NCBI GenBank assembly: GCA_964550695.1
Contig: CAZKCK010000001.1
Coordinates: 7,427 to 71,426 of the forward strand
Length of the DNA: 64,000 nt
Source: an uncultured Bacteroidales bacterium
GTDB taxonomy: Bacteria; Bacteroidota; Bacteroidia; Bacteroidales; TTA-H9
Direction of reading: 5' to 3'
Below, piece by piece: positions 1 to 64,000 of this stretch. The notes beneath the pieces are model-generated. The model was given only the letters and a program-made list of their open reading frames with translations. It was not told where the DNA came from and did no database searches. A program made the position numbers and the translations under genes. Every line of letters starts with the position of its first letter. The first letter of the stretch is position 1.

Positions 1-2177
1 TCACTTTTCTCGTTACCCGAATCTTTATCTAATGACTGCTTTAAATCCTCCAGCGCTTTATCTGCAGAATTCGTCGCCTTTTCATCAATGTTCTTTTTGC
101 TTAAATCATCAAAGTTTTGTTTCACATCATTCACAAGACTTTTCGCCTTATCAAATTGATTTTTAGTTTTTTCATCAGAATTACGTACTTCCGGGTCAGT
201 TAATACCGCATTATTTTCCTGCTTTGCTCTATCAAGACTATCAATCATAGACTGCAGCTTTAGAGCCTGGTCAAGCTGCTTTAGAAGATTCTGCTGTTGT
301 TCAAGCGCCATTTTTGCAAGATCCATCACCTTTTTCGCTTCATCTGCCTTCTTCTCTTTAAAGAAACCTTCCTTTTCAAGCTGCTCCATTTTCTTTCTTA
401 TCTCGTCAAGCAATTTATTCAAATTCTCTTCCTTACGATTAAGTAACTCTTTATCAACCGAATCCAGCTTTTGCAATTGCTCGAATTGATTCGCAATATC
501 GTTAAGCTTCTTATTGTTTTGTTCAAGACTATTTATAAAATCCATTTGCAGTTTATTCTCCTTGCTAAGCTGCTCTATTGTACGATAATCTGAATTCAGT
601 GAATCCTTTAATCCGGCAGATTTATCAGCTTTTTGCATTGCGTTTAAAGTCTTGCTCTGATTACTGGTCTTTGTAAGGTCATCTGCAAGATCTGACATAT
701 CCAATCCCAGATTTTTAGATACAGGCTTACTCAACATAAAAACCTGACTTAAAACGCTATCCTTCCGGAATGGATTTGAATCAAACACCAAAAATGCTGT
801 ATATATGGTATCTGTACCCTTTAGAAAATACCTGCCAAAATCACGTTGCAGTTTAAATTCCGCAGATTTCATTCCATTAATAACGACAAACTTACTAACC
901 TTATCTATAATGTTCATTCTTTTATTAAAGATCAATAAATCAACCTTATTTAATGCCTGGTCATCATACACATTAACATTGAATGTTCGAGAATAAAACA
1001 AACTATCAGTACTTAAAGTCTGTGCATATATGCCCGGTCTTTCATCAACAATTGCCTTACTTGTAACTAACAAAGTATCAGCAACGTTGCTTTCACTACC
1101 ATACAATAAAAATTTAATCTCCAGGTCATTGCCTGTAAAAACATTTATGGTAAATCCGGAAGATTTATTGCTGATAATATTGTACTGCACACCGGCAGTC
1201 TCTGGAACCAAAAAATTAACAGAGTCACAAAATTGGGTACTTAATGTAAATGTAAATTTGGTAAATGCGGGTACAACATAACTATACTTATTTATGAATA
1301 AATCAGATTTTAATCCCAAATAAGCAGGGTAGTCGAGATTGGCTCTGAATTCAGTAACAACAGGCTTTTTGATAACTTTAAGAAAAAATCCGGTACCTTC
1401 CGGATCATAATTAGTCCTAACATTAAAATTAATATTCCTATCAACTTTTTGAAAAACATATTTGAATACATTACCTTTTACACGGGTAGCATGAAATGAA
1501 TTATTCCCATAGGTAACAAAAAGATCGCCTGCAAAAAAATCTCCCTTTGCCGTAATGGTAATTTCAAAGTCAGCGAATTGATTTGCAATAAGTTGTTGTG
1601 GATTAAGTTCATAAACACAAACCGGAGGCTTTACGAATGGCGTTTCATAATGAATAACCCGATTCAACGAATTATTAAACCGATAACTGTCAATAATATA
1701 AATGAAAAAATAAAAAGAAATAAAAACCATGAGAAAAACAAGCGGAAGTCGTAATCTTTTAAAATTAATATACCCCGAAAAATCAGCCTTTTCGATGATA
1801 TGCTGCTTCTGGTCAGCAGCGGCAGTAGCCAGAAAACCAGTACCAAGGAACCGAAGTTCAAGATAATTCAGATAAATATCCTTCAAAGAGCTTTCTTCCT
1901 TTAAATTGTCACCAAATTTTCTGAGTCGGTTCAGATTAATTTTTTGACTGATTTTAATCAACAGATACGCATAGTAAATAACTAGTAACGCATTGAATAT
2001 TAAGAATACAAAGAAAATACCTGTTTTTATAAAAGGTTTAAAATAATAGCGGTCCTCCAGGAAAAGAATTAGTAATACAAATATCAAATCAGATATTACT
2101 AAATACAAAAATCTTTTGCCAAAGATTAGCCAAAGATTTTTGTTATAATACTTTAAAAGATGTTGCGAAATTTTCAT
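1..2177 (-). CDS. Hypothetical membrane-anchored coiled-coil protein, 3' end cut by window edge (possibly DUF4175-like)
   Basis: Absent from the ORF track because it has no stop codon in the window. Manual reverse-strand translation from the ATG (complement of 2175-2177) gives MKISQHLLKYYNKNLWLIFGKRFLYLVISDLIFVLLILFLEDRYYFKPFIKTGIFFVFLIFNALLVIYYAYLL... It has three hydrophobic segments followed by a beta-rich part. The same frame at the window edge reads ...KALEDLKQSLDKDSGNEKS (K/E/Q/L-rich). I translated only the first ~290 codons and the last ~20, so the middle is inferred open; only short, poor ORFs compete there. Confidence 0.7.
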   Translation of the reverse strand, partial: MKISQHLLKYYNKNLWLIFGKRFLYLVISDLIFVLLILFLEDRYYFKPFIKTGIFFVFLIFNALLVIYYAYLLIKISQKINLNRLRKFGDNLKEESSLKDIYLNYLELRFLGTGFLATAAADQKQHIIEKADFSGYINFKRLRLPLVFLMVFISFYFFIYIIDSYRFNNSLNRVIHYETPFVKPPVCVYELNPQQLIANQFADFEITITAKGDFFAGDLFVTYGNNSFHATRVKGNVFKYVFQKVDRNINFNVRTNYDPEGTGFFLKVIKKPVVTEFRANLDYPAYLGLKSDLFINKYSYVVPAFTKFTFTLSTQFCDSVNFLVPETAGVQYNIISNKSSGFTINVFTGNDLEIKFLLYGSESNVADTLLVTSKAIVDERPGIYAQTLSTDSLFYSRTFNVNVYDDQALNKVDLLIFNKRMNIIDKVSKFVVINGMKSAEFKLQRDFGRYFLKGTDTIYTAFLVFDSNPFRKDSVLSQVFMLSKPVSKNLGLDMSDLADDLTKTSNQSKTLNAMQKADKSAGLKDSLNSDYRTIEQLSKENKLQMDFINSLEQNNKKLNDIANQFEQLQKLDSVDKELLNRKEENLNKLLDEIRKKMEQLEKEGFFKEKKADEAKKVMDLAKMALEQQQNLLKQLDQALKLQSMIDSLDRAKQENNAVLTDPEVRNSDEKTKNQFDKAKSLVNDVKQNFDDLSKKNIDEKATNSADKALEDLKQSLDKDSGNEKS

Positions 2178-2420
2178 AAAAAATGAGCTCAGTACACTAG
2201 AACCCGCAAAGATAGTTATTAGTGTGTTTGCTTTGAATCAAATTCATACAAAACCAAATTTCATACGATCGTGTGCTGAATCTGAACATATGTAAAAGAA
2301 GCTAAAAATCTCGGCTTAATATTTTTAAAACCAGGTAGTAAGGCAATAAAGCGTTATAGTATACAGAAAACCAGAAACAAAGCATTTCTCCAAAAATCTG
2401 GCAGAATCAGGAAAAAATGG

Positions 2421-2428
2421 TACTTTTG
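2421..2428 (+). promoter_or_regulatory. Bacteroidota -7 promoter box TACTTTTG
   Basis: Exact match to TAnnTTTG, 58 nt upstream of the 2486 start. Confidence 0.4.
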
Positions 2429-2485
2429 CGGTCATATTTTCAGGAGAGGGCTAAGCTCTTGTAAATAAAATCAATACTACGTTAA

Positions 2486-4276
2486 ATGCCGCTGGTTACT
2501 GCAAAGGATATAATAGGAATTATCAAGCCGTTGAAAAATCGGGGAGGAATGTGGATTGCCAAAAAAATTCTCCGATTACTCTCACTTGATAAAACCAACA
2601 CGCTGTATGACAACCTTGTAGCATCAAAAAAGTCAGGGACAGAAGCTCTATCATTCCTACTCACCGAAAATTCAATACAGTATGACGTCAATCCGAAAGG
2701 TTTGCAAAACATACCTTTAACCGGACCCTTTATAACCATTTCAAACCATCCTTTTGGTTCTCTTGATGGAATCATACTCGCTCACGCGGTAGGGCAGGTT
2801 CGTCCGGATTATAAGCTTGTTGTTAATTTTCTGCTTTACAAAATTGAACCTATCAACTCATTTTTTATTCCGGTCAATCCCTTTGAAGAGCATAAAGATA
2901 AATTTAACAGTACAGGTGGTATCCGTCAAACAATTGCGCATGTACGAAACGGGAATGGTCTGGGATTATTCCCTGCCGGAGAGGTTTCAAGTGTAGCTAT
3001 TAATTCATTTAAAATCAGTGATATCACCTGGCCTGACCAGATTGCCAAGCTGATACAAAATTTTAAAGTTCCCGTTATTCCTATATATTTTGAAGGTAAA
3101 AACTCCAGGCTTTTTTATTTTCTGGGTTTAATTCATCCCAGGTTTCGTACCATGCTTCTTGCTCACGAAATGTTTAACAAGACTGGAAAAAAAATCAACA
3201 TTCAGATAGGAAAGCCGATAACACCGGAAACGCAAGCCTTATTTCCGGAACTTCATGAGTATAAAAATTACCTCCGGTCAAAAGTATATACCCGTAAGCT
3301 CGCTCTGACTTCCGGAGAAAACCCTTTGCACCAGCCCATAAAGTCAGATAAGGTGATAGAAGCAATTTCTCTGCCTGTTTTGAACGAAGAGCTGAATAAG
3401 CTATCGAAGTACCTGCTTTTCAGATTGAAAGATTATACTGTTTATTGTGTGCCAACAATCCTGATTCCCAATATCATGCAGGAAATAGGGCGTCTGCGTG
3501 AAATTACCTATCGCGAAGTTGGTGAGGGTACCAATAAATCTGTAGATATTGATAAGTACGATATACACTATCATCAGATGTTTATCTGGAACGAATCAGA
3601 TAGCAGGATTGTTGGAGCATATCGTATTGGTTACGGGCGCGAACTTCTTAAAATCAATGGATTAAAAAGCTTTTACATTTACAGTCTTTTCCACATCAAC
3701 CGTCCGCTTGAACCCCTGCTGAATGATGCCATTGAACTAGGCCGTTCGTTTGTGGTAAAAGAATACCAACGGAGAGCCACACCTTTGTTTCTTTTATGGA
3801 AAGCCCTTTTTGTGATTCTGGTGAAGGATGATTACCGCTATTTGATTGGCCCTGTTAGCATAAGTGGTAAATTCAGCAATACTGCCAAGGCTTTGGTAAC
3901 CACCTTTCTACGTAGAAATTACTTTAACGAAGCCTACGCGCTTCATATAAAAAACAGAATTAATAAGACATTTATACTGCCTGAAGAAATTGATAAAGAG
4001 ACTTTTTTAAAGGTTACTCAGAAGGATTTTGCAAAATTGGATGCCTTTATTCAGGATTTTGATCCGGAATACACTACACCCATTTTGATCAGACAGTATA
4101 TCAGCTTATTAAAGACAGAAATAATTGGCTTCAATATAGATCCGGATTTCAATTATTGTCTTGATGCCTTGATGCTGATGGATATCAAAGCCACACCAAA
4201 AGCATTTATGGAATCACTATCAAAAGATTTAAAGGATTTATCAAAAGTTGAAAGCCTGCTTAGTGAATTAGAATAA
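2486..4276 (+). CDS. Bifunctional aminolipid synthase-like protein (N-terminal PlsC-type O-acyltransferase fused to C-terminal OlsB/GNAT-type N-acyltransferase; OlsF-like)
   Basis: The N-terminal half has the acyltransferase motif ISNHPFGSLDG and FPAGEVS. The C-terminal half has OlsB/hemolysin-like GNAT features (LREITYREVGEGT...DIDKYDIHYHQMFIWN...IVGAYRIGYG...IELGRSFV). At 596 aa, size and domain order match the described OlsF architecture. Confidence 0.6.
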   Translation: MPLVTAKDIIGIIKPLKNRGGMWIAKKILRLLSLDKTNTLYDNLVASKKSGTEALSFLLTENSIQYDVNPKGLQNIPLTGPFITISNHPFGSLDGIILAHAVGQVRPDYKLVVNFLLYKIEPINSFFIPVNPFEEHKDKFNSTGGIRQTIAHVRNGNGLGLFPAGEVSSVAINSFKISDITWPDQIAKLIQNFKVPVIPIYFEGKNSRLFYFLGLIHPRFRTMLLAHEMFNKTGKKINIQIGKPITPETQALFPELHEYKNYLRSKVYTRKLALTSGENPLHQPIKSDKVIEAISLPVLNEELNKLSKYLLFRLKDYTVYCVPTILIPNIMQEIGRLREITYREVGEGTNKSVDIDKYDIHYHQMFIWNESDSRIVGAYRIGYGRELLKINGLKSFYIYSLFHINRPLEPLLNDAIELGRSFVVKEYQRRATPLFLLWKALFVILVKDDYRYLIGPVSISGKFSNTAKALVTTFLRRNYFNEAYALHIKNRINKTFILPEEIDKETFLKVTQKDFAKLDAFIQDFDPEYTTPILIRQYISLLKTEIIGFNIDPDFNYCLDALMLMDIKATPKAFMESLSKDLKDLSKVESLLSELE

Positions 4277-4279
4277 TTA

Positions 4280-7200
4280 ATGAATATGTCTTTAGATAAA
4301 TACAAAGTTTACCAGCAATTAAATTTACCGGGATTAAGCGATGAGATTCAGAAATTCTGGGATGATCATCATATTTTTGAAGAAAGTCTGAATCAGAAGA
4401 AAAACCATCCTCCGTATATTTTTTATGAAGGACCGCCATCAGCCAATGGAATGCCCGGAATACACCATGTAATGGCCCGGGCAATTAAAGATATTTTTTG
4501 CAGGTATAAGAGCATGAAGGGTTATTATGTAGCCCGGAAGGCCGGTTGGGATACGCATGGTTTACCTGTTGAAATTGGTGTTGAAAAAAAGCTTGGGATT
4601 ACTAAAGAAGATATCGGAACTAAAATCACAATAGAAGAATACAATGCCGAATGCCGTAAAGAGGTGATGAAATACAAGGATCTTTGGGATGACCTCACCA
4701 TTAAAATGGGCTATTGGGTTGATCTGGATGATCCGTATATCACTTTTGAGAATAAATACATTGAAACAATATGGTATTTACTGTCAAAACTTTATGAACG
4801 CGGGCTCCTTTACAAAGGTTATACAATTCAGCCCTTTTCACCAGCCGCCGGAACCGGACTAAGTACCCACGAATTAAATCAGCCGGGTTGCTACCGTATG
4901 GTAAAGGACAATACCCTGGTTGCACAGTTTAAGGTTGTTAAAAACGAACAGTCTGACTTTCTGTTCAAAGAAGTTGCGAATGAACTCTTCTTTCTGGCCT
5001 GGACAACAACACCCTGGACGTTACCCTCCAATACAGGTCTGGCTGTTGGAAAAAACATTGTTTACGCACTTGTTCAGACTTATAATCCATATACCTATCA
5101 ACCAATTACAGTAATTCTTGCAAAAGAAACCTTGTCAAAATTCTTTGATCCGGCAAATGCTGGAATGGATCTTTCGGAATATGAACCCGGCAATAAGAAA
5201 ATCCCTTATCGTATTCTTTCAGAATATACAGGCTCACAACTTATTGAAATAAATTTTGAACAGCTTCTCCCCTATTCACAGCCAACTGATGGAAACCCCT
5301 TCAGAGTTGTGACCGGTGATTTTGTTACTACAGAAGAAGGTACTGGTATTGTGCACATTGCGCCAAGTTTTGGTGCTGATGACTTCAGGGTTGGAAAACA
5401 GTATAACCTTGGTGCCCTCACACTCGTTGACCGTCAGGGCAGATTTACTTCAGAGATGGGTGAATTCGCAGGTCGTTTTGTGAAACCTGAATACGATCCG
5501 GAATACGATGCGAAGAATCCTAAAAATGTGGATATTGATATCATTGTAAAGCTTAAAAAGGAAAACAGGGCTTTCCGTTCCGAAAAATATGAACACTCCT
5601 ACCCACATTGCTGGCGGACAGATAAGCCCATTCTTTACTATCCTCTCGACTCATGGTTCATAAAAACAACTGCTTTTAAGGATCAGTTGATTGAATTAAA
5701 CAAAACCATACAATGGAAACCGGAGTCAACCGGAACCGGAAGGTTTGGAAACTGGCTTGAGAACCTGGTTGACTGGAACCTTTCCCGGTCGCGTTTCTGG
5801 GGTACTCCCCTACCCATCTGGCGCACTGAAGATGGGTCAGAGGAAATTTGCATTGGCTCGGTTGAGCAACTGCAAAATGAGATAAACAAATCTGTTTCAG
5901 CAGGTTTTATGATGAATAATCCGCTTGAGGGTTTTAATCCCGGTGATTTTTCAGCCATCAATTACAATAAATTTGACCTGCACAGGCCTATTGTTGATGA
6001 GATAATCCTTCAATCAGCCTCCGGTAAAAAAATGCTCCGCGAACCTGATCTTATCGATGTTTGGTTTGACTCCGGAGCCATGCCTTATGCACAATTCCAT
6101 TATCCGTTCGAAAAATCTGATGAGTTGCAAGACTTCTTCCCGGCTGATTTCATTGCCGAGGGTGTTGACCAGACCCGCGGATGGTTCTATACACTGCATG
6201 CAATAGCAACGCTTGTTTTCGGATCTGTAGCATTCAAAACGGTTGTCGCCAATGGCCTGGTCCTCGACAAGGAAGGCAACAAAATGTCGAAACGCCTCGG
6301 AAATGCTGTTGATCCTTTTGAAACAATCAGCAAGTATGGTCCCGATGCAACACGCTGGTATATGATTACCAATTCCCAACCCTGGGATAACCTTAAGTTT
6401 GATATCAATGGTATAGCGGAAGTACAACGCAAATTTTTTGGTACCTTATACAATACTTACTCATTCTTTGCACTTTACGCCAACATTGATGGCTTCAGTT
6501 ATTCAGAACCAGATCTGCCGATTGAAAAGCGACCGGAAATTGACCGGTGGATCCTTTCGGAGTTGAATACCCTGATAAAGCAGGTTGATGAAAGCTATTC
6601 GGAATATGAACCTACGCGTGCAGGGCGATTGATTTCCTGGTTTGTTGATGAGTATTTAAGTAACTGGTATGTAAGACTTTGTCGCAGAAGGTTTTGGAAA
6701 GGTGAATATACTGATGACAAAATTTCGGCTTATCAAACCCTCTACAGATGCCTAGAAGTACTTGCGCAACTGGCATCACCCATTGCACCTTTCTTCAGTG
6801 AAAGGCTGTTTGCTGACCTCAATTCGGTAACCGGTCGTTTTGCTGTAAAATCGGTACACATGACTGATTTTCCGGTAACTTGTGAAGCGCACATTGATTT
6901 AGCGCTGGAAAAAAGGATGGAGCTGGCCCAGAAAATTACCTCAATGGTGCTGGCCCTGCGCAAAAAAATGAACATTCGGGTACGTCAACCCCTCAACAAA
7001 ATTATAATTCCGGCTGCAAGCCAATTGCTAATTGATCAGATTACGCAGGTTAGTTCGCTGATTGTTAGTGAACTGAATTTAAAAACGCTGGAATTTGTTT
7101 CTGAGGATAATAGCCTGTTGGTGAAAAAAATAAAGCCTGATTTTAAAAAACTCGGGCCCAAGTATGGCAAACTGATGAAAAGTATAGCTGCTTCAATAAT

Positions 7201-7654
7201 GCAACTTTCACAAAATGAAATACGTGAACTTGAAGTCACCAATAATTTGATGATTGTTGTTGAAGGAACAGAAATAAATGTTTCGGCCGATGATTGTGAA
7301 ATTTCAACCGACGATATCCCGGGTTGGGTTGTAAGTACGCAGGGTCAGCTCACCGTAGCCCTTGATGTAACGCTTACTCCGGAATTGCTTGAGGAAGGCT
7401 ATACGCGTGATCTGGTGAACAGAATACAGAACCTTCGGAAAGACAGCAACTTTGATGTTACTGACCGGATACAGGTATCAATATGCAGTCATCCGGTCCT
7501 TGATTCTTGCATTAAAAACAATTATTCATACATTTGCTCGGAAACTTTGGCGAATTCAATTCACATTCTGAATTCTGCTGAAATCGCCGAAGGGTATGAG
7601 GAAACTGAAATATCAGATGATATTATAACTCGTATCAGAATTGTAAAAAATTGA
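4280..7654 (+). CDS. ileS: Isoleucine--tRNA ligase (long, type-2-like form)
   Basis: It carries the HIGH-type motif PSANGMPGIHHVMAR, the KMSKS motif NKMSKRLGN and the editing-domain signature WTTTPWTLPSN. Length is 1124 aa. Confidence 0.95.
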   Translation: MNMSLDKYKVYQQLNLPGLSDEIQKFWDDHHIFEESLNQKKNHPPYIFYEGPPSANGMPGIHHVMARAIKDIFCRYKSMKGYYVARKAGWDTHGLPVEIGVEKKLGITKEDIGTKITIEEYNAECRKEVMKYKDLWDDLTIKMGYWVDLDDPYITFENKYIETIWYLLSKLYERGLLYKGYTIQPFSPAAGTGLSTHELNQPGCYRMVKDNTLVAQFKVVKNEQSDFLFKEVANELFFLAWTTTPWTLPSNTGLAVGKNIVYALVQTYNPYTYQPITVILAKETLSKFFDPANAGMDLSEYEPGNKKIPYRILSEYTGSQLIEINFEQLLPYSQPTDGNPFRVVTGDFVTTEEGTGIVHIAPSFGADDFRVGKQYNLGALTLVDRQGRFTSEMGEFAGRFVKPEYDPEYDAKNPKNVDIDIIVKLKKENRAFRSEKYEHSYPHCWRTDKPILYYPLDSWFIKTTAFKDQLIELNKTIQWKPESTGTGRFGNWLENLVDWNLSRSRFWGTPLPIWRTEDGSEEICIGSVEQLQNEINKSVSAGFMMNNPLEGFNPGDFSAINYNKFDLHRPIVDEIILQSASGKKMLREPDLIDVWFDSGAMPYAQFHYPFEKSDELQDFFPADFIAEGVDQTRGWFYTLHAIATLVFGSVAFKTVVANGLVLDKEGNKMSKRLGNAVDPFETISKYGPDATRWYMITNSQPWDNLKFDINGIAEVQRKFFGTLYNTYSFFALYANIDGFSYSEPDLPIEKRPEIDRWILSELNTLIKQVDESYSEYEPTRAGRLISWFVDEYLSNWYVRLCRRRFWKGEYTDDKISAYQTLYRCLEVLAQLASPIAPFFSERLFADLNSVTGRFAVKSVHMTDFPVTCEAHIDLALEKRMELAQKITSMVLALRKKMNIRVRQPLNKIIIPAASQLLIDQITQVSSLIVSELNLKTLEFVSEDNSLLVKKIKPDFKKLGPKYGKLMKSIAASIMQLSQNEIRELEVTNNLMIVVEGTEINVSADDCEISTDDIPGWVVSTQGQLTVALDVTLTPELLEEGYTRDLVNRIQNLRKDSNFDVTDRIQVSICSHPVLDSCIKNNYSYICSETLANSIHILNSAEIAEGYEETEISDDIITRIRIVKN

Positions 7655-7690
7655 TTATTAACATTGATTGATTAACTTAAAACCAGCACC

Positions 7691-8095
7691 ATGATAAACA
7701 AGGATGCCAGAAGCAAGACACGTTACTCTGATGAGGAACTTATTGAATTTAAACAAATTATACTTGAAAAGCTGGAAAAAGCAAAAAACGATCTTAAGCT
7801 TTTGACCGAAGCCTATACCAATACTGATGAACATGGCACCAACGATACTTCTCCAACCTTCAAAGTTTTGGAAGAAGGTTATCAGGTAATGTCGAAGGAG
7901 GAGAACGGTAAACTGGCTGCACGTCAGCACAAGTTTATTACTTCGCTCGAAAACGCACTCGTCCGGATCGAAAACAAGTCATACGGAATATGCCGTGAAA
8001 CCGGAAATCTTATTCCCAAGGAAAGGCTAAGAAGTGTTCCGCATGCTACTTTAAGCATCGATGCAAAATTAAGTCAGAAAAGACGTGAAGGATAA
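7691..8095 (+). CDS. DksA/TraR-family protein with degenerate zinc finger
   Basis: It has a coiled-coil N-terminus and the C-terminal segment YGICRETGNLIPKERLRSVPHATLSIDAK. The gene sits between ileS and lspA. Only one Cys remains in the finger. Confidence 0.75.
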   Translation: MINKDARSKTRYSDEELIEFKQIILEKLEKAKNDLKLLTEAYTNTDEHGTNDTSPTFKVLEEGYQVMSKEENGKLAARQHKFITSLENALVRIENKSYGICRETGNLIPKERLRSVPHATLSIDAKLSQKRREG

Positions 8096-8128
8096 AAACA
8101 GTTTAAAAACAAATAATCCCTTTCTTTT

Positions 8129-8773
8129 GTGAGGCCAAAACAAGCATCAATTCTGGCAATTTCAATAATAGCAACTATTATCATAATTGATCAGGTACTA
8201 AAGTTTTGGATCAAGACCAATATGTTCCTTGGGCAGGAAATACCTGTATTTGGCAATTGGTTTATTATCCATTTTACTGAAAATGAGGGTATGGCTTTTG
8301 GGTGGAGTTTTGGGGGCAATGCAGGAAAACTACTGCTTTCGATTTTCAGAATTGCTGCACTTTTCGCCATCGGCTATTACCTGATAAAAACCACCCGAAA
8401 TAAACCCGGCAAAGCCCAGATTATTGTTTTGGCTTTGATTTTTGCCGGAGCTCTTGGTAATATCATCGACAGTTGCTTCTACGGCCTTATTTTTAATGAG
8501 AGCAGTTATTACCAGACAGCCGTACTTTTACCTGAAAATGGAGGTTATGCCCCGTTTTTATATGGAAAAGTAGTGGACATGCTTTATTTTCCAATCATAA
8601 ATACCACATTGCCTGCCTGGTTTCCATTTGGCGGTGGTGAAGAATTCAGGTTTTTCAGACCTGTTTTTAACATTGCAGACTCCTCAATTTCAGTTGGAAT
8701 TTTGATCATTTTACTCTTTCAGAAAAGAGTCTTTGCTAAGAATGAACAAAAGACGGTAACTGAAGGTTCTTAA
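8129..8773 (+). CDS. lspA: Lipoprotein signal peptidase II
   Basis: GTG start. It is a multi-TM protein with the conserved LGNIIDS and FNIADSSISVG aspartate motifs, and it lies downstream of ileS. Confidence 0.9.
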   Translation: MRPKQASILAISIIATIIIIDQVLKFWIKTNMFLGQEIPVFGNWFIIHFTENEGMAFGWSFGGNAGKLLLSIFRIAALFAIGYYLIKTTRNKPGKAQIIVLALIFAGALGNIIDSCFYGLIFNESSYYQTAVLLPENGGYAPFLYGKVVDMLYFPIINTTLPAWFPFGGGEEFRFFRPVFNIADSSISVGILIILLFQKRVFAKNEQKTVTEGS

Positions 8774-8823
8774 ACTTGATAATATAACCACTAAACGATA
8801 CGTTCACTTTAGTACCAAAATAC

Positions 8824-8831
8824 TATTTTTG
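8824..8831 (+). promoter_or_regulatory. Bacteroidota -7 promoter box TATTTTTG
   Basis: TAnnTTTG match 27 nt upstream of the atpD ATG. Confidence 0.5.
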
Positions 8832-8849
8832 CTACCCGATTTAAATTAA

Positions 8850-10370
<1,521 letters not shown>

Positions 10371-10381
10371 TACCGGTAATT

Positions 10382-10621
10382 ATGAACGTTGAAATTATTA
10401 CGCCCGAAACCACTGTATTTTCAGGAACAGAAATTAACCTGGTCCAATTGCCTGGTTTAGACGGCTCTTTTGAAATTCTCAACAACCATGCTCCACTTAT
10501 TTCTGCGTTGAAACGAGGGAAGATTAAACTGATAAAGCAGGATAAATCAACTGAATTTTTTGAAATAAAAGGCGGAATGGTGGAAGTAACCAAAAATAAG
10601 GTTCTGATACTGGCTGAATAA
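10382..10621 (+). CDS. atpC: F1 ATP synthase epsilon subunit (short, beta-sandwich only)
   Basis: It lies immediately downstream of atpD. The N-terminal epsilon fold sequence is MNVEIITPE..VFSG.....LPG..G.F.IL..HAPLI. At 79 aa it lacks the C-terminal helical hairpin. Confidence 0.85.
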   Translation: MNVEIITPETTVFSGTEINLVQLPGLDGSFEILNNHAPLISALKRGKIKLIKQDKSTEFFEIKGGMVEVTKNKVLILAE

Positions 10622-10625
10622 ACGC

Positions 10626-10652
10626 AGGAGGGTTCATCCCTCCTTTTTTTTT
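10626..10652 (+). terminator. Rho-independent terminator after atpC
   Basis: The stem aggaggg/ccctcct encloses a 5-nt loop and is followed by a run of 9 T. Confidence 0.8.
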
Positions 10653-10906
10653 ACCTGATGTTTTCCGTTTAAACAGTTTGCCCCCTATGGCATTTTTAAC
10701 CCGTAAACCAAACCGCTTCACCTCCGTACGCTGCACATGCCAAATTCAACAATACTGGCAAAAGAAATCCGCCTTCACAATATTTTCTGATGGATATATG
10801 AGGTAATTAACCAAAAGTTATTAACTTTACTTTTCTTGAAAAATATGCCAATATTTGCTTGAATTGTTTTAAATCTGGAAATTATTTTATTCAAAATCAA
10901 TACTAT

Positions 10907-12895
10907 ATGAAGGAGGAACTGTTCAACATACTCATTGTTGACGACAAACCCGAAAACCTTCTGACCCTGGAAAGCATTCTTGAGAGCCCGGAGTTAAATA
11001 TTGTTAAGGCTTCATCTGGTAATGAGGCTCTTGCATTGATGTGGGAGCATGAGTTTTCACTTGTACTGATGGATGTTCAGATGCCGGAAATGGATGGATT
11101 TGAAACGGCCGAAATCATGCGCTCACGGGAAAAAACCAAATCAATCCCAATTATTTTTGTTACCGCAATCAACAAAGACCGAAAGAATATTTTCAGGGGT
11201 TACGATACCGGTGCTGTGGATTACCTTTATAAACCCCTTGATCTTGAGGTCTTACGAATAAAAATTAAAGCATTTCTGGAATTCTTTAAAAGTCAGGAGG
11301 CCCTGAAAAGGACATCGAGAAAACTAGCCCAGACAGTTGTTGAACTTGAGAAGGCTAAATTCACTGCCGAGGAAGCAACACGTGCCAAAAGCATGTTTCT
11401 GGCAAGCATGAGCCACGAAATCAGAACTCCCATGAACGGGATTATTGGTATGACTGAATTACTTATGCTCGACAACCTGACTCCGAACCAACGCGACAAA
11501 GTTCTGGCAATCAAAGAAAGTGGCGAATCATTACTGGATATCATTAACGACATCCTGGATATTTCAAAAATAGAAGCAGAAAAGGTAATCCTCGACAATG
11601 CGCCTTTTGACATACAGGATATCTGCATTCGTGCTTCTAAAATGTTGTCAATTAAAGCTTTTGAAAAGGGATTAGGACTCAGTTTTAACATCGATCCCAC
11701 AATTCCTGAATTGATCGGCGATCCGGTACGTATCAGGCAAATATTGATAAACCTCATTGGAAATTCAATTAAATTTACACACAGCGGTTACATTGATATC
11801 GATATAACACAAACCAGAACCAACGAAGGAGTCAACCTTCAGCTTTCAGTGACCGATACAGGTATCGGAATTGCACCTGACCGGATTGGCCGTTTGTTTG
11901 AAAGCTATAACCAGGCCGACTCATCCATCAACAGCAATTATGGCGGAACCGGACTGGGACTTGCTATCTGCAAAAAACTTGTTCTGCTGATGAATGGCTA
12001 TATAAAAGTTGATAGCTTTCCGGGTGCCGGAAGTTGTTTTACCATAAATATCCCTTTAAAGACCTCGGGAAACAAGACTTTTTGCCAGGAGCATCCTGAA
12101 TTGAGCTCATCCTCTTACCTGATTATCGGACATGATTCAAAAGACAACCAATCCATAGTATCAAATCTTGAACAGGCCGGATCAGCTTGTTCACAATTAT
12201 GCACATTGCCTGAAATTCAAAATATTGATATACAGAATTTTAATTATGTGATGATTGATTCGGATGACTTAGCCGTTAAAAAAACAGATGATCCGGGGTT
12301 AATTCTAAAAAATACGTCAAAGCACCTGATGAATCTGAAAATTATCCTGTTCGGAAAAGACCCAACAATAAAACATGCATCAGAATTTACAAATTCGGAA
12401 TATATCGGGTTTATAAGCAAACCGATCATTATCAAAGAATTATATGGATTTATTCACAATACATCTAAACAAATAAACCAACCAACCGATCTTTCCGGCA
12501 AAGAAACATTGCTAAGTTCAAGACCACTACATATATTACTTGCTGAAGACCAGGTTATCAACAGAAAAATCGCTTCAGAGCTTCTGACCAAAAGAGGGTG
12601 GACGGTTGAGACCGCAGAAAACGGACTTATTGCAGTTGAAAAGTATCAAAACCATCACTTTGACCTTATCCTTATGGATGTTCAAATGCCAGTTCTTGAC
12701 GGTTATGAGGCTACACAACGCATCAGGGAAATTGAAAAAACCACAGGTCTCCGTATTCCTATTCTTGCCATGACCGCCCATGCAATGGTTGGTGATGAAG
12801 AAAAGTCACTTGACAGCGGGATGGATGCACATATTACCAAACCTTTTAAGCCCGCAGATTTATACGCAACCATCGAGAAAGCCATAAAACACTAA
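10907..12895 (+). CDS. Cytoplasmic hybrid histidine kinase (REC-HisKA-HATPase-degenerate REC-REC)
   Basis: - N-terminal REC: [12 protein letters not shown]...[13 protein letters not shown].
- H-box: [14 protein letters not shown].
- ATPase boxes: [27 protein letters not shown].
- A receiver-like degenerate segment follows: YLIIGHD...VMIDSD...ISKP.
- C-terminal REC: [12 protein letters not shown]...[13 protein letters not shown]...TKP.
- No TM segment is present.
- I trimmed the track's TTG start at 10859 to the ATG at 10907. Confidence 0.9.
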
Positions 12896-12905
12896 TCATA
12901 TTGTT

Positions 12906-15900
12906 ATGAAGTTTATTAAAAACCTGAAAATAAGACATAAACTCTATCTGATAACAGCCGTTTCTGTTATCAACATCCTGCTAGTGGGTATTACTGCAAA
13001 TTATTTTTTTAAAACCAGTGACGTTGTGGCTTATATCCTGAAAGGCCACAGGCTGCATAATGTTAATTTTCACGCAGGTATACGTGACTTTTACAAATAC
13101 CAGCTTACAAAGGATACCGTTGACCTGAACAATGCCATGGCCAAACTTGAGTATGCTGACAGGCTTTCGTACCTTTTTGGAAATATGAATATCATACCTT
13201 ATCAGCAAACACATGCTGAATTTGAAAAGACATTGTACAATTCATTCGGCGAAGCATTTGGTTATGATTTTAATGCGGCCAGAATAACCGCGAGCCGTGT
13301 AAAACTGCTTCTTAAACTGAACAGCCCAAATTTCAACCAAAGCCTTGAAATTGCACGTGAAGTTAATAAACGAGGACGTGATGTAATGAAGTACATGAAA
13401 ATGTACATGAAAACCCCTGATGACCAGGGTGTCAGGAAAAATCTTGATGAGGCCATAGCATCGGTTATCAGTTACGAAACCACATTTGCAAATGGGGTGA
13501 ATGGAATCAATACTTATGTAATGAAGCTCCTATTAACCGGAATTCTGGTGATTGTTGTGTTACTGGGAGCCCTGACACTGATAACCAGTCTGTACGTAGC
13601 CAAACTAATCTCCAGGCCTGTGCTGACCATTGTTGATAGTTTTAAAAACCTTGCTGATGGCGATCTCTCTTCTGAATTACTAATCACATCAACCGATGAA
13701 ATTGGTACGCTGGCCAAAGCCATCAATACAACCCTTAAGGTTCTCAAAGAAGTTACAAATCAGGCCAATAATATTGCAACCGGTGATTACAGTACTGTTA
13801 TTAAACCCAGATCCGATAAAGACGTGCTGAGCATTGCCCTCAGCCATATGACAGAACAACTGCGCATGAACGCACTTACAATCGGACAGCAAAACTGGCT
13901 TAATGAAGGTCTGGGTACGCTGAATGACCTTACGCGCGGCGACAAAGAACTCAATAAAGTTACCAAGGAAGTAATTACATTTATCACAAAATCAGTCAAT
14001 AGCAATGTGGGTTTATTGTATCTGAAAGACAATGATGGCATCCTGAACCTTGTTTCAACGTATGCTTATTACGACAGGCGTGGCAATTTCAGCAAGATAA
14101 AGCCAGGAGAAGGTATCATTGGTCAAACTGCAATTGAGCGTGAAATAATTGAATTCAAAGGGATTAAAGATGATGCTCCAACATTCAACAATGGCCTTCA
14201 GGAAGAAATCCCCACATTTATACTCACAGCTCCCCTGGTTTTTGAAGACGAACTTATTGGGGTGATACTGCTCGGAAAACAGGAAACGTTTAATGATATA
14301 CAGAAACAATTTATCAGGACAGCTCTTGAAAATACTTCAATCTCAATAAACTCAACAATCACAAGATCAAAAATTGAATTACTGCTTCACCAAACGCAGG
14401 AACAGGCTGAAAAACTACAGGTTCAGCAGGAAGAATTGAGGCAGAGCAACGAGGAACTTGAAGAACAGACCCGGGCCTTGAAGGCATCAGAAGAAGCGCT
14501 ACAGGCGCAACAGGAAGAATTGCGCGTGACCAATGAAGAACTTGAAGAGCGCACCAGAACCCTTGAAAAAGAAAGAGATACTATTTCCAAAAAAAATCAG
14601 GAACTGCGACTGATGCAGGAAGAAGTAGAGAAAAAGGCACGCGATCTCGAAACTGCCAGTAAATACAAATCAGAATTTCTGGCCAATATGAGTCACGAGC
14701 TCAGGACACCCCTCAACAGCATTCTGGTTTTGTCACAACTTCTTGCTGATAATAAAGCCGGGAATCTTCAGGAGAAACAAATAGAATTTGCTAAAACCAT
14801 CAACTCCTCAGGTGCTGATCTGCTTTCACTCATCAACGACATCCTGGACCTTTCAAAAGTTGAATCGGGCCGTATTGATATACACCCCGAAAGAATCATT
14901 TTATCGGAAATTGCGGCCTGGACCGAAAAAATATTCTCGCCCATGGCGCTTGAAAAAAGCATTTCATACAATACAATTATCGATGAAAGCCTTCCGTCAT
15001 TTATACTTTCGGACTATAAACGGCTTAGTCAGATCATTAAAAACCTGTTATCGAACGCAATCAAATTCACCGATAAGGGAGGCGTAACACTGAAAATTTC
15101 AAAACCTTTACCTGATACAAAATTCAGAAGAACCGGTTTCAATGCTGCCGAAACAATAGCCTTTACCATATCAGATACCGGAATAGGAATAGCCTCTGAC
15201 AAACAACAGGTTATTTTTGAAGCCTTCCAGCAGGCTGATGGCACTACAAGCCGGAGGTATGGAGGCACAGGGCTCGGGCTTACCATTTCAAGAAGTTTTG
15301 CTCAAATCCTTGATGGTGAAATTCACCTGAACAGCAAGGTAGGGGAGGGGAGTTCATTTACACTTTTTATACCTTATGCTATTTCAGGTGCTGAATATAT
15401 GGCAAATGAACCCATTATTGAAACAAAAGAAACAGGAATATCAACCACTTCTTTTCAAAGCAAGAAACCAATACAGGTATCTCAATCAATAACCGATGAC
15501 CGCGATAACCTGCTGCCCGGAGACAGAACAATACTCATTATTGAGGATGATGTAAATTTCTCATCGGTATTGTGCAATCTGGCACGTGAAAAAGGCTTTA
15601 AATGCATTGTAGCCGATGAAGGTGAATCAGGGCTGCATTATGCTGATTTTTATAAACCCAGTGCCATCATCCTTGACATTGGCCTTCCGGGAATCGACGG
15701 GTATGAGGTTTTACGGCGTATCAAAGCAAATCCCGAAACAAGGCATATTCCGGTTCATTTCATGTCAGCAAGAGAAGAATCGAATGATGCATTGAAAATG
15801 GGCGCCATCGGATTTCTCTCAAAACCGGTAAGCCTCGAAAAACTCTCATCGGCATTTAAGCGTATTGAAGATTTTATTTCGAAGGAAGTAAAAAAACTAC

Positions 15901-16694
15901 TGATTGTTGAAGACGATGCCAACATGCGCAAAAGTATTACCGAACTTATTGGCGACAAAGATGTGAATACAGTGGCAGTTGACAGTGGTGAAAAAGCCTA
16001 TGAATTGCTGCTAAAAGAACAATTTGACTGCATCATTCTGGATTTGGGGCTCAAGGGCTCCAGTGGAATTGACATCCTGGAAAAAATCAGAAAAAACGAT
16101 GCGATTTCCCATGTTCCGGTTGTTATTTATACGGGCAAGGACCTGAGCATTGAAGAAGAAACCATGCTTAAAAAGTATGCTGACAGTATCATTATCAAAG
16201 GAGCCAAATCACCAGAGCGGCTGCTTGCAGAAACTTCCCTCTTCCTGCACAGGGTTGAAGCCAATCTGCCGGGTGATCGCAAAAAACAGCTCGAAATGCT
16301 GCAGGACAAAGAAGATATTTTCAAGCAGAAAAAGATTCTTTTAGTTGACGATGACATGCGCAATGTATTTGCTTTATCGAGCGTACTTGAAGAAAAAGGA
16401 ATGCACATTGTGGTTGGCCGTAACGGACGCGATGGACTTGAAAAACTGGCTAAAAATCCTGATATAAACCTCATCATTATGGACATTATGATGCCCGAAA
16501 TGGATGGTTATGAGGCAATCAGAGAAATACGCAAAAATCCCCTTTCGCAAAAGTTACCGGTTATTGCGCTCACAGCCAAGGCAATGAAAGATGACCGTGA
16601 AAAATGTATTGCGGCCGGAGCCAATGACTATCTCACAAAACCGGTTGATACCGCAAGGCTATTATCACTGCTACGTGTTTGGTTATATAAATAA
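12906..16694 (+). CDS. Transmembrane hybrid sensor histidine kinase (TM-periplasmic domain-TM-HAMP-HAMP-like-GAF-coiled coil-HisKA-HATPase-3xREC)
   Basis: - Two TM helices (LYLITAVSVINILLVGITANYFF and ILVIVVLLGALTLITSLYVAKLI) flank a domain of about 170 aa.
- HAMP: DEIGTLAKAIN.
- GAF-like: GLLYLKD...GEGIIGQTA...LTAPLVFEDELIGVILLG.
- H-box: MSHELRTPLNSIL.
- G-box: GGTGLGLTISR.
- Three receivers: ILIIEDD...IILDIGLPGIDG, LLIVEDD...IILDLGLKGSSG, ILLVDDD...IIMDIMMPEMDG. Confidence 0.92.
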   Translation: MKFIKNLKIRHKLYLITAVSVINILLVGITANYFFKTSDVVAYILKGHRLHNVNFHAGIRDFYKYQLTKDTVDLNNAMAKLEYADRLSYLFGNMNIIPYQQTHAEFEKTLYNSFGEAFGYDFNAARITASRVKLLLKLNSPNFNQSLEIAREVNKRGRDVMKYMKMYMKTPDDQGVRKNLDEAIASVISYETTFANGVNGINTYVMKLLLTGILVIVVLLGALTLITSLYVAKLISRPVLTIVDSFKNLADGDLSSELLITSTDEIGTLAKAINTTLKVLKEVTNQANNIATGDYSTVIKPRSDKDVLSIALSHMTEQLRMNALTIGQQNWLNEGLGTLNDLTRGDKELNKVTKEVITFITKSVNSNVGLLYLKDNDGILNLVSTYAYYDRRGNFSKIKPGEGIIGQTAIEREIIEFKGIKDDAPTFNNGLQEEIPTFILTAPLVFEDELIGVILLGKQETFNDIQKQFIRTALENTSISINSTITRSKIELLLHQTQEQAEKLQVQQEELRQSNEELEEQTRALKASEEALQAQQEELRVTNEELEERTRTLEKERDTISKKNQELRLMQEEVEKKARDLETASKYKSEFLANMSHELRTPLNSILVLSQLLADNKAGNLQEKQIEFAKTINSSGADLLSLINDILDLSKVESGRIDIHPERIILSEIAAWTEKIFSPMALEKSISYNTIIDESLPSFILSDYKRLSQIIKNLLSNAIKFTDKGGVTLKISKPLPDTKFRRTGFNAAETIAFTISDTGIGIASDKQQVIFEAFQQADGTTSRRYGGTGLGLTISRSFAQILDGEIHLNSKVGEGSSFTLFIPYAISGAEYMANEPIIETKETGISTTSFQSKKPIQVSQSITDDRDNLLPGDRTILIIEDDVNFSSVLCNLAREKGFKCIVADEGESGLHYADFYKPSAIILDIGLPGIDGYEVLRRIKANPETRHIPVHFMSAREESNDALKMGAIGFLSKPVSLEKLSSAFKRIEDFISKEVKKLLIVEDDANMRKSITELIGDKDVNTVAVDSGEKAYELLLKEQFDCIILDLGLKGSSGIDILEKIRKNDAISHVPVVIYTGKDLSIEEETMLKKYADSIIIKGAKSPERLLAETSLFLHRVEANLPGDRKKQLEMLQDKEDIFKQKKILLVDDDMRNVFALSSVLEEKGMHIVVGRNGRDGLEKLAKNPDINLIIMDIMMPEMDGYEAIREIRKNPLSQKLPVIALTAKAMKDDREKCIAAGANDYLTKPVDTARLLSLLRVWLYK

Positions 16695-16700
16695 ATACCG

Positions 16701-18317
16701 ATGGACAATAAACCAAAAATACTGATTGTTGACGACAAAGAACAGAACCTGATTACCCTCGAAGCTGTATTGGGCGATTTTGAGGTAGAATTTATTCGGG
16801 CATTGTCAGGCAACGAAGCCCTGGCTCTCAGCCTTGAATCTGACTTTGCCCTGGCCATCATCGATATTCAGATGCCGGATATGGACGGCTATGAAACCGT
16901 AAAGCTGATGCGGCAGGTGAATCGCACAAAAAATCTGCCAATAATATATGTATCAGCAATTTACAAAGAGGAGTTTCATGTTGTAAAAGGCATTGAAGCC
17001 GGAGCTGTTGATTTTATTGTGAAGCCAATACTGCCTGAAATTCTGAGAGGTAAGGTTAAGGTTTTTCTAGAGCTTTACAGGCACAGGGTGAACCTTGAAG
17101 AGCTGGTTACCCAGCGCACCAATGAATTACAGCGTAAAAATGAACAGTTTCTGCACGAAAAGCAAAAAGCTGAAGCTGCAACCAATTCCAAATCAATGTT
17201 TCTGGCAAATATGAGCCACGAAATAAGGACTCCATTGAATGGGATTATCGGGATGGCAAATCTGCTTAAACGCACCGGATTAAATGCTGAGCAAAAGGAA
17301 ATGCTGGATATCATTTCAATATCGAGCGATTACCTTTTAACGGTAATCAACGACATTCTCGATTTTTCTAAAATTGAATCCGGTCAGGTTGAACTTGAAA
17401 ACATCCCTTTTAACCTGTTGGAAACCCTGAATGAAACCCTGACCATATTCATTCCACGTCTGCTTGATTCTCCTGTAAAAATGGAATTAAAACTATCACA
17501 GACGGTGCCAAAATATGTAAAGGGCGATCAGGTCAGGCTCAAACAAATCCTAAGCAATTTACTGGGAAATGCAGTAAAGTTTACCGAAAAAGGGCAAATC
17601 CTGCTCGAAGTCAGGTTACTGGAAGAAGGTGCTGATTATTTGAAACTGAAATTTGATGTAAAAGATACCGGTATCGGTATTGACGAAGACAACCTATCTA
17701 AACTCTTCAGGTCATTTTCACAGGCTGATGCATCAACTACCCGCAAGTACGGAGGAACAGGGCTCGGCCTTGCCATTAGTAAAAACCTTACTGAAATGAT
17801 GGGTGGCAATATTGATGTTAAAAGTAAAAAAGGACAGGGTTCCGATTTCTTCTTTTCTATAAGATTTGACAAAATTACGGATGAAAATGAAATTCAGAGG
17901 TTAATAAAAGCCAAGCCTGACCTGCATGTGATTAACAATACAAAGAAAATACTGCTTGTTGAAGACAATGTTATCAACCAGAAAGTAGCTTCATACACAC
18001 TTAAAAACCTGGGTTTTAATTACAGGATAGCGAATAACGGACGTATTGCTTTTGAACTGTACAAAGAAGAACCATTTGACATTATCCTGATGGATATACA
18101 AATGCCTGAAATGGATGGCATTGAAGCAACTCAGGCAATCAGGGCCTATGAAGCCGACATCAACTTAAAACCCGGTGTAACCATTATTGCCCTTACTGCC
18201 AATGCCATTAAAGAAGCCATTGATGAATACCTTAAAAAGGGAATGAATGGCTTTTTGCCAAAACCATTTAAACCAGAAGAACTTCTACGTTTAATTAACA
18301 CGCTTTCAAATGAATAA
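16701..18317 (+). CDS. Cytoplasmic hybrid histidine kinase (REC-HisKA-HATPase-REC)
   Basis: - N-terminal REC: [11 protein letters not shown]...[12 protein letters not shown].
- H-box: [14 protein letters not shown].
- G-box: [11 protein letters not shown].
- C-terminal REC: [12 protein letters not shown]...[13 protein letters not shown]...PKP.
- No TM segment is present. Confidence 0.9.
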
Positions 18318-19173
18318 AAACCAGGGACCAGAATTAAACCATGAAAATCTGAATATAGAAATAAAGCTTTTACTCGAAGCTTTGTATCTTAAATATGGTT
18401 ATGATTTCAGGAGTTATTCACAGGCGCATATAAAACGCCGGTTGCTGCACCGTATGAACCTGAGCAACTGCAACAGCCTTTCTGAAATGCAATATAAAAT
18501 ATTGTATGATCAGGCATATGCCCAACAGGTATTATTTGATTTCTCAATAAACGTTACTGAAATGTTCCGTGATCCGGATTTTTACAAAGCTGTGAGAGAG
18601 CAGGTGGTTCCAATCCTGAAGACCTATCCGTTTATAAAAATCTGGCATGCAGGATGTTCAACGGGTGAGGAGGTCTACTCAATGGCCATTCTGTTAAAGG
18701 AAGAAGGTCTTTTTGAAAGATCGCAGATTTATGCTACCGACTTTAACCAGAAAGTACTGAAAACGGCAAAAGATGGCATTTTCCCGATTGATAAAATTAA
18801 AGAATACACTTACAATTATCAGAAAGCTGGCGGAAAAGAGTCATTTTCAAACTATTACGATGCGGATTACAATTCAGTGATCATCGATAAAAATTTAAAA
18901 AAGAATATCGTTTTTGCTGATCATAACCTCGTGACTGACAGTGTATTTGCTGAGGTTAATCTGGTTTTCTGCCGGAATGTGCTGATTTATTTTACCAAAG
19001 AACTTCAGGATAAGGTAATCCGGCTTTTTCTCGAAAGCCTGATTCCGGGTGGTGTTTTATGCCTTGGATCAAAAGAAAACATACAATTCTCTGAACATGG
19101 CAGTCATTTTTCAGTAATTAACCGTAACGAAAAGATTTTTAAAAAGGAATATTCTTACAAAAACACCCTGTGA
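18310..19173 (+). CDS. cheR: CheR-type protein-glutamate O-methyltransferase
   Basis: It has the all-alpha N-terminal region plus the SAM-binding core [19 protein letters not shown] and [10 protein letters not shown]. Its start overlaps the upstream kinase stop by 8 nt (ATGAATAA). Confidence 0.85.
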
Positions 19174-19745
19174 AAAATAAAAATCAATACAAGGCTGTGG
19201 TCATTGGTGCATCGGCAGGAGGGCTTGATGCGCTTTCAAGGCTTTTGTCCGGAATTCCCGAAAGCTTTAAACTGCCTGTATTGATTGTTCAGCATTTGAG
19301 TCCGCATTCTGATAACTATCTGGCACAGCACCTTAATAACCTTTCGGCTTATACCGTGAAAGAAGCGGAAGAAAAGGAAACAATTTCGCAACATACAGCC
19401 TACATTGCTCCTCCCAACTACCATTTGCTGGTGGAAGATAATCTAACACTATCGCTGAGCGTGAGCGAAAAAGTAAACTATGCAAGACCCTCGCTTGATG
19501 TATTGTTTGAAACTGCTGCGTACGCCTATGGCAAAGGTCTGATATGCATTGTTCTCACCGGAGCCAATAACGATGGAAGTAAAGGAGCCCGTACGGTAAA
19601 AGATTTTGGTGGACTTGTAATTGTTCAGGATCCTGATACAGCTTATGTAAAAACAATGCCAGAGGCTGTAATAGCAATTGTAAAACCCGATTATATCCTT
19701 CCGATCGAAAAAATGCCGGAACTGCTTCTGAATCTGGTAAAATAA
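19170..19745 (+). CDS. cheB: CheB-type protein-glutamate methylesterase, catalytic domain only (no receiver)
   Basis: Candidate catalytic residues are Ser in VIGASAGG, His in LIVQHL and Asp in TGANNDG. The protein is 191 aa. Its GTG start overlaps the cheR stop (GTGA). Confidence 0.85.
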   Translation: MKNKNQYKAVVIGASAGGLDALSRLLSGIPESFKLPVLIVQHLSPHSDNYLAQHLNNLSAYTVKEAEEKETISQHTAYIAPPNYHLLVEDNLTLSLSVSEKVNYARPSLDVLFETAAYAYGKGLICIVLTGANNDGSKGARTVKDFGGLVIVQDPDTAYVKTMPEAVIAIVKPDYILPIEKMPELLLNLVK

Positions 19746-19749
19746 AATA

Positions 19750-19768
19750 AAGCCCTTTATGGGGGCTT
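19750..19768. terminator. Hairpin between cheB and tRNA-Phe (possible bidirectional terminator)
   Basis: The stem aagccc/gggctt encloses a 7-nt loop. It is flanked by an A-rich tract upstream and a weak T-rich tract downstream. Confidence 0.4.
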
Positions 19769-19783
19769 CGTTTATCCTGAGGG

Positions 19784-19856
<73 letters not shown>

Positions 19857-19932
19857 GTCACAATTGGAGGTGCAAAGATACATCTATTTTTTTTTGCTCC
19901 AAATTTTTTTTTTCACATCTTTAAGGGAAGCT

Positions 19933-19940
19933 TACTTTTG
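19933..19940 (+). promoter_or_regulatory. Bacteroidota -7 promoter box TACTTTTG
   Basis: TAnnTTTG match 18 nt upstream of the coaX ATG. Confidence 0.5.
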
Positions 19941-19958
19941 CAATGAAAATTATTTCTA

Positions 19959-20711
19959 ATGATAAGTATCGCAATTGATTTGGGAAATACAAACCAGAAG
20001 GTGGCTCTGTACAACGGTGACCTGAATGTGGCAACGGGCATCTTTGCCCGGCTCTCACCTGCAATTCTTCAGAATTTCATTGATGAGCATTCTCCTAATT
20101 CCGGGCCACCAACATCAGCAATACTTGCAACGGTTGTTGATATTCAGGGAGAATTGCTGCAATATCTAAAAACCAACTTTCATTATTTTCAGTTGAATCC
20201 GGGCTTACCCTTACCTATTACCATTGCATACCAAACGCCACAAACACTTGGACCTGACAGAATTGCAGCAGCCGTTGCTGCAGGCAGCAGGGCCGGAGAA
20301 TGTGCTTCGCTGTCAATAACTGCAGGTTCATGCATCATTTATGACTTTGTTGACCAACACAAAGTATATCATGGAGGTGCAATATCACCCGGTCTTGAAA
20401 TGCGTATGAAGGCTCTGAATACTTTCAGCAACAAGTTGCCGTTAGTTACAGCACAGCCGTTTGATGAACTTATTGGGCGTACTACAAATGAATCAATTTT
20501 ATCAGGGGTATTAAATGGAATTGCACATGAAATTGACGGTTTTATCGACAAATTCAGACTAAAATATCCTGAAATTATCGTATTTATGAGTGGTGGTGAT
20601 CTTAATTATTTTGATAAACGACTAAAAAATAACATCTTTGCAGTCCCGAATCTTGTTCTTGAGGGACTTAATAAAATAATACTGTTTAATGAAAACCACC
20701 AACAGGTTTAG
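19959..20711 (+). CDS. coaX: Type III pantothenate kinase
   Basis: The N-terminus ISIAIDLGNTNQKVALY carries the ASKHA phosphate-1 motif. GPDRIAAAVAA and the 250-aa size fit CoaX. Confidence 0.85.
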   Translation: MISIAIDLGNTNQKVALYNGDLNVATGIFARLSPAILQNFIDEHSPNSGPPTSAILATVVDIQGELLQYLKTNFHYFQLNPGLPLPITIAYQTPQTLGPDRIAAAVAAGSRAGECASLSITAGSCIIYDFVDQHKVYHGGAISPGLEMRMKALNTFSNKLPLVTAQPFDELIGRTTNESILSGVLNGIAHEIDGFIDKFRLKYPEIIVFMSGGDLNYFDKRLKNNIFAVPNLVLEGLNKIILFNENHQQV

Positions 20712-21978
20712 TTACTTTTTTGTTATCGGCTTTCTGCTTATTTATACCAACGCAGGATATAGCCAAACCAACTATAACTCAGCATATTCACATTATGGTA
20801 TCGGAGATCTCTCAAACATAACTGATACACGGAGTTTTTCGATGGGTGGCATCAGTTATGGCCTCAGGGGATTCTACAACATCAACCATAAAAACCCGGC
20901 ATCGTACACCTCTTTCGACTCCCTTTCTTTTGTATTTGAAGGCGGTATGTTTTCAAATTTTATCACACATAAAACAACTGCATTTTCGGAGCAGGCCTCC
21001 AATGCAGGGCTTTCGTACCTGACTTTCGGGTTTCCGGTAACACGTTGGATGAGTGCAAGTTTTGGTGTACTTCCATTCAGTACGGTAGGCTATAACATTT
21101 ACGACAAGGAGGTGGATCCCGTTTTTGGCGATCTTAACCAGATTTATAGCGGCGATGGAGGTACTGTTCAGTATTATGTGGGAACGGGCTTTAAAATTAA
21201 TAAACATCTTTCTTTGGGAATCAATGCCTGGTACCTGACAGGTAACCTCGAAAGTTCCAATATGCTGAATTTTGCCGATTCCAGTATGGCGCTTAATACA
21301 CGGGTAACACAAAATATTCTGGTGGGTGATATAAACTTTACTGCTGGTATTCAATACAATACGATTATTGGTAAGGATCTGCGTTTCAATACTGGTTTTA
21401 CCTATGGAAACGGTAAAGAAATGAGCGCTACCCGTGAATTACTGGTAGAAACACTATTTGGTGGAATCAATAATCAAAATGAGTATAACAAAGACACTAT
21501 TTTATATGAAGCTCCGGTAGATGGTAAAATTAAACTTCCGATGGTACTTGGTGGAGGTTTTGTTTTCGAAAAACCGGAAAAATGGTTGATTGGTGCAGAC
21601 ATTGAATATGGCTTCTGGAAGGATTATGCCTCATTCGGCATAAATGATAGTCTCAAAAATTCCCTCAAAATAAGTGTTGGAACCGAAATTATCCCAAATG
21701 CCACAAGTATTTCCAAATACTGGCAAAAGATCAGGTATCGCGCAGGTTTCAGATATTCACAAAGTTATCTTGAACTCAAAAATACAAACATCAATGAGTT
21801 TGGCCTGAGTTTTGGTCTAGGGTTGCCAATTAAGCGTTTGGCCACAACCCTGAATTTTGGTCTTGAATTTGGAAAACGCGGAACGATTGAAAACAACCTG
21901 ATTCAGGACAATTTTTTTCGCTTCCGTCTAGGTATCTCAATTACTGAACGATGGTTTGTAAAACGCAAATATAATTAA
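20689..21978 (+). CDS. Outer-membrane beta-barrel protein of unknown function
   Basis: The signal peptide is MKTTNRFSYFFVIGFLLIYTNAGYSQ. Alternating aromatic/Gly-rich beta-strand patterns run throughout, and the C-terminal strand is aromatic-rich. The start overlaps coaX by 23 nt. Confidence 0.6.
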   Translation: MKTTNRFSYFFVIGFLLIYTNAGYSQTNYNSAYSHYGIGDLSNITDTRSFSMGGISYGLRGFYNINHKNPASYTSFDSLSFVFEGGMFSNFITHKTTAFSEQASNAGLSYLTFGFPVTRWMSASFGVLPFSTVGYNIYDKEVDPVFGDLNQIYSGDGGTVQYYVGTGFKINKHLSLGINAWYLTGNLESSNMLNFADSSMALNTRVTQNILVGDINFTAGIQYNTIIGKDLRFNTGFTYGNGKEMSATRELLVETLFGGINNQNEYNKDTILYEAPVDGKIKLPMVLGGGFVFEKPEKWLIGADIEYGFWKDYASFGINDSLKNSLKISVGTEIIPNATSISKYWQKIRYRAGFRYSQSYLELKNTNINEFGLSFGLGLPIKRLATTLNFGLEFGKRGTIENNLIQDNFFRFRLGISITERWFVKRKYN

Positions 21979-22001
21979 TCACAGATAGACTCTTTAGAAA
22001 T

Positions 22002-23381
22002 ATGAATAAAATGAAAACACGAATTGCACTACTAAGTTTATTCTCAGTCATGTTACTGAGTATTCAAAAACCAGCGGTTTCACAGTCGAACCCATGCAAT
22101 GGTCCCGGAAAATACGGTTCCGACAGTATTGCTTGCGTTACGAATCTCTCTCTTTACAAAGAATTCTACAAGCAGAAAAATTACAGCGATGCTTATCCAT
22201 CGTGGCGGCTCATCATCCAAAACTGCCCCTGTGCAAAACTTGCGCCTTATGTTGATGGTGTTAAGATTATGGAAAACAGAGTGAAAAACACTACGGATCC
22301 TCAGTTACGTGAAAAAGTGATTGACACACTTCTATCAATTTATGACCTGCGGATAAAAAATTTCCCTATCAATCCGACCACAAAGAAGAATCAGGTTGGA
22401 GAAATTCTGACCAGAAAGGGAATGGATTGCTTCAGTTTCAGGCCTGATAACCCAAAACAAGCATTCGATATTCTTCAGGAAGCAATCAGGCTCGACAGCA
22501 CCCATGTGATGGTTGAGGGCATTGTAACGATTATGCAGGTCGGCATAAAAATGGTAAATGACGGCAAAGCTGAGAAAACACTGGTAATTGATACGTATGA
22601 TCAGTTGAGTGACCTTATCGAAAATAATATTAACTATTATGCCAATGATTCTGTAAATCAGTCAACCTACATTCAGGCCAGGGGAAACCTTGAATTTTTA
22701 TTCGAACCATTTGCAACATGCGAAGATTTGGCAAATATTTATCAGGCAAAATTTGATCAGAACCCAAACGATCCAACCCTGTTGAAAAAAATTACAAAAA
22801 TTCTCGACAAGAAAAAATGTACCGATACCCCGTTATTCTATGCTGCCACCGAAAACCTTCATAAACTTGAACCATCAGCTACTTCTGCATACCTGATGGC
22901 CCGTAAATATCTGAAGGAAGAAAAATATTCAACCGCGGCTGATTACCTGAAAGAAGCTATTAAACTATTTGGCCCTGAAGATATTGACAAAAAAGCAAAA
23001 GCATTCCTGCTTCTGGGTAATGTTTTTCTGGGTGAGAAAAATTATATTGCTGCAAAACAAAATGCCCTGAAAGTACTTGAACTGAAACCCAGTGATGGCA
23101 ATGCATACATTCTGATTGGTGATGCATATGCTGCAGGTGCAGGTGCCTGTGGAGATAACGATTTAACAAAACGCGCTCCCTACTGGGCTTGTGTTGACAA
23201 ATACCTGCAGGCCAAAAGAATTGACCCTTCTGTTGCACCTACTGCCGATAAGAGAATCAGTTCATACAGTGCTTCATTCCCTTCAGTCGAAACCACTTTC
23301 TTTTATGGTTTAAAACAAGGTGATAGCTACAAGGTTGAATGCTGGATTAATGAAAGCACCACTGTAAGAACCTCACGTTAA
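22002..23381 (+). CDS. Secreted TPR-repeat protein
   Basis: It has a signal peptide and TPR-like helical repeats (YSTAADYLKEAIKLF..., AFLLLGNVFLGEKNYIAAKQNALKVLELKPSDGNAYILIGDAY). Confidence 0.6.
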   Translation: MNKMKTRIALLSLFSVMLLSIQKPAVSQSNPCNGPGKYGSDSIACVTNLSLYKEFYKQKNYSDAYPSWRLIIQNCPCAKLAPYVDGVKIMENRVKNTTDPQLREKVIDTLLSIYDLRIKNFPINPTTKKNQVGEILTRKGMDCFSFRPDNPKQAFDILQEAIRLDSTHVMVEGIVTIMQVGIKMVNDGKAEKTLVIDTYDQLSDLIENNINYYANDSVNQSTYIQARGNLEFLFEPFATCEDLANIYQAKFDQNPNDPTLLKKITKILDKKKCTDTPLFYAATENLHKLEPSATSAYLMARKYLKEEKYSTAADYLKEAIKLFGPEDIDKKAKAFLLLGNVFLGEKNYIAAKQNALKVLELKPSDGNAYILIGDAYAAGAGACGDNDLTKRAPYWACVDKYLQAKRIDPSVAPTADKRISSYSASFPSVETTFFYGLKQGDSYKVECWINESTTVRTSR

Positions 23382-23393
23382 ATAATATAGCCG

Positions 23394-23960
23394 GTGTTTC
23401 ATCTAAAAACACGGAACCTGTTTTCAGCCATTGCCATAACTACGGTTATGGCAATGCTGTTTTCATGTGAAAACGATATAAAAACAATCAGGCAGTTTAC
23501 TCAAACCGATACCCTGCCGGATGAAGTTATCCGTGATTTTGAAATGGTCTATACTGATTCCGGACAGACAACTTTCAAAATTAGCAGTCCAATACTCTAT
23601 AGTTTCAATGGAACAGAACCCAAAATGATTTTTCCTCAGGGCCTTTTTGTACAGAGCTTTGACGGAAATAATAATTTAAAAACTTCATTAAAAGCTAATT
23701 ACGGTATTAACTATCCTGAAAAAAAATTAATGGAAGTACGAAATAACGTAGTTGTTGAAAACACAGAAAAAGGCGAACAACTAAATACGGAGTTCCTGAT
23801 CTGGAACCAACGGACAAAAAAAATATACACGGACGCATTTATCAAAATCAGAACTACCGACAAAATCCTATTTGGAAAAGGCCTGGAGGCTGATGAAGGA
23901 TTCAGACGGAGGATTGTCAGGCAGATTTCGGGTGAAATTCTGGTAAATGCAGATGAATAA
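23394..23960 (+). CDS. lptC: LptC-like periplasmic LPS-export protein (lipoprotein-anchored)
   Basis: GTG start and lipobox MLFSC. The 188-aa beta-rich protein sits in the conserved coaX-OMP-TPR-lptC-CNNM-ppiD arrangement. The assignment rests on size, position and composition only. Confidence 0.55.
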   Translation: MFHLKTRNLFSAIAITTVMAMLFSCENDIKTIRQFTQTDTLPDEVIRDFEMVYTDSGQTTFKISSPILYSFNGTEPKMIFPQGLFVQSFDGNNNLKTSLKANYGINYPEKKLMEVRNNVVVENTEKGEQLNTEFLIWNQRTKKIYTDAFIKIRTTDKILFGKGLEADEGFRRRIVRQISGEILVNADE

Positions 23961-23992
23961 GTCGCTTATTCTATGATGAAATATTAATATAA

Positions 23993-25252
23993 TTGGACGC
24001 ATACATAACCATTATCACCTCTCTTGTTTTATCCGCACTGTTTTCGGGTAGTGAAATTGCCTTTTTAACCGCCAATAAACTTAAAATAGAACTCAGTAAA
24101 AATCAGGGAAATATCTCAGCCCGCATTCTTTCTGTCTTTGTTAACAGGCCTTCATCTTTATTAGGAACGGTTCTTCTCGGAAATAATATAGCCCTTGTGG
24201 TTTACGGTCTGGCGATTGAACCCGTACTGGATCATACAATCCGGATAAAATGGGGCTTTAACAACCTGAACGAAGTTGGAATTCTGATTATGCAGACCCT
24301 TATTTCAACACTCATTATTCTTTTTCTGGCTGAATTTCTCCCCAAAGCACTATTCAGGCGTAACCCCAACAAATTGCTCAGTTTCTTTGCTTTTCCGCTA
24401 TACCTGGTGTATATCCTGCTTTACCCCATAGTTTATCTGTTTATAGGACTTTCAGAACTTATACTTTATTTGTTTTTGGGAAGCAAGCTCCCGAGGCACA
24501 CTTATGAATACAGCCCGGTAGACCTTGACCACTTCATTCGAGAATTTACAGAATCAAAATCTTCTGACGATCTGGCTCAGGAAATACAGATGTTTCAAAA
24601 TGTGCTTGATTTTAAAGAAATCAGATTGCGTGAATGTATGGTGCCCAGACCCGATATCATGGCCATTTCCCTGCTTACTCCGGTGAACGAAGCTATTCAG
24701 AAATTTATCGACACTGGTCATTCCAAAATATTGGTATTCAATGATAATATTGACGATATTATCGGTTATATCCACTCTTTTGATATGTTCAGTAACCCCA
24801 CAGGAATTCAAAGTGTGATTAAACCTGTACTATTGGTTCCTGAAACCATGCTGGCCAACAAAGCGCTGAAAATGCTTATACAGGAGAAAAAAAGTGTGGC
24901 TTTGGTTATCGATGAATTTGGTGGTACTTCGGGGCTGGTAACTGTTGAAGACCTGATTGAAGAAATTTTCGGCGAAATAAACGATGAATTTGATATCAAT
25001 AAAATCCTTGAAAAACAAATCAATGAACAGGAGTATATCTTTTCTGCACGTGCCGAGATAGATTATATTAACCAGAAATTCGGACTTAAACTTCCTGAAT
25101 CTGAAGAATATGAAACTCTTGGAGGACTCATAATTCAGATACATGAAAGCATACCCGCCGTTGGTGATGAAATAGAAACCGAAGATTTTAAATTCAGGAT
25201 CATACAATCCTCAGATAAAAAAATCGAAAAAGTTAAGCTTACGGTAAAATAA
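23993..25252 (+). CDS. CNNM/HlyC-CorC family membrane protein (DUF21-CBS pair-CorC_HlyC; GldE-like)
   Basis: The N-terminal four-TM DUF21 region contains FSGSEIAF. A CBS pair follows (VRECMVPRPDI...). The C-terminal CorC/HlyC part reads VIDEFGGTSGLVTVEDLIEEIFGEI. Confidence 0.8.
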   Translation: MDAYITIITSLVLSALFSGSEIAFLTANKLKIELSKNQGNISARILSVFVNRPSSLLGTVLLGNNIALVVYGLAIEPVLDHTIRIKWGFNNLNEVGILIMQTLISTLIILFLAEFLPKALFRRNPNKLLSFFAFPLYLVYILLYPIVYLFIGLSELILYLFLGSKLPRHTYEYSPVDLDHFIREFTESKSSDDLAQEIQMFQNVLDFKEIRLRECMVPRPDIMAISLLTPVNEAIQKFIDTGHSKILVFNDNIDDIIGYIHSFDMFSNPTGIQSVIKPVLLVPETMLANKALKMLIQEKKSVALVIDEFGGTSGLVTVEDLIEEIFGEINDEFDINKILEKQINEQEYIFSARAEIDYINQKFGLKLPESEEYETLGGLIIQIHESIPAVGDEIETEDFKFRIIQSSDKKIEKVKLTVK

Positions 25253-25443
25253 ATTCAACATCAAACTTTAAATTGATTGCAGATGTAAAAGTTGAAATCT
25301 ATAGCAATTTTTGCAAAATACTCATAATTAATACTATATAATTTATTCATACAAGAAAAGGTTACAAAGGAGCGTAAAATAATGGGCTGAAAAAATACAT
25401 TGACCTGATTATCAAAAAATTTTGCCTGTTAAACATCTTATCG

Positions 25444-25451
25444 TAAATTTG
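25444..25451 (+). promoter_or_regulatory. Bacteroidota -7 promoter box TAAATTTG with TTTG -33 element
   Basis: TAnnTTTG lies 23 nt upstream of the ppiD ATG. A TTTG element lies 19 nt further upstream (attttgcc). Confidence 0.55.
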
Positions 25452-25474
25452 CAGCCTTTATAAAATTAATAAAA

Positions 25475-27586
25475 ATGGCGATTTTAGGAAACATTAGAAA
25501 ACGTTCGGGACTAGCAGTAATTTTTGTTGGTGTGGCCATAGCAGCTTTTGTGCTGGGTGATATTGGAAAAAGAACCTGGAAAAAACAGCCTAGTTTAGGC
25601 ATTGTGGCCGGTGAAAAAATTATTTACAAGGATTTTGAGCAAAAAGTTGAAGAAAACATTCAGTTTGCCAAACAGGGTCAAAAAAAGGAAAATCTTACTT
25701 CAGAAGAAGCATTTCAGGTAAGGCAAAATACCTGGAGCCAAAAGGTAAATGAGATCATTATGGATAAAGCATATAATGAACTTGGGCTCACAATTACCGA
25801 AGATGAACTCACTGACCAGATTCAGGGGCCAAATCCGCACAAATACATCATTTCAAATTTCAGCGACCCCAACACTGGGCAGTTTAGCCGTGAGTTACTC
25901 GTTAACTTTCTGCAGACGCTTGATAAACGTGAACCAGAGGTTAAAAAACAGGTCGAAAACCTGATCACTGCCATTAAAGCCGACAGGCTTAATGCAAAAT
26001 ACATGGCTTTGGTTGGTAAAGGGTATTATATGCCTAAAGCCCTTGTTCAGAAAGACTATCAACTGAAAAACGTTAAAGCTAAATTCAACTATGTGGCACA
26101 GAGCTTTACGCTTATTTCTGACAGTGCCGTTAAACTTACCGATAAAGATTATCAGGCTTACTTTGACAAGAACAAGCTAAATTATGAACAAGAGGAATCA
26201 CGTGATATAGATTATGTAATTTATGATGTGATGCCATCAAACGAAGACCGCGAAGAAGCTGCCAGAACAATTGACAAACTTTATAAAGATATGCAGGTGG
26301 CCAATGATCTGGTTGATTTCGTTAACTTCAGCTCAGAAGAACGCTATGACAGTTCTTTCAGAAAAAAAGGAAGCCTTCCTGTCCAGATTGACTCCATAAT
26401 GTTCAATTCGCCTGTTGGGACAATGGCCGGACCGATTCTTGACAATAACGTTTACACGGTTACCAAGCTGGTTGATGTTCAGACAAGGCCTGACTCACTG
26501 AAGGCCGCACACATACTGATTTCATATGCCAATGCTTATGGCGCACAAGACGTAAAACGCACCAAAGAACAAGCTAAAAAATTAGCTGACAGCATTTTTA
26601 CTGCCGCCAAAAGTGATAAATTGAAATTTGATGCGCTTGTTGCCAAATACACCAATGATGCTACTACAAAAGATAAAAATGGCGACTTTGGCTGGTTTGC
26701 TGATGGAAACATGATTTATTCGCTTAACAAAGCAATACTTGATGGCAAAGTTGGTGATATTACACGATGTGAAAGTCCGCTCGGTTACCATATCATAAAT
26801 GTTACGGGTAAAACCACACCTAACAAGAAAGTACGTGTTGCACTTGTAAAAATGACCATTAACCCAAGCACCAAAACCCGTCAGGATATTTATTCAAAGG
26901 CCAGTGCTTTTGCCGGACAGAACCGGACCACCGAGACTTTTAACAAAGCTGTGGCTGAACAGGGGCTGAACAAACGTACAAAAGAATTCACCGGTGCAAT
27001 GGATATGGGTTTACCTGGAATTGAAACCGGCCGTGAAGTTGTCCGTTGGGCTTTTAGTCAGGAAGTTAAGGCTGGTGATGTTTCTGATGTAAAAGACATT
27101 GATGGAAAATATGTTATTGCCAATCTGAAAAAAGTAAAAGCCAAAGGGTTTGCTACTTTGGAAGACATCAAACAGAGCATTGAGCCGAATATCAAGAAAG
27201 AAAAGAAAATTGAGATGCTTGCCGAAAAAATGGCCGGTGCCGGAACAACCGATCTGGCTGCTTTGGCTCAGAAACTCAATGCACGCGTTGATACTGCTGC
27301 TGACATTACCTTCTTTACTTACAACCTGCCGGGAGCCGGACGTGAACCCAGATTGCTCGGTGAAATATTCTCAATGAATCGTGGCGAAACCTCCAAACCC
27401 ATCAAAGGCGAAAATTTTGCTTTTGTTGTAAAGGTGAATGAATTTACTGATGCCCCGGCCAAAACTGATTTCACTGCCGAAGCCCGTCAGCTTGAAAACA
27501 GTTTCAACTCACGCATTTCCAACTCCATTTTCAGAACACTCGAAAAGTTGGCCAAAGTTGAAGATAACCGCGTTTTATTCTATTAG
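25475..27586 (+). CDS. ppiD: PpiD/SurA-like periplasmic peptidyl-prolyl isomerase chaperone
   Basis: It has an N-terminal membrane anchor (GLAVIFVGVAIAAFVLG), a SurA_N-like region, and a parvulin domain (AAHILISYA...GDFGWFADG...SPLGYHIINV). Confidence 0.8.
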   Translation: MAILGNIRKRSGLAVIFVGVAIAAFVLGDIGKRTWKKQPSLGIVAGEKIIYKDFEQKVEENIQFAKQGQKKENLTSEEAFQVRQNTWSQKVNEIIMDKAYNELGLTITEDELTDQIQGPNPHKYIISNFSDPNTGQFSRELLVNFLQTLDKREPEVKKQVENLITAIKADRLNAKYMALVGKGYYMPKALVQKDYQLKNVKAKFNYVAQSFTLISDSAVKLTDKDYQAYFDKNKLNYEQEESRDIDYVIYDVMPSNEDREEAARTIDKLYKDMQVANDLVDFVNFSSEERYDSSFRKKGSLPVQIDSIMFNSPVGTMAGPILDNNVYTVTKLVDVQTRPDSLKAAHILISYANAYGAQDVKRTKEQAKKLADSIFTAAKSDKLKFDALVAKYTNDATTKDKNGDFGWFADGNMIYSLNKAILDGKVGDITRCESPLGYHIINVTGKTTPNKKVRVALVKMTINPSTKTRQDIYSKASAFAGQNRTTETFNKAVAEQGLNKRTKEFTGAMDMGLPGIETGREVVRWAFSQEVKAGDVSDVKDIDGKYVIANLKKVKAKGFATLEDIKQSIEPNIKKEKKIEMLAEKMAGAGTTDLAALAQKLNARVDTAADITFFTYNLPGAGREPRLLGEIFSMNRGETSKPIKGENFAFVVKVNEFTDAPAKTDFTAEARQLENSFNSRISNSIFRTLEKLAKVEDNRVLFY

Positions 27587-27606
27587 AATATACCCAACCC
27601 CATCTG

Positions 27607-27633
27607 AGCCGGCCCTTAAAGCCGGCTTTTTTT
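27607..27633 (+). terminator. Rho-independent terminator after ppiD
   Basis: The stem agccggc/gccggct encloses a 7-nt loop and is followed by a run of 7 T. Confidence 0.8.
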
Positions 27634-27714
27634 ATGCCTTGTGCACAATTTATAGCGAAGAGGAATTGCCCGTTTCATGAATTAGGGATAATTTAGCTGT
27701 TCAATATCCAGATT

Positions 27715-29661
27715 TTGATACGACAGGAAACCATAGCCAAAATACTTGATGCTACGCGCATTGAAGAAGTAATAGGAGAATTTGTAAACCTGAAAAAGCG
27801 GGGAAGCAATTATACCGGACTGTGCCCTTTCCACAACGAAAAAACCCCATCCTTCTCAGTATCACCAGTAAAAGGTATCTACAAATGCTTTGGTTGCAGC
27901 GCTTCGGGTACAGCAGTTAAATTCATGATGGATCATGAGCACTATACTTATCCGGAAGCCCTGAAATACCTGGCCCGCAAATATAATATTGAAGTAGAGG
28001 AACAGGAGCAAACTGCCGAAGATATCAGGGCAGCAGGGGAGAAGGAAAGCCTGTTCAGTGTAAGCGCACTGGCTGCTGGATTCTTTAGTGAAACCCTCTG
28101 GGAAACCGAACAGGGCCGCTCTATTGCCCTTTCATACTTCGAGGAACGCGAATTTGATCATCAGACAATCAAGAAATTCGGGCTGGGCTTTGCCCCTGAC
28201 AGTCGTGATGCTCTTTACAAATATGCCGCAACAAAAGGTTATAAACCCGAATATCTTGAAAAAGCAGGATTAACAATTGTAAAAGAAGATGCACACATTG
28301 ACCGCTTCAGAAACCGTGTAATTTTCCCCATACATAACCTCTCAGGCCGTATAATTGGTTTTGGAGGCAGGATTCTGACAAAGGAAAAAAACCTCGCCAA
28401 ATACATCAATTCGCCCGAATCAGAAATATACCATAAAAGCAATGTGCTGTATGGAATCTTTTTTGCCAAAAAAGACATTGCCGCACTCGACAATTGCTTT
28501 TTGGTTGAAGGTTATACCGATGTTATTTCGATGCATCAGGCCGGTATAAACAATGTGGTGGCATCATCTGGAACCTCACTTACTACTGAACAGATCAGAC
28601 TGATAAAACGCTATACACCCAATATCACAATTCTGTACGATGGCGACATGGCGGGTATAAAAGCCTCATTCAGGGGAATTGATATGGTACTGCAGGAGGC
28701 TATGAATGTACGGATAGTGCTGTTTCCGGATGGTGAAGACCCCGATTCATTTGCACGCAAAAAGCGTCCGGAAGAGGTAAAAGAGTATATCAATAAGCAG
28801 GCTCATGACTTCATTGTATTCAAAACCAACCTGTTGCTGAAGGAGGCTGAAGGTGATCCGGTAAAAAGGGCTGGTCTTATCAAAGAGATTATTTCCTCCA
28901 TTTCATTGATTCCGGATGCAATTATACGCGAAGAGTATATCCGTGAATGCTCGGCATTGATGGATGTTCGTGAACAAACCCTGATTTTTGAACTCAACAA
29001 ACTACTCAGGAAAGGACTGAGAAAAGATGAACACACGGCCATTTCTGATAATATTCAGGATATACCTCCTATTGACCTGCCTGCTCAGAAAGAAGCTGAA
29101 ACACTTTCTATACATGCTCAGGAAGCCAATATCATCAGGGTGCTGCTCAATTATGGCGAACTGGATTTCTCATTTCCAATTATTAAACCAAAGGGAATTG
29201 TTGAGGAGGTTCCTGTAAAAACTGCCTTTTTTATTGTAAATGAACTGCTTGAGGATGATTTCACATTTGAAAATCCGGTCTATCAAAAAATTTTCACTGA
29301 ATATAAAGAAGCCTTTAAAAATGAATTGGTTCCGGGAGAACAATTTTTTATCAACCATCCGGTTCCTGAAATAGCCGACCTCACCATCAGTATTATTACT
29401 TCGCCTTTTCAACTGAGCCCCAATTGGTACGACCTAAAAGGGATTCATACACCGTCGGAAATTGAAAACCTTAAAGATCTGGTGATTAACTCTGTTTATA
29501 CCCTAAAACTTAAAAAAGTTGAATTAATGATAGCGGAAATTCAGGAAGAAATAAAAATTGCAGAAGTTGATGATGCACTTATTCTGCTTAAAAAGCAAAT
29601 GGATCTGATGTCGCTCAGGGAAGCTATTTCAAAACAACTCGGACGGAATATCCTTAATTGA
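27715..29661 (+). CDS. dnaG: DNA primase
   Basis: It has the zinc-ribbon CPFHNEKTPSFSVSPVKGIYKCFGC and the TOPRIM motifs VEGYTDVIS and LYDGDMAG. The start appears to be TTG, and no in-frame ATG lies upstream of the zinc ribbon. Confidence 0.92.
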   Translation: MIRQETIAKILDATRIEEVIGEFVNLKKRGSNYTGLCPFHNEKTPSFSVSPVKGIYKCFGCSASGTAVKFMMDHEHYTYPEALKYLARKYNIEVEEQEQTAEDIRAAGEKESLFSVSALAAGFFSETLWETEQGRSIALSYFEEREFDHQTIKKFGLGFAPDSRDALYKYAATKGYKPEYLEKAGLTIVKEDAHIDRFRNRVIFPIHNLSGRIIGFGGRILTKEKNLAKYINSPESEIYHKSNVLYGIFFAKKDIAALDNCFLVEGYTDVISMHQAGINNVVASSGTSLTTEQIRLIKRYTPNITILYDGDMAGIKASFRGIDMVLQEAMNVRIVLFPDGEDPDSFARKKRPEEVKEYINKQAHDFIVFKTNLLLKEAEGDPVKRAGLIKEIISSISLIPDAIIREEYIRECSALMDVREQTLIFELNKLLRKGLRKDEHTAISDNIQDIPPIDLPAQKEAETLSIHAQEANIIRVLLNYGELDFSFPIIKPKGIVEEVPVKTAFFIVNELLEDDFTFENPVYQKIFTEYKEAFKNELVPGEQFFINHPVPEIADLTISIITSPFQLSPNWYDLKGIHTPSEIENLKDLVINSVYTLKLKKVELMIAEIQEEIKIAEVDDALILLKKQMDLMSLREAISKQLGRNILN

Positions 29662-32600
29662 TTATAAGCTTCATTATCTGATGTTTAGTTTTTAAATAAT
29701 AGGTACCTGCCGCAAGTTTATTCAGCAAAAATCTGATATTTACAGAACCCTGGGCCAAAACTTTGGCTGTAACCAGCTTTCCGGATTCATCAAATAATTC
29801 AACAATCACATCAGAGTTCAGCGCTGTCTTATACTTTAGGAATATCTCATCATGGGCTGGATTGGGATAAATACTAAATTCCTGTGCTTTGGCATTATCC
29901 AAAATTCCCCAACCCGGGCAATGCGTCATCATAATTCTGACAGAATCAGTAGCTTCACACCCAAATTCATTGCCAACAACCACTTTAAACCACCGGGATT
30001 CGCCAACAGGTACCGTTAAAGAATCAATTTCCAGAAACCGTCCGGTGCTTCCTGTATTCCAGGTGTACATCACCTGATCAGGTCCGGCATCCAGAATAAT
30101 GGTCTGAAGCGTGCAAATGCTTGTATCAGGTCCCAGTTCTACAACCGGGAGCGGGTTGACGTTTACGGTAACTGAATCACACTGAGAAAAACCGCAGGCA
30201 TTGGCCTTTACGGCATAAAACACGGTATTTGTTACCGGAGCCTGAACCGGTTGCGCGTATGATTGCCCAATGATTGCGCCATTACATGAACCGGTATACC
30301 AATAAATTGAATCAACTGACACCGAATCTGCTGAAAGTATAATTTGATTCACTGCCCCGAGGCAATATACCTGCGTACTGACGGTAAGATTTTGCGGGCT
30401 CAGAGGAGGATTTTGAATATACAGGATAAGTGAATCCATTGCGATCGCCATGTTGGTAATAGCCTTGATTTTTAGTGTCACGAAACCATTGGCTATATCC
30501 TGTGCTCCGGGAAAATAATCAGTTTCGGGAGATGACTGCTGGTTAAAAACACCATCACCTGTTGTTGACCACTGTATGGAAGAATAATTCTGTGCCATCG
30601 CATTCAGGTGAATTGAGTCCTGACCTGAACATATTCCGGTATCACCGCCGGCTTCAACAACCGGCAGATTGAACACAGGAAGTGATATATAATCAAGCCA
30701 GATTTTATCTACCCCGGCCGAAAAATATGAATCTTTTGAATATTGCCACCTGAGTGTGTGGTTCCCGGCCGGAACCATGTAACCAACACGTTTCCAGTCA
30801 CGTATTCCTGACCATTTTCCCTTTCGTATGTTGTCAACATAAAACTCAAGCTGGTCATAATTTGATTCTGTAGACGTTTTATACCAGAAAGTTACAGAAT
30901 CGTCGGAGGCAATGTCATAAGTCAGTTTCAGGACAGATTCTTCTTCATCGTCAATATCGCCGGAAGAAGCGCTCCATACCCCTTCGTAAGGAAGTGCCGG
31001 AGTGAGGCTGAAAAGTGAATTTCCGGATCTCATCCAGGGATATTTTGTAAACGTGTTGGTTTCCCAATCTTCAACAATTAATCCTACACGCGAAAAAAAG
31101 TTTTTTGATACATGGTGAAGTCCCGAGATTGCCCTGAACCGAAAAAGTAAATTAATGCCGTAAGGCGTATTGCCAGCCAGAGACACCTGAAAAAATGCTG
31201 TATCAGTCTGATTGCTAACGAGCTGTGGAAGAACAGAACTATCTTCCAGAATAATAAGTTCAGATGTTGAAGTTGTAAGAATATTCAAGACTTCGCCAAG
31301 CGGATAATCACCTGAATTTCTGATAATCAATCTGATTTCTGCTGTTTCACCCGGATCAAGAATTCTGTTGTTGTTTCCGGTAAAGTCATTGATGCTGTAC
31401 GTTAAAATTTCTAATTGCGGAGCCATCACATCACATTGAAAATGGCTGTTCCATGTACTGTCACCATCCGTGGCCTTCAGGTCAAATCTCACTTTGATAC
31501 CGTCAGGGATTGTATCCGAAACTTTAAGTGTAAAACCTTCTTCTTTGGTAACAGATTGTCCGGTAAGGAAATTCCCGTAAGGTTCAAGACTGTCAGTGAT
31601 TACAATATATGGTGAACTGGTCGACAACCTGACCATTACATTCTGTGCATCCTCATCACCGATATTTTGCATTGAGATTGTAAAATGTACTGAATCACCG
31701 TTGCTTAATGTTTGCTGCAATGATGCATCGGCAGGCGTAATATCCACATTTTCATAAATCACATAAGGCTGATTGGGCGGCGGACCGGTTTCAAACGGAC
31801 TGACATAGGCCAACGTTTTCCCTGAGCGGTTGTCGCTCCATACAGGATAAACCTTGCGATCATTGGCCGATATCCCAAGGTAATCGCCAAAATAGCCTCC
31901 TGCAAGCCCGGGAATAGGAGCGGGGGTAAAAGCAAAATCACTCACCCTGAAATCTTCCCAGTTTTGCCCTCCATCATATGAATTGGCAACATAAATTTCA
32001 CATTGATCCGTTCCAACGTTGCGGTCATCAAAGAAAATCACACTCAGCGTACCTGTTACGGCATCGCAGGTTATCCAGGGCATAAAATGCTGTTTCCCGA
32101 TTCCTGAAAGATCCTGGTTCACTTTAAGAGGTGTGCTCCATGAACTGCCGAGGTCCGTTGATTTTATCATGTACACATCCACATCCGGACCGGAATTGAT
32201 GCCCGGAAAACCAAGATTATTCCATACAACATAAATGCTGCCCCGGTTCGGGCCATTGCTCAGGTCAACTGACATAGCAGGAAAGCCGCTTACACGCATA
32301 TTTTTGGTTGTAAGAGAATTCCGCAAACCATTTATATTGAATATTATACGATACGCCTGATCAAACGTCTGACCTCCATCGAATGAACGGGCAAATCCGA
32401 GCGCGTTTTCATCTGCCGGCCAGTTATCATATATTGCCCACACAGCATACACTTCACCATTGGGTCCCGTCTGGACATTCACACCCTGATTGTGCTTCAA
32501 CGCATTGGCACCATTGCTTATGCTCACGGGAACTGACCATGCCAATCCATTATTTACTGAGCGTGAAAGTTGAATCTGACCATCGTCTGTTCCACCAAAG

Positions 32601-33301
32601 CGCGTCCAGGCGGAATAAACATTTCCCCTGAACAGGCTAGATGGGCTGTTATCAACCCATAAGTGATTCTTATCAAGCAGGTTGGGATAACCGGTTACGC
32701 TTGCAAGCACCACATCGTCCCAGGTCAATCCACCATCATTTGAATGTGCAACTGACTGACCATAAAAGGCATTAATTTTACCCACATACATGGTACCGTT
32801 CATTGAAATTGCCGCCGCCGGATCTCCGCCATTGTCTTCACCTGCCCCATAAATACTGCCATCCCAGCTAGTACCGGCATCTTCAGAAACAAATCCATCG
32901 GCACCAAACATCATTTGTGCGGGGTAATCTGAACTGTTGTTTGAATTCAGTATACTGTCATTGTTGTTCGGGTGAACAAATACCGAGTTTTCACTTTGCG
33001 TTGTTTCTCCTCCTATCACCAAAACATCCGGCGAATCCTGAGGGACGCCGGTTCCTGTTTTTATCAGGCTGCCTTTGAAATCCACCTTTAAAGATGCATT
33101 ATCTTGTGCAACAGCCACTTTATGCTGTTTGGCAAGTTGTCGCCAGTAAAACATATTATCAACCCGGTTATCATACAACCCTGAAGGATTTAACAATAAA
33201 TTTAATTTTCTGTCGATACCATGATTCTGACTATAAACACTTTGGGTAATGATTAAGCCAAATATAATGACCGACGATATTATACGTAACAATGCTGACA
33301 T
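29654..33301 (-). CDS. Large secreted BNR/Asp-box beta-propeller protein with T9SS C-terminal sorting domain
   Basis: - Signal peptide: MSALLRIISSVIIFGLIITQSVYSQ.
- Six Asp-box-like motifs: SEDAGTSW, SNDGGLTW, SVNNGLAW, SFDGGQTF, STDLGSSW, SYDGGQNW.
- Ig-like/beta-sandwich modules follow.
- The C-terminus FSIYPNPAHDEIFLKY...GTYYLK is typical of T9SS type-A CTDs.
- The track's TTG start at 33325 is possible, but I prefer the ATG at 33301.
- The gene converges on dnaG with an 8-nt overlap. Confidence 0.8.
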   Translation of the reverse strand: MSALLRIISSVIIFGLIITQSVYSQNHGIDRKLNLLLNPSGLYDNRVDNMFYWRQLAKQHKVAVAQDNASLKVDFKGSLIKTGTGVPQDSPDVLVIGGETTQSENSVFVHPNNNDSILNSNNSSDYPAQMMFGADGFVSEDAGTSWDGSIYGAGEDNGGDPAAAISMNGTMYVGKINAFYGQSVAHSNDGGLTWDDVVLASVTGYPNLLDKNHLWVDNSPSSLFRGNVYSAWTRFGGTDDGQIQLSRSVNNGLAWSVPVSISNGANALKHNQGVNVQTGPNGEVYAVWAIYDNWPADENALGFARSFDGGQTFDQAYRIIFNINGLRNSLTTKNMRVSGFPAMSVDLSNGPNRGSIYVVWNNLGFPGINSGPDVDVYMIKSTDLGSSWSTPLKVNQDLSGIGKQHFMPWITCDAVTGTLSVIFFDDRNVGTDQCEIYVANSYDGGQNWEDFRVSDFAFTPAPIPGLAGGYFGDYLGISANDRKVYPVWSDNRSGKTLAYVSPFETGPPPNQPYVIYENVDITPADASLQQTLSNGDSVHFTISMQNIGDEDAQNVMVRLSTSSPYIVITDSLEPYGNFLTGQSVTKEEGFTLKVSDTIPDGIKVRFDLKATDGDSTWNSHFQCDVMAPQLEILTYSINDFTGNNNRILDPGETAEIRLIIRNSGDYPLGEVLNILTTSTSELIILEDSSVLPQLVSNQTDTAFFQVSLAGNTPYGINLLFRFRAISGLHHVSKNFFSRVGLIVEDWETNTFTKYPWMRSGNSLFSLTPALPYEGVWSASSGDIDDEEESVLKLTYDIASDDSVTFWYKTSTESNYDQLEFYVDNIRKGKWSGIRDWKRVGYMVPAGNHTLRWQYSKDSYFSAGVDKIWLDYISLPVFNLPVVEAGGDTGICSGQDSIHLNAMAQNYSSIQWSTTGDGVFNQQSSPETDYFPGAQDIANGFVTLKIKAITNMAIAMDSLILYIQNPPLSPQNLTVSTQVYCLGAVNQIILSADSVSVDSIYWYTGSCNGAIIGQSYAQPVQAPVTNTVFYAVKANACGFSQCDSVTVNVNPLPVVELGPDTSICTLQTIILDAGPDQVMYTWNTGSTGRFLEIDSLTVPVGESRWFKVVVGNEFGCEATDSVRIMMTHCPGWGILDNAKAQEFSIYPNPAHDEIFLKYKTALNSDVIVELFDESGKLVTAKVLAQGSVNIRFLLNKLAAGTYYLKTKHQIMKLIIN

Positions 33302-33337
33302 AGCAATACGGGAGTTGATATTCAACGCTAAAAGTAT

Positions 33338-33363
33338 AAAAAAAGCCGGGAGCGAACCCGGCT
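33338..33363 (-). terminator. Rho-independent terminator after the deiminase gene
   Basis: The minus strand reads agccggg-ttcgct-cccggct followed by 7 T. Confidence 0.75.
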
Positions 33364-33383
33364 AATCATTCGAAACTTATTAT

Positions 33384-35423
33384 TTACCTCACCAGCAGCA
33401 TTTTGTGATGAATCGCAGAATGCTTTGTTTCAAGGCTCAGCACATACACCCCCTCAGGCTGGAGCTGCCCTGATGCATTGGTTCCATCCCAGGAAAAAGA
33501 ATGGTTGCCGGATGTAAGCCGGGTATCAGTGATTAATTTTACCAGTTTACCATGAATATCATATACATTAAGCAATACATCGGTTGTTACTGTTAATCCA
33601 AACTTAATCAAAGTGGTTGATTGAAAAGGATTTGGTGAATTCTGCAACCAGGCAATTTCGGGATTTGAGATACCAACACCAGAATTAACTTCAAAATATA
33701 CCATCACAGTATCGGTTGGTCTGTCGGGGTCGTTTGAATACACAAACACTTTACCACTGTAAGTTCCAACTGCCAGTGAGGCTGCATTAAGAATGAGCGG
33801 AATCTGGGTATTTGCGCCCGGACTGAGAATTCCACCACTATTTTGCGATACCAGCCATGAGGCAGAAAGCGGGTCAATTTCAACAGTATAAATCAAATCT
33901 GCAAATCCTGTATTCTCGACAGTAAAATCAGCATTTACTGAATTTCCGGTAGCTGCTGAAGTGTCAATTGCATGCTGATCAATGCCAATATGCGGGTAAA
34001 TGCCTGCGCCAACAGTGAAAACATGCGGATCAGCTTCACCAATATACGGATGAAACATAACTCTTCCGCTTTGGTCCTTGGCTTTAAGATAATAGGAAAC
34101 CGTACTTCCCTGAGATTGTCGTGGAATGGTACCGGTATAGGTTTTTTCGCCTGTCAGGAACAATGGAAGTTCCTGGTAACTACCATTGTTTACTTTATAA
34201 TAAACAAGGGTTGAATCTGGGACGATTGCAGAGCCGCTAACCGGAACAATCAGTGCGGTAATTAAATAATCTTCATCAGCAGGTTTTTGTGTAAGGATGG
34301 GAAAATGTTTAACGAACAGCATGCCCTTGTCGGCCATTTCATGTGTACGGCAATGCAATGCATCAGTCGATTCCCAGGGTGTAGTAGGATTTTCATACAT
34401 TCCCACAATTTCATACCCGGGCATTGCAGATTGATACACCTGAAGCGCCTGATTATCGAGACTTGTACTACCAGTTATTGGAACAAATACTTTTTTATCA
34501 AGGATGTAAGAATTGGTATAAGGCTCATCATTTGGTGTATTAACCCTAAAAACCTGAAAATTAATTCCGTATCCACTCACTGTGTTTTGCCAGAAAGCGG
34601 CTGCGGCTTCTATCAGACTATATTGCGGGTGTGTGGAAGGAACCTGCCTGACAAGGATTTTATCCACATCAAGAAATTTGCTCCAGCAGTCAATATGATC
34701 AATATAAGTTCCATTGGGATCAGGTCTGATAAAATAATTATCTATTCCAAGGAAATCCTTCATTTTCTGATTAATATCCGCCACAGTCTGTGTAGGGTTT
34801 TCAACAACAACAAGGTCAGTTGAGGAAGCGTTGCCCATACCATCGCACATATAATTGCCGCCGGTATGAATCACATTCATTCCATAAAGCGGTACATTCA
34901 TAAACTGGGCAACTTTAATCGGAATATCATCATCCTGAGGACGCGACGGCCGGTTATACGGAAAATCGGAAACGGCCACTGTATAATTGCTGTCGAGAAT
35001 GAACCAGGGGCCGTAATCACGCGTCCAATAGCTGTTTGAGGGTGCAATCAGAAAATCGCAGTTGGCTGTATTTACACCGTTGCTGGTGTATTGATTTAAT
35101 ACTGTGGTTTGTTGTGCAGAACTGGCAACAATGGTAGTAACCCTTGCGCTTTTGGCCATTTCTTTGATAAGCGTAATGGGTATTCCGAAAGGATACCTGA
35201 CCAGCGCTCCCTGAGCATGGTTAAACTCAGCAAGATTTACAACCGGTGCCGCAGGTGGGTCGGTAGGCGTAAAACCCTTTACTGATTTTTGCCATGCAAG
35301 CAATTCCTGAGGCGATAAAACCTGTTCAGAAATAATACTTCTATTTTTAATGGGTTCCTGAGTGAAAGCTGCAGGCAGATAAATAAGCAGACCAATAAAC
35401 AGGAGGAGACGTCTGGTTGTCAT
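33384..35423 (-). CDS. Secreted Porphyromonas-type peptidyl-arginine/agmatine deiminase family protein with T9SS C-terminal sorting domain
   Basis: - Guanidino-modifying fold motifs: SYWTRDYGPWF, HTGGNYMCDGMG, IDHIDCWSKFL and the catalytic-Cys context TDALHCRTHE.
- Ig-like modules follow.
- CTD: NSPNPFQSTTLIKF...VYDIHGKLV...GVYVLSL.
- Signal peptide: MTTRRLLLFIGLLIYLPAAFTQEP.
- I trimmed the track's start at 35528 to the ATG at 35423. Confidence 0.8.
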   Translation of the reverse strand: MTTRRLLLFIGLLIYLPAAFTQEPIKNRSIISEQVLSPQELLAWQKSVKGFTPTDPPAAPVVNLAEFNHAQGALVRYPFGIPITLIKEMAKSARVTTIVASSAQQTTVLNQYTSNGVNTANCDFLIAPSNSYWTRDYGPWFILDSNYTVAVSDFPYNRPSRPQDDDIPIKVAQFMNVPLYGMNVIHTGGNYMCDGMGNASSTDLVVVENPTQTVADINQKMKDFLGIDNYFIRPDPNGTYIDHIDCWSKFLDVDKILVRQVPSTHPQYSLIEAAAAFWQNTVSGYGINFQVFRVNTPNDEPYTNSYILDKKVFVPITGSTSLDNQALQVYQSAMPGYEIVGMYENPTTPWESTDALHCRTHEMADKGMLFVKHFPILTQKPADEDYLITALIVPVSGSAIVPDSTLVYYKVNNGSYQELPLFLTGEKTYTGTIPRQSQGSTVSYYLKAKDQSGRVMFHPYIGEADPHVFTVGAGIYPHIGIDQHAIDTSAATGNSVNADFTVENTGFADLIYTVEIDPLSASWLVSQNSGGILSPGANTQIPLILNAASLAVGTYSGKVFVYSNDPDRPTDTVMVYFEVNSGVGISNPEIAWLQNSPNPFQSTTLIKFGLTVTTDVLLNVYDIHGKLVKLITDTRLTSGNHSFSWDGTNASGQLQPEGVYVLSLETKHSAIHHKMLLVR

Positions 35424-35482
35424 AAGATGGTTGTTTGGATAAAAAAAATGGTAAATGCTTGAATAATGGGATAAACAGGATG

Positions 35483-35490
35483 CAAAAATA
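35483..35490 (-). promoter_or_regulatory. Bacteroidota -7 promoter box TATTTTTG (minus strand)
   Basis: TAnnTTTG match on the minus strand, 60 nt upstream of the deiminase ATG at 35423. This supports the trimmed start. Confidence 0.45.
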
Positions 35491-35574
35491 ATAAAGTTTA
35501 CACCGGTAACTGAAAATTGAAAAACCAATTCATACCTTCTGTAAGAATCAAAACAAAAGATGTAACTATCTTTG

Positions 35575-35943
35575 ATGCTTCACTCAATGAATTGGAACTA
35601 TATGGAAATACTACACGAATGCATTGACGGACTGAATATTGCAGTCACTATAAGCAATAATAATGCTGATATCACCTATATGAATGCAAAATCAAAGGCA
35701 ACTTTTGCTAAATATGGTGAAACCCTTATCAATCAAAGCCTTTATAATTGTCATGGGGATGAATCTTCACGAAAAATCAGGGAAATGCTCGAGAATGGCA
35801 CAGAAAATATATATACGATTGAAAAAAACGGGGTCAAAAAAATGATTGTTCAGATGCCGTGGAAACATGATGGCAAAATTGAAGGACTGGTGGAGCTTTC
35901 GATAGAAATCCCATTTGAAATGCCTCATTTTGTTAGAAAATGA
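35575..35943 (+). CDS. Stand-alone small PAS-like sensor protein
   Basis: A protein of about 120 aa reading ...ILHECIDGLNIAVTISNNNADITYMNAKSKATF...NCHGDESSRKIREML...IVQMPWKHDGKIEGLVELS. The PAS-like alpha/beta pattern has no output domain. The exact start is ambiguous (TTG 35572, or ATG 35575, 35587 or 35602). Confidence 0.55.
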   Translation: MLHSMNWNYMEILHECIDGLNIAVTISNNNADITYMNAKSKATFAKYGETLINQSLYNCHGDESSRKIREMLENGTENIYTIEKNGVKKMIVQMPWKHDGKIEGLVELSIEIPFEMPHFVRK

Positions 35944-36226
35944 TTCACAATGTGTTTTACTAAGCACATCATTTTCAATTATTTAATAAAACAACAATTT
36001 ATCATAGCGGTTAAGCGTTAATTTACTGATAGTTGATACAAGCCCTTGCAAAAGGTTTTGTATATTTTTGTAAAATCCGTAATTGTACCAAATCAGTCAG
36101 GTTTTAGTAATCTGCCCTGATCTGTTGGTATACAGCGCCATGTTCAACTATTTTATACTTCTGAGCAGGAGTGGATTAGAAGTTGTATGGCTAAAAAAAT
36201 TACATATTTAAGCAGAATCACACAGA

Positions 36227-38023
36227 ATGTTTATTAATAAATACAACATGTTAAATTTTAAAAGGTTATGCCTTACTGTTACAATAACAATAAGCTTAAC
36301 TACCTTGTTTTCACAGACTGAGACAGTAACTGACCCGATACCGGTGAGCGATTCGGCCCAGGAATTTGGTTTTTTTCAGAAGCCCAAAATCAATAACAAT
36401 GATCTGATAACAGATTCCCCAATAGTTGCAGCACTTGATAGTGTGGCCAATATTAAATTTTTCCAGGATTTCTATTTAAACCTGGATCCAACCCTGCTGA
36501 ATGTTTTCAGGTTTCCGGTAGATTTTGTTCCTACCTATCCCGACTCGGTATACATTGATCGTATCAAAAAACTGGATGCTCAGACTCCAATCGATCTAAC
36601 ATTTAATCAACACGTTAAGGATTTTATTAACCTATATGCCTTCAGAAAACGCAATCTGACTTCCAGGGTACTTGGTCTTTCATATATCTATTTTCCCTTA
36701 TACGAAGAAATGCTCGACAAATATGATATGCCCCTTGAGCTCAAATATCTTTCGGTAATTGAATCGGCTCTCAACCCTGTAGCAGGCTCACCCGTGGGTG
36801 CCAAAGGGCTTTGGCAGTTTATGTACGGCACCGGTAAGGTATATGGCTTAACAGCAACCTCATACATTGATGACCGGTTTGACCCTTACATGGCAACCGA
36901 TGCAGCATGCCGGCACATGAAGGATCTTTATGACATTTATGGAGATTGGTTTCTTGTATTGGCAGCGTATAATTCGGGAGCCGGGAATGTAAACAAAGCG
37001 ATCCGCAGGGCAGGAGGGACCAAAAATTATTGGGCTATCTGGCCTTTTCTCCCAAAAGAAACCAGGGGATATGTTCCGGCATTTATAGCCGTAACCTATG
37101 TGATGAATTATTCAAAAGAACACAACCTGTATCCGCTGAACCCCGGTATCCTGTACAATGGCATTGATACAGTAATTGTAAAGCAGCCAGTTTCCTTTGA
37201 GCAAATCAACGAAAAACTTGGAATCTCGATGGATGAACTAAAATTTCTAAACCCGCTTTACAAACTTGGTGTAATACCGTCCACACCAGAAAAGCAATAC
37301 TTCCTGCGGTTACCCCGCGAATACATTGGCTTGTTCATCAACAACGAAGTTGCACTTTACAACTACAAAACTTCCAAAGGCATTGAAAAAGAAAAACTTC
37401 TGGAGCAGATAAAACTTGCAAAGGAACAAGTGGTGCATATAGTTAAGAAAGGAGAAACACTGGCATCCATTGCTAAAAAGTACAATGTTACAACCGGCGA
37501 TATTAAACGATGGAATAACCTGAAAAAAAATTACGTAAACCGCAAAAAACATTTGACCATCTATCCGGGCTCAAAATCCGACCGCAGCACAACACCTGCT
37601 AATGAGAAAGCTGAAACACCTGAAAAGAAACGCAATCAGGAAAACAGTACAAAAGAAGAAAATACATATCATGTTGTTGCATCTGGTGAAACACTTTTAA
37701 AGATATCTAAACAATACGGCTGCTCTATCGATGATTTGAAAAAATGGAATAACTTGTCGGGATCAACCATCAATGTAAAACAAAAGCTATTGGTAAAAGA
37801 ATCGACAGGAATCAGCGAATCTGTTCAGAAACAGGATACTACTGTTGTCAAGTCATCAAAACGCAATAAAACCAGAATGTACACCGTAAAAGACGGGGAT
37901 ACACTGTGGGAAATTGCTGAGAAATTTGATGGCGTAACCGTGGATCAGATAAAAAAATTGAATAAAATGAAATCGACCAGTCTCCGGGCCGGACAAAAAA
38001 TAAAGATACCGGCTACGAATTAA
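36227..38023 (+). CDS. mltD: Membrane-bound lytic murein transglycosylase D-like protein with three LysM domains
   Basis: The SLT catalytic region is LSVIESALNPVAGSPVGAKGLWQFMYGTG...AAYNSGAGNV. Three C-terminal LysM repeats follow (HIVKKGETLASIAKKYNVT, YHVVASGETLLKISKQYGCS, YTVKDGDTLWEIAEKFDGVT). Confidence 0.88.
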   Translation: MFINKYNMLNFKRLCLTVTITISLTTLFSQTETVTDPIPVSDSAQEFGFFQKPKINNNDLITDSPIVAALDSVANIKFFQDFYLNLDPTLLNVFRFPVDFVPTYPDSVYIDRIKKLDAQTPIDLTFNQHVKDFINLYAFRKRNLTSRVLGLSYIYFPLYEEMLDKYDMPLELKYLSVIESALNPVAGSPVGAKGLWQFMYGTGKVYGLTATSYIDDRFDPYMATDAACRHMKDLYDIYGDWFLVLAAYNSGAGNVNKAIRRAGGTKNYWAIWPFLPKETRGYVPAFIAVTYVMNYSKEHNLYPLNPGILYNGIDTVIVKQPVSFEQINEKLGISMDELKFLNPLYKLGVIPSTPEKQYFLRLPREYIGLFINNEVALYNYKTSKGIEKEKLLEQIKLAKEQVVHIVKKGETLASIAKKYNVTTGDIKRWNNLKKNYVNRKKHLTIYPGSKSDRSTTPANEKAETPEKKRNQENSTKEENTYHVVASGETLLKISKQYGCSIDDLKKWNNLSGSTINVKQKLLVKESTGISESVQKQDTTVVKSSKRNKTRMYTVKDGDTLWEIAEKFDGVTVDQIKKLNKMKSTSLRAGQKIKIPATN

Positions 38024-38041
38024 TAATACATTAAAAATCAA

Positions 38042-39082
38042 TTGATTATGAAACAAAAAATCTATATTGGTTTCATTCTGCTGACACTCTTTTTCAGTTA
38101 TTCATGCAATGACGAAAACCGGGGATTACCCAATGCTACCGGTGGAATCTGTGAAATTATGCTGGTAACTGACAATGAAGCACAATTAAAGGGTGATATT
38201 GGTGACACCATCAATCACTTTTTTAATCAATTTTTACCAGGTATGCCCATGCCTGAAGAGTCGTTCACCTCTTCAACAACTACCATCGGATTTTTTAATA
38301 ATAACTCGATGCTCAGAACACATCATGCCATTCTGATTGTAAATATTAATCCAAAAGCTGCTAAAAATATGGTTGAAGCACGTACCGATTTATGGGCTAA
38401 ACCACAGAAAGTGGTAAAAATAACAGCTACTTCCGACACTGCATTTTACCGCTTGTTCACTGAGTATTATCCCTCACTGTTCCGCTTGTTCAGAAATGTT
38501 GAAAAACAAAGAATGGTAAAAATGTTTTCAACTTCGCCCGCAAAACCAATAGTTGAAAAACTGAAGCAGAGTTATGGTATTGAAATGCTGGTACCAGGAG
38601 GTTTTGCAGAATCGGTAAGCAACAAAAATTTTTACTGGATAAGGCAAAAAATACATCGCACCAAGCAGGATACTGAACTGGGCTTTCTGATTTATTTCAG
38701 AAACTATACTGATACTGCTGATTTAAGTTCAGCCCGTATTATTCAACTGCGTGATTCAATTGTCAGAAAATATATTCCAGGCCCTACTGAAGGATCATAC
38801 ATGACCACTTCAACCGAAGTGGTTCTTCCGGAATTTAAAAGAACGGCTGATTTCTCAACAGGTCTGGCCATTGAAACAAGAGGATTGTGGAAAGTAGTCC
38901 ATGATTTTATGGGAGGCCCTTTTGTAAGTTACACATTTATTGATAAATACCGAAACAGAATTGTAACTGCTGAAGGTTACCTGTACAGTCCGGGAACTGA
39001 ACAGCGAAAATTTGTTTTACAGATTGAAACAATACTCAATTCAATTAAAGTAGTTGATCCGCAATCAGATAATATTAATTAA
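38042..39082 (+). CDS. Hypothetical lipoprotein (possibly DUF4837-like)
   Basis: It has a signal peptide with lipobox FFSYSC. I recognise no catalytic motif. The family guess is from memory of Bacteroidota annotations only. Confidence 0.5.
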   Translation: MIMKQKIYIGFILLTLFFSYSCNDENRGLPNATGGICEIMLVTDNEAQLKGDIGDTINHFFNQFLPGMPMPEESFTSSTTTIGFFNNNSMLRTHHAILIVNINPKAAKNMVEARTDLWAKPQKVVKITATSDTAFYRLFTEYYPSLFRLFRNVEKQRMVKMFSTSPAKPIVEKLKQSYGIEMLVPGGFAESVSNKNFYWIRQKIHRTKQDTELGFLIYFRNYTDTADLSSARIIQLRDSIVRKYIPGPTEGSYMTTSTEVVLPEFKRTADFSTGLAIETRGLWKVVHDFMGGPFVSYTFIDKYRNRIVTAEGYLYSPGTEQRKFVLQIETILNSIKVVDPQSDNIN

Positions 39083-41227
39083 ATGAATAAACACTATTTC
39101 AGGCTGTTGGTTATATTACTGGTAAGTTGTCCGGTACTGCTTTCAGCTCAAAGCAAGCTATTCACACCCGAAGATGCTTCATACAACAACCCTGCACTTT
39201 ATGCAAAAGGTCTGCAGAACCTGCAATGGATAGGTGAAACCAATGAGTTTACCTTCATCGCCAAAAACTGCCTCGTAAAAGGATCGGCAACATCACCTGT
39301 ACGTGACACAATATTAAGATTGACGCAACTCAATGATTTGCTGGTACAGCAAGGGTTGAAAGCCTCCAAGAGCTTTCCTTCAGTGAAATGGATTGATGCT
39401 GCACATTTTTCGGTTACACGTTCAAATACGATCTTTGTGTTTGATAAGACGGCCAATAAACTTGAAAAAGTGAACTCCTATCCTGAAGACGCAGAAAATG
39501 TGGATGTTGATCCAAAAACATTTAATGTTGCCTTTACACGTTCCAACAATTTATTTATTTCGGTAAATAACAAAGAACAAGCAGTTTCAACCGAAAGCAA
39601 TAAAGAAATTCTATTTGGTTCTGAGCGCGTTCATCGCAATGAGTTTGGAATCACAAAAGGCACTTTCTGGTCAACGGATGGTAAAATGCTGGCTTTTTAC
39701 CGCATGGATGAAACCATGGTTACCAACTATCCGCTTGTTGATATTACGACGCGTATTGCTGAGGTTAAAAATTCAAAATATCCTATGGCCGGAATGACCA
39801 GTCATCAGGTTACTGTTGGAGTATATAATACCGAAAGCGGTGAAGTTATCTATTTAAAAACCGGTGAGCCGGCTGAACAGTATCTTACCAATATTACCTG
39901 GGACCCTAAAAGTGAACATGTATATATTGCAGTTTTAAACCGTGGCCAGAACCATATGAAACTTAATAAATACAGTGTAAAAACCGGTGAACTTGTTAAA
40001 ACGCTTTTTGAAGAAACCAGTGAAAGATACGTGGAACCGGAAAACGAACCGGAATTTCTTCCTTCTGATCCGGCCAGGTTTGTATGGTTAAGTGAACGTG
40101 ATGGTTATAAACATATGTATCTGTACGATACAGCCGGAAATTTGCTGAAGCAGGTTACAAAAGGTGAATGGATGGTGAATCAGATCACAGGATTCAGTTC
40201 AAAACCCGACCTTATTTATTTCAATGCTACCAAAGACAGTCCGCTGCAAAACAACATTTATACAGTAGATATCAGGAAGACTGTGATAACAAGGCTTACG
40301 CCCGAACATGGTACACATACAGGTTATCCGGGATTCAACGGAAAATACTTCATCGACAGCTATTCAAGCACTGATATAGCACGCCGGGTTTTGCTGTATG
40401 ACAACAAAGGTAAAATGCTGCAGGAATTGCTCGAAAACAAGAATCCGGTTGCTGAGTACAAAATGCCGGTGACATCTGTTTTTACGATTAAAAATACTGA
40501 AGGAACCGATCTGTACTGCCGCATGATAACCCCGCCGGACTTTGACAACACGAAAAAATATCCTGTTATTGTATATGTTTATGGAGGACCCCATGCCCAA
40601 CTGATTAACGATTCATGGCTTTCAGGAGCAGGCATATATCTGAATTATCTTGCTCAGAAGGGTTATGTTGTTTTTACACTTGATAACAGGGGTTCTGCCA
40701 ACCGTGGTTTTGAATTTGAAAGTATAATTCACCGCAATTGTGGGAAATATGAGGTTGAAGATCAAATGGCTGGCATAGCATATCTTAAAACTCTGCCCTA
40801 CATCGATGCAGAACGGATTGGTGTGGACGGATGGAGTTACGGTGGATTTATGACAATAAACCTTTTGCTCGAAAATCCGGGTGTGTTTAAAGCGGGTTGT
40901 GCAGGTGGACCGGTTTGTGACTGGAAGTATTACGAAGTAATGTATGGCGAACGTTATATGGATACCCCGGAAGAAAATCCCGATGGTTTTAAAAATGCGA
41001 GCCTGATTGAAAAAGCAGATAAACTTAAAGACAAACTAATGATTATACATTGTACGACCGACCCGGTTGTGGTGTGGCAAAACAGTCTTTCGTTTGTTCA
41101 AAAATGTATAGAAAACGGACAACTAATTGATTACTTTGTATATCCGGGTCATGATCACAATGTGGGAGGTCCTGACCGGGCACACCTGATCCGTAAAATT
41201 GAAGAATATTTCAACCGTAACCTATAA
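39083..41227 (+). CDS. Dipeptidyl-peptidase IV family serine peptidase (S9B)
   Basis: It has a signal peptide and an N-terminal DPPIV beta-propeller region. The C-terminal alpha/beta hydrolase carries the nucleophile motif DGWSYGG and the triad context HCTTDPVV...GHDH. Confidence 0.88.
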   Translation: MNKHYFRLLVILLVSCPVLLSAQSKLFTPEDASYNNPALYAKGLQNLQWIGETNEFTFIAKNCLVKGSATSPVRDTILRLTQLNDLLVQQGLKASKSFPSVKWIDAAHFSVTRSNTIFVFDKTANKLEKVNSYPEDAENVDVDPKTFNVAFTRSNNLFISVNNKEQAVSTESNKEILFGSERVHRNEFGITKGTFWSTDGKMLAFYRMDETMVTNYPLVDITTRIAEVKNSKYPMAGMTSHQVTVGVYNTESGEVIYLKTGEPAEQYLTNITWDPKSEHVYIAVLNRGQNHMKLNKYSVKTGELVKTLFEETSERYVEPENEPEFLPSDPARFVWLSERDGYKHMYLYDTAGNLLKQVTKGEWMVNQITGFSSKPDLIYFNATKDSPLQNNIYTVDIRKTVITRLTPEHGTHTGYPGFNGKYFIDSYSSTDIARRVLLYDNKGKMLQELLENKNPVAEYKMPVTSVFTIKNTEGTDLYCRMITPPDFDNTKKYPVIVYVYGGPHAQLINDSWLSGAGIYLNYLAQKGYVVFTLDNRGSANRGFEFESIIHRNCGKYEVEDQMAGIAYLKTLPYIDAERIGVDGWSYGGFMTINLLLENPGVFKAGCAGGPVCDWKYYEVMYGERYMDTPEENPDGFKNASLIEKADKLKDKLMIIHCTTDPVVVWQNSLSFVQKCIENGQLIDYFVYPGHDHNVGGPDRAHLIRKIEEYFNRNL

Positions 41228-41234
41228 AGTGAAA

Positions 41235-41265
41235 AAGCTGCCCCAATCAGGCAGCTTCTTTTTTT
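41235..41265 (+). terminator. Rho-independent terminator after the S9B peptidase gene
   Basis: The stem aagctgcc/ggcagctt encloses a 7-nt loop and is followed by cttttttt. Confidence 0.8.
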
Positions 41266-41269
41266 CATG

Positions 41270-41342
41270 AGCCACTCATGGGACTCGAACCCACGACCCG
41301 CGCATTACGAATGCGCTGCTCTACCGACTGAGCTAAAGTGGC
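41270..41342 (-). tRNA. tRNA-Thr (anticodon CGT)
   Basis: The reverse complement GCCACTTTAGCTCAGTCGGTAGAGCAGCGCATTCGTAATGCGCGGGTCGTGGGTTCGAGTCCCATGAGTGGCT folds as a 73-nt cloverleaf. The anticodon stem-loop is GCGCA-TTCGTAA-TGCGC and the T-loop is TTCGAGT. Confidence 0.93.
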
Positions 41343-41391
41343 AAACGCGGCTGCAAATATACAAATTTCAGCATTTACCGCATTAAATGTC

Positions 41392-42336
41392 TTATACCAG
41401 TCCTAGTTTACGTGAGATTTCGAGCATTCGTACAATTGGTTTCCTGGCTTCGTCCATCAAAAATGCATCAAGGATTATTTCCGGAGATTCATTTTTAAGG
41501 CATAACCAGAGCTTCTCAAGGGTGTTCAGTTTCATGTAAGGGCAATCATTGCACGAACAGGTTTCGTTGGCAGGAACAACCAGAAACTGCTTCTGAGGTG
41601 ATTCTTTTTTCATCTGAAACAGTATGCCGGTTTCAGAAGCGATAATATATTTCTGACCAGCATCGGTTTTTGTAAACTTTATCATTCCATTGGTCGATCC
41701 GATATAGTCAGAGATTGCAAGAACTGCCGGATTGCATTCAGGATGAGCAACAACCTTAGCATCAGGATGTTCAAGCTTAAGCTTGAGCACACCTTCTGTA
41801 GTCAGTAAATCATGTACCATGCAGGTTCCATCCCATAAAACCATATTCCGCCCGGTCATACGGTTGATATAACCACCGAGGTTTTTGTCAGGTGCGAATA
41901 TAATTTTTTGTGCAGGCGGGAGTGATTCAACAATCTGCAAAGCATTTCCTGACGTACAAATAATATCAGAAAGAGTTTTAATTTCTGCAGTTGAATTTAT
42001 ATAGGTAATTACAAGATGATCAGGATATTGGTTTTTGAATTCCCTGAAACTTTCAGCAGGGCAACTATCTGCCAGACTACATCCCGCATTCAGGTCAGGT
42101 AAAATCACCTTTTTTGAAGGATTCAGTATTTTTGCAGTTTCAGCCATGAAGTGAACCCCGCAAAAAACAATCAGGCTGGCATCAGTCTCTCTTGCTTTTT
42201 GTGAAAGTGCCAGACTGTCACCTTTAAAATCTGCTATTTCCTGAATATCTGAAGTCTGATAATAATGAGCCAGAATAACAGCATTTTTTTCAGCTTTCAG
42301 TTTCGTAATTTCGGCTGAAAAATTCCTGATTGCCAT
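41392..42336 (-). CDS. nadA: Quinolinate synthase
   Basis: The N-terminus is characteristic (...KNAVILAHYYQTSDIQEIADFKGDSLALS). Cluster-ligand contexts are CGVHFMAET, AHPEC and CSCNDCPYMK. Length is 314 aa. Confidence 0.92.
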   Translation of the reverse strand: MAIRNFSAEITKLKAEKNAVILAHYYQTSDIQEIADFKGDSLALSQKARETDASLIVFCGVHFMAETAKILNPSKKVILPDLNAGCSLADSCPAESFREFKNQYPDHLVITYINSTAEIKTLSDIICTSGNALQIVESLPPAQKIIFAPDKNLGGYINRMTGRNMVLWDGTCMVHDLLTTEGVLKLKLEHPDAKVVAHPECNPAVLAISDYIGSTNGMIKFTKTDAGQKYIIASETGILFQMKKESPQKQFLVVPANETCSCNDCPYMKLNTLEKLWLCLKNESPEIILDAFLMDEARKPIVRMLEISRKLGLV

Positions 42337-42389
42337 AATCTCTTTTTTTTTATTAGTATTTATATAAAGATAAGATAAAGAATAATGTC

Positions 42390-42706
42390 TGTTGATAATG
42401 CTGAAAAGTTTATCCTGAAAAATTTGGATATTTCATTATTCACATCTTTTCAACAACAAAACCGGCCACTTGTTAATAACCGGATATTGAAAACCAGCCA
42501 GAATACAGATTTATCAACAACTGTTCATAAACATAACTGTTGGTAAAATTGTGCCGCAAAAATACACTTCCGTTGTTAATGAATTGTGGAAAACTGCTGA
42601 AAAATAATTACAACTTTAAAAAACCACCATCAGAAACCAACAAAACAGATATTTATAAGCAGTTATTCACAATAAAAAATAGTTTTTCACATGATGGTGT
42701 TAATAA
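42390..42706. promoter_or_regulatory. Cluster of DnaA-box-like 9-mers in the AT-rich nadA/rpiB divergent intergenic region (candidate oriC or DnaA-controlled region)
   Basis: - Four matches to TTWTNCACA: TTATTCACA at 42436-42444 (+) and 42663-42671 (+), TTTTTCACA at 42683-42691 (+), and TTTTCCACA at 42585-42593 (-).
- Four variants with A in place of the first C of the CACA core: TTATCAACA at 42390-42398 (-) and 42511-42519 (+), TTATTAACA at 42471-42479 (-) and 42698-42706 (-).
- A nearly pure A/T tract lies alongside at 42341-42388. Confidence 0.45.
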
Positions 42707-42810
42707 GTAAATTTTGCTGAAAAACAGGAATATAGATACAGAAATGATGTTGAAGTATATTATAAACGCTTAATAAATAGACGTCTAAAAATAATTCACG
42801 AATAATGCCG

Positions 42811-42818
42811 TACCTTTG
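42811..42818 (+). promoter_or_regulatory. Bacteroidota -7 promoter box TACCTTTG
   Basis: TAnnTTTG match 19 nt upstream of the rpiB ATG. Confidence 0.5.
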
Positions 42819-42837
42819 TATTTGAAATTTTTCAACA

Positions 42838-43287
42838 ATGTTCACAAAAAGCGAAACTTTGGCATTAGGTTGCGACCATGCCGGATATGAGTTAAAGGAA
42901 TACCTTAAGAACGAGCTTATTGCATCAGGCTTTGATATTGAGGACTTTGGCTCATATAATACTGATAGCGTGGATTATCCGGATATCATACATCCCCTTG
43001 CCAGAAGCATTGAAGCCGGCCGCATAAAAAAGGGCATCATCATTTGTGGTTCCGGAATAGGGGTGTCGCTGGTTGCGAACAAATATCCGAATGTACGTGC
43101 CGCTTTGTGCTGTGATACCGAGCGGGCTGAATTAGCCCGTAAACACAACGATGCGAATGTTTTAGCTTTGGGTGCCCGCTTTACATCGTTTGAGATGGCC
43201 TTAAAAATGGTAAAAGTTTTTCTGGAAACCCCTTTTGAAGGTGGCAGGCATGCCATACGCGTTGAGAAAATAAAAAAACATGAATAG
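42838..43287 (+). CDS. rpiB: Ribose-5-phosphate isomerase B
   Basis: The sequence LALGCDHAGYELKEYL...GIIICGSGIGVSLVANK...NVLALGARF...GGRHAIRVEKI is the typical RpiB/LacAB fold. Length is 149 aa. Confidence 0.9.
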   Translation: MFTKSETLALGCDHAGYELKEYLKNELIASGFDIEDFGSYNTDSVDYPDIIHPLARSIEAGRIKKGIIICGSGIGVSLVANKYPNVRAALCCDTERAELARKHNDANVLALGARFTSFEMALKMVKVFLETPFEGGRHAIRVEKIKKHE

Positions 43288-43310
43288 TAAAGCATTAAAT
43301 AGCAGTTTCA

Positions 43311-44696
43311 ATGACAGATATAGCAACGGAATTTCATAAAGAATCAGGTGAAAAAGCGTTTGATAAAGAACACCGCCGCAAATTAAATTTCAATATCGGG
43401 CGTTATAATGAAAACGTTATCAAAGGAAAAGCCTTTTATTCGAACCTAGAGCTTGCCAAAAAACGTGCCGGCCATATTAAATACAAGGCCATCAACGACC
43501 TTGAAAAACAATTGATTGAATTCGAGGCCAGATTCATTGCACGGGGTGGTAAGGTGCTTTGGGCGCTTGATGCCCAGGATGCCATAAAACAAATTCTGTT
43601 AATTGTTAAAAAGCACGATATCAAGGCCGTAGTCAAATCAAAATCAATGACTACCGAAGAGCTGGATTTGAACGAGGCCCTGAAGGGAAAGAAAATAGAA
43701 TCTCTTGAAACTGATCTTGGCGAATACATTGTTCAGCAGGCAGGGCAAAAACCCTATCATATTTTGACACCCGCAATGCATATGTCAAAAGAAGATGTAG
43801 CGGATTTATTTACTAAAAAGTTTGGATTACACGCAAATGCCAGCCCGGCTGAAATAACAGTTTTTGTTCGCAACCTATTAAGAGACAAATTTATACATGC
43901 GGATGCCGGAATTACGGGAGCCAATTTTCTAATAGCCGATCCCGGGGCAATAGCACTTACTGAAAATGAAGGCAACGGACTGATGTCAGTATCGTTCCCG
44001 AGGGTGCATATTGTGATAGCCGGCATTGAAAAAATAATTCCTTCAATTGAAGATCTGGATCTATTCTGGCCTTTGCTGGCCACACACGGCACAGGCCAAT
44101 ATATAACCGCCTATAATTCAATTATTACGGGGCCACGACAGGAAGGCGAATCCGATGGACCGTTGGATATGTATGTAATACTGCTTGACAACGGCCGCAC
44201 CAACGTACTTGCACATGAGCATCAACGCCAGGCCCTGTCGTGTATCAGATGCGGTGCCTGCCTGAATGCCTGCCCGGTGTATAAAAGTATTGGCGGGCAT
44301 ACATATAATACCACCTATTCAGGTCCGATAGGTTCTGTTATTACTCCGTACATGGAAAATCTCAAAGATTTTAATCACCTGAGTTTTGCATCATCGCTGT
44401 GCGGAAAGTGTACCGAAGTCTGCCCGGTTAAGATTCCTTTGCATGAACTTCTGCTCTTCAACAGACGCGATGCCGTAAGTAAAGGATATGTTTCGTTCAA
44501 TTGGAAAACCGGAATGAAGATGTCAACCAATTTGTTTCGTCACCGCTGGATGATGGACACAGGCGGAGGAATTAAAAATATACTGATGAAATCGTTTGTT
44601 AGCAAGATGTGGGGACCCCGGCGTTCTCTCCCTGAAATACAGCCTAAAAACTTTAAACAGATGTGGGAGGAAGAGCGCGGAAAGGAAAAAAAATAG
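43311..44696 (+). CDS. lutB: LutB/LldF-like iron-sulfur protein (LUD domain plus two 4Fe-4S motifs)
   Basis: It has a LUD/DUF162-type N-terminal region. Ferredoxin motifs are CIRCGACLNACPVY and CGKCTEVCPVKIP. Length is 461 aa. Confidence 0.75.
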   Translation: MTDIATEFHKESGEKAFDKEHRRKLNFNIGRYNENVIKGKAFYSNLELAKKRAGHIKYKAINDLEKQLIEFEARFIARGGKVLWALDAQDAIKQILLIVKKHDIKAVVKSKSMTTEELDLNEALKGKKIESLETDLGEYIVQQAGQKPYHILTPAMHMSKEDVADLFTKKFGLHANASPAEITVFVRNLLRDKFIHADAGITGANFLIADPGAIALTENEGNGLMSVSFPRVHIVIAGIEKIIPSIEDLDLFWPLLATHGTGQYITAYNSIITGPRQEGESDGPLDMYVILLDNGRTNVLAHEHQRQALSCIRCGACLNACPVYKSIGGHTYNTTYSGPIGSVITPYMENLKDFNHLSFASSLCGKCTEVCPVKIPLHELLLFNRRDAVSKGYVSFNWKTGMKMSTNLFRHRWMMDTGGGIKNILMKSFVSKMWGPRRSLPEIQPKNFKQMWEEERGKEKK

Positions 44697-44744
44697 AAGA
44701 CCGGAAAGGAAATTATCATTAATCACCATTTAAATTAAAGTATT

Positions 44745-46805
44745 ATGAAGCAGATAGTTGTTATTATTTTGGTAGCGTTTGCGTTGGCATCATGTCAGCC
44801 CAAAAAACAGAATGCAGGCCTTGACAAGGACAAAAAGCAATTCATTCCCGCTGAGGTTCGGGCCGGGGTTATTGATAGCCTTAAGCAAAAATACGGAGAA
44901 GCAGAGGCTTTCAGAATTGAAAAGGGTGTTGCACAAGTTGCATCGCTCTGGGAAGAAAAGGATGGCAAGCCTGAAGATTTCACGCGCTTTTGCAAACAAA
45001 GTTTTGTAAAGCAGGGTGGAGGACTTGATACTTTATTTAATAAGCTATCGCGAAATTTTGAAATTGTTTGGGGTAACTTTCTGAAAATGAATATAGAACT
45101 GATGGTTCCTCTGCATCTTGATCAGGGAGAAATAACGCCAATCGACGAAAAATTTGGTAGCTTTAATCCTTCAGCACACCTTACCGAAGATTTGTTTCAA
45201 AATCAGGTTGCTTTTATTACCGCACTGAATTTCCCGTTTTATAACCTTGCCGGAAAGGCTGAAAAAGGGAGTTCATGGTCTCCCAAACAATGGTCAGAAG
45301 CCAGAATGGGCGATGTTTTTATTTCACGGGTTCCGGCTGATTTGCAACAAAAATCATCTGATGCCACTACTGCTGCCGATACCTATATTTCTGAATACAA
45401 CATCTGTATGGATAAACTTGTGGATGAAAAAGGATCATCATTATTTCCACAAGACCTTAAACTAATCACACACTGGGGTTTACGTGATGAACTCAAATCA
45501 AATTATAATGGTTCCGATGGGTTGAAAAAACAAGAAATGATTTATGCCGTAATGAAGCGTATCATTGATCAAACCATTCCTTCACAGGTTATAAATAGCC
45601 CACGATACACCTGGGATCCGGTTGCCAATAAAATCAAAGCCGGGGATAAAGAGGAAACAATTCAATCAGAACCAGATACACGCTATGCGATGTTGCTGAA
45701 TAATTTCAGGGCCATGCAGGCCATTGATGCATATTCACCACAATACCCTACGTTTATTCAACGTAAATTTGATGGTGAGATGGAAATTTCGCAGGAAGAA
45801 GTTGAAAAGCTTTTTACAAATTTTGTTTCATCGCCTCAGGTTAAAGACGTGGCAGCAATTATTCAGAAACGTATCGGCAGGGAACTTCGCCCGTTTGATA
45901 TCTGGTACAATGGATTTAAAGCCCAGAGTGGCATCACAGAGGAAGAACTTGATAAAAAAATACGGTCACTTTATCCTTCACCGGCACAATTTCAGGCAGA
46001 TTTACCAAATATAATGAAAAAGCTGGGCTTCAGCAACGAGGATGCATCATTCATCACTTCAAAAATTCAGGTTGATCCAAGCCGTGGAGCCGGACATGCC
46101 CAGGGTGCTGCCATGCGTTCTGAAAAAGCCAGACTGCGTACCCGCATTGCCGGTAACGGAATGAATTACAAGGGGTATAACATAGCCGTTCATGAATTCG
46201 GACACAATGTTGAGCAAACTATCACACTGCATAACGTGTATGATTATATGCTGAACGGGGTTCCCAATACTGCATTTACCGAAGCGCTGGCATTTATTTT
46301 TCAGAAGCGTGACCTTGAATTGCTGGGAATGAAAGAGACCAATACCGATAAAGAAACCATGATGACGCTCGATCACTTCTGGGCCTGTTATGAAATTATG
46401 GGCGTTTCGCTGGTGGATATGAATGTGTGGAAATGGCTTTATGCCCATCCCGATGCTACTCCGGCTCAGTTGAAAGAAGCAGTAATGACCATTTCAAAAG
46501 AAGTATGGAATAAGTATTATGCTGATGTTCTGGGTTCGAAAGACGAAACCATCCTGGCGGTTTATTCTCACATGATTGATGCCCCCTTATACCTTTCGGC
46601 CTATCCGATAGGGCATTTGATTGATTTTCAGATCGAAAAATATCTGATGGGTAAAAATTTCGCAACAGAAGTTAAACGGATTTACAGCTTCGGGCGTGTT
46701 ACACCGCAGGTCTGGATGAAAAATGCAGTAGGGGAGGAGCTTTCAGAAAAACCTTTGCTTGAAGCCACCTCAAAAGCTGTGACAAGTATTAATCAAAAGA
46801 AATAG
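44745..46805 (+). CDS. Lipoprotein, gluzincin-type (M3-like) metallopeptidase
   Basis: The lipobox is FALASC. HEXXH is present as AVHEFGHNVEQ, with a downstream Glu candidate in FTEALAF about 30 residues later. Confidence 0.55.
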   Translation: MKQIVVIILVAFALASCQPKKQNAGLDKDKKQFIPAEVRAGVIDSLKQKYGEAEAFRIEKGVAQVASLWEEKDGKPEDFTRFCKQSFVKQGGGLDTLFNKLSRNFEIVWGNFLKMNIELMVPLHLDQGEITPIDEKFGSFNPSAHLTEDLFQNQVAFITALNFPFYNLAGKAEKGSSWSPKQWSEARMGDVFISRVPADLQQKSSDATTAADTYISEYNICMDKLVDEKGSSLFPQDLKLITHWGLRDELKSNYNGSDGLKKQEMIYAVMKRIIDQTIPSQVINSPRYTWDPVANKIKAGDKEETIQSEPDTRYAMLLNNFRAMQAIDAYSPQYPTFIQRKFDGEMEISQEEVEKLFTNFVSSPQVKDVAAIIQKRIGRELRPFDIWYNGFKAQSGITEEELDKKIRSLYPSPAQFQADLPNIMKKLGFSNEDASFITSKIQVDPSRGAGHAQGAAMRSEKARLRTRIAGNGMNYKGYNIAVHEFGHNVEQTITLHNVYDYMLNGVPNTAFTEALAFIFQKRDLELLGMKETNTDKETMMTLDHFWACYEIMGVSLVDMNVWKWLYAHPDATPAQLKEAVMTISKEVWNKYYADVLGSKDETILAVYSHMIDAPLYLSAYPIGHLIDFQIEKYLMGKNFATEVKRIYSFGRVTPQVWMKNAVGEELSEKPLLEATSKAVTSINQKK

Positions 46806-46871
46806 TGTATAATAACCTGAAAGACAATGCTATTTTAAAAAGGGCAATATTAAGTAATCCTTAAGTTTTAC

Positions 46872-46898
46872 AGGCCGGAACAAATTCCGGCCTTTTTT
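46872..46898 (+). terminator. Rho-independent terminator after the metallopeptidase gene
   Basis: The stem aggccgga/tccggcct encloses a 6-nt loop and is followed by a run of 6 T. Confidence 0.8.
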
Positions 46899-46923
46899 GT
46901 AAATGTCCGGGTGTTTTAGAATG

Positions 46924-46931
46924 TACTTTTG
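46924..46931 (+). promoter_or_regulatory. Bacteroidota -7 promoter box TACTTTTG
   Basis: TAnnTTTG match 24 nt upstream of the ATG at 46956. It overlaps the track's GTG start at 46929, which argues against that start. Confidence 0.5.
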
Positions 46932-46955
46932 TATCAACATTATAAATTTAAAAAC

Positions 46956-49900
46956 ATGAAAAAAACATATACCCTCCTGTTGTTATTTTGCTTTACTGGG
47001 TTGGTTCGTGCCCAGATTGTATCTGAAAAGGTAATTCAAAAAACAGATACCGTGGCTTTGCACAGGCTTGCTGCAGATGCCGGAAAAAGTTTTCAACTGC
47101 AGCAGGATGCTGCCAACCAAAAGGCCAATCAGAAAGGATGGGTGCGACGGGTGGAGTTACCTGAGGGTGGGGTTACGGAAATTGTTGGTCTGGAACCCGA
47201 CGGAAAACCATTGCTTTTTGGAACCTCAAATCTGAATGCTGCAAAAACAGTATCAACCAACAAGGTTTGGCCCGGTGGATCTGCCGGTTTGAATCTTACC
47301 GGTTCAGGGCTCACCATTGCCATTTGGGATGGTGGTAAAGTCAGGACAACCCATCAGGAATTTGGTGGACGGGCCGTACAGTCGGATGGTGCAGCCACAC
47401 TCAACAATCATTCAACGCATGTAGCCGGAACCATGATTGCCGCCGGAGTTGATGCGAATGCAAAGGGAATGGCCTATCAGGCAAATCTGAATGCACGAGA
47501 TTGGAATTTTGACGTGATGGAAATGGCCAATGCTGCAGCTGCCGGATTGCTCATTTCAAACCATTCCTATAAACATATTTCAGGATGGGAAGGTCAATAC
47601 TGGTATGGTGACACAGCAGCAAGCCGAGTAAAGGACAATAAATTTGGTTTGTATGAAGCAAGTACCAGGCAATATGATTTAGTTTGTAACTATGCCCCAT
47701 ATTTTTTACCAGTAGTGGCAGCAAGCAACGACAGATTAAATACCTCCTCATACTCCGGAAAACCAAATACCGGGTATTACTGGAATGGTACAGCCTGGGC
47801 ATACAGCAGTTCAGCCCGTCCGCCCGATGGTCCGTATGATTGTATTCCAACATTCTGCACCGCAAAAAACATCCTTACAGTTGGCAATGTGGCTGATATT
47901 CCGGCAGGATATTCAGTGCCTGCGAATGTTGTGCTTGTCAACAGCAGTTCTTGCGGACCAACTGATGACGGGCGTATTAAACCAGATATTGTTGCCAACG
48001 GTTCCGGGCTTTACTCATCCTACTCTGGCAATGATGCTGCTTATGCAAGCATTACAGGAACCTCTATGGCCACACCCAATACATCAGGCTCACTATTATT
48101 GCTGCAGCAGCATTACCATAACCTGTACAATGATTATCTCAGGAGCGCAACCCTTAAGGCGATTGTGGTCAATACTGCCGATGAAGCAGGAGCTGCCAAC
48201 GGACCGGATTACCAGTTCGGATGGGGCCTCCTGAATACAAAGAAGGCTGCTGATGTTATCACAAATAAAGATAGCCTTAGCCTGATAGAAGAACTTAATC
48301 TTTCGCAGGGGCAGACATTTACCATGGAGTTTTACTGTGATGGAAGCACACCCTTAAAAGCCACACTGGCCTGGAACGACCCTGCCGCAGCAACATCTGA
48401 GTGGGTGAATGATCCGTCAACGCTCAGGCTGGTAAATAATCTTGATATGGCGATTACCAAAAGTGCATCTTCATGGTCACCATATATTCTCGATCCCGTC
48501 AACCCGGCCGGTATGGCCACAACAGGTAATAATTTCAGGGATAATGTTGAGCGGATTGACATAGCGGCGCCAACGGCCGGCACTTATACCCTGACCATTA
48601 CACATTCGGCTTCTTTAACTGGTGGTAGTCAGGACTTTTCGCTTGTTTTATCAGGTATTCAAAATAATGCACCCAAAGATTTTCAGGTTGCGTCGGTTTC
48701 ATTCGATCAGTTAAATATTTCCTGGAACCTTAACCAGGCTTACCCGGTGCTGCTTGCATACAGTACGGATGGTATTTTTGGTAACCCGTTAAATAATGTG
48801 ACATATACATCAGGAAATTCAATTCCGGGAGGAGGTACTGTAATTTACGGCGGTTCAGGCACAACCTTTAATCACACCGGATTAATTCCGGCTACCATGT
48901 ATTACTATAAAATATGGTCACTCATAAATGTAAATCCTGATTATTCATCCGGATTACCAGCCAATGGCACCACACAATGTCAGACGATTGAATTACCATA
49001 TTATCAGACATTTAACAATATTTTGACACCTGATTGCTGGCAAATACTTAAGCAGGGAAATGCTGAAGGATGGAGCATAAATAACTCTAATTACTGCGAT
49101 GGAACACCCAAAGAACTCTACCATTCCTGGGAGGATCTTTACAATAATTCCAGCAGCGGAATCCCCAATGCAACCAGTCGTGCTGTTTTACCTGCTGTAA
49201 ATACCACAGGTAAATCATCCCTTACCCTTTTATTCCGTCAGTTTTACAAGGATCCATCCTGGAGTAGTTCAGGAACGGCAACCATAAAAATCCAAAGTAG
49301 CCCTGATGGAATTTCCTGGACCGATGAAAGCTGGAGCCATGTTTCGCATACTGGTGATATAGGCCCTGAAATTAAATCAGTTACCATTACACACAACCTT
49401 AATTTGCCAAAAACATACATCGCCTTTACCATCACCGGCGATTTGTATGATTTCTGGTATTGGTCAGTTGACGATGTACAGTTGTCGGAAACCTCAGTCG
49501 CACCCAAAATAGTGAGTGTAAAAGTTCTGCCCGAAGGTTTGTGGAATGGTACCAATTTGAACAAGGCACAGGGCATTGGCAGTAGTGAGTATTCCGGGAA
49601 TATAGCTGATCAGATCTCTTTCGAATTACACGATGCCTCAAATTACAGTACAGTGGTTTATGCGCTTGACAGCATCAATCTGCCACAAAGTGGTATTGCT
49701 CTTTTTACCGTTCCGGCAGCATATTCCGGGTCGTACTACATAACTGTCAGGCACCGCAACTCAATCGAAACGGTTAGTTCGTCTCCGGTCTCATTCGCAG
49801 GCACAATGATTTCATACAATTTTTCAACTGCTGATTCACAAGCTTTTGGCAGTAATTTAAAGTTTCTGAATACCGGGATTTATGGCGTATTTTCGGGCGA

Positions 49901-50081
49901 TCCGAACGGAGATGGTGCGGTAGACGGACTTGATATGATAGAGATTGACAATGATGCAGCCGGGTTTAATTCAGGCTATCTTGTAACCGATTTGAATGGC
50001 GATGGAGCTGTTGATGCACTTGATTTAATCATGGTCGATAACAATGCTACAACCTTTATCTCCCGTATTACACCACCGTAA
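46956..50081 (+). CDS. Secreted subtilisin-family (S8) serine protease with C-terminal dockerin-like calcium-binding repeats
   Basis: - Signal peptide: MKKTYTLLLLFCFTGLVRAQ.
- Triad contexts: IAIWDGG (Asp), NNHSTHVAGT (His), GTSMATPNTSG (Ser).
- Beta-sandwich/FN3-like modules follow.
- The C-terminus carries a duplicated DxNGDGAVDxLD motif.
- I see no T9SS CTD. Confidence 0.85.
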   Translation: MKKTYTLLLLFCFTGLVRAQIVSEKVIQKTDTVALHRLAADAGKSFQLQQDAANQKANQKGWVRRVELPEGGVTEIVGLEPDGKPLLFGTSNLNAAKTVSTNKVWPGGSAGLNLTGSGLTIAIWDGGKVRTTHQEFGGRAVQSDGAATLNNHSTHVAGTMIAAGVDANAKGMAYQANLNARDWNFDVMEMANAAAAGLLISNHSYKHISGWEGQYWYGDTAASRVKDNKFGLYEASTRQYDLVCNYAPYFLPVVAASNDRLNTSSYSGKPNTGYYWNGTAWAYSSSARPPDGPYDCIPTFCTAKNILTVGNVADIPAGYSVPANVVLVNSSSCGPTDDGRIKPDIVANGSGLYSSYSGNDAAYASITGTSMATPNTSGSLLLLQQHYHNLYNDYLRSATLKAIVVNTADEAGAANGPDYQFGWGLLNTKKAADVITNKDSLSLIEELNLSQGQTFTMEFYCDGSTPLKATLAWNDPAAATSEWVNDPSTLRLVNNLDMAITKSASSWSPYILDPVNPAGMATTGNNFRDNVERIDIAAPTAGTYTLTITHSASLTGGSQDFSLVLSGIQNNAPKDFQVASVSFDQLNISWNLNQAYPVLLAYSTDGIFGNPLNNVTYTSGNSIPGGGTVIYGGSGTTFNHTGLIPATMYYYKIWSLINVNPDYSSGLPANGTTQCQTIELPYYQTFNNILTPDCWQILKQGNAEGWSINNSNYCDGTPKELYHSWEDLYNNSSSGIPNATSRAVLPAVNTTGKSSLTLLFRQFYKDPSWSSSGTATIKIQSSPDGISWTDESWSHVSHTGDIGPEIKSVTITHNLNLPKTYIAFTITGDLYDFWYWSVDDVQLSETSVAPKIVSVKVLPEGLWNGTNLNKAQGIGSSEYSGNIADQISFELHDASNYSTVVYALDSINLPQSGIALFTVPAAYSGSYYITVRHRNSIETVSSSPVSFAGTMISYNFSTADSQAFGSNLKFLNTGIYGVFSGDPNGDGAVDGLDMIEIDNDAAGFNSGYLVTDLNGDGAVDALDLIMVDNNATTFISRITPP

Positions 50082-50105
50082 TATCTGGTTGTAACAAAGA
50101 AAACT

Positions 50106-50113
50106 TAAATTTG
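50106..50113 (+). promoter_or_regulatory. Bacteroidota -7 promoter box TAAATTTG upstream of recO
   Basis: Exact TAnnTTTG match. The recO reading frame opens at 50121, directly downstream. Confidence 0.5.
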
Positions 50114-50141
50114 CAAATAATCAATACGGAGGACTTTACCT

Positions 50142-50873
50142 ATCCCAGAACCAATTAAAACCCTGGCTATTGTACTGAATCACCTGAAATATGGTGAGAG
50201 CAGCATTATAGCCAGGTTATATACCCGCCACGAAGGTCAGAAATCTTTTATTGTTAAAGGAGCCCGTTCGCAGGGTTCCAAAATAAAAGTTGCTCTTTTT
50301 CAGCCATTGACTCGTCTGGAGATTGTTATGGAGGCCCCGGGGCGACATAGCTTAAATTATTTGAAAGAAGCCCGGCTGAGCCGTCATAATACCGCAATTG
50401 CAGGCGATGTCAGAAAAAGCAGCCTCGCTTTATTCATAAGTGAAGTCGTTTCAAAAACAATTCGGGAGGAAGAAAAAAATACTGCTGTATTTGATTTTCT
50501 TGAACAAACAATTGAGTCGCTAGAGCAAATGAATGATGGCTTTTCTGTGTTCCATCTGCAGTTTTTAATCAATTTCAGCAGTTATCTGGGGTTTAAGCCG
50601 CACAATAACCACTCTGAAAATAATACCATTTTTGATCTGCAGGAAGGAAGGTTTCAGGATTTTTTCCCCAATCATCCTTATTATCTGGCCGGTGCCGAGG
50701 CATTGACTTTTTCGGGATTTCTGGAAGCCACAACCGACCAGCGCCCAATGCCTGAGTTATCACTTACTGCAAAGTTTAAAATGCTCACGGCCATGCTTGA
50801 TTATTACCATATGCATCTTACGGGTATGGGACAGATCAGATCTCTTGGAATTCTCAGGGAAGTATTCAGATAA
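50142..50873 (+). CDS. recO: DNA repair protein RecO; start codon non-canonical or unresolved
   Basis: The track gives only 50307-50873 (TTG start). The same frame is open back to 50121 and encodes ...PIPEPIKTLAIVLNHLKYGESSIIARLYTRHEGQKSFIVKGARSQGSKIKVALFQP, which is the conserved RecO N-terminal OB-fold. There is no in-frame ATG, GTG or TTG between 50121 and 50306. Candidate starts are ATC 50142, ATT 50154 and CTG 50163. Confidence 0.7.
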   Translation: MPEPIKTLAIVLNHLKYGESSIIARLYTRHEGQKSFIVKGARSQGSKIKVALFQPLTRLEIVMEAPGRHSLNYLKEARLSRHNTAIAGDVRKSSLALFISEVVSKTIREEEKNTAVFDFLEQTIESLEQMNDGFSVFHLQFLINFSSYLGFKPHNNHSENNTIFDLQEGRFQDFFPNHPYYLAGAEALTFSGFLEATTDQRPMPELSLTAKFKMLTAMLDYYHMHLTGMGQIRSLGILREVFR

Positions 50874-51032
50874 GCCTCAAACAGCATGATCATTTCTATG
50901 TAATTGATTTATAAAACTTTTAAGAACAACCATTAATTTATTTCAGCGTAGAAAGCAATAGAAATTATGTTCTTTTGAATGCCAAAATTCCTAAGTTTCA
51001 GTATTAAAGCAAAAATATGCCGATTTTTTTAT

Positions 51033-51040
51033 TACCTTTG
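51033..51040 (+). promoter_or_regulatory. Bacteroidota -7 promoter box TACCTTTG
   Basis: TAnnTTTG match 38 nt upstream of the ATG at 51079. Confidence 0.45.
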
Positions 51041-51078
51041 CCAATCTTATACTTATTTAATAACCAATACCGTTAGCA

Positions 51079-51897
51079 ATGAAGAAGGCCCGGGTGCTTT
51101 TTGTATCACAGGAAATAGTACCCTACTTAAAGGATAGCCCTATGGGCACAATAGCCCGGTATCTGCCGCAGGCCATTCAGGAAAGGGGTAAAGAGATCAG
51201 GACATTTATGCCGCGTTTCGGACATATCAATGAAAGAAGGAACCAGCTTCATGAGGTTATCCGCCTTTCAGGGATGAATCTGATTATCGACGACACTGAT
51301 CATCCCCTCATTATCAAGGTTGCCTCAATACAACAAGCAAGGATGCAGGTTTATTTTATTGATAATGAGGACTATTTTCAACGAAAGTACCAGTTCACTG
51401 ACAAAGCCGGCAAGTTTTATAAAGACAATGATGAACGTGCCGTATTTTTTGCGCGTGGTGTGCTTGAGACTGTTAAAAAACTTTCATGGAACCCCGACCT
51501 GATACATTGTCATGGTTGGATGACCAGCATATTGCCTTTGTATGTAAAGAAGGCATTTAAGGATAATCCGGTTTTTTCTGATTCAAAGATTGTAATTTCA
51601 ATTTATGATGACGATTTTGAAACCAAATTCGGTAAGGATATCGGGTCAAAAATAAAACTTCCGGGTATAACAGAAAAAGACCTTAAAAACTATAAGAAGG
51701 GAAATTACGTTAACCTGATTAAAGGGGCACTTGATTTTGCAGATGGAGCCATCATTGCCAGCGAAAAAGTTAATCCTGAAATTCTTGAGTACCTTGACGA
51801 AATAAAACTGCCGGTTCTTGGTTTTCAATCAGAAGAAACTTATGTGGATGCGTACAATGATTTTTATGATAAAATCCTCGAAAACCAGCCTGCCTGA
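51079..51897 (+). CDS. Short glycogen/starch-synthase-like protein (GT5 N-terminal domain only)
   Basis: The sequence VLFVSQEIVPYLKDSPMGTIARYLPQAIQERGKEIRTFMPRFG...VYFIDNEDYFQRK...DLIHCHGWMTS resembles the starch-synthase catalytic N-domain. At 272 aa it lacks the C-terminal GT1 half. Confidence 0.7.
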   Translation: MKKARVLFVSQEIVPYLKDSPMGTIARYLPQAIQERGKEIRTFMPRFGHINERRNQLHEVIRLSGMNLIIDDTDHPLIIKVASIQQARMQVYFIDNEDYFQRKYQFTDKAGKFYKDNDERAVFFARGVLETVKKLSWNPDLIHCHGWMTSILPLYVKKAFKDNPVFSDSKIVISIYDDDFETKFGKDIGSKIKLPGITEKDLKNYKKGNYVNLIKGALDFADGAIIASEKVNPEILEYLDEIKLPVLGFQSEETYVDAYNDFYDKILENQPA

Positions 51898-51953
51898 GTA
51901 TCTTTGCTGCCCTTTTGATTGTTCTGTTGTTTTACTTTTAAATTTAAATTTTG

Positions 51954-53285
51954 ATGCATTCAGTTAAAGGTTATGTTAGCCTGCTTTTGCTGGCTGTTGT
52001 TGTATTTTCCTGTTCAAAGGAAGCGAATAAACTTGGAACCAGTGTAGTACCGGCCAACAGCCGCCTGCAATTTGGCTATGATACGGCAATAACCATCAAC
52101 GCATACTCAATGATTGACGATTCGGTGCGTACTGATGAAACCAGCCTGAACGTTCTTGGAAGCTACTGGGATCCCGTTTTTGGAATAACCACTGCCAGTA
52201 TTTACGGGCAATTGCGCCTTCCTTCAACCGGGCATAGCTTTGGAACCAACCCGGTTATCGACTCTGCCGTGCTCGTTTTATCTTTCAGCGGTGCCTATGG
52301 TGACTCATCTGCCATGCAGACCATAAAACTGCATGAGGTTACTGAGCAGATGTATTATGACAGCATCTATTATTCAAACAAGAGCCTCCAGATTGACCCG
52401 ATACCACTGGCCTCCAAAACTTTTCTTGCAAGCCCTTACGATAGTGTGCTGGTTGATACTGTAAAAGTTTCTCCAAGAATGAAAATCAGGATTGACCAGA
52501 GTGCACCTGCATTTATTCAGAAGCTTCTTACAGCTTCAACCACAGTGATGGCTTCAAATGATGAGTTCATAAAATATGTATACGGACTGTATTTAACTGC
52601 CGAAAGTCCGGCAGGGTCCAATCAGGGACTGTTGATGTACCTGAATCTTGAATCAACCATCAGCGGACTAACCCTTTATTATAAGAATGATGAAACCGAC
52701 TCTTTGTCATTTGATTATGTGATTAATTCATCTTCAGCCAGATATAATAATTACAATCATTTTGGCTATGCTCAGGCCAATCCTGAGTTTATTCAGCAGG
52801 TAGTTCAAAAGGATACCATACTTGGTAAAAACACCTTATACCTACAGGCAATGGGGGGTGTTAAGACAGTTCTTAAATTCCCCGATCTTTCAAACCTGAC
52901 TCAGGACGGCAAAGTTGCAATTAACGAGGCAAGGCTTGTAATTTATGATGGTGAGCATAATTCGACATACAAAGCCCCGGGCAGCCTGATTCTAATAAGA
53001 CAAAAATCTGACGGTGATATTGCTTTCCTGCCCGATCAATATATCGGAGATACTTATTTTGGCGGAACTTATGACAGCACGCTTTACAATTATAATTTCA
53101 GAATAACCCGATATATTCAGTCATTGGTAGCCGGAACTGAACTATCCTCAACCAGTCTGTTTCTGCTGGCTCCAAGTGCTGCTGTCAGGGGGCACAGGCT
53201 GGTGATTAACGGAACAGCACCCTCAAATCAGGCTGTTGCACAAAAAAAGATACAATTACAGGTATTGTTTACAAAATTGCCTTAA
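51954..53285 (+). CDS. Hypothetical lipoprotein (possibly DUF4270-like)
   Basis: The lipobox is VVVFSC. Its position between the glgA-like gene and glmS matches the arrangement I recall in Bacteroidota. No catalytic motif is present. Confidence 0.5.
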   Translation: MHSVKGYVSLLLLAVVVFSCSKEANKLGTSVVPANSRLQFGYDTAITINAYSMIDDSVRTDETSLNVLGSYWDPVFGITTASIYGQLRLPSTGHSFGTNPVIDSAVLVLSFSGAYGDSSAMQTIKLHEVTEQMYYDSIYYSNKSLQIDPIPLASKTFLASPYDSVLVDTVKVSPRMKIRIDQSAPAFIQKLLTASTTVMASNDEFIKYVYGLYLTAESPAGSNQGLLMYLNLESTISGLTLYYKNDETDSLSFDYVINSSSARYNNYNHFGYAQANPEFIQQVVQKDTILGKNTLYLQAMGGVKTVLKFPDLSNLTQDGKVAINEARLVIYDGEHNSTYKAPGSLILIRQKSDGDIAFLPDQYIGDTYFGGTYDSTLYNYNFRITRYIQSLVAGTELSSTSLFLLAPSAAVRGHRLVINGTAPSNQAVAQKKIQLQVLFTKLP

Positions 53286-53290
53286 CTTTG
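53283..53290 (+). promoter_or_regulatory. Bacteroidota -7 promoter box TAACTTTG
   Basis: TAnnTTTG match 33 nt upstream of the glmS ATG. Confidence 0.45.
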
Positions 53291-53323
53291 TTAACCGTTC
53301 AGTAATTAAGAAAATATAACATT

Positions 53324-55162
53324 ATGTGTGGAATAGTTGGATACTTAGGACCGCGCGAAGCTCTTCCAATCCTGATAAAGGGGTTGAAGCGCCTTGAATA
53401 CAGGGGATATGACAGTGCTGGTGTCGCCATCATCAATGATACCCTGAAAGTGTATAAAACCAAAGGCAAGGTCTCGGATCTTGAGCGTTTTATAGGTGAT
53501 AAAGACTTGCATGGCACAGTAGGTATGGCGCATACCCGTTGGGCTACCCATGGTGAGCCCAATGATGTAAATGCACATCCCCACTTCTCACAATCAGAAG
53601 AAATGGCTTTGATTCATAATGGCATTATCGAAAATTATGCTATACTGAAGGAAGGCCTTATTTTGCAGGGATATGAATTTCACAGCAATACCGATACAGA
53701 AGTCTTGATTCAACTGATAGAGTATATCAGGAAGTCTACAGGCCTTGGTTTGCTCGAAGCTGTTCAGTCAGCCCTGAATCAGGTTATAGGCGCCTATGCA
53801 ATTGTTATTCTCGACAGAAAAGAGCCGGATACAATGATAGCTGCCCGTAAAGGCAGCCCGCTCGTTGTTGGTATAGGCAAGGATGAGTTTTTCCTTGCTT
53901 CCGATGCATCTCCAATTATTGAGTATACCAAGGATGTGGTTTATCTTGATGATGAAGAAATAGCCATCATAAAACGTGGCCAGCGTTTAAAGATTAAAAC
54001 CATCAAGGATATCGATAAGAATCCGGTTGTGAAAACCCTTGAAATGAACCTCAGTCAGCTCGAAAAGGGCGGATATGAGCATTTTATGCTAAAGGAAATC
54101 TTTGAACAACCCGTAACTGTTACTGATAGTTTCAGGGGGCGAATTCATCCCGAATCTGAAGTTATTTCAATGGCCGGCATAATTGATCATCTTGATAAAT
54201 TTATGAATGCCAGGCGTATAATTATCACTGCCGCAGGTACATCCTGGCATGCCGGACTGGTTGGTGAATACCTGTTTGAAGAACTGTGCCGCATTCCGGT
54301 TGAAGTAGAATATGCTTCTGAATTCAGGTACAGGAACCCGATTATTTATTCTGATGATATTCTGATTGCGATCAGCCAGAGCGGCGAAACCGCCGATACA
54401 CTTGCTGCTATTGACATTGCCAAGAAAAATGGTGCCTTTATTTACGGAATATGCAATGTGGTAGGTTCTTCAATTGCCCGCGCCACCGATGCCGGATCAT
54501 ACACACATGCCGGCCCTGAAATCGGGGTTGCCTCAACCAAGGCATTTACTGCCCAGGTAACCGTTCTCACATTGATGGCCCTTGCCATCGGGCAACATAA
54601 GGGAACGATTGACTCAGCTAAGGTTCAACTGATTAAAAAGGAATTGGAGGCAATTCCGGATAAAATCAGAATAATTTTAAATCAGGCTGAGGCCATCAGG
54701 GATTTTACAAAGTACTTTACCTATACAAAGAATTTTCTGTATCTCGGACGTGGTTTTAACTTCCCCGTAGCGCTTGAAGGAGCACTGAAACTAAAAGAAA
54801 TTTCATATATTCATGCCGAAGGTTACCCGGCGGCAGAAATGAAACACGGTCCCATTGCCCTTATCGACAATGAAATGCCAGTGGTGATTATCGCACCGCA
54901 ACGAGGCATCTATGATAAGGTTGTTTCGAACATTCAGGAGGTAAAAGCACGTAAAGGCCGCATTATCTCAGTTGTGACCGAAGGCGATGTTACAGTTAAG
55001 GGACTTTCTGATTTCTGTATCGAAATTCCTGATACTGAGGAGATTCTCAGCCCATTGCTTGCCACCATTCCATTGCAGCTAATGGCATATTACATTGCCG
55101 TTGCACGTGGCTGCAATGTTGATCAACCCCGTAATCTGGCTAAGTCAGTCACAGTAGAATAA
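53324..55162 (+). CDS. glmS: Glutamine--fructose-6-phosphate aminotransferase
   Basis: The N-terminal nucleophile is MCGIVGY, followed by two SIS domains and the C-terminal ...LAKSVTVE. Length is 612 aa. Confidence 0.97.
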   Translation: MCGIVGYLGPREALPILIKGLKRLEYRGYDSAGVAIINDTLKVYKTKGKVSDLERFIGDKDLHGTVGMAHTRWATHGEPNDVNAHPHFSQSEEMALIHNGIIENYAILKEGLILQGYEFHSNTDTEVLIQLIEYIRKSTGLGLLEAVQSALNQVIGAYAIVILDRKEPDTMIAARKGSPLVVGIGKDEFFLASDASPIIEYTKDVVYLDDEEIAIIKRGQRLKIKTIKDIDKNPVVKTLEMNLSQLEKGGYEHFMLKEIFEQPVTVTDSFRGRIHPESEVISMAGIIDHLDKFMNARRIIITAAGTSWHAGLVGEYLFEELCRIPVEVEYASEFRYRNPIIYSDDILIAISQSGETADTLAAIDIAKKNGAFIYGICNVVGSSIARATDAGSYTHAGPEIGVASTKAFTAQVTVLTLMALAIGQHKGTIDSAKVQLIKKELEAIPDKIRIILNQAEAIRDFTKYFTYTKNFLYLGRGFNFPVALEGALKLKEISYIHAEGYPAAEMKHGPIALIDNEMPVVIIAPQRGIYDKVVSNIQEVKARKGRIISVVTEGDVTVKGLSDFCIEIPDTEEILSPLLATIPLQLMAYYIAVARGCNVDQPRNLAKSVTVE

Positions 55163-55639
55163 TTATTCAACGATAAAATTCTCACGGCCCGGATAGTGTA
55201 AGCGCTTCCGGGCTATTTTTTCGGGGTAAATGAAATAGATTGCAAGGGCCTCAGTTCTTATAATGCCCTCCTTATCAATAATATAACATTCAATATAAGC
55301 TAAATCCCCAACGGTCTCGCGTATACGGGCTTTTAACGTAATCGCTCCGTGGCAAAGGAAAACATTCTTTTTAAAATCCACTTCCATCCGTTGCGTAAAC
55401 CCCGCAGTTCCCAGTTTTACCATCATAACCCAACAGGCCAGTTCATCAAGCAAAGCCATCTGAACGCCTCCATGCAGCACATTGTTGTAGCTTTGGAAGT
55501 CGGTTGCCGGTAACCATTCCGAAACAATATAATCCCCGTCATCCCAAAACTCCATTTTCAGACCAAGCGAATTCCCCGGGGCACAGCCATAGCAGTTGTA
55601 AGAAGGATTTTGACGTTCAGGGTTAATTATTTTTTTCAT
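55163..55639 (-). CDS. Hotdog-fold (PaaI-like) thioesterase with N-terminal Cys pair
   Basis: The sequence CYGCAPGNSLGLKMEF...VLHGGVQMALLDELACW is a typical PaaI/4HBT pattern. I trimmed the start to the ATG at 55639 (MKKIINPE...). Its stop codon abuts the glmS stop with zero intergenic bases. Confidence 0.7.
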   Translation of the reverse strand: MKKIINPERQNPSYNCYGCAPGNSLGLKMEFWDDGDYIVSEWLPATDFQSYNNVLHGGVQMALLDELACWVMMVKLGTAGFTQRMEVDFKKNVFLCHGAITLKARIRETVGDLAYIECYIIDKEGIIRTEALAIYFIYPEKIARKRLHYPGRENFIVE

Positions 55640-55710
55640 ATAACCAAGATAAGCAAACCCGAACAGCACTGTTCAGGTTTGCCTTAAAAAATTTGTTGTG
55701 GCAGCTACCT

Positions 55711-56286
55711 TCAGAATCTGGCAGCAACAGACTCCCAATCAACCAGTTTCCAGAAATCGGCGATATAATCAGGCCTGCGGTTCTGCTTGTCGAGATAATA
55801 GGCATGTTCCCAAACATCGCAGGTTAGAAGCGGGGTTTTACCTGAACGCAAAGGGCAGCCGGCATTGCTTTCCTGCACAATTTCAAGTTTTCCGTCAGCA
55901 TTCTTCACCAGCCATGCCCAACCAGAGCCAAAAAGGGTGGCTGCTGCTGTGGAGAATTTTTCTTTAAAGGTTTCAAAAGAGCCAAATGCATCATCGATGG
56001 CTTCAGCAAGTTTACCCGATGGAACACCACCACCGTTTGGCTTCAGGCAATTCCAGTAAAAAGTATGGTTCCATACCTGAGCACCGTTATTAAAAATGCC
56101 TCCGGAGGCTTTCATGATGATTTCTTCGAGGGTGGCATTTTCAAATTCAGTTCCGGGTACGAGCTTGTTCAGGTTGGTTACGTACGCCTGATGGTGTTTA
56201 CCATAATGAAAATCAATTGTTTGTTTTGAGATGATTGGCGCAAGGGCATCCGGTGCCCAGGGCAGATGGGGTAATTCAAAGTTCAT
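55711..56286 (-). CDS. sodB: Fe/Mn superoxide dismutase
   Basis: The sequence [34 protein letters not shown]...[10 protein letters not shown] contains the metal-ligand His/Asp contexts. Length is 191 aa. Confidence 0.95.
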
Positions 56287-56427
56287 AATGTCTAATTTTT
56301 TTTAATTGGGATAAAGATAATACTAATTGGGTTTGACCCGGAAGCTGTTAATAAATATTGTCAGATAACAAAAAACCCATAGTCGTAATGCGTTGACTAT
56401 GGGTCTGAATAAAATTATACGGGAAAC

Positions 56428-57429
56428 CTATTTTGGATCATAGGCCCATTTAAGGTAAATAGCTCCCCAGGTAAAACCGGCACCAAAGGTTGCAAGGATG
56501 ATATTGTCGCCTTTTTTAAGCCGCGGCTCCCATTCCCACAGGCACAATGGCAAGGTGGCTGCAGTGGTATTGCCATATTTTTCGATATTTATCATGACTT
56601 TATTTTTCGGCAGTTTCATCCGGTTGGCAACAGCCTCAATAATGCGGTTGTTTGCCTGATGGGGAACCAGCCATGCCAGGGATTCAGGTGTAAGGTTGTG
56701 GCGTTCCATCATTTCAACTGATACATCGGCCATCTTTGATACGGCTGATTTAAACACCGCCTGTCCTTCCTGATAAATAAAGTGCTCACGAGCATTGATG
56801 GTGTGATATGATGCAGGTTTTACCGAACCTCCGGCTTTTTGGTGCAGATGAACCCTGCCAAAGCCATCGCTCTGAAGAATTTCATCAATAATTCCAGCTT
56901 CAGGGTCGGTGGTGGGTTCAAGCAATACAGCACCCGAACCATCACCGAAAATGGGGCAGGTGGAGCGGTCAGTATAATCAACGATTGAAGACATCTTTTC
57001 AGCACCAACCACTATTACTTTTTTATATCTTCCTGATTCAACAAATTTTGAACCTACTGAAAGCGCATATAAAAATCCGGAGCAACCCGCATTCAGGTCA
57101 AAACTGAAAGCATTCTTAATACCTACCTTATCACTGATAATATTTGCTGTTGCCGGAAACTGATGGTCAGGAGTTACACTTGCACAAATCAGCAAATCAA
57201 TTTCTTCTGGTTTGCAGCCTGTTTTTTCGAGCAACATTGTAACCGCAGCGGCCCCAACATCTGAAGAACCTTTTCCGGGATCACGAATAATATGACGGGT
57301 TTTTATCCCGATACGTGTCATAATCCATTCGTCGGTGGTATCAACCATCCGGCTAAGTTCTTCATTTGTAAGAATGTATTCCGGAAGGTTTGCACCAATT
57401 CCGGTTATGGCGGCTCTAATTTTTGACAT
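56428..57429 (-). CDS. fabH: 3-oxoacyl-ACP synthase III
   Basis: The active-site Cys is in [11 protein letters not shown]. The His/Asn contexts are VPHQAN and GNTTAATLP. Length is 333 aa. Confidence 0.93.
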
Positions 57430-57632
57430 CCAGAGTTAATATTTCAAAATAATGCTTTTACAAAAAATGCAATCCATATATTTTTCATAGCAATGCCAAT
57501 ATCACTGAAAATACCCGACTGTGTCCGGAAGATTTCCGGTCATGCCATTTCAGGGATTGTTAACCTGTTTACGGGAAGCAATCGAAGGATTACTTATGTT
57601 GTTAATATTCGCCAGGAGGCGTAAAACAAGCT

Positions 57633-57821
57633 TTATTTTGCAGCCTGTTCAACTTCCATTACCTGATGACCTCTGTAAAAGCCGCATTCAGGGCATACGC
57701 GGTGAAAAATCACCGGAGCACCACAATTTGAACAAGCCATTACATTGGGAGCAGTTGCTTTATAATGAGTTCTTCTTTTTTTTGTCCTGGTCTTAGACCA
57801 TCTTCTTTTCGGATTTGGCAT
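57633..57821 (-). CDS. rpmF: 50S ribosomal protein L32
   Basis: The sequence MPNPKRRWSKTRTKKRRTHYK...CSNCGAPVIFHRVCPECGFY has the L32 N-terminal signature and a zinc ribbon. Confidence 0.93.
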   Translation of the reverse strand: MPNPKRRWSKTRTKKRRTHYKATAPNVMACSNCGAPVIFHRVCPECGFYRGHQVMEVEQAAK

Positions 57822-57846
57822 TTTAAATCGTATTTATAGTTCGTAA

Positions 57847-58374
57847 TCAATCAGTTGTATCAAATTTAAGCCCTTCCAGCGCATCCCATATTTTGTCATG
57901 GTGATGTTTTGGACTGAGCTCTTCAAGTTTTTTCAAAACCACCGGGTCACAACCCGATTTCCCTTCTTCATCATCCGGATGCACCCTGTGGTAGGGCACA
58001 AGCAAATTGATGAATTCATATATGTATGACGAAACGTCAACATGGTGCTCATTTCTTGGGATCACCACCACATCTTCCGATTCTTCAAAGTACTCGTCTC
58101 CAAATTTGAAAATCAGTACTTCTTCGCCATCAATGCGTTGGTTAAAAAGGCCCGAACACCGGTCGCACATCACCTCAACATCCCCATTGATCGTAAATGT
58201 AAAAACAAGCATGCGTTCTTGCTTTTCCATATGAATCAACACTTTAACCTGACCGGTCGTAATTTCTGAATCTTCGAAACAAGCAAAAAATTTATCGCTT
58301 ATATCGAAGTCAAAATCATGATGGCCAATGGTTAAGCCTGAAAATGAAATGATGAACTCCTTCAGGTAATTCAT
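57847..58374 (-). CDS. yceD: YceD/DUF177 family protein
   Basis: It lies immediately upstream of rpmF, which is the conserved pairing. Features include CDRCSGLF and an acidic C-terminal region. Length is 175 aa. Confidence 0.75.
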   Translation of the reverse strand: MNYLKEFIISFSGLTIGHHDFDFDISDKFFACFEDSEITTGQVKVLIHMEKQERMLVFTFTINGDVEVMCDRCSGLFNQRIDGEEVLIFKFGDEYFEESEDVVVIPRNEHHVDVSSYIYEFINLLVPYHRVHPDDEEGKSGCDPVVLKKLEELSPKHHHDKIWDALEGLKFDTTD

Positions 58375-58399
58375 CTCAACTCGTTTTTAAATTGGGCGG

Positions 58400-58407
58400 C
58401 AAAATTA
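58400..58407 (-). promoter_or_regulatory. Bacteroidota -7 promoter box TAATTTTG (minus strand)
   Basis: TAnnTTTG match on the minus strand, 25 nt upstream of the yceD ATG. Confidence 0.5.
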
Positions 58408-58436
58408 CAAATTTTCAATTGATTGGCAAAACTTTG

Positions 58437-61400
58437 TTATTTAAATGCTTTTTCAAGCAAGCCATCACCTTTAAAACTTAGCCTGTCGAAATAAGAAGGA
58501 ACTGGTTTGCCACTTATTTTATCAACATACATTTTTGCCAGATATTGCCCCAGCATAAATCCCTGCCCGCGTAGTCCGGTGAACATTCCAAGTTCTGTAT
58601 CGAGGATCATGCGTGGCTCAACATAATATCCCGCCCAAACAGCCTGAAAGCCAACGGAAGAGAGTTCCGGCAGCCAGTCAACAAAAATTTCTGCAGAAAT
58701 CTCAAGAAATTCCTTTGAGTTTACCTTGAGGTTTGCGAATGTTTCTGCGGCATCCACTGCCGGTGATGCACAGCCGATAATCTGCCCGGTTTCAGCAAGC
58801 TGCTGACCATAAACAGCCACAAATCCCTTATAATTTCTGCGGTCGATAAGCATGGGCAGCTGAATGCCATCCACACCCAGCATGGGCAAGCGGCGGGTAA
58901 TAAAAGCCTGATGTTTTACTGCATATTGTCCGGTTTCAATTCCCAGCAGTCTGGCAAATTTTCCACCATCGGGTCCAAGTGCATTTATAAATATATCAGT
59001 ATGATATTCAACATATTGCTTGTCATGATTCTGAACAAGGATGATATACTTGCCATTTTCTTTTTTCAGGTCAATTAATTTACAGTCTTCGAGAATGGTA
59101 CCACCATTTTTTACACCGATCTGCCGGATGAGGTCAACAACACGGCCGGGTGTTGCCTGCCAGCAGTTATGTGTTATCAGTGCTGACTGATAAGTTTTAA
59201 GGTTTGTATTGAAGTAGGGTGAAATGCGTTTACGGAAATCACCCGGTGAAATCATTTCGGCATCTGACCAGGCCATCGAAGCTTCCAGTGCTTTGTACAT
59301 ATTGTCGTCATGTGCAAAGGTCACATAGTCAATAGGCCGGAAATCGATATTGCGGATTGTCTGTAATTCTTTAAAAATTTCAAGGTTTCTGACAGCAATT
59401 TCAGATAGTTCGGGAACGCTGAAGTTAGGTCTTCCCCCGGCTATATTGCGCCATGACGCACCCCGGCCCCAATTGATTAATAGCGGTTTTTTACCGGCTT
59501 CGGCCAGATACCTGAAAAGGGCGCTGCCACCAATACCTCCGCCAGCCACAAGTGATTCAACTTCAATTATTTTGGTTGAATGTTTGTGCCTGCATGCAAT
59601 AATGTTTTCGTGAACTGGCCGGGGATAGAGTTCACCCAAAGCCAATTGGTTCGAAAGCGGGCCACGTGGTGTGGCTTCTCCAACAACCGAGATTCCGAAG
59701 TCCCTGATTTTTTGTTTCAGGCGGGGGATGCACCGTTTACCACGGCAGGCCCCCATGCCCAAACGGGTAGTGTGTTTGATTTCATCTACTGAAATGAATT
59801 TGCGATCGCCGACAATATTCAGAATCTCATCCATTTTCACATCATCGCAGTGGCAAACATAGGTTTCTGAATGAAAATCCACATCTGCCGGTAATAGCTC
59901 AAAAGGTTCGGGATAACGGTCCCTGACGATAAAAGCCCGTGCTTTCATGAGGTCTTCGCCATGAAGTGTGATGGATTTTACCCTGGCAATATTTGTTTTA
60001 TTGGGTTTGCGCAGAATTTTCTCAATAATTCCTTCACCAAGTTTTTTCCCGAAATTGTCGACAAGAAACACTTCAGAATTTTCCTGAACTTCATATTCAA
60101 TGGGCAGGAAAAGCCAGTCTTTTTTAACGTTATATCCAAATATGGCCAGACCCGGGCATTGGTAAACACAATCCATACAACCAATACATTTATCAAAATC
60201 AATCTGAGGGATGGTACTGGTAGAAGTTTTGGTGATCGCGCCGTGCGGACATGCAAATTCACAGGGGTTACAGGCAAAACCATACAGGCAGTCGATCTGT
60301 ACAAAACCCTTGGCTTCGATACGTTGGCTGGACGGCCTGAAGGGTTCTTCAATAATTCGTGTAGGATGTTGCTGTGAATCAATGTATTCTTTTGAAATGG
60401 TAAGGTAATCTTCATATTTTACCCTTATGCCCATATCCATGAGTATTTCAAAGCCTACCTGCTTTCCACGCAAAACGGCACTTGTTCCTTCGCCAATTCT
60501 AATGGCATCACCGGCACCGAAGCACCGTCGGCCAAAAATTTCATTTCCCTTTATAAGCAACTGGTCATCAGGAACAAGTCCGGTACAAATGTTGATTGCA
60601 TCAATTCCTTCAATAATCGTTTCGGTTCCCGGGATGGGTTTGAAGTTTTCACATTTGGCAATTACTGCACCAATTATACCATCATTGTTTTGATTCGGAA
60701 TCGCTTTAAGCAAAATGTGGGACGTCAGCACCGGAATGCCCAATCGCCTTACTCTGTTTGCCTGAACCGGAAAACCACCTTCATGCGGTTGTGCTTCAAT
60801 AATTGCCTTTACATTTGCGCCTGCCTGCATCAATTGGTATGAAGTCAGGTAACCAATGTTGCCGGCCCCAACGGTAAGAATATTTTTGCCAAGTAAGGTG
60901 AATTCGCTGTTCATCATTTTTTGAACAACCGCAGCGGTATAAACCCCCGGAACGTCATCATTTTCGAAAGTAGGCATGAAAGGAACGGCTCCGGTAGCAA
61001 CTACAAGATACTCACAGTCAATGTAGTAAACTGTTTCGGTTACAATGTTTTTAAGCGCCAGCCTGTTGCCTTCCAGAATATCCCAAACGGTTGAATTCAG
61101 GAAAATCCCGTCAAGGTTTTCTCCGGCCAGTGTTTTGGCGATGTCAAATCCACGCATGCCGCCAAATTTCTTTTCTTTTTCAAAAAAGAAGAATTGATGT
61201 GTCTGCATCAGGAATTGTCCGCCAATTTTATCATTGTTATCAACAACTATGTTGTCAACGCCAAACTGGTTCAGCAATTCGCGGACAGCCAACCCTGCCG
61301 GCCCTGCACCAATAATTACCACATCAGTTTTATACACATCAATGGCATCCTGTTTTTTATAATCCGAAATTCCCGGATTGTAGTCGTGGGGAATTTCTGC

Positions 61401-61670
61401 AACTTCGTGTATATCATCAACCCTGGTGATACAAATTCGTTTAATCTGGCCATCGACCAGCATTTCACAGGCACCACATTTACCAATTCCACATTCAAGA
61501 CTGCGTTCACGATTCCGCAAACTATGGCTGTGAACCGGGAAACCGGCCTGATGAAGGGCGGCAGCTATGGTAAAGCCTTTTTCGCCTTTAATTATTTGTC
61601 CGTTAAAAGAAAAATTTATCTCATCTGGTTTGGGGATTTCCAGAATCGGATGATTTTCAATTTTATACAT
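58437..61670 (-). CDS. Multidomain flavo-iron-sulfur oxidoreductase: 2Fe-2S domain + pyridine-nucleotide-disulfide oxidoreductase + 2x[4Fe-4S] ferredoxin + BFD-like [2Fe-2S] + DAO-type FAD amine dehydrogenase (HcnA-HcnB-Fd-HcnC-like fusion)
   Basis: In N-to-C order:
- 2Fe-2S domain: SLECGIGKCGACEMLVDG...RICITRV.
- First dinucleotide fold: DVVIIGAGPAGLA.
- Second dinucleotide fold: ILTVGAGNIGYLTSYQL.
- Ferredoxin motifs: CNPCEFACPHGAI and CIGCMDCVYQCPGLAI.
- BFD-like motif: VCHCDDV...RLGMGACRGKRC.
- DAO-type dinucleotide fold: SLVAGGGIGGSALFRYLAEAG, followed by about 370 aa. Confidence 0.8.
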   Translation of the reverse strand: MYKIENHPILEIPKPDEINFSFNGQIIKGEKGFTIAAALHQAGFPVHSHSLRNRERSLECGIGKCGACEMLVDGQIKRICITRVDDIHEVAEIPHDYNPGISDYKKQDAIDVYKTDVVIIGAGPAGLAVRELLNQFGVDNIVVDNNDKIGGQFLMQTHQFFFFEKEKKFGGMRGFDIAKTLAGENLDGIFLNSTVWDILEGNRLALKNIVTETVYYIDCEYLVVATGAVPFMPTFENDDVPGVYTAAVVQKMMNSEFTLLGKNILTVGAGNIGYLTSYQLMQAGANVKAIIEAQPHEGGFPVQANRVRRLGIPVLTSHILLKAIPNQNNDGIIGAVIAKCENFKPIPGTETIIEGIDAINICTGLVPDDQLLIKGNEIFGRRCFGAGDAIRIGEGTSAVLRGKQVGFEILMDMGIRVKYEDYLTISKEYIDSQQHPTRIIEEPFRPSSQRIEAKGFVQIDCLYGFACNPCEFACPHGAITKTSTSTIPQIDFDKCIGCMDCVYQCPGLAIFGYNVKKDWLFLPIEYEVQENSEVFLVDNFGKKLGEGIIEKILRKPNKTNIARVKSITLHGEDLMKARAFIVRDRYPEPFELLPADVDFHSETYVCHCDDVKMDEILNIVGDRKFISVDEIKHTTRLGMGACRGKRCIPRLKQKIRDFGISVVGEATPRGPLSNQLALGELYPRPVHENIIACRHKHSTKIIEVESLVAGGGIGGSALFRYLAEAGKKPLLINWGRGASWRNIAGGRPNFSVPELSEIAVRNLEIFKELQTIRNIDFRPIDYVTFAHDDNMYKALEASMAWSDAEMISPGDFRKRISPYFNTNLKTYQSALITHNCWQATPGRVVDLIRQIGVKNGGTILEDCKLIDLKKENGKYIILVQNHDKQYVEYHTDIFINALGPDGGKFARLLGIETGQYAVKHQAFITRRLPMLGVDGIQLPMLIDRRNYKGFVAVYGQQLAETGQIIGCASPAVDAAETFANLKVNSKEFLEISAEIFVDWLPELSSVGFQAVWAGYYVEPRMILDTELGMFTGLRGQGFMLGQYLAKMYVDKISGKPVPSYFDRLSFKGDGLLEKAFK

Positions 61671-61729
61671 GATTGTCGATTGAGTTGATTGTTGGTGTTA
61701 TCTGAAAAACATTGTTATGAAATTCACAG

Positions 61730-61737
61730 CAAAATTA
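61730..61737 (-). promoter_or_regulatory. Bacteroidota -7 promoter box TAATTTTG (minus strand)
   Basis: TAnnTTTG match on the minus strand, 59 nt upstream of the 61670 start. Confidence 0.4.
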
Positions 61738-61914
61738 GGGGAATTCAGCTTATCCGCTGCCAGATTTAGTTTTTTTTATAGTCATATGAAAAATCTCTGC
61801 AGGCAATTCAGTATTTCCGACCGTGTACGCAAAACGGTTTTCCGGCAATGAATCTCACAGATAAACAATTAAAGAAAAATTTTAGTAATTCAGGGTTGTT
61901 GTTATAAAAAACAT

Positions 61915-61922
61915 TACGTTTG
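61915..61922 (+). promoter_or_regulatory. Bacteroidota -7 promoter box TACGTTTG
   Basis: TAnnTTTG match 18 nt upstream of the proline dehydrogenase ATG. Confidence 0.5.
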
Positions 61923-61940
61923 TTATAGATTTTAATAGAT

Positions 61941-63107
61941 ATGATAGATTTCAGCAACACCAAAATCGCTTTTGGCAGCCGTTCAGATTCTGATCTGCGA
62001 AGGGCCTGGTTTCTTTTTAAAACAATTGCAAATCCGCATCTTGTAAAGATTGGAAACAGGGTAACCGGTTGGGCTGTTAAAACCGGGTTTCCGGTAAACT
62101 GGGCCGTTAAACCAACCATTTATGCACATTTTGTTGGCGGTGAATCTATTGAGCAATGTGAAAAAGCTGTAGATAGCCTGGCAAAGTTCCGAGTTCATGC
62201 AATTCTTGACTATTCGGTTGAGGGCAAACACAGTGAAGACGATATCAGGGCTGTAATGAATGAAACAATCAGGTCAATTGCCAATGCAGGTAAAAATCCG
62301 AATATTCCGTTCGCAGTTTTTAAACCCACAGCCTTTGCTGACGTGCAGGCACTTGAAAAAGCTTCACTGGGTAAAACCCTTACACCGGATGAACAACAGG
62401 AGACAATCGTGTTCAGGGAGCGTGTGCATACCCTTTGCAAGGCCGCGTCAGATGCCGGAATTCCAATCTTGATTGATGCAGAAGACAGCTGGTATCAGAA
62501 ATTTATTGATGATACTGTTGAGGAAATGATGCAGGTATTCAATCAAAAGAAAGCGGTGGTTTTTAACACGCTGCAGATGTACAGGCACGACAGGCTTGAA
62601 TTCCTGAAACTTATGCACGAAAAGGCCGTAAAAGGAAATTATTTTCTGGGAGTGAAGTTTGTTCGTGGGGCGTATATGGAAAAGGAACGCGAAAGGGCAT
62701 TGAAAATGAATTATCCGTCACCTATACAGCACGATAAAGAGGCTACTGATCGTGATTTTGACCAAGCGCTTACTTTTTGTTTGCGTAACTTACAGAATAT
62801 AAGTGTTTTTTGTGGTACGCACAACGAAAAAAGTTGTCAGCACCTTGTAGATCTGATGCAACATAATGGAATCCAAATAAATGACAACCGGATATGGTTC
62901 TCACAGTTGTATGGAATGAGCGACCACATAAGTTTTAATCTTGCACATGCCGGATACAATGTAGCCAAATACGTTCCTTATGGTCCCGTAAAACATGTAT
63001 TGCCCTATCTGAGCCGGAGGGCCGAAGAAAATACTTCCGTGGCCGGACAAACCGGACGCGAGTTGAGACTGATTGAAAAAGAACGGAAAAGACGTAAAAA
63101 AGAATAA
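61941..63107 (+). CDS. Monofunctional proline dehydrogenase (PutA catalytic-barrel type)
   Basis: The sequence IYAHFVGGE...ILDYSVEG...LIDAEDSWYQ...VKFVRGAYMEKE...GTHNE...FSQLYGMSD...KYVPYGP...LPYLSRRAEEN carries the ProDH TIM-barrel signatures. Length is 388 aa. Confidence 0.88.
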   Translation: MIDFSNTKIAFGSRSDSDLRRAWFLFKTIANPHLVKIGNRVTGWAVKTGFPVNWAVKPTIYAHFVGGESIEQCEKAVDSLAKFRVHAILDYSVEGKHSEDDIRAVMNETIRSIANAGKNPNIPFAVFKPTAFADVQALEKASLGKTLTPDEQQETIVFRERVHTLCKAASDAGIPILIDAEDSWYQKFIDDTVEEMMQVFNQKKAVVFNTLQMYRHDRLEFLKLMHEKAVKGNYFLGVKFVRGAYMEKERERALKMNYPSPIQHDKEATDRDFDQALTFCLRNLQNISVFCGTHNEKSCQHLVDLMQHNGIQINDNRIWFSQLYGMSDHISFNLAHAGYNVAKYVPYGPVKHVLPYLSRRAEENTSVAGQTGRELRLIEKERKRRKKE

Positions 63108-63156
63108 TAATCCTCCCGGTAATACGGGAAAAGCATTTATTTCAATATTCAAACAA

Positions 63157-64000
63157 ATGAAACATAAATTAATTTCTATTCTTGTAATGATTGTTCTTGC
63201 CGGTACTGCCTCAGGGCAGTGGAGTACCAATCCGGCAGTGAACAACATTATCTGCAACCTTACAGGTGAGCAGGCCATACCCAAAGTTGCGGTTTGCCCC
63301 AATGGTGACATTTACATCGCTTATTTTTCCAACGATGCGGGAAATTATGACGTAAGACTGCAACGGCTCGATAGTCAGGGAAATATACAATGGGCCAGCA
63401 ATGGCATCCTTATCAGCGGAAATCCCCAGGAAACCTGGCTTACCGACTGGGACATGACCGCCGACCCTTCAAACCATTGCATACTTACCTTTAATGATAT
63501 CCGGAACGGCAACACCAATGTGTATGGATACCGAATTTCGCCCTCTGGTAGTTTTGTATGGGGTCCCAATGGAATTGCATTATCAAACAATTCTTCATTT
63601 AATGCGGCACCCAAGGTAATAGCCACTTCGGCCGGCAATGTTGTATGTGCCTGGATGTCAGATGCCGTGATTATTATGCAAAAAGTTTCACCCACAGGCA
63701 CATTGCAATGGGGCCCGTCGGGTATTACCCTTAGTTCGGTTAACACGCTTTCATGGCCACAGATGATTCCTGTGGGTACGGATGATTTTTATATGAAATA
63801 TTACGATGACAGTGGTCCGGGATGGTCACCAACCCGCCATGTATTTCTGAAACGATTTAATGCGTCCGGTACAGCAGTGTGGGCCTCACCCGCAACTATT
63901 TCAACCGCCGGAGGTATTTCAGCACAGACCCAGATTCTGCCTTTTATCAAGGATGACAATGACGGAGTATACATTGCCTGGGATGATGACCGTGATAACA
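63157..64000 (+). CDS. Secreted repeat (beta-propeller-like) protein, 3' end cut by window edge
   Basis: Not in the ORF track because it has no stop in the window. The ATG at 63157 gives MKHKLISILVMIVLAGTASGQWSTNP..., a signal peptide. Then come about four repeats of roughly 55-60 aa, each containing a G-x-x-x-W-(A/G)-x-x-G/A motif (QGNIQWASNGILIS, SGSFVWGPNGIALS, TGTLQWGPSGITLS, SGTAVWASPATIST). Confidence 0.7.
   Translation, partial: MKHKLISILVMIVLAGTASGQWSTNPAVNNIICNLTGEQAIPKVAVCPNGDIYIAYFSNDAGNYDVRLQRLDSQGNIQWASNGILISGNPQETWLTDWDMTADPSNHCILTFNDIRNGNTNVYGYRISPSGSFVWGPNGIALSNNSSFNAAPKVIATSAGNVVCAWMSDAVIIMQKVSPTGTLQWGPSGITLSSVNTLSWPQMIPVGTDDFYMKYYDDSGPGWSPTRHVFLKRFNASGTAVWASPATISTAGGISAQTQILPFIKDDNDGVYIAWDDDRDN

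Follow-up and report, generated by a model that had tools for sequence, protein, structure and literature searches.

A 64-kb stretch of DNA from an uncultured Bacteroidales bacterium (the window) contains a single, tightly packed operon of five genes, g1 to g5 (Table 1). With moderate confidence, we regard this operon as the Bacteroidales version of an RsbK/CfcA-type methylatable sensor kinase cassette that works by the mechanism proposed below. In the best-supported reading, the CheR and CheB enzymes are wired to kinases and not to chemoreceptors, the kinase would itself be the methyl acceptor, and the output would lie elsewhere.

Organization of the operon and its proteins

The upstream boundary of the operon is a terminator-like hairpin located 3' of an ATP synthase beta gene, and its end is probably the hairpin that follows g5. 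Within these limits, g1/g2 and g2/g3 are separated by gaps of 10 nt and 6 nt, while g3/g4 and g4/g5 overlap by 8 nt (ATGAATAA) and 4 nt (GTGA), respectively; an alternative start for g1 is possible at an upstream TTG (10859). ORF coordinates and junction sequences agree with the earlier note, which had described five co-directional genes with these gaps and overlaps at 10907-19745.

Table 1. Features of the Bacteroidales operon and its surroundings (nt, window positions; aa, residues of the protein).
Feature	Position (nt)	Strand	Residues (aa)	Remarks
ATP synthase beta gene	8859-10370			upstream of operon; ATP-synt_ab (Pfam)
Terminator-like hairpin and T-run	10626..10652	+		7-bp stem, 5 GC pairs, then TTTTTTTT
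g1	10907..12895	+	662	from ATG
g1 REC; HisKA/HATPase; REC			7-120; 160-385; 543-656	
g1 receiver-like stretch	~12104-12481		~400-525	plausibly a degenerate receiver
g2	12906..16694	+	1262	transmembrane sensor hybrid kinase
g2 TM1			11-35	hydrophobic segment
g2 periplasmic domain			~165 residues	between TM1 and TM2
g2 TM2			200-236	hydrophobic segment
g2 HAMP			231-280	
g2 GAF			349-481	
g2 signalling helix	14349..14750	+	482-615	proposed CheR/CheB substrate region
S-helix repeat 1	14418..14471	+	505-522	QVQQEELRQSNEELEEQT
S-helix repeat 2	14502..14555	+	533-550	QAQQEELRVTNEELEERT; in heptad register with repeat 1
g2 HisKA			588-655	contains His597
g2 HATPase			703-824	
g2 receivers (three RECs)			873-990; 996-1112; 1144-1256	
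g3	16701..18317	+	538	soluble REC-controlled hybrid kinase
g3 REC; HisKA/HATPase; REC			6-120; 164-389; 417-532	
g4	18310..19173	+	287	CheR-family SAM-dependent protein-glutamate methyltransferase
g5	19170..19745	+	191	CheB methylesterase/glutaminase catalytic domain; GTG start codon
Hairpin	19750..19768	+		directly 3' of g5 stop codon
tRNA-Phe	19782-19856	-		beyond g5-end hairpin

Pfam finds one HisKA/HATPase core each in g1, g2 and g3, in line with the three cores counted previously. The g2 protein (HAMP-GAF-HisKA-HATPase-RECx3; Pfam) alone among the five has membrane-type hydrophobic segments, which bears out its designation as the single transmembrane sensor. Its periplasmic domain gave a single sub-threshold Pfam match (4HB_MCP_1), and no CHASE3 was detected in g2 by the Pfam scan. 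Both g1 and g3 are soluble, have the Pfam domain order REC-HisKA-HATPase-REC and are 41% identical over the REC-HK part. All seven intact receivers reported for the operon were recovered, each retaining the acidic pair, phospho-acceptor Asp, Thr/Ser and Lys in the alignment. The degenerate receiver also claimed for g1 is plausible, not proven: the stretch at aa ~400-525 has no Pfam match even at E<=10 and appears weakly receiver-like, with a C-terminal half that faintly matches a purpose-built receiver HMM, and g1 homologues score REC at the equivalent position (REC-HK-REC-REC).

Profile search places g4 inside the CheR family, as had been proposed, with 150.5 bits for CheR and 40 bits for CheR_N (both exceeding the Pfam cut-offs); among solved structures, g4 best matches B. 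subtilis CheR (5ftw, E 1.4e-34). The g5 protein matches CheB_methylest only (196 bits, Pfam) and its best structure match is the T. maritima CheB catalytic domain (3sft, E 7e-38), so that its description as an esterase domain without a receiver stands. The catalytic triad of g5 (S15/H42/D135) aligns to S165/H191/D287 of 6ymz and is invariant in 16 relatives. Judged from their sequences, g4 and g5 both have the catalytic features expected of active enzymes. Of 3244 matches to g5, the best 120 are all 181-231 aa in length with PF01339 only, and the canonical REC-CheB layout is absent from the best 150 cluster representatives (library of 692 representatives at E<=1e-30); these matches set the receiver-less CheB apart as a large, separate clade. 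It is highly improbable that the two genes are decaying, nonfunctional leftovers of a chemotaxis system that has been lost. Nothing speaks for such decay except that chemotaxis partners are missing from the window, while the g4 and g5 reading frames are uninterrupted and overlap the adjoining genes, the g5 catalytic residues are invariant over relatives with 54-80% identity, and the CheB clade comprises thousands of members from many phyla that have these neighbours in common.

Recurrence of the gene set over many phyla without chemoreceptors

All non-overlapping ORFs of >=100 aa in the window, including two running off its ends, were scanned with Pfam, and no MCPsignal, CheW, H-kinase_dim, Hpt or response-regulator output domain was found. 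Probes for the MCP signalling domain, CheW and CheA-P1 (phmmer, validated against Pfam) likewise returned nothing at E<=10 among window ORFs of >=70 aa. The earlier note's statement that the 64 kb encode no MCP, CheW, CheA, Hpt or output regulator is thus confirmed. Across the window and 84 loci (within 10 kb; ∼2,600 ORFs in total), no MCP, CheW or CheA-P1 match was obtained at E<=10.

CheB-seeded synteny recovered 80 loci, 39 of them with full flanks, from at least nine phyla (Bacteroidota, Desulfobacterota, Gammaproteobacteria, Bacillota, Planctomycetota, Nitrospirota, Lentisphaerota, Calditrichota and Chloroflexota), and over these the same gene set recurs without chemoreceptors. Among the full-flank loci, CheR adjoins CheB in 38, a co-directional kinase lies within 6.5 kb in 35, a REC-HK gene is present in 33 and a kinase with the S-helix motif in 29; CheB is found together with CheR in 77 of the 80 loci. 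The CheR/CheB-kinase pairing is kept over many phyla and is often translationally coupled. When the kinase was used as the seed, all four inspected alphaproteobacterial plasmid matches covering the S-helix shared one gene order (big kinase, CheR, 189-190-aa CheB, hybrid kinase). Ten of the 39 full-flank loci have CheR-CheB and no nearby motif kinase, and in a Prolixibacteraceae-type group CheR-CheB lie behind TerC with REC-HK-REC only or with no kinase. Output genes adjacent to the cassette in other taxa encode REC-GGDEF, REC-SpoIIE (in the relative L082) and REC-GerE. Pfam-annotated neighbourhoods agree with the kinase-CheR-CheB synteny.

These searches bear on whether CheR and CheB serve conventional chemoreceptors encoded elsewhere, with the kinase neighbourhood being incidental or a matter of co-regulation only. 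For this genome, the absence of MCPs applies to the 64-kb window, F3 chemosensory systems pair a receiver-less CheB with MCPs (PMC9239204), and at one plasmid locus an MCP gene lies 3.5 kb off on the opposite strand. We nevertheless consider service to chemoreceptors very unlikely, given the lack of MCP, CheW and CheA within 10 kb in the 84 loci and in the Pfam-annotated contexts, and the tight linkage to kinases. Furthermore, no MCPs are encoded by the early Bacteroidetes genomes that Galperin (2005) surveyed (PMC1183210), the P. putida homologues reportedly play no role in chemotaxis (PMC4951495), and g4 and g5 both score far below the NCBIfam chemotaxis equivalog/subfamily cut-offs (g4, 88.5 bits against a CheR equivalog cut-off of 435).

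Candidate methylation sites in the g2 signalling helix

The signalling helix of g2 is predicted to extend uninterrupted for ∼115 residues ahead of the phospho-His. AlphaFold2, run on a 47-sequence alignment, modelled one helix (model residues 2-135; pLDDT 83-94 over the repeats) that is predicted to run unbroken into the DHp helix bearing His597. Leucine recurs at seven-residue intervals between aa 511 and 553 with no break in heptad register, and the helix carries two near-invariant heptad repeats (LQxQQEELRxxNEELEEQT). Repeat 1 contains the acidic pairs E509/E510, E516/E517 and E519/E520 together with the Gln pair Q507/Q508; the acidic pairs of repeat 2 are E537/E538, E544/E545 and E547/E548. 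The QQEELxxxNEEL motif occurs two or three times in 53 of 55 motif-bearing kinases and in no other ORF of the locus set.

Repeat 2 is family-wide, including kinases without CheR/CheB. Repeat 1 is near-invariant and acidic (N[EK]ELEEQ) among 53 CheR/CheB-linked kinases, whereas six relatives that lack CheR/CheB have it in a degenerate form (NDRLEQQ, NRRLELQ or NEQLELQ) or not at all; this contrast comes from a small sample with only six negative contexts and is not clean, as P0135 has a weakly acidic repeat 1 despite a nearby CheR. Since the S-helix repeats are present also where CheR/CheB are not nearby, conservation alone is no proof of modification. The Glu and Gln pairs of repeat 1 are the best candidates for methylation and deamidation sites. 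The MCP methylation consensus in its canonical form ([ASTG][ASTG]xx[EQ][EQ]xx[ASTG][ASTG]) is not matched anywhere in g2, so site recognition by CheR, if it acts on g2, would differ from that in chemoreceptors.

The REC-HK (g3-type) kinase is the one most constantly linked to CheR-CheB across taxa, and the enzymes might modify g3-type and/or g1-type kinases, or their receivers, instead of g2. The linkage is slightly more frequent than that of the big kinase (33/39 vs 29/39 loci); REC-HK is the sole kinase adjoining CheR-CheB in the TerC-linked loci and in L086, and its gene overlaps cheB in the alphaproteobacterial plasmids. Modification of these kinases is unlikely, however, as the REC-to-HisKA linkers of the g1/g3 type are short (∼45 aa) and show no conserved Glu/Gln-pair repeat across the set, the strict motif is confined to big kinases, and the experimental precedent is a methylated sensor kinase signalling helix (PMC4574943).

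Proposed mechanism and comparison with known systems

In the mechanism that we propose for g2 as methyl acceptor, the kinase would sense an extracytoplasmic and/or GAF-bound signal and pass it through HAMP and GAF to the ∼115-residue parallel coiled coil, with one Leu per heptad and Glu-Glu pairs along one face, and on into the DHp helix with His597. Some glutamates of this helix, most likely in repeat 1, would be methylated by g4, while g5 would strip the methyl groups and may deamidate neighbouring Gln pairs. Neutralizing and restoring charge would shift coiled-coil packing and hence the on/off equilibrium of the kinase, providing a slow set-point, adaptation or memory layer for a two-component pathway. 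As the inhibitory receiver is missing, g5 is expected to be constitutively competent, and feedback, if any, would act via the conformation of the substrate helix and not via CheB phosphorylation. Phosphate from g2 would pass to its own three receivers, likely inhibitory or a sink as in RsbK, and also to the N-terminal receivers of g1 and g3, which would form a second tier of Rec-controlled kinases of the LvrB kind. The final response regulator would be encoded elsewhere; those of relatives are REC-GGDEF, REC-PP2C/SpoIIE or REC-LuxR.

Methylation could instead simply hold the kinase off until stress, the static brake that has been proposed for RsbM acting on RsbK, with CheB merely resetting or maturing the kinase by deamidation and with no dynamic adaptation or memory loop. 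Pre-stress methylation in B. cereus represses signalling with no esterase involved (PMC4574943). CheR occurs without CheB in some relatives (L099), and a receiver-less CheB has no obvious feedback input. On the other hand, CheR has CheB with it in 77 of the 80 loci and the CheB catalytic triad is conserved, and reversibility has therefore arguably been selected for. In models of chemotaxis, action of CheR and CheB dependent on substrate conformation suffices for feedback. A static brake is possible but, in our view, doubtful, and we favour reversible methylation of g2.

The earlier note had likewise wired CheR/CheB to a kinase, and the conserved MCP-free pairing, the acidic heptads and the RsbM/RsbK precedent support that part of its account. 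Its view that textbook schemes fail to account for the arrangement cannot be upheld, as this type of cassette has been published (PMC4574943, PMC4951495, PMC8175716). Two of its premises were overstated: that CheB is normally run via its own receiver, given that receiver-less CheB is known from ordinary F3 chemosensory systems too (PMC9239204), and that an Hpt relay is normally needed, given that the receiver of RsbK is inhibitory (PMC4574943) and that RsbK-type hybrid kinases are thought to signal straight to a response regulator, their own receiver serving for inhibition and not as a relay station (RsbK, PMC4574943; CfcA to CfcR, PMC4951495).

Canonical chemosensory adaptation (MCP, CheR, CheB, CheA, CheW) uses the same two enzyme families as g4 and g5. 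The N-terminal half of g2 is laid out like an MCP (TM, periplasmic domain, TM, HAMP) with its weak 4HB_MCP_1 match, and MCPs and the candidate g2 sites share Glu/Gln pairs seven apart on one face of a post-HAMP coiled coil. Unlike the canonical system, the cassette has no MCP signalling hairpin, CheW or CheA, its CheB has no receiver, and the g2 helix lacks the methylation-site consensus and is predicted to be a single continuous parallel coiled coil instead of an antiparallel four-helix bundle.

Rec-controlled kinases are switched on by phosphorylation of an N-terminal receiver (LvrB, Leptospira, PMC13269768). In g1 and g3, as in LvrB, an intact N-terminal receiver is connected through a helical linker to the HisKA/HATPase core, and both adjoin a hybrid kinase that could phosphorylate them, following LvrA/LvrB logic; partial LvrA-type similarity is seen in NCBIfam. 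Unlike LvrB, they have additional C-terminal receivers, and no anti-sigma-factor partner was identified for them.

The cfcABCDE and bmsA clusters share with the operon a CHASE3/GAF-type multisensor hybrid kinase, CheR, CheB and a further REC-containing kinase (PMC4951495, PMC8175716, PMC6849547). In P. putida, cfcB and cfcC are the CheR/CheB pair, and mutants in the other cfc genes reportedly retain the CfcA-dependent phenotype (unpublished remark in PMC4951495). Genes 3082-3079 of P. brassicacearum have the same composition as the cassette (PMC8175716); bmsA cluster hosts are P. alkylphenolica and P. brassicacearum. The gene for the cognate regulator CfcR (REC-GGDEF-EAL) lies outside the cluster, which must also hold for the Bacteroidales cassette, and REC-GGDEF genes flank the cassette in several relatives. 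Differences from cfc/bmsA are the phylum, the gene order and the extra g1-type kinase. The output probably also differs from that in Pseudomonas, because no diguanylate cyclases were reported in the early Bacteroidetes genomes surveyed (PMC1183210).

The link to RsbK, CfcA and BmsA is one of architecture and gene context, not of alignment. Purified RsbM, a CheR-like protein of B. cereus, methylates RsbK with 14C-SAM, and the signalling helix of RsbK is the target, in a study that counts '127 RsbK-like sensor kinases in 10 phyla' (PMC4574943, which for RsbK-RsbM(-RsbY) cites Chen et al. 2012 Environ Microbiol 14:2788 and de Been et al. 2011 Microbiology 157:3). RsbK has the same order as g2 (TM sensor-HAMP-GAF-signalling helix-HisKA-HATPase-REC), adjoins a CheR-family methyltransferase gene in one operon, and, like the Bacteroidales cassette, needs no Hpt; a REC-PP2C output is possible with the RsbK module, comparable to the REC-SpoIIE of L082. 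CHASE3, the sensor domain of RsbK, CfcA and BmsA, was not detected in g2, and the window has no sigma-B partner-switching genes or PP2C regulator, unlike the RsbK system. Whereas RsbM is an orphan methyltransferase, the Bacteroidales cassette adds a CheB esterase, so that reversal would be possible, two REC-controlled kinases, and three receivers on g2 compared to one in RsbK. The operon joins a described class, in which a CheR-linked kinase is the methylation target, and is not new as a type.

Operon layout, kinases and the surrounding window

The four junctions along g1–g5 are a 10-nt gap, a 6-nt gap, an 8-nt overlap (ATGAATAA) and a 4-nt overlap (GTGA), exactly the values read in the earlier note. 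Given these tight junctions, the flanking hairpins and the minus-strand tRNA-Phe gene, the natural reading is that the five genes form one operon. A promoter scan, performed with a tool that does not cover Bacteroidota promoters, returned 19 sites against 24.4 expected, and an Rfam scan returned two tRNAs and nothing else.

Coordinates of the five-gene cassette, its flanking elements and other genes in the window
Feature	Position	Strand	Description
Hairpin	10626-10652		Strong, terminator-like, with T-run; after upstream ATP synthase beta gene
g1	10907-12895	+	ORF; REC-controlled kinase
g2	12906-16694	+	ORF; transmembrane kinase
g3	16701-18317	+	ORF; REC-controlled kinase
g4	18310-19173	+	ORF; CheR
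g5	19170-19745	+	ORF; CheB
Second hairpin	19750-19768		Directly past g5 stop codon
tRNA-Phe		-	Next after second hairpin
Coiled-coil ORF	1-2177	-	≥725 aa; runs off window start
ORF	20689-21978	+	429 aa
Secretion cargo	29654-33325	-	Type-IX-secretion cargo protein
Secretion cargo	33384-35528	-	Type-IX-secretion cargo protein
ORF	44745-46805	+	686 aa
Subtilase	46929-50081	+	1050 aa; C-terminal dockerin type I domain

Pfam assigned the architecture REC-HisKA-HATPase-REC to both g1 and g3 and HAMP-GAF-HisKA-HATPase-RECx3 to g2, and alignment of the receivers found the acidic pair, the phospho-acceptor Asp, the Thr/Ser and the Lys kept in all seven, in line with the three kinase cores and seven intact receivers described previously. 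The further, degenerate receiver that had been claimed for g1 is faintly receiver-like in its own sequence (between the kinase core and the last receiver), and the claim is plausible in view of the g1 homologues, where the matching stretch scores as a receiver. g1 and g3 are paralogues, with 41% identity over the REC-kinase part. Among the five proteins, membrane-type hydrophobic segments occur in g2 only (aa 11-35 and 200-236), which bears out its description as the sole transmembrane sensor. Its periplasmic domain gave a sub-threshold match to 4HB_MCP_1 (20.6 bits; cut-off 27) and no Pfam match to CHASE3 even at E≤10. Relatives bear dCache_1 or 4HB_MCP_1 as sensor domain; therefore, this domain is interchangeable.

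A Pfam scan of every non-overlapping ORF ≥100 aa in the 64-kb window, including the two ORFs running off its ends, found no MCPsignal, CheW, CheA-specific, Hpt or response-regulator output domain, as the earlier note had maintained, and the window encodes no cognate response regulator of PP2C or GGDEF type. Probes for the MCP signalling domain, CheW and CheA-P1, each checked against Pfam, had no match at E≤10 among the ∼2,600 ORFs of 84 related loci and the window, the single CheA-P1 probe being weakly sensitive to a divergent stand-alone Hpt. Bacteroidetes genomes surveyed early had many kinases, no MCPs and no diguanylate cyclases (PMC1183210). In this phylum MCPs and GGDEF outputs are probably both missing, and the source organism probably lacks chemoreceptors; that CheR and CheB serve unlinked MCPs encoded elsewhere in the genome is unlikely.

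The rest of the window consists of housekeeping genes and type-IX-secretion cargo typical for Bacteroidota. For the ATP synthase beta subunit encoded ahead of the cassette, the close relatives that bear names all come from uncultured Bacteroidales or Bacteroidetes MAGs, which assigns the window to uncultured Bacteroidales. One of the two cargo proteins combines a Porphyromonas-type peptidyl-arginine deiminase (PAD_porph) with Ig-like domains and a Por_Secre_tail; as a PPAD homologue from an environmental Bacteroidales MAG it may merit a look; the other is a 1223-aa BNR/Ig protein, also with a Por_Secre_tail. The dockerin type I domain of the subtilase is unusual outside cellulosome-forming Firmicutes. 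The 429-aa and 686-aa ORFs matched no Pfam family above noise. The ORF at the window start carries several hydrophobic segments in its N-terminal part and a long, charged coiled coil in its C-terminal part; neither a Pfam family at E≤0.1 nor the MCP probe matched it.

CheR, receiver-less CheB and their neighbourhoods

Both Pfam domains of g4 scored above gathering cut-offs of 27 (CheR_N, 40 bits; CheR, 150.5 bits), which places the protein within the CheR family. It also matches the solved CheRs 5ftw, 1af7 and 5xlx, the best being B. subtilis 5ftw (E 1.4e-34). g5, whose start codon overlaps the g4 stop, is a 191-aa protein in which Pfam found CheB_methylest alone, so the esterase-only CheB reported before is real. 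It aligns with solved CheB catalytic domains (best, T. maritima 3sft; E 7e-38), and its S15/H42/D135, invariant among 16 relatives, fall onto S165/H191/D287 of P. atrosepticum CheB, named as the catalytic triad (PMC7698151). Both proteins scored well under the NCBI chemotaxis equivalog/subfamily cut-offs (for g4, 88.5 bits against 435 for the NCBIfam chemotaxis-CheR equivalog), which fits a separate clade.

The lack of a receiver is the norm for the g5 clade. The best 120 of 3244 database matches were all esterase domain only, at 181–231 aa, and when 1.84 billion cluster representatives were searched exhaustively, no canonical REC-CheB layout occurred among the best 150, of which 136 were ≤262 aa and the remainder were tandem, CheR-CheB-like fusions or otherwise extended. 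Six proteins of 470–570 aa among the closest representatives (P0361, P0362, P0382, P0386, P0489 and P0495) have the esterase domain either duplicated in tandem or C-terminal to ∼290–300 residues, a CheR-sized stretch, and on this basis fused forms of the CheR-CheB pair appear to exist. Receiver-less CheB is also known in F3 chemotaxis systems (PMC9239204).

The neighbourhoods of related CheB genes were compared using one genome per species, yielding 80 loci with CheB identities of 51–65%, the ORFs of which were annotated with HMMs made from the window's own domains. These loci come from Bacteroidota (Bacteroidales, Lentimicrobiaceae, Prolixibacteraceae, Flavobacterium including F. limicola DSM 15094, Chitinophagaceae, Sphingobacteriia), Desulfobacterota (Desulfobacterales, Desulfoprunum, Desulfocapsa), Gammaproteobacteria (Thiotrichaceae, Beggiatoa, Thiomargarita), Bacillota (Halanaerobiales, Clostridiaceae), Planctomycetota (Ca. 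Scalindua) and others (Nitrospirae, Lentisphaeraceae, Calditrichaceae, Caldilinea). The CheR-CheB pairing was kept in 77 of the 80. For the 39 loci with ≥7 kb upstream and ≥5 kb downstream, CheR was adjacent in 38, a co-directional kinase lay within 6.5 kb in 35, a REC-kinase was present in 33 and a large HAMP-GAF-kinase-RECx3 protein in 29. This conservation rules out the reading of the CheR and CheB genes as relics. The comparison, which the earlier note had proposed, recovered the exact five-gene order in two further loci (L033 and L077), while the commonest Bacteroidales form is without g3. Carriers of the cassette include the complete Bacteroidales genomes OY775914.1, OY787449.1 and OY781436.1 and, as a tractable organism, F. 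limicola DSM 15094 (L026). Pfam-annotated contigs showed the same kinase-CheR-CheB pattern and nothing chemotactic.

Where relatives encode an output regulator beside the cassette, its type is REC-GGDEF (Halanaerobiales, Clostridiaceae, Desulfoprunum, Scalindua), REC-SpoIIE/PP2C (a Bacteroidia MAG) or REC-LuxR. In two Ca. Scalindua loci (L071, 10654-12288; L054, 2867-4504) the gene right after CheR-CheB encodes REC, a degenerate HisKA, REC and GGDEF, which looks like a kinase-derived response regulator with diguanylate cyclase output. A Prolixibacteraceae-type group (L018, L021, L035, L036, L043, L078 and L080; ∼8000-12200 in each) has CheR-CheB directly behind a TerC-family membrane protein gene, with at most a REC-HK-REC downstream or no kinase, leaving the large sensor kinase either encoded elsewhere or missing. 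An MCP-like gene had been considered upstream of CheR in loci with no kinase there and was rejected, the gene being TerC.

The signalling helix and its distribution

The segment between GAF and H-box is common to all 53 large kinases and contains LQxQQEELRxxNEELEEQT twice, or in a few kinases three times, found in g2 at aa 505-522 (repeat 1) and 533-550 (repeat 2). The strict motif occurred in 55 of ∼2,600 ORFs, every one a large kinase. In g2, Leu residues are spaced seven apart between aa 511 and 553, and four Glu-Glu pairs (509/510, 516/517, 537/538 and 544/545) precede these heptad Leu residues and thus share a single face of the helix; other pairs are found at 519/520, 529/530 and 547/548. 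AlphaFold2, run with 47 homologues, modelled a single unbroken helix from aa 482 to 615, continuing into the DHp helix with the phospho-His, His597, at pLDDT 83–94 over the repeats. The segment is thus predicted to be a long parallel signalling helix; an antiparallel, MCP-like hairpin of the two repeats is ruled out by the unbroken heptad register together with the single modelled helix. The canonical MCP consensus [ASTG][ASTG]xx[EQ][EQ]xx[ASTG][ASTG] had zero matches in g2, no Pfam family covers the segment, and a literature search for the repeat strings QQEEL, NEELEE and similar gave nothing relevant.

CheR and CheB may act on the REC-kinases rather than on g2. The REC-kinases are linked to the pair even more constantly, although they are without any conserved Glu-pair segment, and a methylation motif conserved in the g1 and g3 linkers was sought and none found.

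Searching with g2 aa 481-830 returned at least 7,963 proteins from many phyla at E≤1e-20, with ∼50–60% identity. All four plasmid matches inspected that cover the signalling helix (Allorhizobium ampelinum pAtS4c, Brucella anthropi, Agrobacterium sp. MA01 and an A. larrymoorei Ti plasmid; loci L087, L088, L091 and L092, records NC_011984.1, NZ_CP008817.1, NZ_CP045855.1 and NZ_KY000074.1) encode, in order, the big kinase, a CheR family methyltransferase, a 189–190-aa CheB and a hybrid kinase. These alphaproteobacterial cassettes often lie between IS elements, beside general-stress-response genes (YsnF/AvaK, HWE kinase). Carriage on plasmids, including a Ti plasmid, and frequent flanking by IS elements indicate that the cassette is horizontally mobile.

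The helix family is broader than its link to CheR and CheB, with six related kinases lacking the pair nearby (Novosphingobium pNL2, a Streptomyces rimosus plasmid and four metagenomic contigs). A simple equation of motif presence with CheR/CheB presence was rejected, as kinases without the pair carry single or degenerate copies; a weaker claim, on acidic repeat 1 alone, survives this case-control comparison. The second half of repeat 1 is acidic in linked kinases (NEELEEQ, NKELEEQ), whereas in unlinked kinases it reads NDRLEQQ, NRRLELQ or NEQLELQ, or the proximal repeat alone is present. This contrast suggests repeat 1 as a candidate modification segment, a lead rather than a result given six negatives and a CheR-linked kinase (P0135) with a weak repeat 1. 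Upstream of the matched kinase, L093, L096, L097, L100 and L089 carry poly-HAMP arrays of ∼1000–1100 aa with alternating HAMP/HAMP_2. These kinases have the same signalling helix and kinase core, with CheR/CheB near L096 and L100 and none near L093, L097 and L089; several of the contigs appear fragmented by frameshifts.

Proposed mechanism and relation to known systems

Methylation-based adaptation is a textbook trait of chemotaxis receptors. That ordinary two-component kinases are tuned by methylation too, and reversibly so, has been shown only in part, for one methyltransferase and one kinase of B. cereus, with no esterase. That kinase is RsbK (BC1008; CHASE3-HAMP-GAF-S-helix-HK-CA-REC). Its operon also encodes RsbM, a CheR-type enzyme that methylates the RsbK signalling helix and, when purified, labels RsbK using 14C-SAM; methylation holds the pathway off, the C-terminal receiver is an inhibitory element and not a relay step, and the methylated residues are not named (PMC4574943). 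RsbK-like kinases have been counted at 127 in 10 phyla (PMC4574943; see also PMC12848376, PMC10950880). The P. putida cfcABCDE cluster comprises CfcA (PP_3761), which is a hybrid kinase of CHASE3/GAF type, a further REC protein, and a CheR/CheB pair that plays no part in chemotaxis; the regulator that CfcA activates, CfcR (REC-GGDEF-EAL), is unlinked (PMC4951495, PMC6849547). This four-gene set has also been noted in P. brassicacearum and for BmsA (PMC8175716).

The anatomy of the cassette, the integrity of its two Che enzymes, its synteny and the lack of nearby chemoreceptor genes are established by the sequence comparisons; we propose a scheme in which each biochemical step is drawn from these precedents. 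g2 would sense a signal and transmit it through HAMP and GAF to a weakly packed, highly charged signalling helix, where CheR would methylate Glu/Gln residues, most likely in repeat 1, and a constitutively competent CheB would demethylate, perhaps deamidate, them. The change in charge would shift coiled-coil packing and move the kinase/phosphatase balance at His597. The g2 receivers may be intramolecular brakes or sinks, g1 and g3 would be second-tier kinases switched via their phosphorylated N-terminal receivers, and the final regulator would be encoded outside the window. We consider action of CheR and CheB on the g2 helix reasonably probable, and hold the assignment to the RsbK/CfcA-type family with greater confidence. 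It is quite possible that methylation is a static brake, as in the off state of methylated RsbK, rather than a means of adaptation.

A more far-reaching proposal, which we advance tentatively, is that a complete, reversible CheR and CheB methylation loop on a kinase signalling helix could endow a two-component pathway with adaptation or memory, in a phylum that probably has no chemoreceptors. The sites would be the repeat 1 pairs E509/510, E516/517 and E519/520, and the receiver-less CheB would be governed by substrate conformation alone. An intact acidic repeat 1 with CheR/CheB, neutralised or missing without them, might then predict methylation-tuned kinases among thousands in many phyla.

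The mechanistic intuition of the earlier note was sound; its claim of unexplained novelty was not, since the cassette type had already been described and partly characterised, and g1–g5 add to it a new member, from Bacteroidales and of somewhat greater elaboration. With both enzymes in an organism probably without chemoreceptors, the cassette is a clean system in which to ask how a kinase is affected by CheR and CheB, and the comparative data offer concrete residues to mutate. Furthermore, the family is very large, the receiver-less CheB matching 692 entries of the representative library at E≤1e-30, in addition to the at least 7,963 kinases sharing signalling helix and core. Annotation as 'chemotaxis protein CheB/CheR' in Bacteroidota and many other non-chemotactic lineages should not be taken to indicate chemotaxis.

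Compared by architecture and gene context, g2 resembles RsbK in its order of transmembrane sensor, HAMP, GAF, signalling helix, HisKA, HATPase and C-terminal REC, and as with RsbK and CfcA, a CheR-family gene shares its operon. It differs from both in giving no match to their CHASE3 domain, and its window is without a PP2C/GGDEF response regulator, whereas relatives have such a gene beside the cassette. Unlike a canonical chemosensory pathway, the cassette has no MCP signalling domain, CheW or CheA (window and 84 related loci), g2 has no MCP methylation consensus, and g5 and its clade have no N-terminal CheB receiver; unlike a multi-step His-Asp-His-Asp phosphorelay, g1–g5 and the window have no Hpt. 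Lastly, g1 and g3 share the layout of LvrB, the structural paradigm for kinases under N-terminal receiver control (PMC13269768), in which an intact N-terminal receiver is followed by a helical linker and the HisKA/HATPase core.

Follow-up and report, generated by a model that had tools for sequence, protein, structure and literature searches.

A single Bacteroidales polypeptide that unites every part of an archaeal-type multi-subunit proline dehydrogenase, a predicted L-proline/P5C oxidoreductase

Introduction

The dye-linked L-proline dehydrogenases (ProDHs) of the Thermococcales are known as an alpha4beta4 complex of PH1363 and PH1364 (structure 1Y56) and, in Thermococcus profundus, as an alpha-beta-gamma-delta complex of PdhA/F/X/B. 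In T. litoralis, the genes follow the order pdhA-pdhF-pdhX-pdhB (PMC4364671). HcnABC, flavin opine dehydrogenase and D-hydroxyproline dehydrogenase are members of one superfamily of complexes with the archaeal enzyme. HcnABC, OoxAB/NoxAB, OdhABC and LhpBEF share with the protein described here the succession of a small 2Fe-2S protein, a Pyr_redox_2 alpha part with BFD and a DAO beta part, and in the pTiBo542 operon the 2Fe-2S, alpha and beta genes are consecutive. Within the DAO superfamily, HcnABC, opine dehydrogenase and LhpBEF also share a branch with our protein (PMC4575208).

Here we analyse a window of 64,000 nucleotides of Bacteroidales DNA in which all parts of an archaeal-type multi-subunit ProDH are joined in one polypeptide. 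An original prediction had recognized in it the modules of the HcnABC, opine and archaeal ProDH complexes, and these we find fused in operon order. We propose, with a probability of roughly 0.55, that the fusion is a self-contained oxidoreductase of L-proline and delta-1-pyrroline-5-carboxylate (P5C), coupled to NAD(H) and Fe-S clusters and probably catabolic.

Results

The fusion gene occupies positions 58437..61670 of the minus strand, stop codon included, and its translation of 1077 residues begins with ATG and has no internal stops. Pfam supports all five modules predicted for this single frame, with Fer2_4, Pyr_redox_2, Fer4, Fer2_BFD and DAO each recovered, and every motif quoted in the prediction was located in the translation. 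The N-terminal [2Fe-2S] module (61401..61622, minus strand like all that follow; Fer2_4, residues 17-90, E 3.3e-10) contains CGIGKCGACEM at residues 60-70 and RIC at 78-80, and its ligands C60/C65/C68/C80 are invariant in 28 of the 28 alignment rows covering them. The two-Rossmann flavoprotein module (60555..61325; Pyr_redox_2, residues 116-372, E 7e-20, with further profile matches) carries GAGPAGLA at 121-128 and GAGNIGY at 268-274; GAGPAG together with D144 fits a putative FAD site, and GAGNIG together with E292 a putative NAD(H) site. The inserted 2x[4Fe-4S] ferredoxin module (60141..60290, residues 461-510) is matched by Fer4 and Fer4_7 barely above their cut-offs (residues 466-510, E 2e-5 to 6e-6); it has the motifs C-x5-C-x2-C-x3-CP and CxxCxxCxxxCP, with CNPCEFACP at 467-475 and CIGCMDCVYQCP at 495-506, and its best named matches are ferredoxin modules of the OorD, PorD and RnfB type. 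The BFD-like [2Fe-2S] module (59712..59861; Fer2_BFD, residues 604-653, E 1.5e-7; ligands C606/C608/C642/C647), with CHCDDV at 606-611 and GACRGKRC at 640-647, resembles the BFD part of GlpA. Finally, the C-terminal DAO-fold FAD dehydrogenase module (58524..59552; DAO, residues 707-1049, E 1.3e-27, also matched by 1y56_B), the presumed substrate site, has GGGIGGSALF at 710-719. All 16 cluster Cys residues (8 of 8 in the ferredoxin module and 4 of 4 in the BFD-like module), both GxGxxG motifs, D144 and E292 show no variation in any covering alignment row, protist homologues of about 26% identity included. Distant relatives of the N-terminal 700 residues are fused to flavodoxin, to MvhD/FlpD plus polyferredoxin, or to a GltD-like module.

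The fusion is widespread in Bacteroidales, and databases already list it under a generic name. Of 201 genomes sampled from the order, 91 carry it as a full-length, stop-free, single-copy gene (57–82% identity), and a sample of 251 genomes from the phylum adds just one more. At least 587 species-representative genomes, some of them complete chromosomes, hold the same unbroken frame of 1074–1080 aa, as does the cultured Parabacteroides distasonis, whose orthologue (WP_048927274.1) is annotated just as "FAD-dependent oxidoreductase". With full-length copies recurring in this way, the danger to the original prediction, that a frameshift or other sequencing or assembly error had merged several genes into one long ORF, found no support and can be taken as ruled out for practical purposes.

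With a fusion-family profile, the beta chain of Pyrococcus horikoshii ProDH (1y56_B) was matched at E 1.4e-52, as against 1e-20 for the next DAO enzymes and 9e-16 for SoxB; the alpha chain (1y56_A, PH1363) was matched at 3.1e-34 and SoxA at 8.4e-29. The DAO segment alone gave 1y56_B as its sole single-sequence PDB match (E 2.7e-6, 29.5 bits). The same chain ranked top for the DAO domain with Foldseek and VIA, where a Z of 38.4 versus 37.4 and 36.3 for sarcosine/glycine oxidases does not separate the folds. The two chains of the P. horikoshii enzyme (1Y56) are the closest solved relatives; HCN synthase, opine oxidase and sarcosine oxidase are related more remotely than the archaeal ProDH. In the tree of the DAO domains, a very long stem, of about 5.8 changes per site, leads to the Bacteroidales clade. 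R747, H920, Y954, Q957, C967 and Y1016 are common to the fusion and ProDH-beta-like proteins; the pTiBo542 opine-dehydrogenase beta subunit has other residues in place of H920, Y954, C967 and Y1016.

Across a divergent intergenic region of 270 bp (61671..61940) lies, as predicted, a monofunctional TIM-barrel (PutA-type) ProDH of 388 aa (61941..63107, plus strand; PF01619 (Pro_dh), E 1.8e-78). The TAnnTTTG boxes proposed for both genes are present at fitting positions (61730-61737, minus; 61915-61922, plus), but they lack statistical weight because the motif is not enriched across the window (64 found versus 75 expected). Nor does linkage to ProDH hold as a conserved trait of the fusion family. 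A ProDH directly adjoins the fusion in 18 of 80 related loci, in three arrangements and from two different subfamilies; the fusion and a PF01619 ProDH are adjacent in 3 of the 65 sampled genomes having both, and 26 of the 91 fusion genomes have no PF01619 gene. Co-occurrence of the two is weak (odds ratio 1.7, p 0.08; 201 genomes, raw counts ignoring shared ancestry).

The association with P5C dehydrogenase (P5CDH) is stronger. The window itself contains no aldehyde dehydrogenase or P5CDH gene, in agreement with the original prediction, and the four Aldedh genes of the host genome, two of them TIGR01236 P5CDH, are all on other contigs. Among the 201 genomes of the order, compared as raw counts with shared ancestry ignored, P5CDH (TIGR01236) occurs in 77 of the 91 with the fusion versus 52 of the 110 without (odds ratio 6.1). 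Where PF01619 ProDH is missing (71 genomes), the figures are 18 of 26 versus 5 of 45 (odds ratio 18, ancestry again ignored), those 18 genomes spanning 13 families. Conversely, 18 of the 23 P5CDH genomes without ProDH carry the fusion, and ProDH or the fusion is present in 124 of 129 P5CDH genomes. P5CDH lies 245 bp upstream of the fusion on the same strand in one genome (G106), and 2.4–6 kb upstream in 8 of 80 loci. The fusion tracks genes of proline breakdown across the order. This link, seen both across genomes and in gene order, strengthens the early suggestion that the substrate is related to proline.

Discussion

The analysis shows the architecture of the fusion, conservation at all of its cofactor sites, its kinship with the archaeal enzyme and its genomic association with P5CDH; its substrate, direction, cofactor order and external electron partner we infer as follows. 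The C-terminal DAO-fold FAD domain would oxidize an imino acid at its C5-N bond, the most probable reaction being that of L-proline to P5C, and electrons would exit singly via the BFD-type [2Fe-2S] cluster and then the two [4Fe-4S] clusters. The two-Rossmann FAD would receive electrons from this Fe-S chain and exchange hydride with NAD(H), while the N-terminal [2Fe-2S] cluster may be a further port of electron entry or exit. P5C would be passed to a separate P5CDH, yielding glutamate. A difficulty on the acceptor side of this scheme is that the proline/P5C couple lies at about −120 mV, and direct reduction of NAD+ by proline would be uphill.

The module types also recall glycerol-3-phosphate dehydrogenases of the Thermococcus GlpTk-NOX-MOX or Giardia fused G3PD type, which likewise combine a dehydrogenase of the DAO superfamily with a BFD domain and a Pyr_redox_2 protein, and in anaerobic protists have these fused (PMC11962113, PMC4450592), and residues 574-661, the BFD stretch, match GlpA (TIGR03377). 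However, such an identity is very improbable. The Giardia enzyme runs from a GlpA-like part (TIGR03377, residues 31-510) through Pyr_redox_2 to DUF1667, whereas the domain order of the fusion is reversed, and Pfam reported no DUF1667 in its 1077 aa; its DAO part has no TIGR03377 match, the whole protein reaching 41.5 bits (cut-off 552.8) from the BFD stretch only; and the family profile matches glycerophosphate oxidase at 2e-9 versus 1.4e-52 for ProDH beta. A change of DAO substrate within the same architecture and electron wire, to hydroxyproline, D-proline, sarcosine or another N-alkyl amino acid, a D-amino acid or an opine-like compound, is conceivable because the DAO domain is very divergent: its single-sequence match is weak, no NCBIfam family matches it at E 1e-3 or better, its stem is very long, and of 140 columns conserved among ProDH-beta-like proteins it retains just 47. 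Relatives in the superfamily are known to have changed substrate (PMC4575208). In addition, 14 of the 91 fusion genomes lack TIGR01236 P5CDH. We nevertheless hold such a switch to be unlikely, as the P5CDH link, in genomes and gene order, suggests a product that P5CDH can use, the polar residues common with ProDH-beta-like proteins are invariant, and two ProDH subfamilies repeatedly adjoin the fusion. Oxidation of D-proline or D-hydroxyproline would give pyrroline-2-carboxylates, which P5CDH does not accept.

The near-exclusivity of the fusion with ProA (4/91 fusion genomes versus 63/110 others) and ProC (11/91 versus 73/110) also fits a biosynthetic role, in which the enzyme would run backwards as an NADH-dependent P5C reductase supplying proline in ProC-less lineages. 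The fusion is found in 80 of 117 ProC-less genomes, its presence pairs with ProC absence within families f7, f63 and f64, and genome G000 itself lacks ProA, ProC and OCD. The NAD(H) site next to two diverging Fe-S branches would suit this reaction, as would the modules to which relatives of the N-terminal 700 residues are fused, and the ferredoxin branch might then permit flavin-based electron bifurcation from NADH to P5C and ferredoxin. Yet this direction is unlikely: ProA is missing too, and with it the usual source of P5C; OCD has the same frequency (24%) whether or not the fusion is present; the gene positively associated with the fusion is the catabolic P5CDH; and the archaeal homologues act as catabolic dehydrogenases. 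OCD is also missing in 28 of the 37 genomes without ProC and without the fusion, therefore proline auxotrophy or an unknown route is common in the order even where there is no fusion.

The self-contained, probably catabolic L-proline/P5C oxidoreductase that we favour resembles the Thermococcales ProDH in that the DAO-fold beta and SoxA-like alpha chains are its best sequence and fold matches, its domain order is the gene order of the pdh operon, a Cys-rich domain follows the alpha body, and its link to P5C metabolism is consistent with catalysis of the same reaction. Unlike that enzyme, which has two or four subunits, it consists of a single chain, is bacterial and mesophilic, from anaerobes, has a full [2Fe-2S] site in its N-terminal domain, has a DAO domain that shares only about 22% identity and sits on a very long branch, and is known from sequence alone.

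In the HcnABC, opine and LhpBEF group, subunits are separate, some being reported as membrane-associated, and the beta subunits are 23–24% identical to the fusion's DAO domain (E 1e-3 to 7e-7), that of pTiBo542 lacking four of the residues shared with ProDH beta. To our knowledge, a 2x[4Fe-4S] ferredoxin insert is not among the domains that Pfam recognizes in this group. As for the heterotetrameric sarcosine oxidase SoxABGD, the N-terminal 370 residues of the fusion align to SoxA (E 8.4e-29) and its DAO domain to SoxB (E 9e-16, Z 37.4), but the fusion is without the folate-binding C-terminal half of SoxA, and sarcosine oxidase is without Fe-S clusters; TIGR01372 gives 72.7 bits (cut-off 1164) and covers just 168-390 of its 996 positions. 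Fused homologues from the anaerobic protists Carpediemonas membranifera (KAG9389563.1) and Chilomastix cuspidata, and from metagenomes, have the identical module order and retain all Cys ligands at 26–29% identity. Their DAO domains nest in a clade of stand-alone ProDH-beta-like proteins of ~383 aa, while those of Bacteroidales fall outside it.

A five-module flavoprotein conserved within the Bacteroidales

The minus-strand frame at 58437–61670 of the window is open throughout and encodes 1077 residues, and each motif quoted for it in the original prediction is recovered in the translation. The five modules that had been proposed for this polypeptide (hereafter, the fusion) are all returned by Pfam, in the predicted order: Fer2_4 at residues 17–90 (E = 3.3e-10), Pyr_redox_2 at 116–372 (E = 7e-20), a 4Fe-4S dicluster domain at 466–510 that is barely above the cut-offs (Fer4, 24.4 bits; Fer4_7, 27.2 bits), Fer2_BFD at 604–653 (E = 1.5e-7) and DAO at 707–1049 (E = 1.3e-27). 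The frame is, as had been claimed, a genuine single gene and not a frameshift artefact: in an even sample of the order the fusion is found full-length, single-copy and stop-free in 91 of 201 genomes, at 57–82% identity and spanning 73 of 160 genera.

Seven cofactor sites are predicted in the fusion. We aligned 33 sequences, including protist homologues of about 26% identity, and judged invariance over the rows that cover each site. All 16 cluster cysteines (four in the N-terminal 2Fe-2S site, eight in the pair of 4Fe-4S sites and four in the BFD site) are invariant in all covering rows, as are both GxGxxG motifs. The same holds for D144 and E292, which end the first and the second Rossmann strand, respectively; an acidic residue at the position of E292 is as in proteins that bind NAD(H) or adenosine. 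In the DAO domain, R747, H920, Y954, C967 and Y1016 are invariant, and Q957 is present in 31 of the 33 rows.

A search of 5.8 billion proteins gave more than 2500 matches. The best 120 of these are 1063–1102 aa long, 74–90% identical, and from Bacteroidales or Bacteroidota metagenome-assembled genomes; they bear the names "FAD-dependent oxidoreductase" or "ferredoxin" and nothing else. A relative is present in at least 587 species-representative genomes. In a phylum-wide sample of 251 genomes, the fusion was found in one genome besides that of the window. Parabacteroides distasonis falls in the cluster at 63% identity, its copy solitary and flanked by unrelated genes. Literature searches returned no paper on the Bacteroidales fusion protein. 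The family is of a known kind, already in databases without a name or characterization; what is new here is that it occurs as a single chain in anaerobic bacteria, that it is confined to one order, and that it has a divergent catalytic domain and genomic ties to proline metabolism.

Homologues also occur in three anaerobic protists: Carpediemonas membranifera (P0141) and Chilomastix cuspidata (P0161) have the same five-module order, and the 711-aa protein of Cantina marsupialis (P0143) matches fusion residues 3–663 only. The DAO domains of the two full fusions group with archaeal and deltaproteobacterial stand-alone proteins that resemble the proline dehydrogenase beta subunit, and these two may have reached eukaryotes by gene transfer. 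A further relative, 30% identical to residues 2–702, lies in a Bacteroidales genome without the fusion (G188, contig C139, 6612–8714, plus strand). The 1292-aa frame around it is interrupted by one TAA and two in-frame TGA codons; this may be a broken gene, or else a selenoprotein gene with one further interruption.

Gene neighborhood

The divergent neighbor at 61941–63107 is, as the original prediction had it, a monofunctional proline dehydrogenase (ProDH) of 388 aa, matching PF01619 along practically the whole profile (positions 2–276 of 278, E = 1.8e-78). The intervening 270-bp spacer and its TAnnTTTG boxes, at 61730–61737 (minus strand) and 61915–61922 (plus strand), are present as described. 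The boxes suit their positions but have no statistical weight, with 64 occurrences of the motif in the window against 75 expected, no more than chance; nor does the spacer contain a notable palindrome. A plus-strand ORF of more than 309 aa (63073–63999) runs past the end of the window without a Pfam match. It has an internal Met followed by a hydrophobic stretch resembling a signal peptide, and may encode a secreted protein of unknown family.

Downstream of the fusion on the same strand are yceD, fabH, a gene for Fe/Mn superoxide dismutase (SOD; 55711–56286, minus strand, 2.1 kb away), a thioesterase gene and then glmS. In a survey of 80 related loci, with up to 8 kb on each side, no neighbor is conserved in more than one third, and the commonest are the housekeeping genes yceD, plsX, fabH and glmS. 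Linkage to ProDH, from which a proline-related substrate had originally been proposed, is not a conserved feature: ProDH directly adjoins the fusion in 18 of the 80 loci, and in the even sample the two genes are adjacent in 3 of the 65 genomes that have both. The 18 cases comprise three arrangements, namely a divergent 388-aa type (locus L008; also the window and genomes G001 and G004), a divergent 303-aa type (5 loci) and a convergent 303-aa type just downstream (12 loci). The dehydrogenase of delta-1-pyrroline-5-carboxylate (P5C), P5CDH, lies 2.4–6 kb upstream of the fusion in 8 of the 80 loci; in genome G106 the two genes share a strand, with P5CDH 245 bp upstream.

Fe/Mn SOD is encoded within 8 kb of the fusion in 18 of the 80 loci. 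In eight (L015, L028, L030, L034, L042, L047, L056 and L076) it follows the fusion co-directionally after a gap of 53–204 bp, and a nitroreductase-family gene is often convergent on this pair. An AhpC/TSA-like gene lies 1 kb downstream of the fusion in genome G341. The SOD neighbors may tie the fusion to oxygen exposure, and the recurrence of SOD, nitroreductase and AhpC-like genes leaves room for a role in the presence of oxygen.

Association with proline metabolism genes

The 64-kb window has no aldehyde dehydrogenase gene and, as noted originally, no P5CDH. The genome as a whole encodes two (TIGR01236; 761 and 786 bits, on contigs C49 and C231). ProA, ProC and ornithine cyclodeaminase (OCD) were all not found in this genome, which is 95.8% complete; it looks like that of a proline consumer without a known route for making proline.

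The distribution of these genes was compared in one set of 201 genomes, with at most two per family, and the statistics ignore kinship, with no correction for phylogeny. On this basis P5CDH (TIGR01236) is present in 77 of 91 genomes with the fusion versus 52 of 110 without (odds ratio 6.1), and ProDH (PF01619) in 65 of 91 versus 65 of 110 (odds ratio 1.7, p = 0.08). The biosynthetic genes go the other way: ProC is found in 11 of 91 versus 73 of 110 (odds ratio 0.07) and ProA in 4 of 91 versus 63 of 110 (odds ratio 0.03). Of the 71 genomes that lack ProDH, 26 have the fusion, and 18 of these (13 families) have P5CDH; of the 45 that lack the fusion as well, 5 do (odds ratio 18). Counted conservatively by family, the difference still has a p of about 0.002. 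Seen from the side of P5CDH, 124 of the 129 genomes that encode it have ProDH or the fusion, and the fusion is carried by 18 of the 23 in which ProDH is missing. The order falls into two main proline types, one with the fusion, P5CDH and often ProDH, and the other with ProA and ProC: 52 of the 201 genomes combine the fusion with ProDH and P5CDH and lack both ProA and ProC, and 32 have ProA and ProC and none of the other three.

Substrate, direction and electron acceptor

The proline/P5C couple is the best-supported prediction for the substrate pair of the fusion, because P5CDH is kept almost only alongside ProDH or the fusion, and because the fusion adjoins P5CDH or ProDH in several independent arrangements. 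As to direction, the near-exclusivity of the fusion with ProA and ProC keeps alive a reductive role, in which it would work as a P5C reductase. However, genomes without ProA and ProC also exist without the fusion, which is therefore not needed to explain their proline supply. For this reason, and because the characterized homologues are catabolic and the positive association is with P5CDH, we favor proline oxidation as the predicted direction. OCD was set aside as a discriminator between the catabolic and biosynthetic readings, as it is equally frequent (24%) in genomes without ProC whether or not they have the fusion; it is also missing in 28 of the 37 genomes that have neither ProC nor the fusion.

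The proline/P5C couple lies near -120 mV, and simple reduction of NAD+ would therefore be uphill. The layout of the fusion may point to coupling to ferredoxin: an NAD(H)-binding flavin is predicted between the 2Fe-2S branch and the 2x[4Fe-4S] branch, and flavodoxin, MvhD/FlpD with polyferredoxin, or GltD-like modules are found fused to relatives of its N-terminal 700 aa. On a more far-reaching reading, which we think improbable, the fusion would be a proline/P5C:NAD(H):ferredoxin oxidoreductase that bifurcates or confurcates electrons at a flavin within a single chain. In the two-Rossmann module, the FAD would receive a hydride from NADH and split the electron pair; a high-potential branch would lead through the BFD cluster and the DAO flavin to P5C, and a low-potential branch through the 2x[4Fe-4S] clusters to ferredoxin or flavodoxin. 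Run forward, such an enzyme could stand in for the ProC that many Bacteroidales lack; in reverse, it would let strict anaerobes use NAD+ to oxidize proline while consuming reduced ferredoxin.

The N-terminal 700 aa (Fer2_4, Pyr_redox_2, Fer4 and BFD) also occur as a stand-alone protein (among P0140, P0149, P0165 and P0142–P0153), as well as fused to flavodoxin, to a block of Fer2, polyferredoxin and FlpD/MvhD, or to a GltD-like module of Fer4_20 and Pyr_redox_2. These architectures hint that the region serves generally as a module for low-potential electron transfer. Split forms of the fusion are represented by the 700-aa P0142 and the 465-aa P0137.

The fusion is present in about half of the Bacteroidales sampled, among them the gut species P. 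distasonis and many environmental lineages, and it is very strongly conserved, yet its sole name is "FAD-dependent oxidoreductase". If it is indeed the enzyme by which the order interconverts proline and P5C anaerobically, it closes a gap in genome-based models. Having in one chain what the archaeal complex distributes over four subunits, it would lend itself to structural and electrochemical study, and it would permit testing whether the widespread 700-aa Fe-S flavoprotein module bifurcates electrons.

Comparison with known systems

In a sequence search, the whole fusion matches SoxA of heterotetrameric sarcosine oxidase (2gag_A) and both chains of the L-proline dehydrogenase of Pyrococcus horikoshii (1Y56). 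A family profile finds the beta chain of the latter (1y56_B, PH1364) at E = 1.4e-52 and the alpha chain (1y56_A, PH1363) at 3.1e-34, followed by SoxA (8.4e-29), dimethylglycine dehydrogenase and glycine oxidase (about 1e-20), SoxB (9e-16) and glycerophosphate oxidase (2e-9). The DAO segment as a single query has 1y56_B as its sole match (E = 2.7e-6), end to end over residues 16–366 of 388; it matches no NCBIfam family at E = 1e-3, and the ESM Atlas returned generic DAO cluster names. An AlphaFold2 model of the fusion (pLDDT 80.4, pTM 0.69) also ranks 1y56_B first in Foldseek (TM 0.79) and in VIA (Z = 38.4, 22% identity), with 1y56_A at a Foldseek E of 2.6e-21; SoxB and glycine oxidases are nearly tied with 1y56_B, so the fold does not discriminate the ProDH beta subunit from them. 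In a DAO-domain tree, a stem of about 5.8 changes per site leads to the Bacteroidales clade together with a stand-alone relative of 465 aa. The Carpediemonas and Chilomastix fusions fall within a set of stand-alone proteins, about 383 aa long, that come from Thermoplasmatota, Asgard archaea and Desulfobacterales (one of which, P0290, matches 1y56_B at E = 4.6e-49), a group that shares R747, H920, Y954, Q957, C967 and Y1016 with the fusion. Given its architecture, invariant cofactor sites and kinship, the fusion is almost certainly a fused member of the group that includes archaeal ProDH, HcnABC and opine dehydrogenase.

The PutA-type (TIM-barrel) ProDH is represented by the neighboring gene only, which matches PF01619 over its full length. 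Identity with the fused glycerol-3-phosphate dehydrogenases (GlpTk-NOX-MOX and the Giardia enzyme) was set aside on module order, catalytic domain and DUF1667. The Giardia type has the order dehydrogenase, NOX, metal-binding domain, with a GlpA-like catalytic domain and a C-terminal DUF1667 (PMC4450592), and the Thermococcus type likewise has a GlpA-like catalytic domain, DUF1667 and an order unlike that of the fusion (PMC11962113). The dehydrogenase thus comes first in the Giardia type, whereas the fusion runs 2Fe-2S, reductase, ferredoxin, BFD, DAO; DUF1667 is absent among its Pfam matches at E = 0.01, and the GlpA-like model TIGR03377 aligns with the BFD stretch 574–661 only (41.5 bits against a cut-off of 552.8). 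The folate-binding C-terminal half of SoxA is missing, and TIGR01372 (SoxA) reaches 72.7 bits where the cut-off is 1164, over model positions 168–390 only.

The fusion matches the 2Fe-2S gamma, Pyr_redox_2 alpha, DAO beta order of HcnABC, the flavin opine dehydrogenases and LhpBEF. In the opine dehydrogenase operon of the Ti plasmid pTiBo542, as in Microvirga, which was likewise compared, the 2Fe-2S, alpha and beta genes follow one another as the domains of the fusion do. Ti-plasmid beta genes give weak tblastn matches (23–24% identity, E of about 1e-3), and the pTiBo542 beta subunit differs from the fusion at the positions of H920, Y954, C967 and Y1016.

The Thermococcales ProDH has the gene order pdhA-pdhF-pdhX-pdhB (PMC4364671), which is also the domain order of the fusion. 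The N-terminal domain, dinucleotide-fold body and Cys-clustered domain of the alpha subunit (PH1363) all have counterparts in the fusion, the last in its BFD Cys cluster, and the beta subunit (PH1364) is related to its DAO domain, though the latter is very divergent. By position, the Fer4 and BFD modules stand where pdhF and pdhX do in the operon, and may correspond to the ferredoxin-like gamma and the small delta subunit. The archaeal enzyme is an assembly of separate subunits, whereas the fusion is one chain of 1077 aa and is conserved as such.
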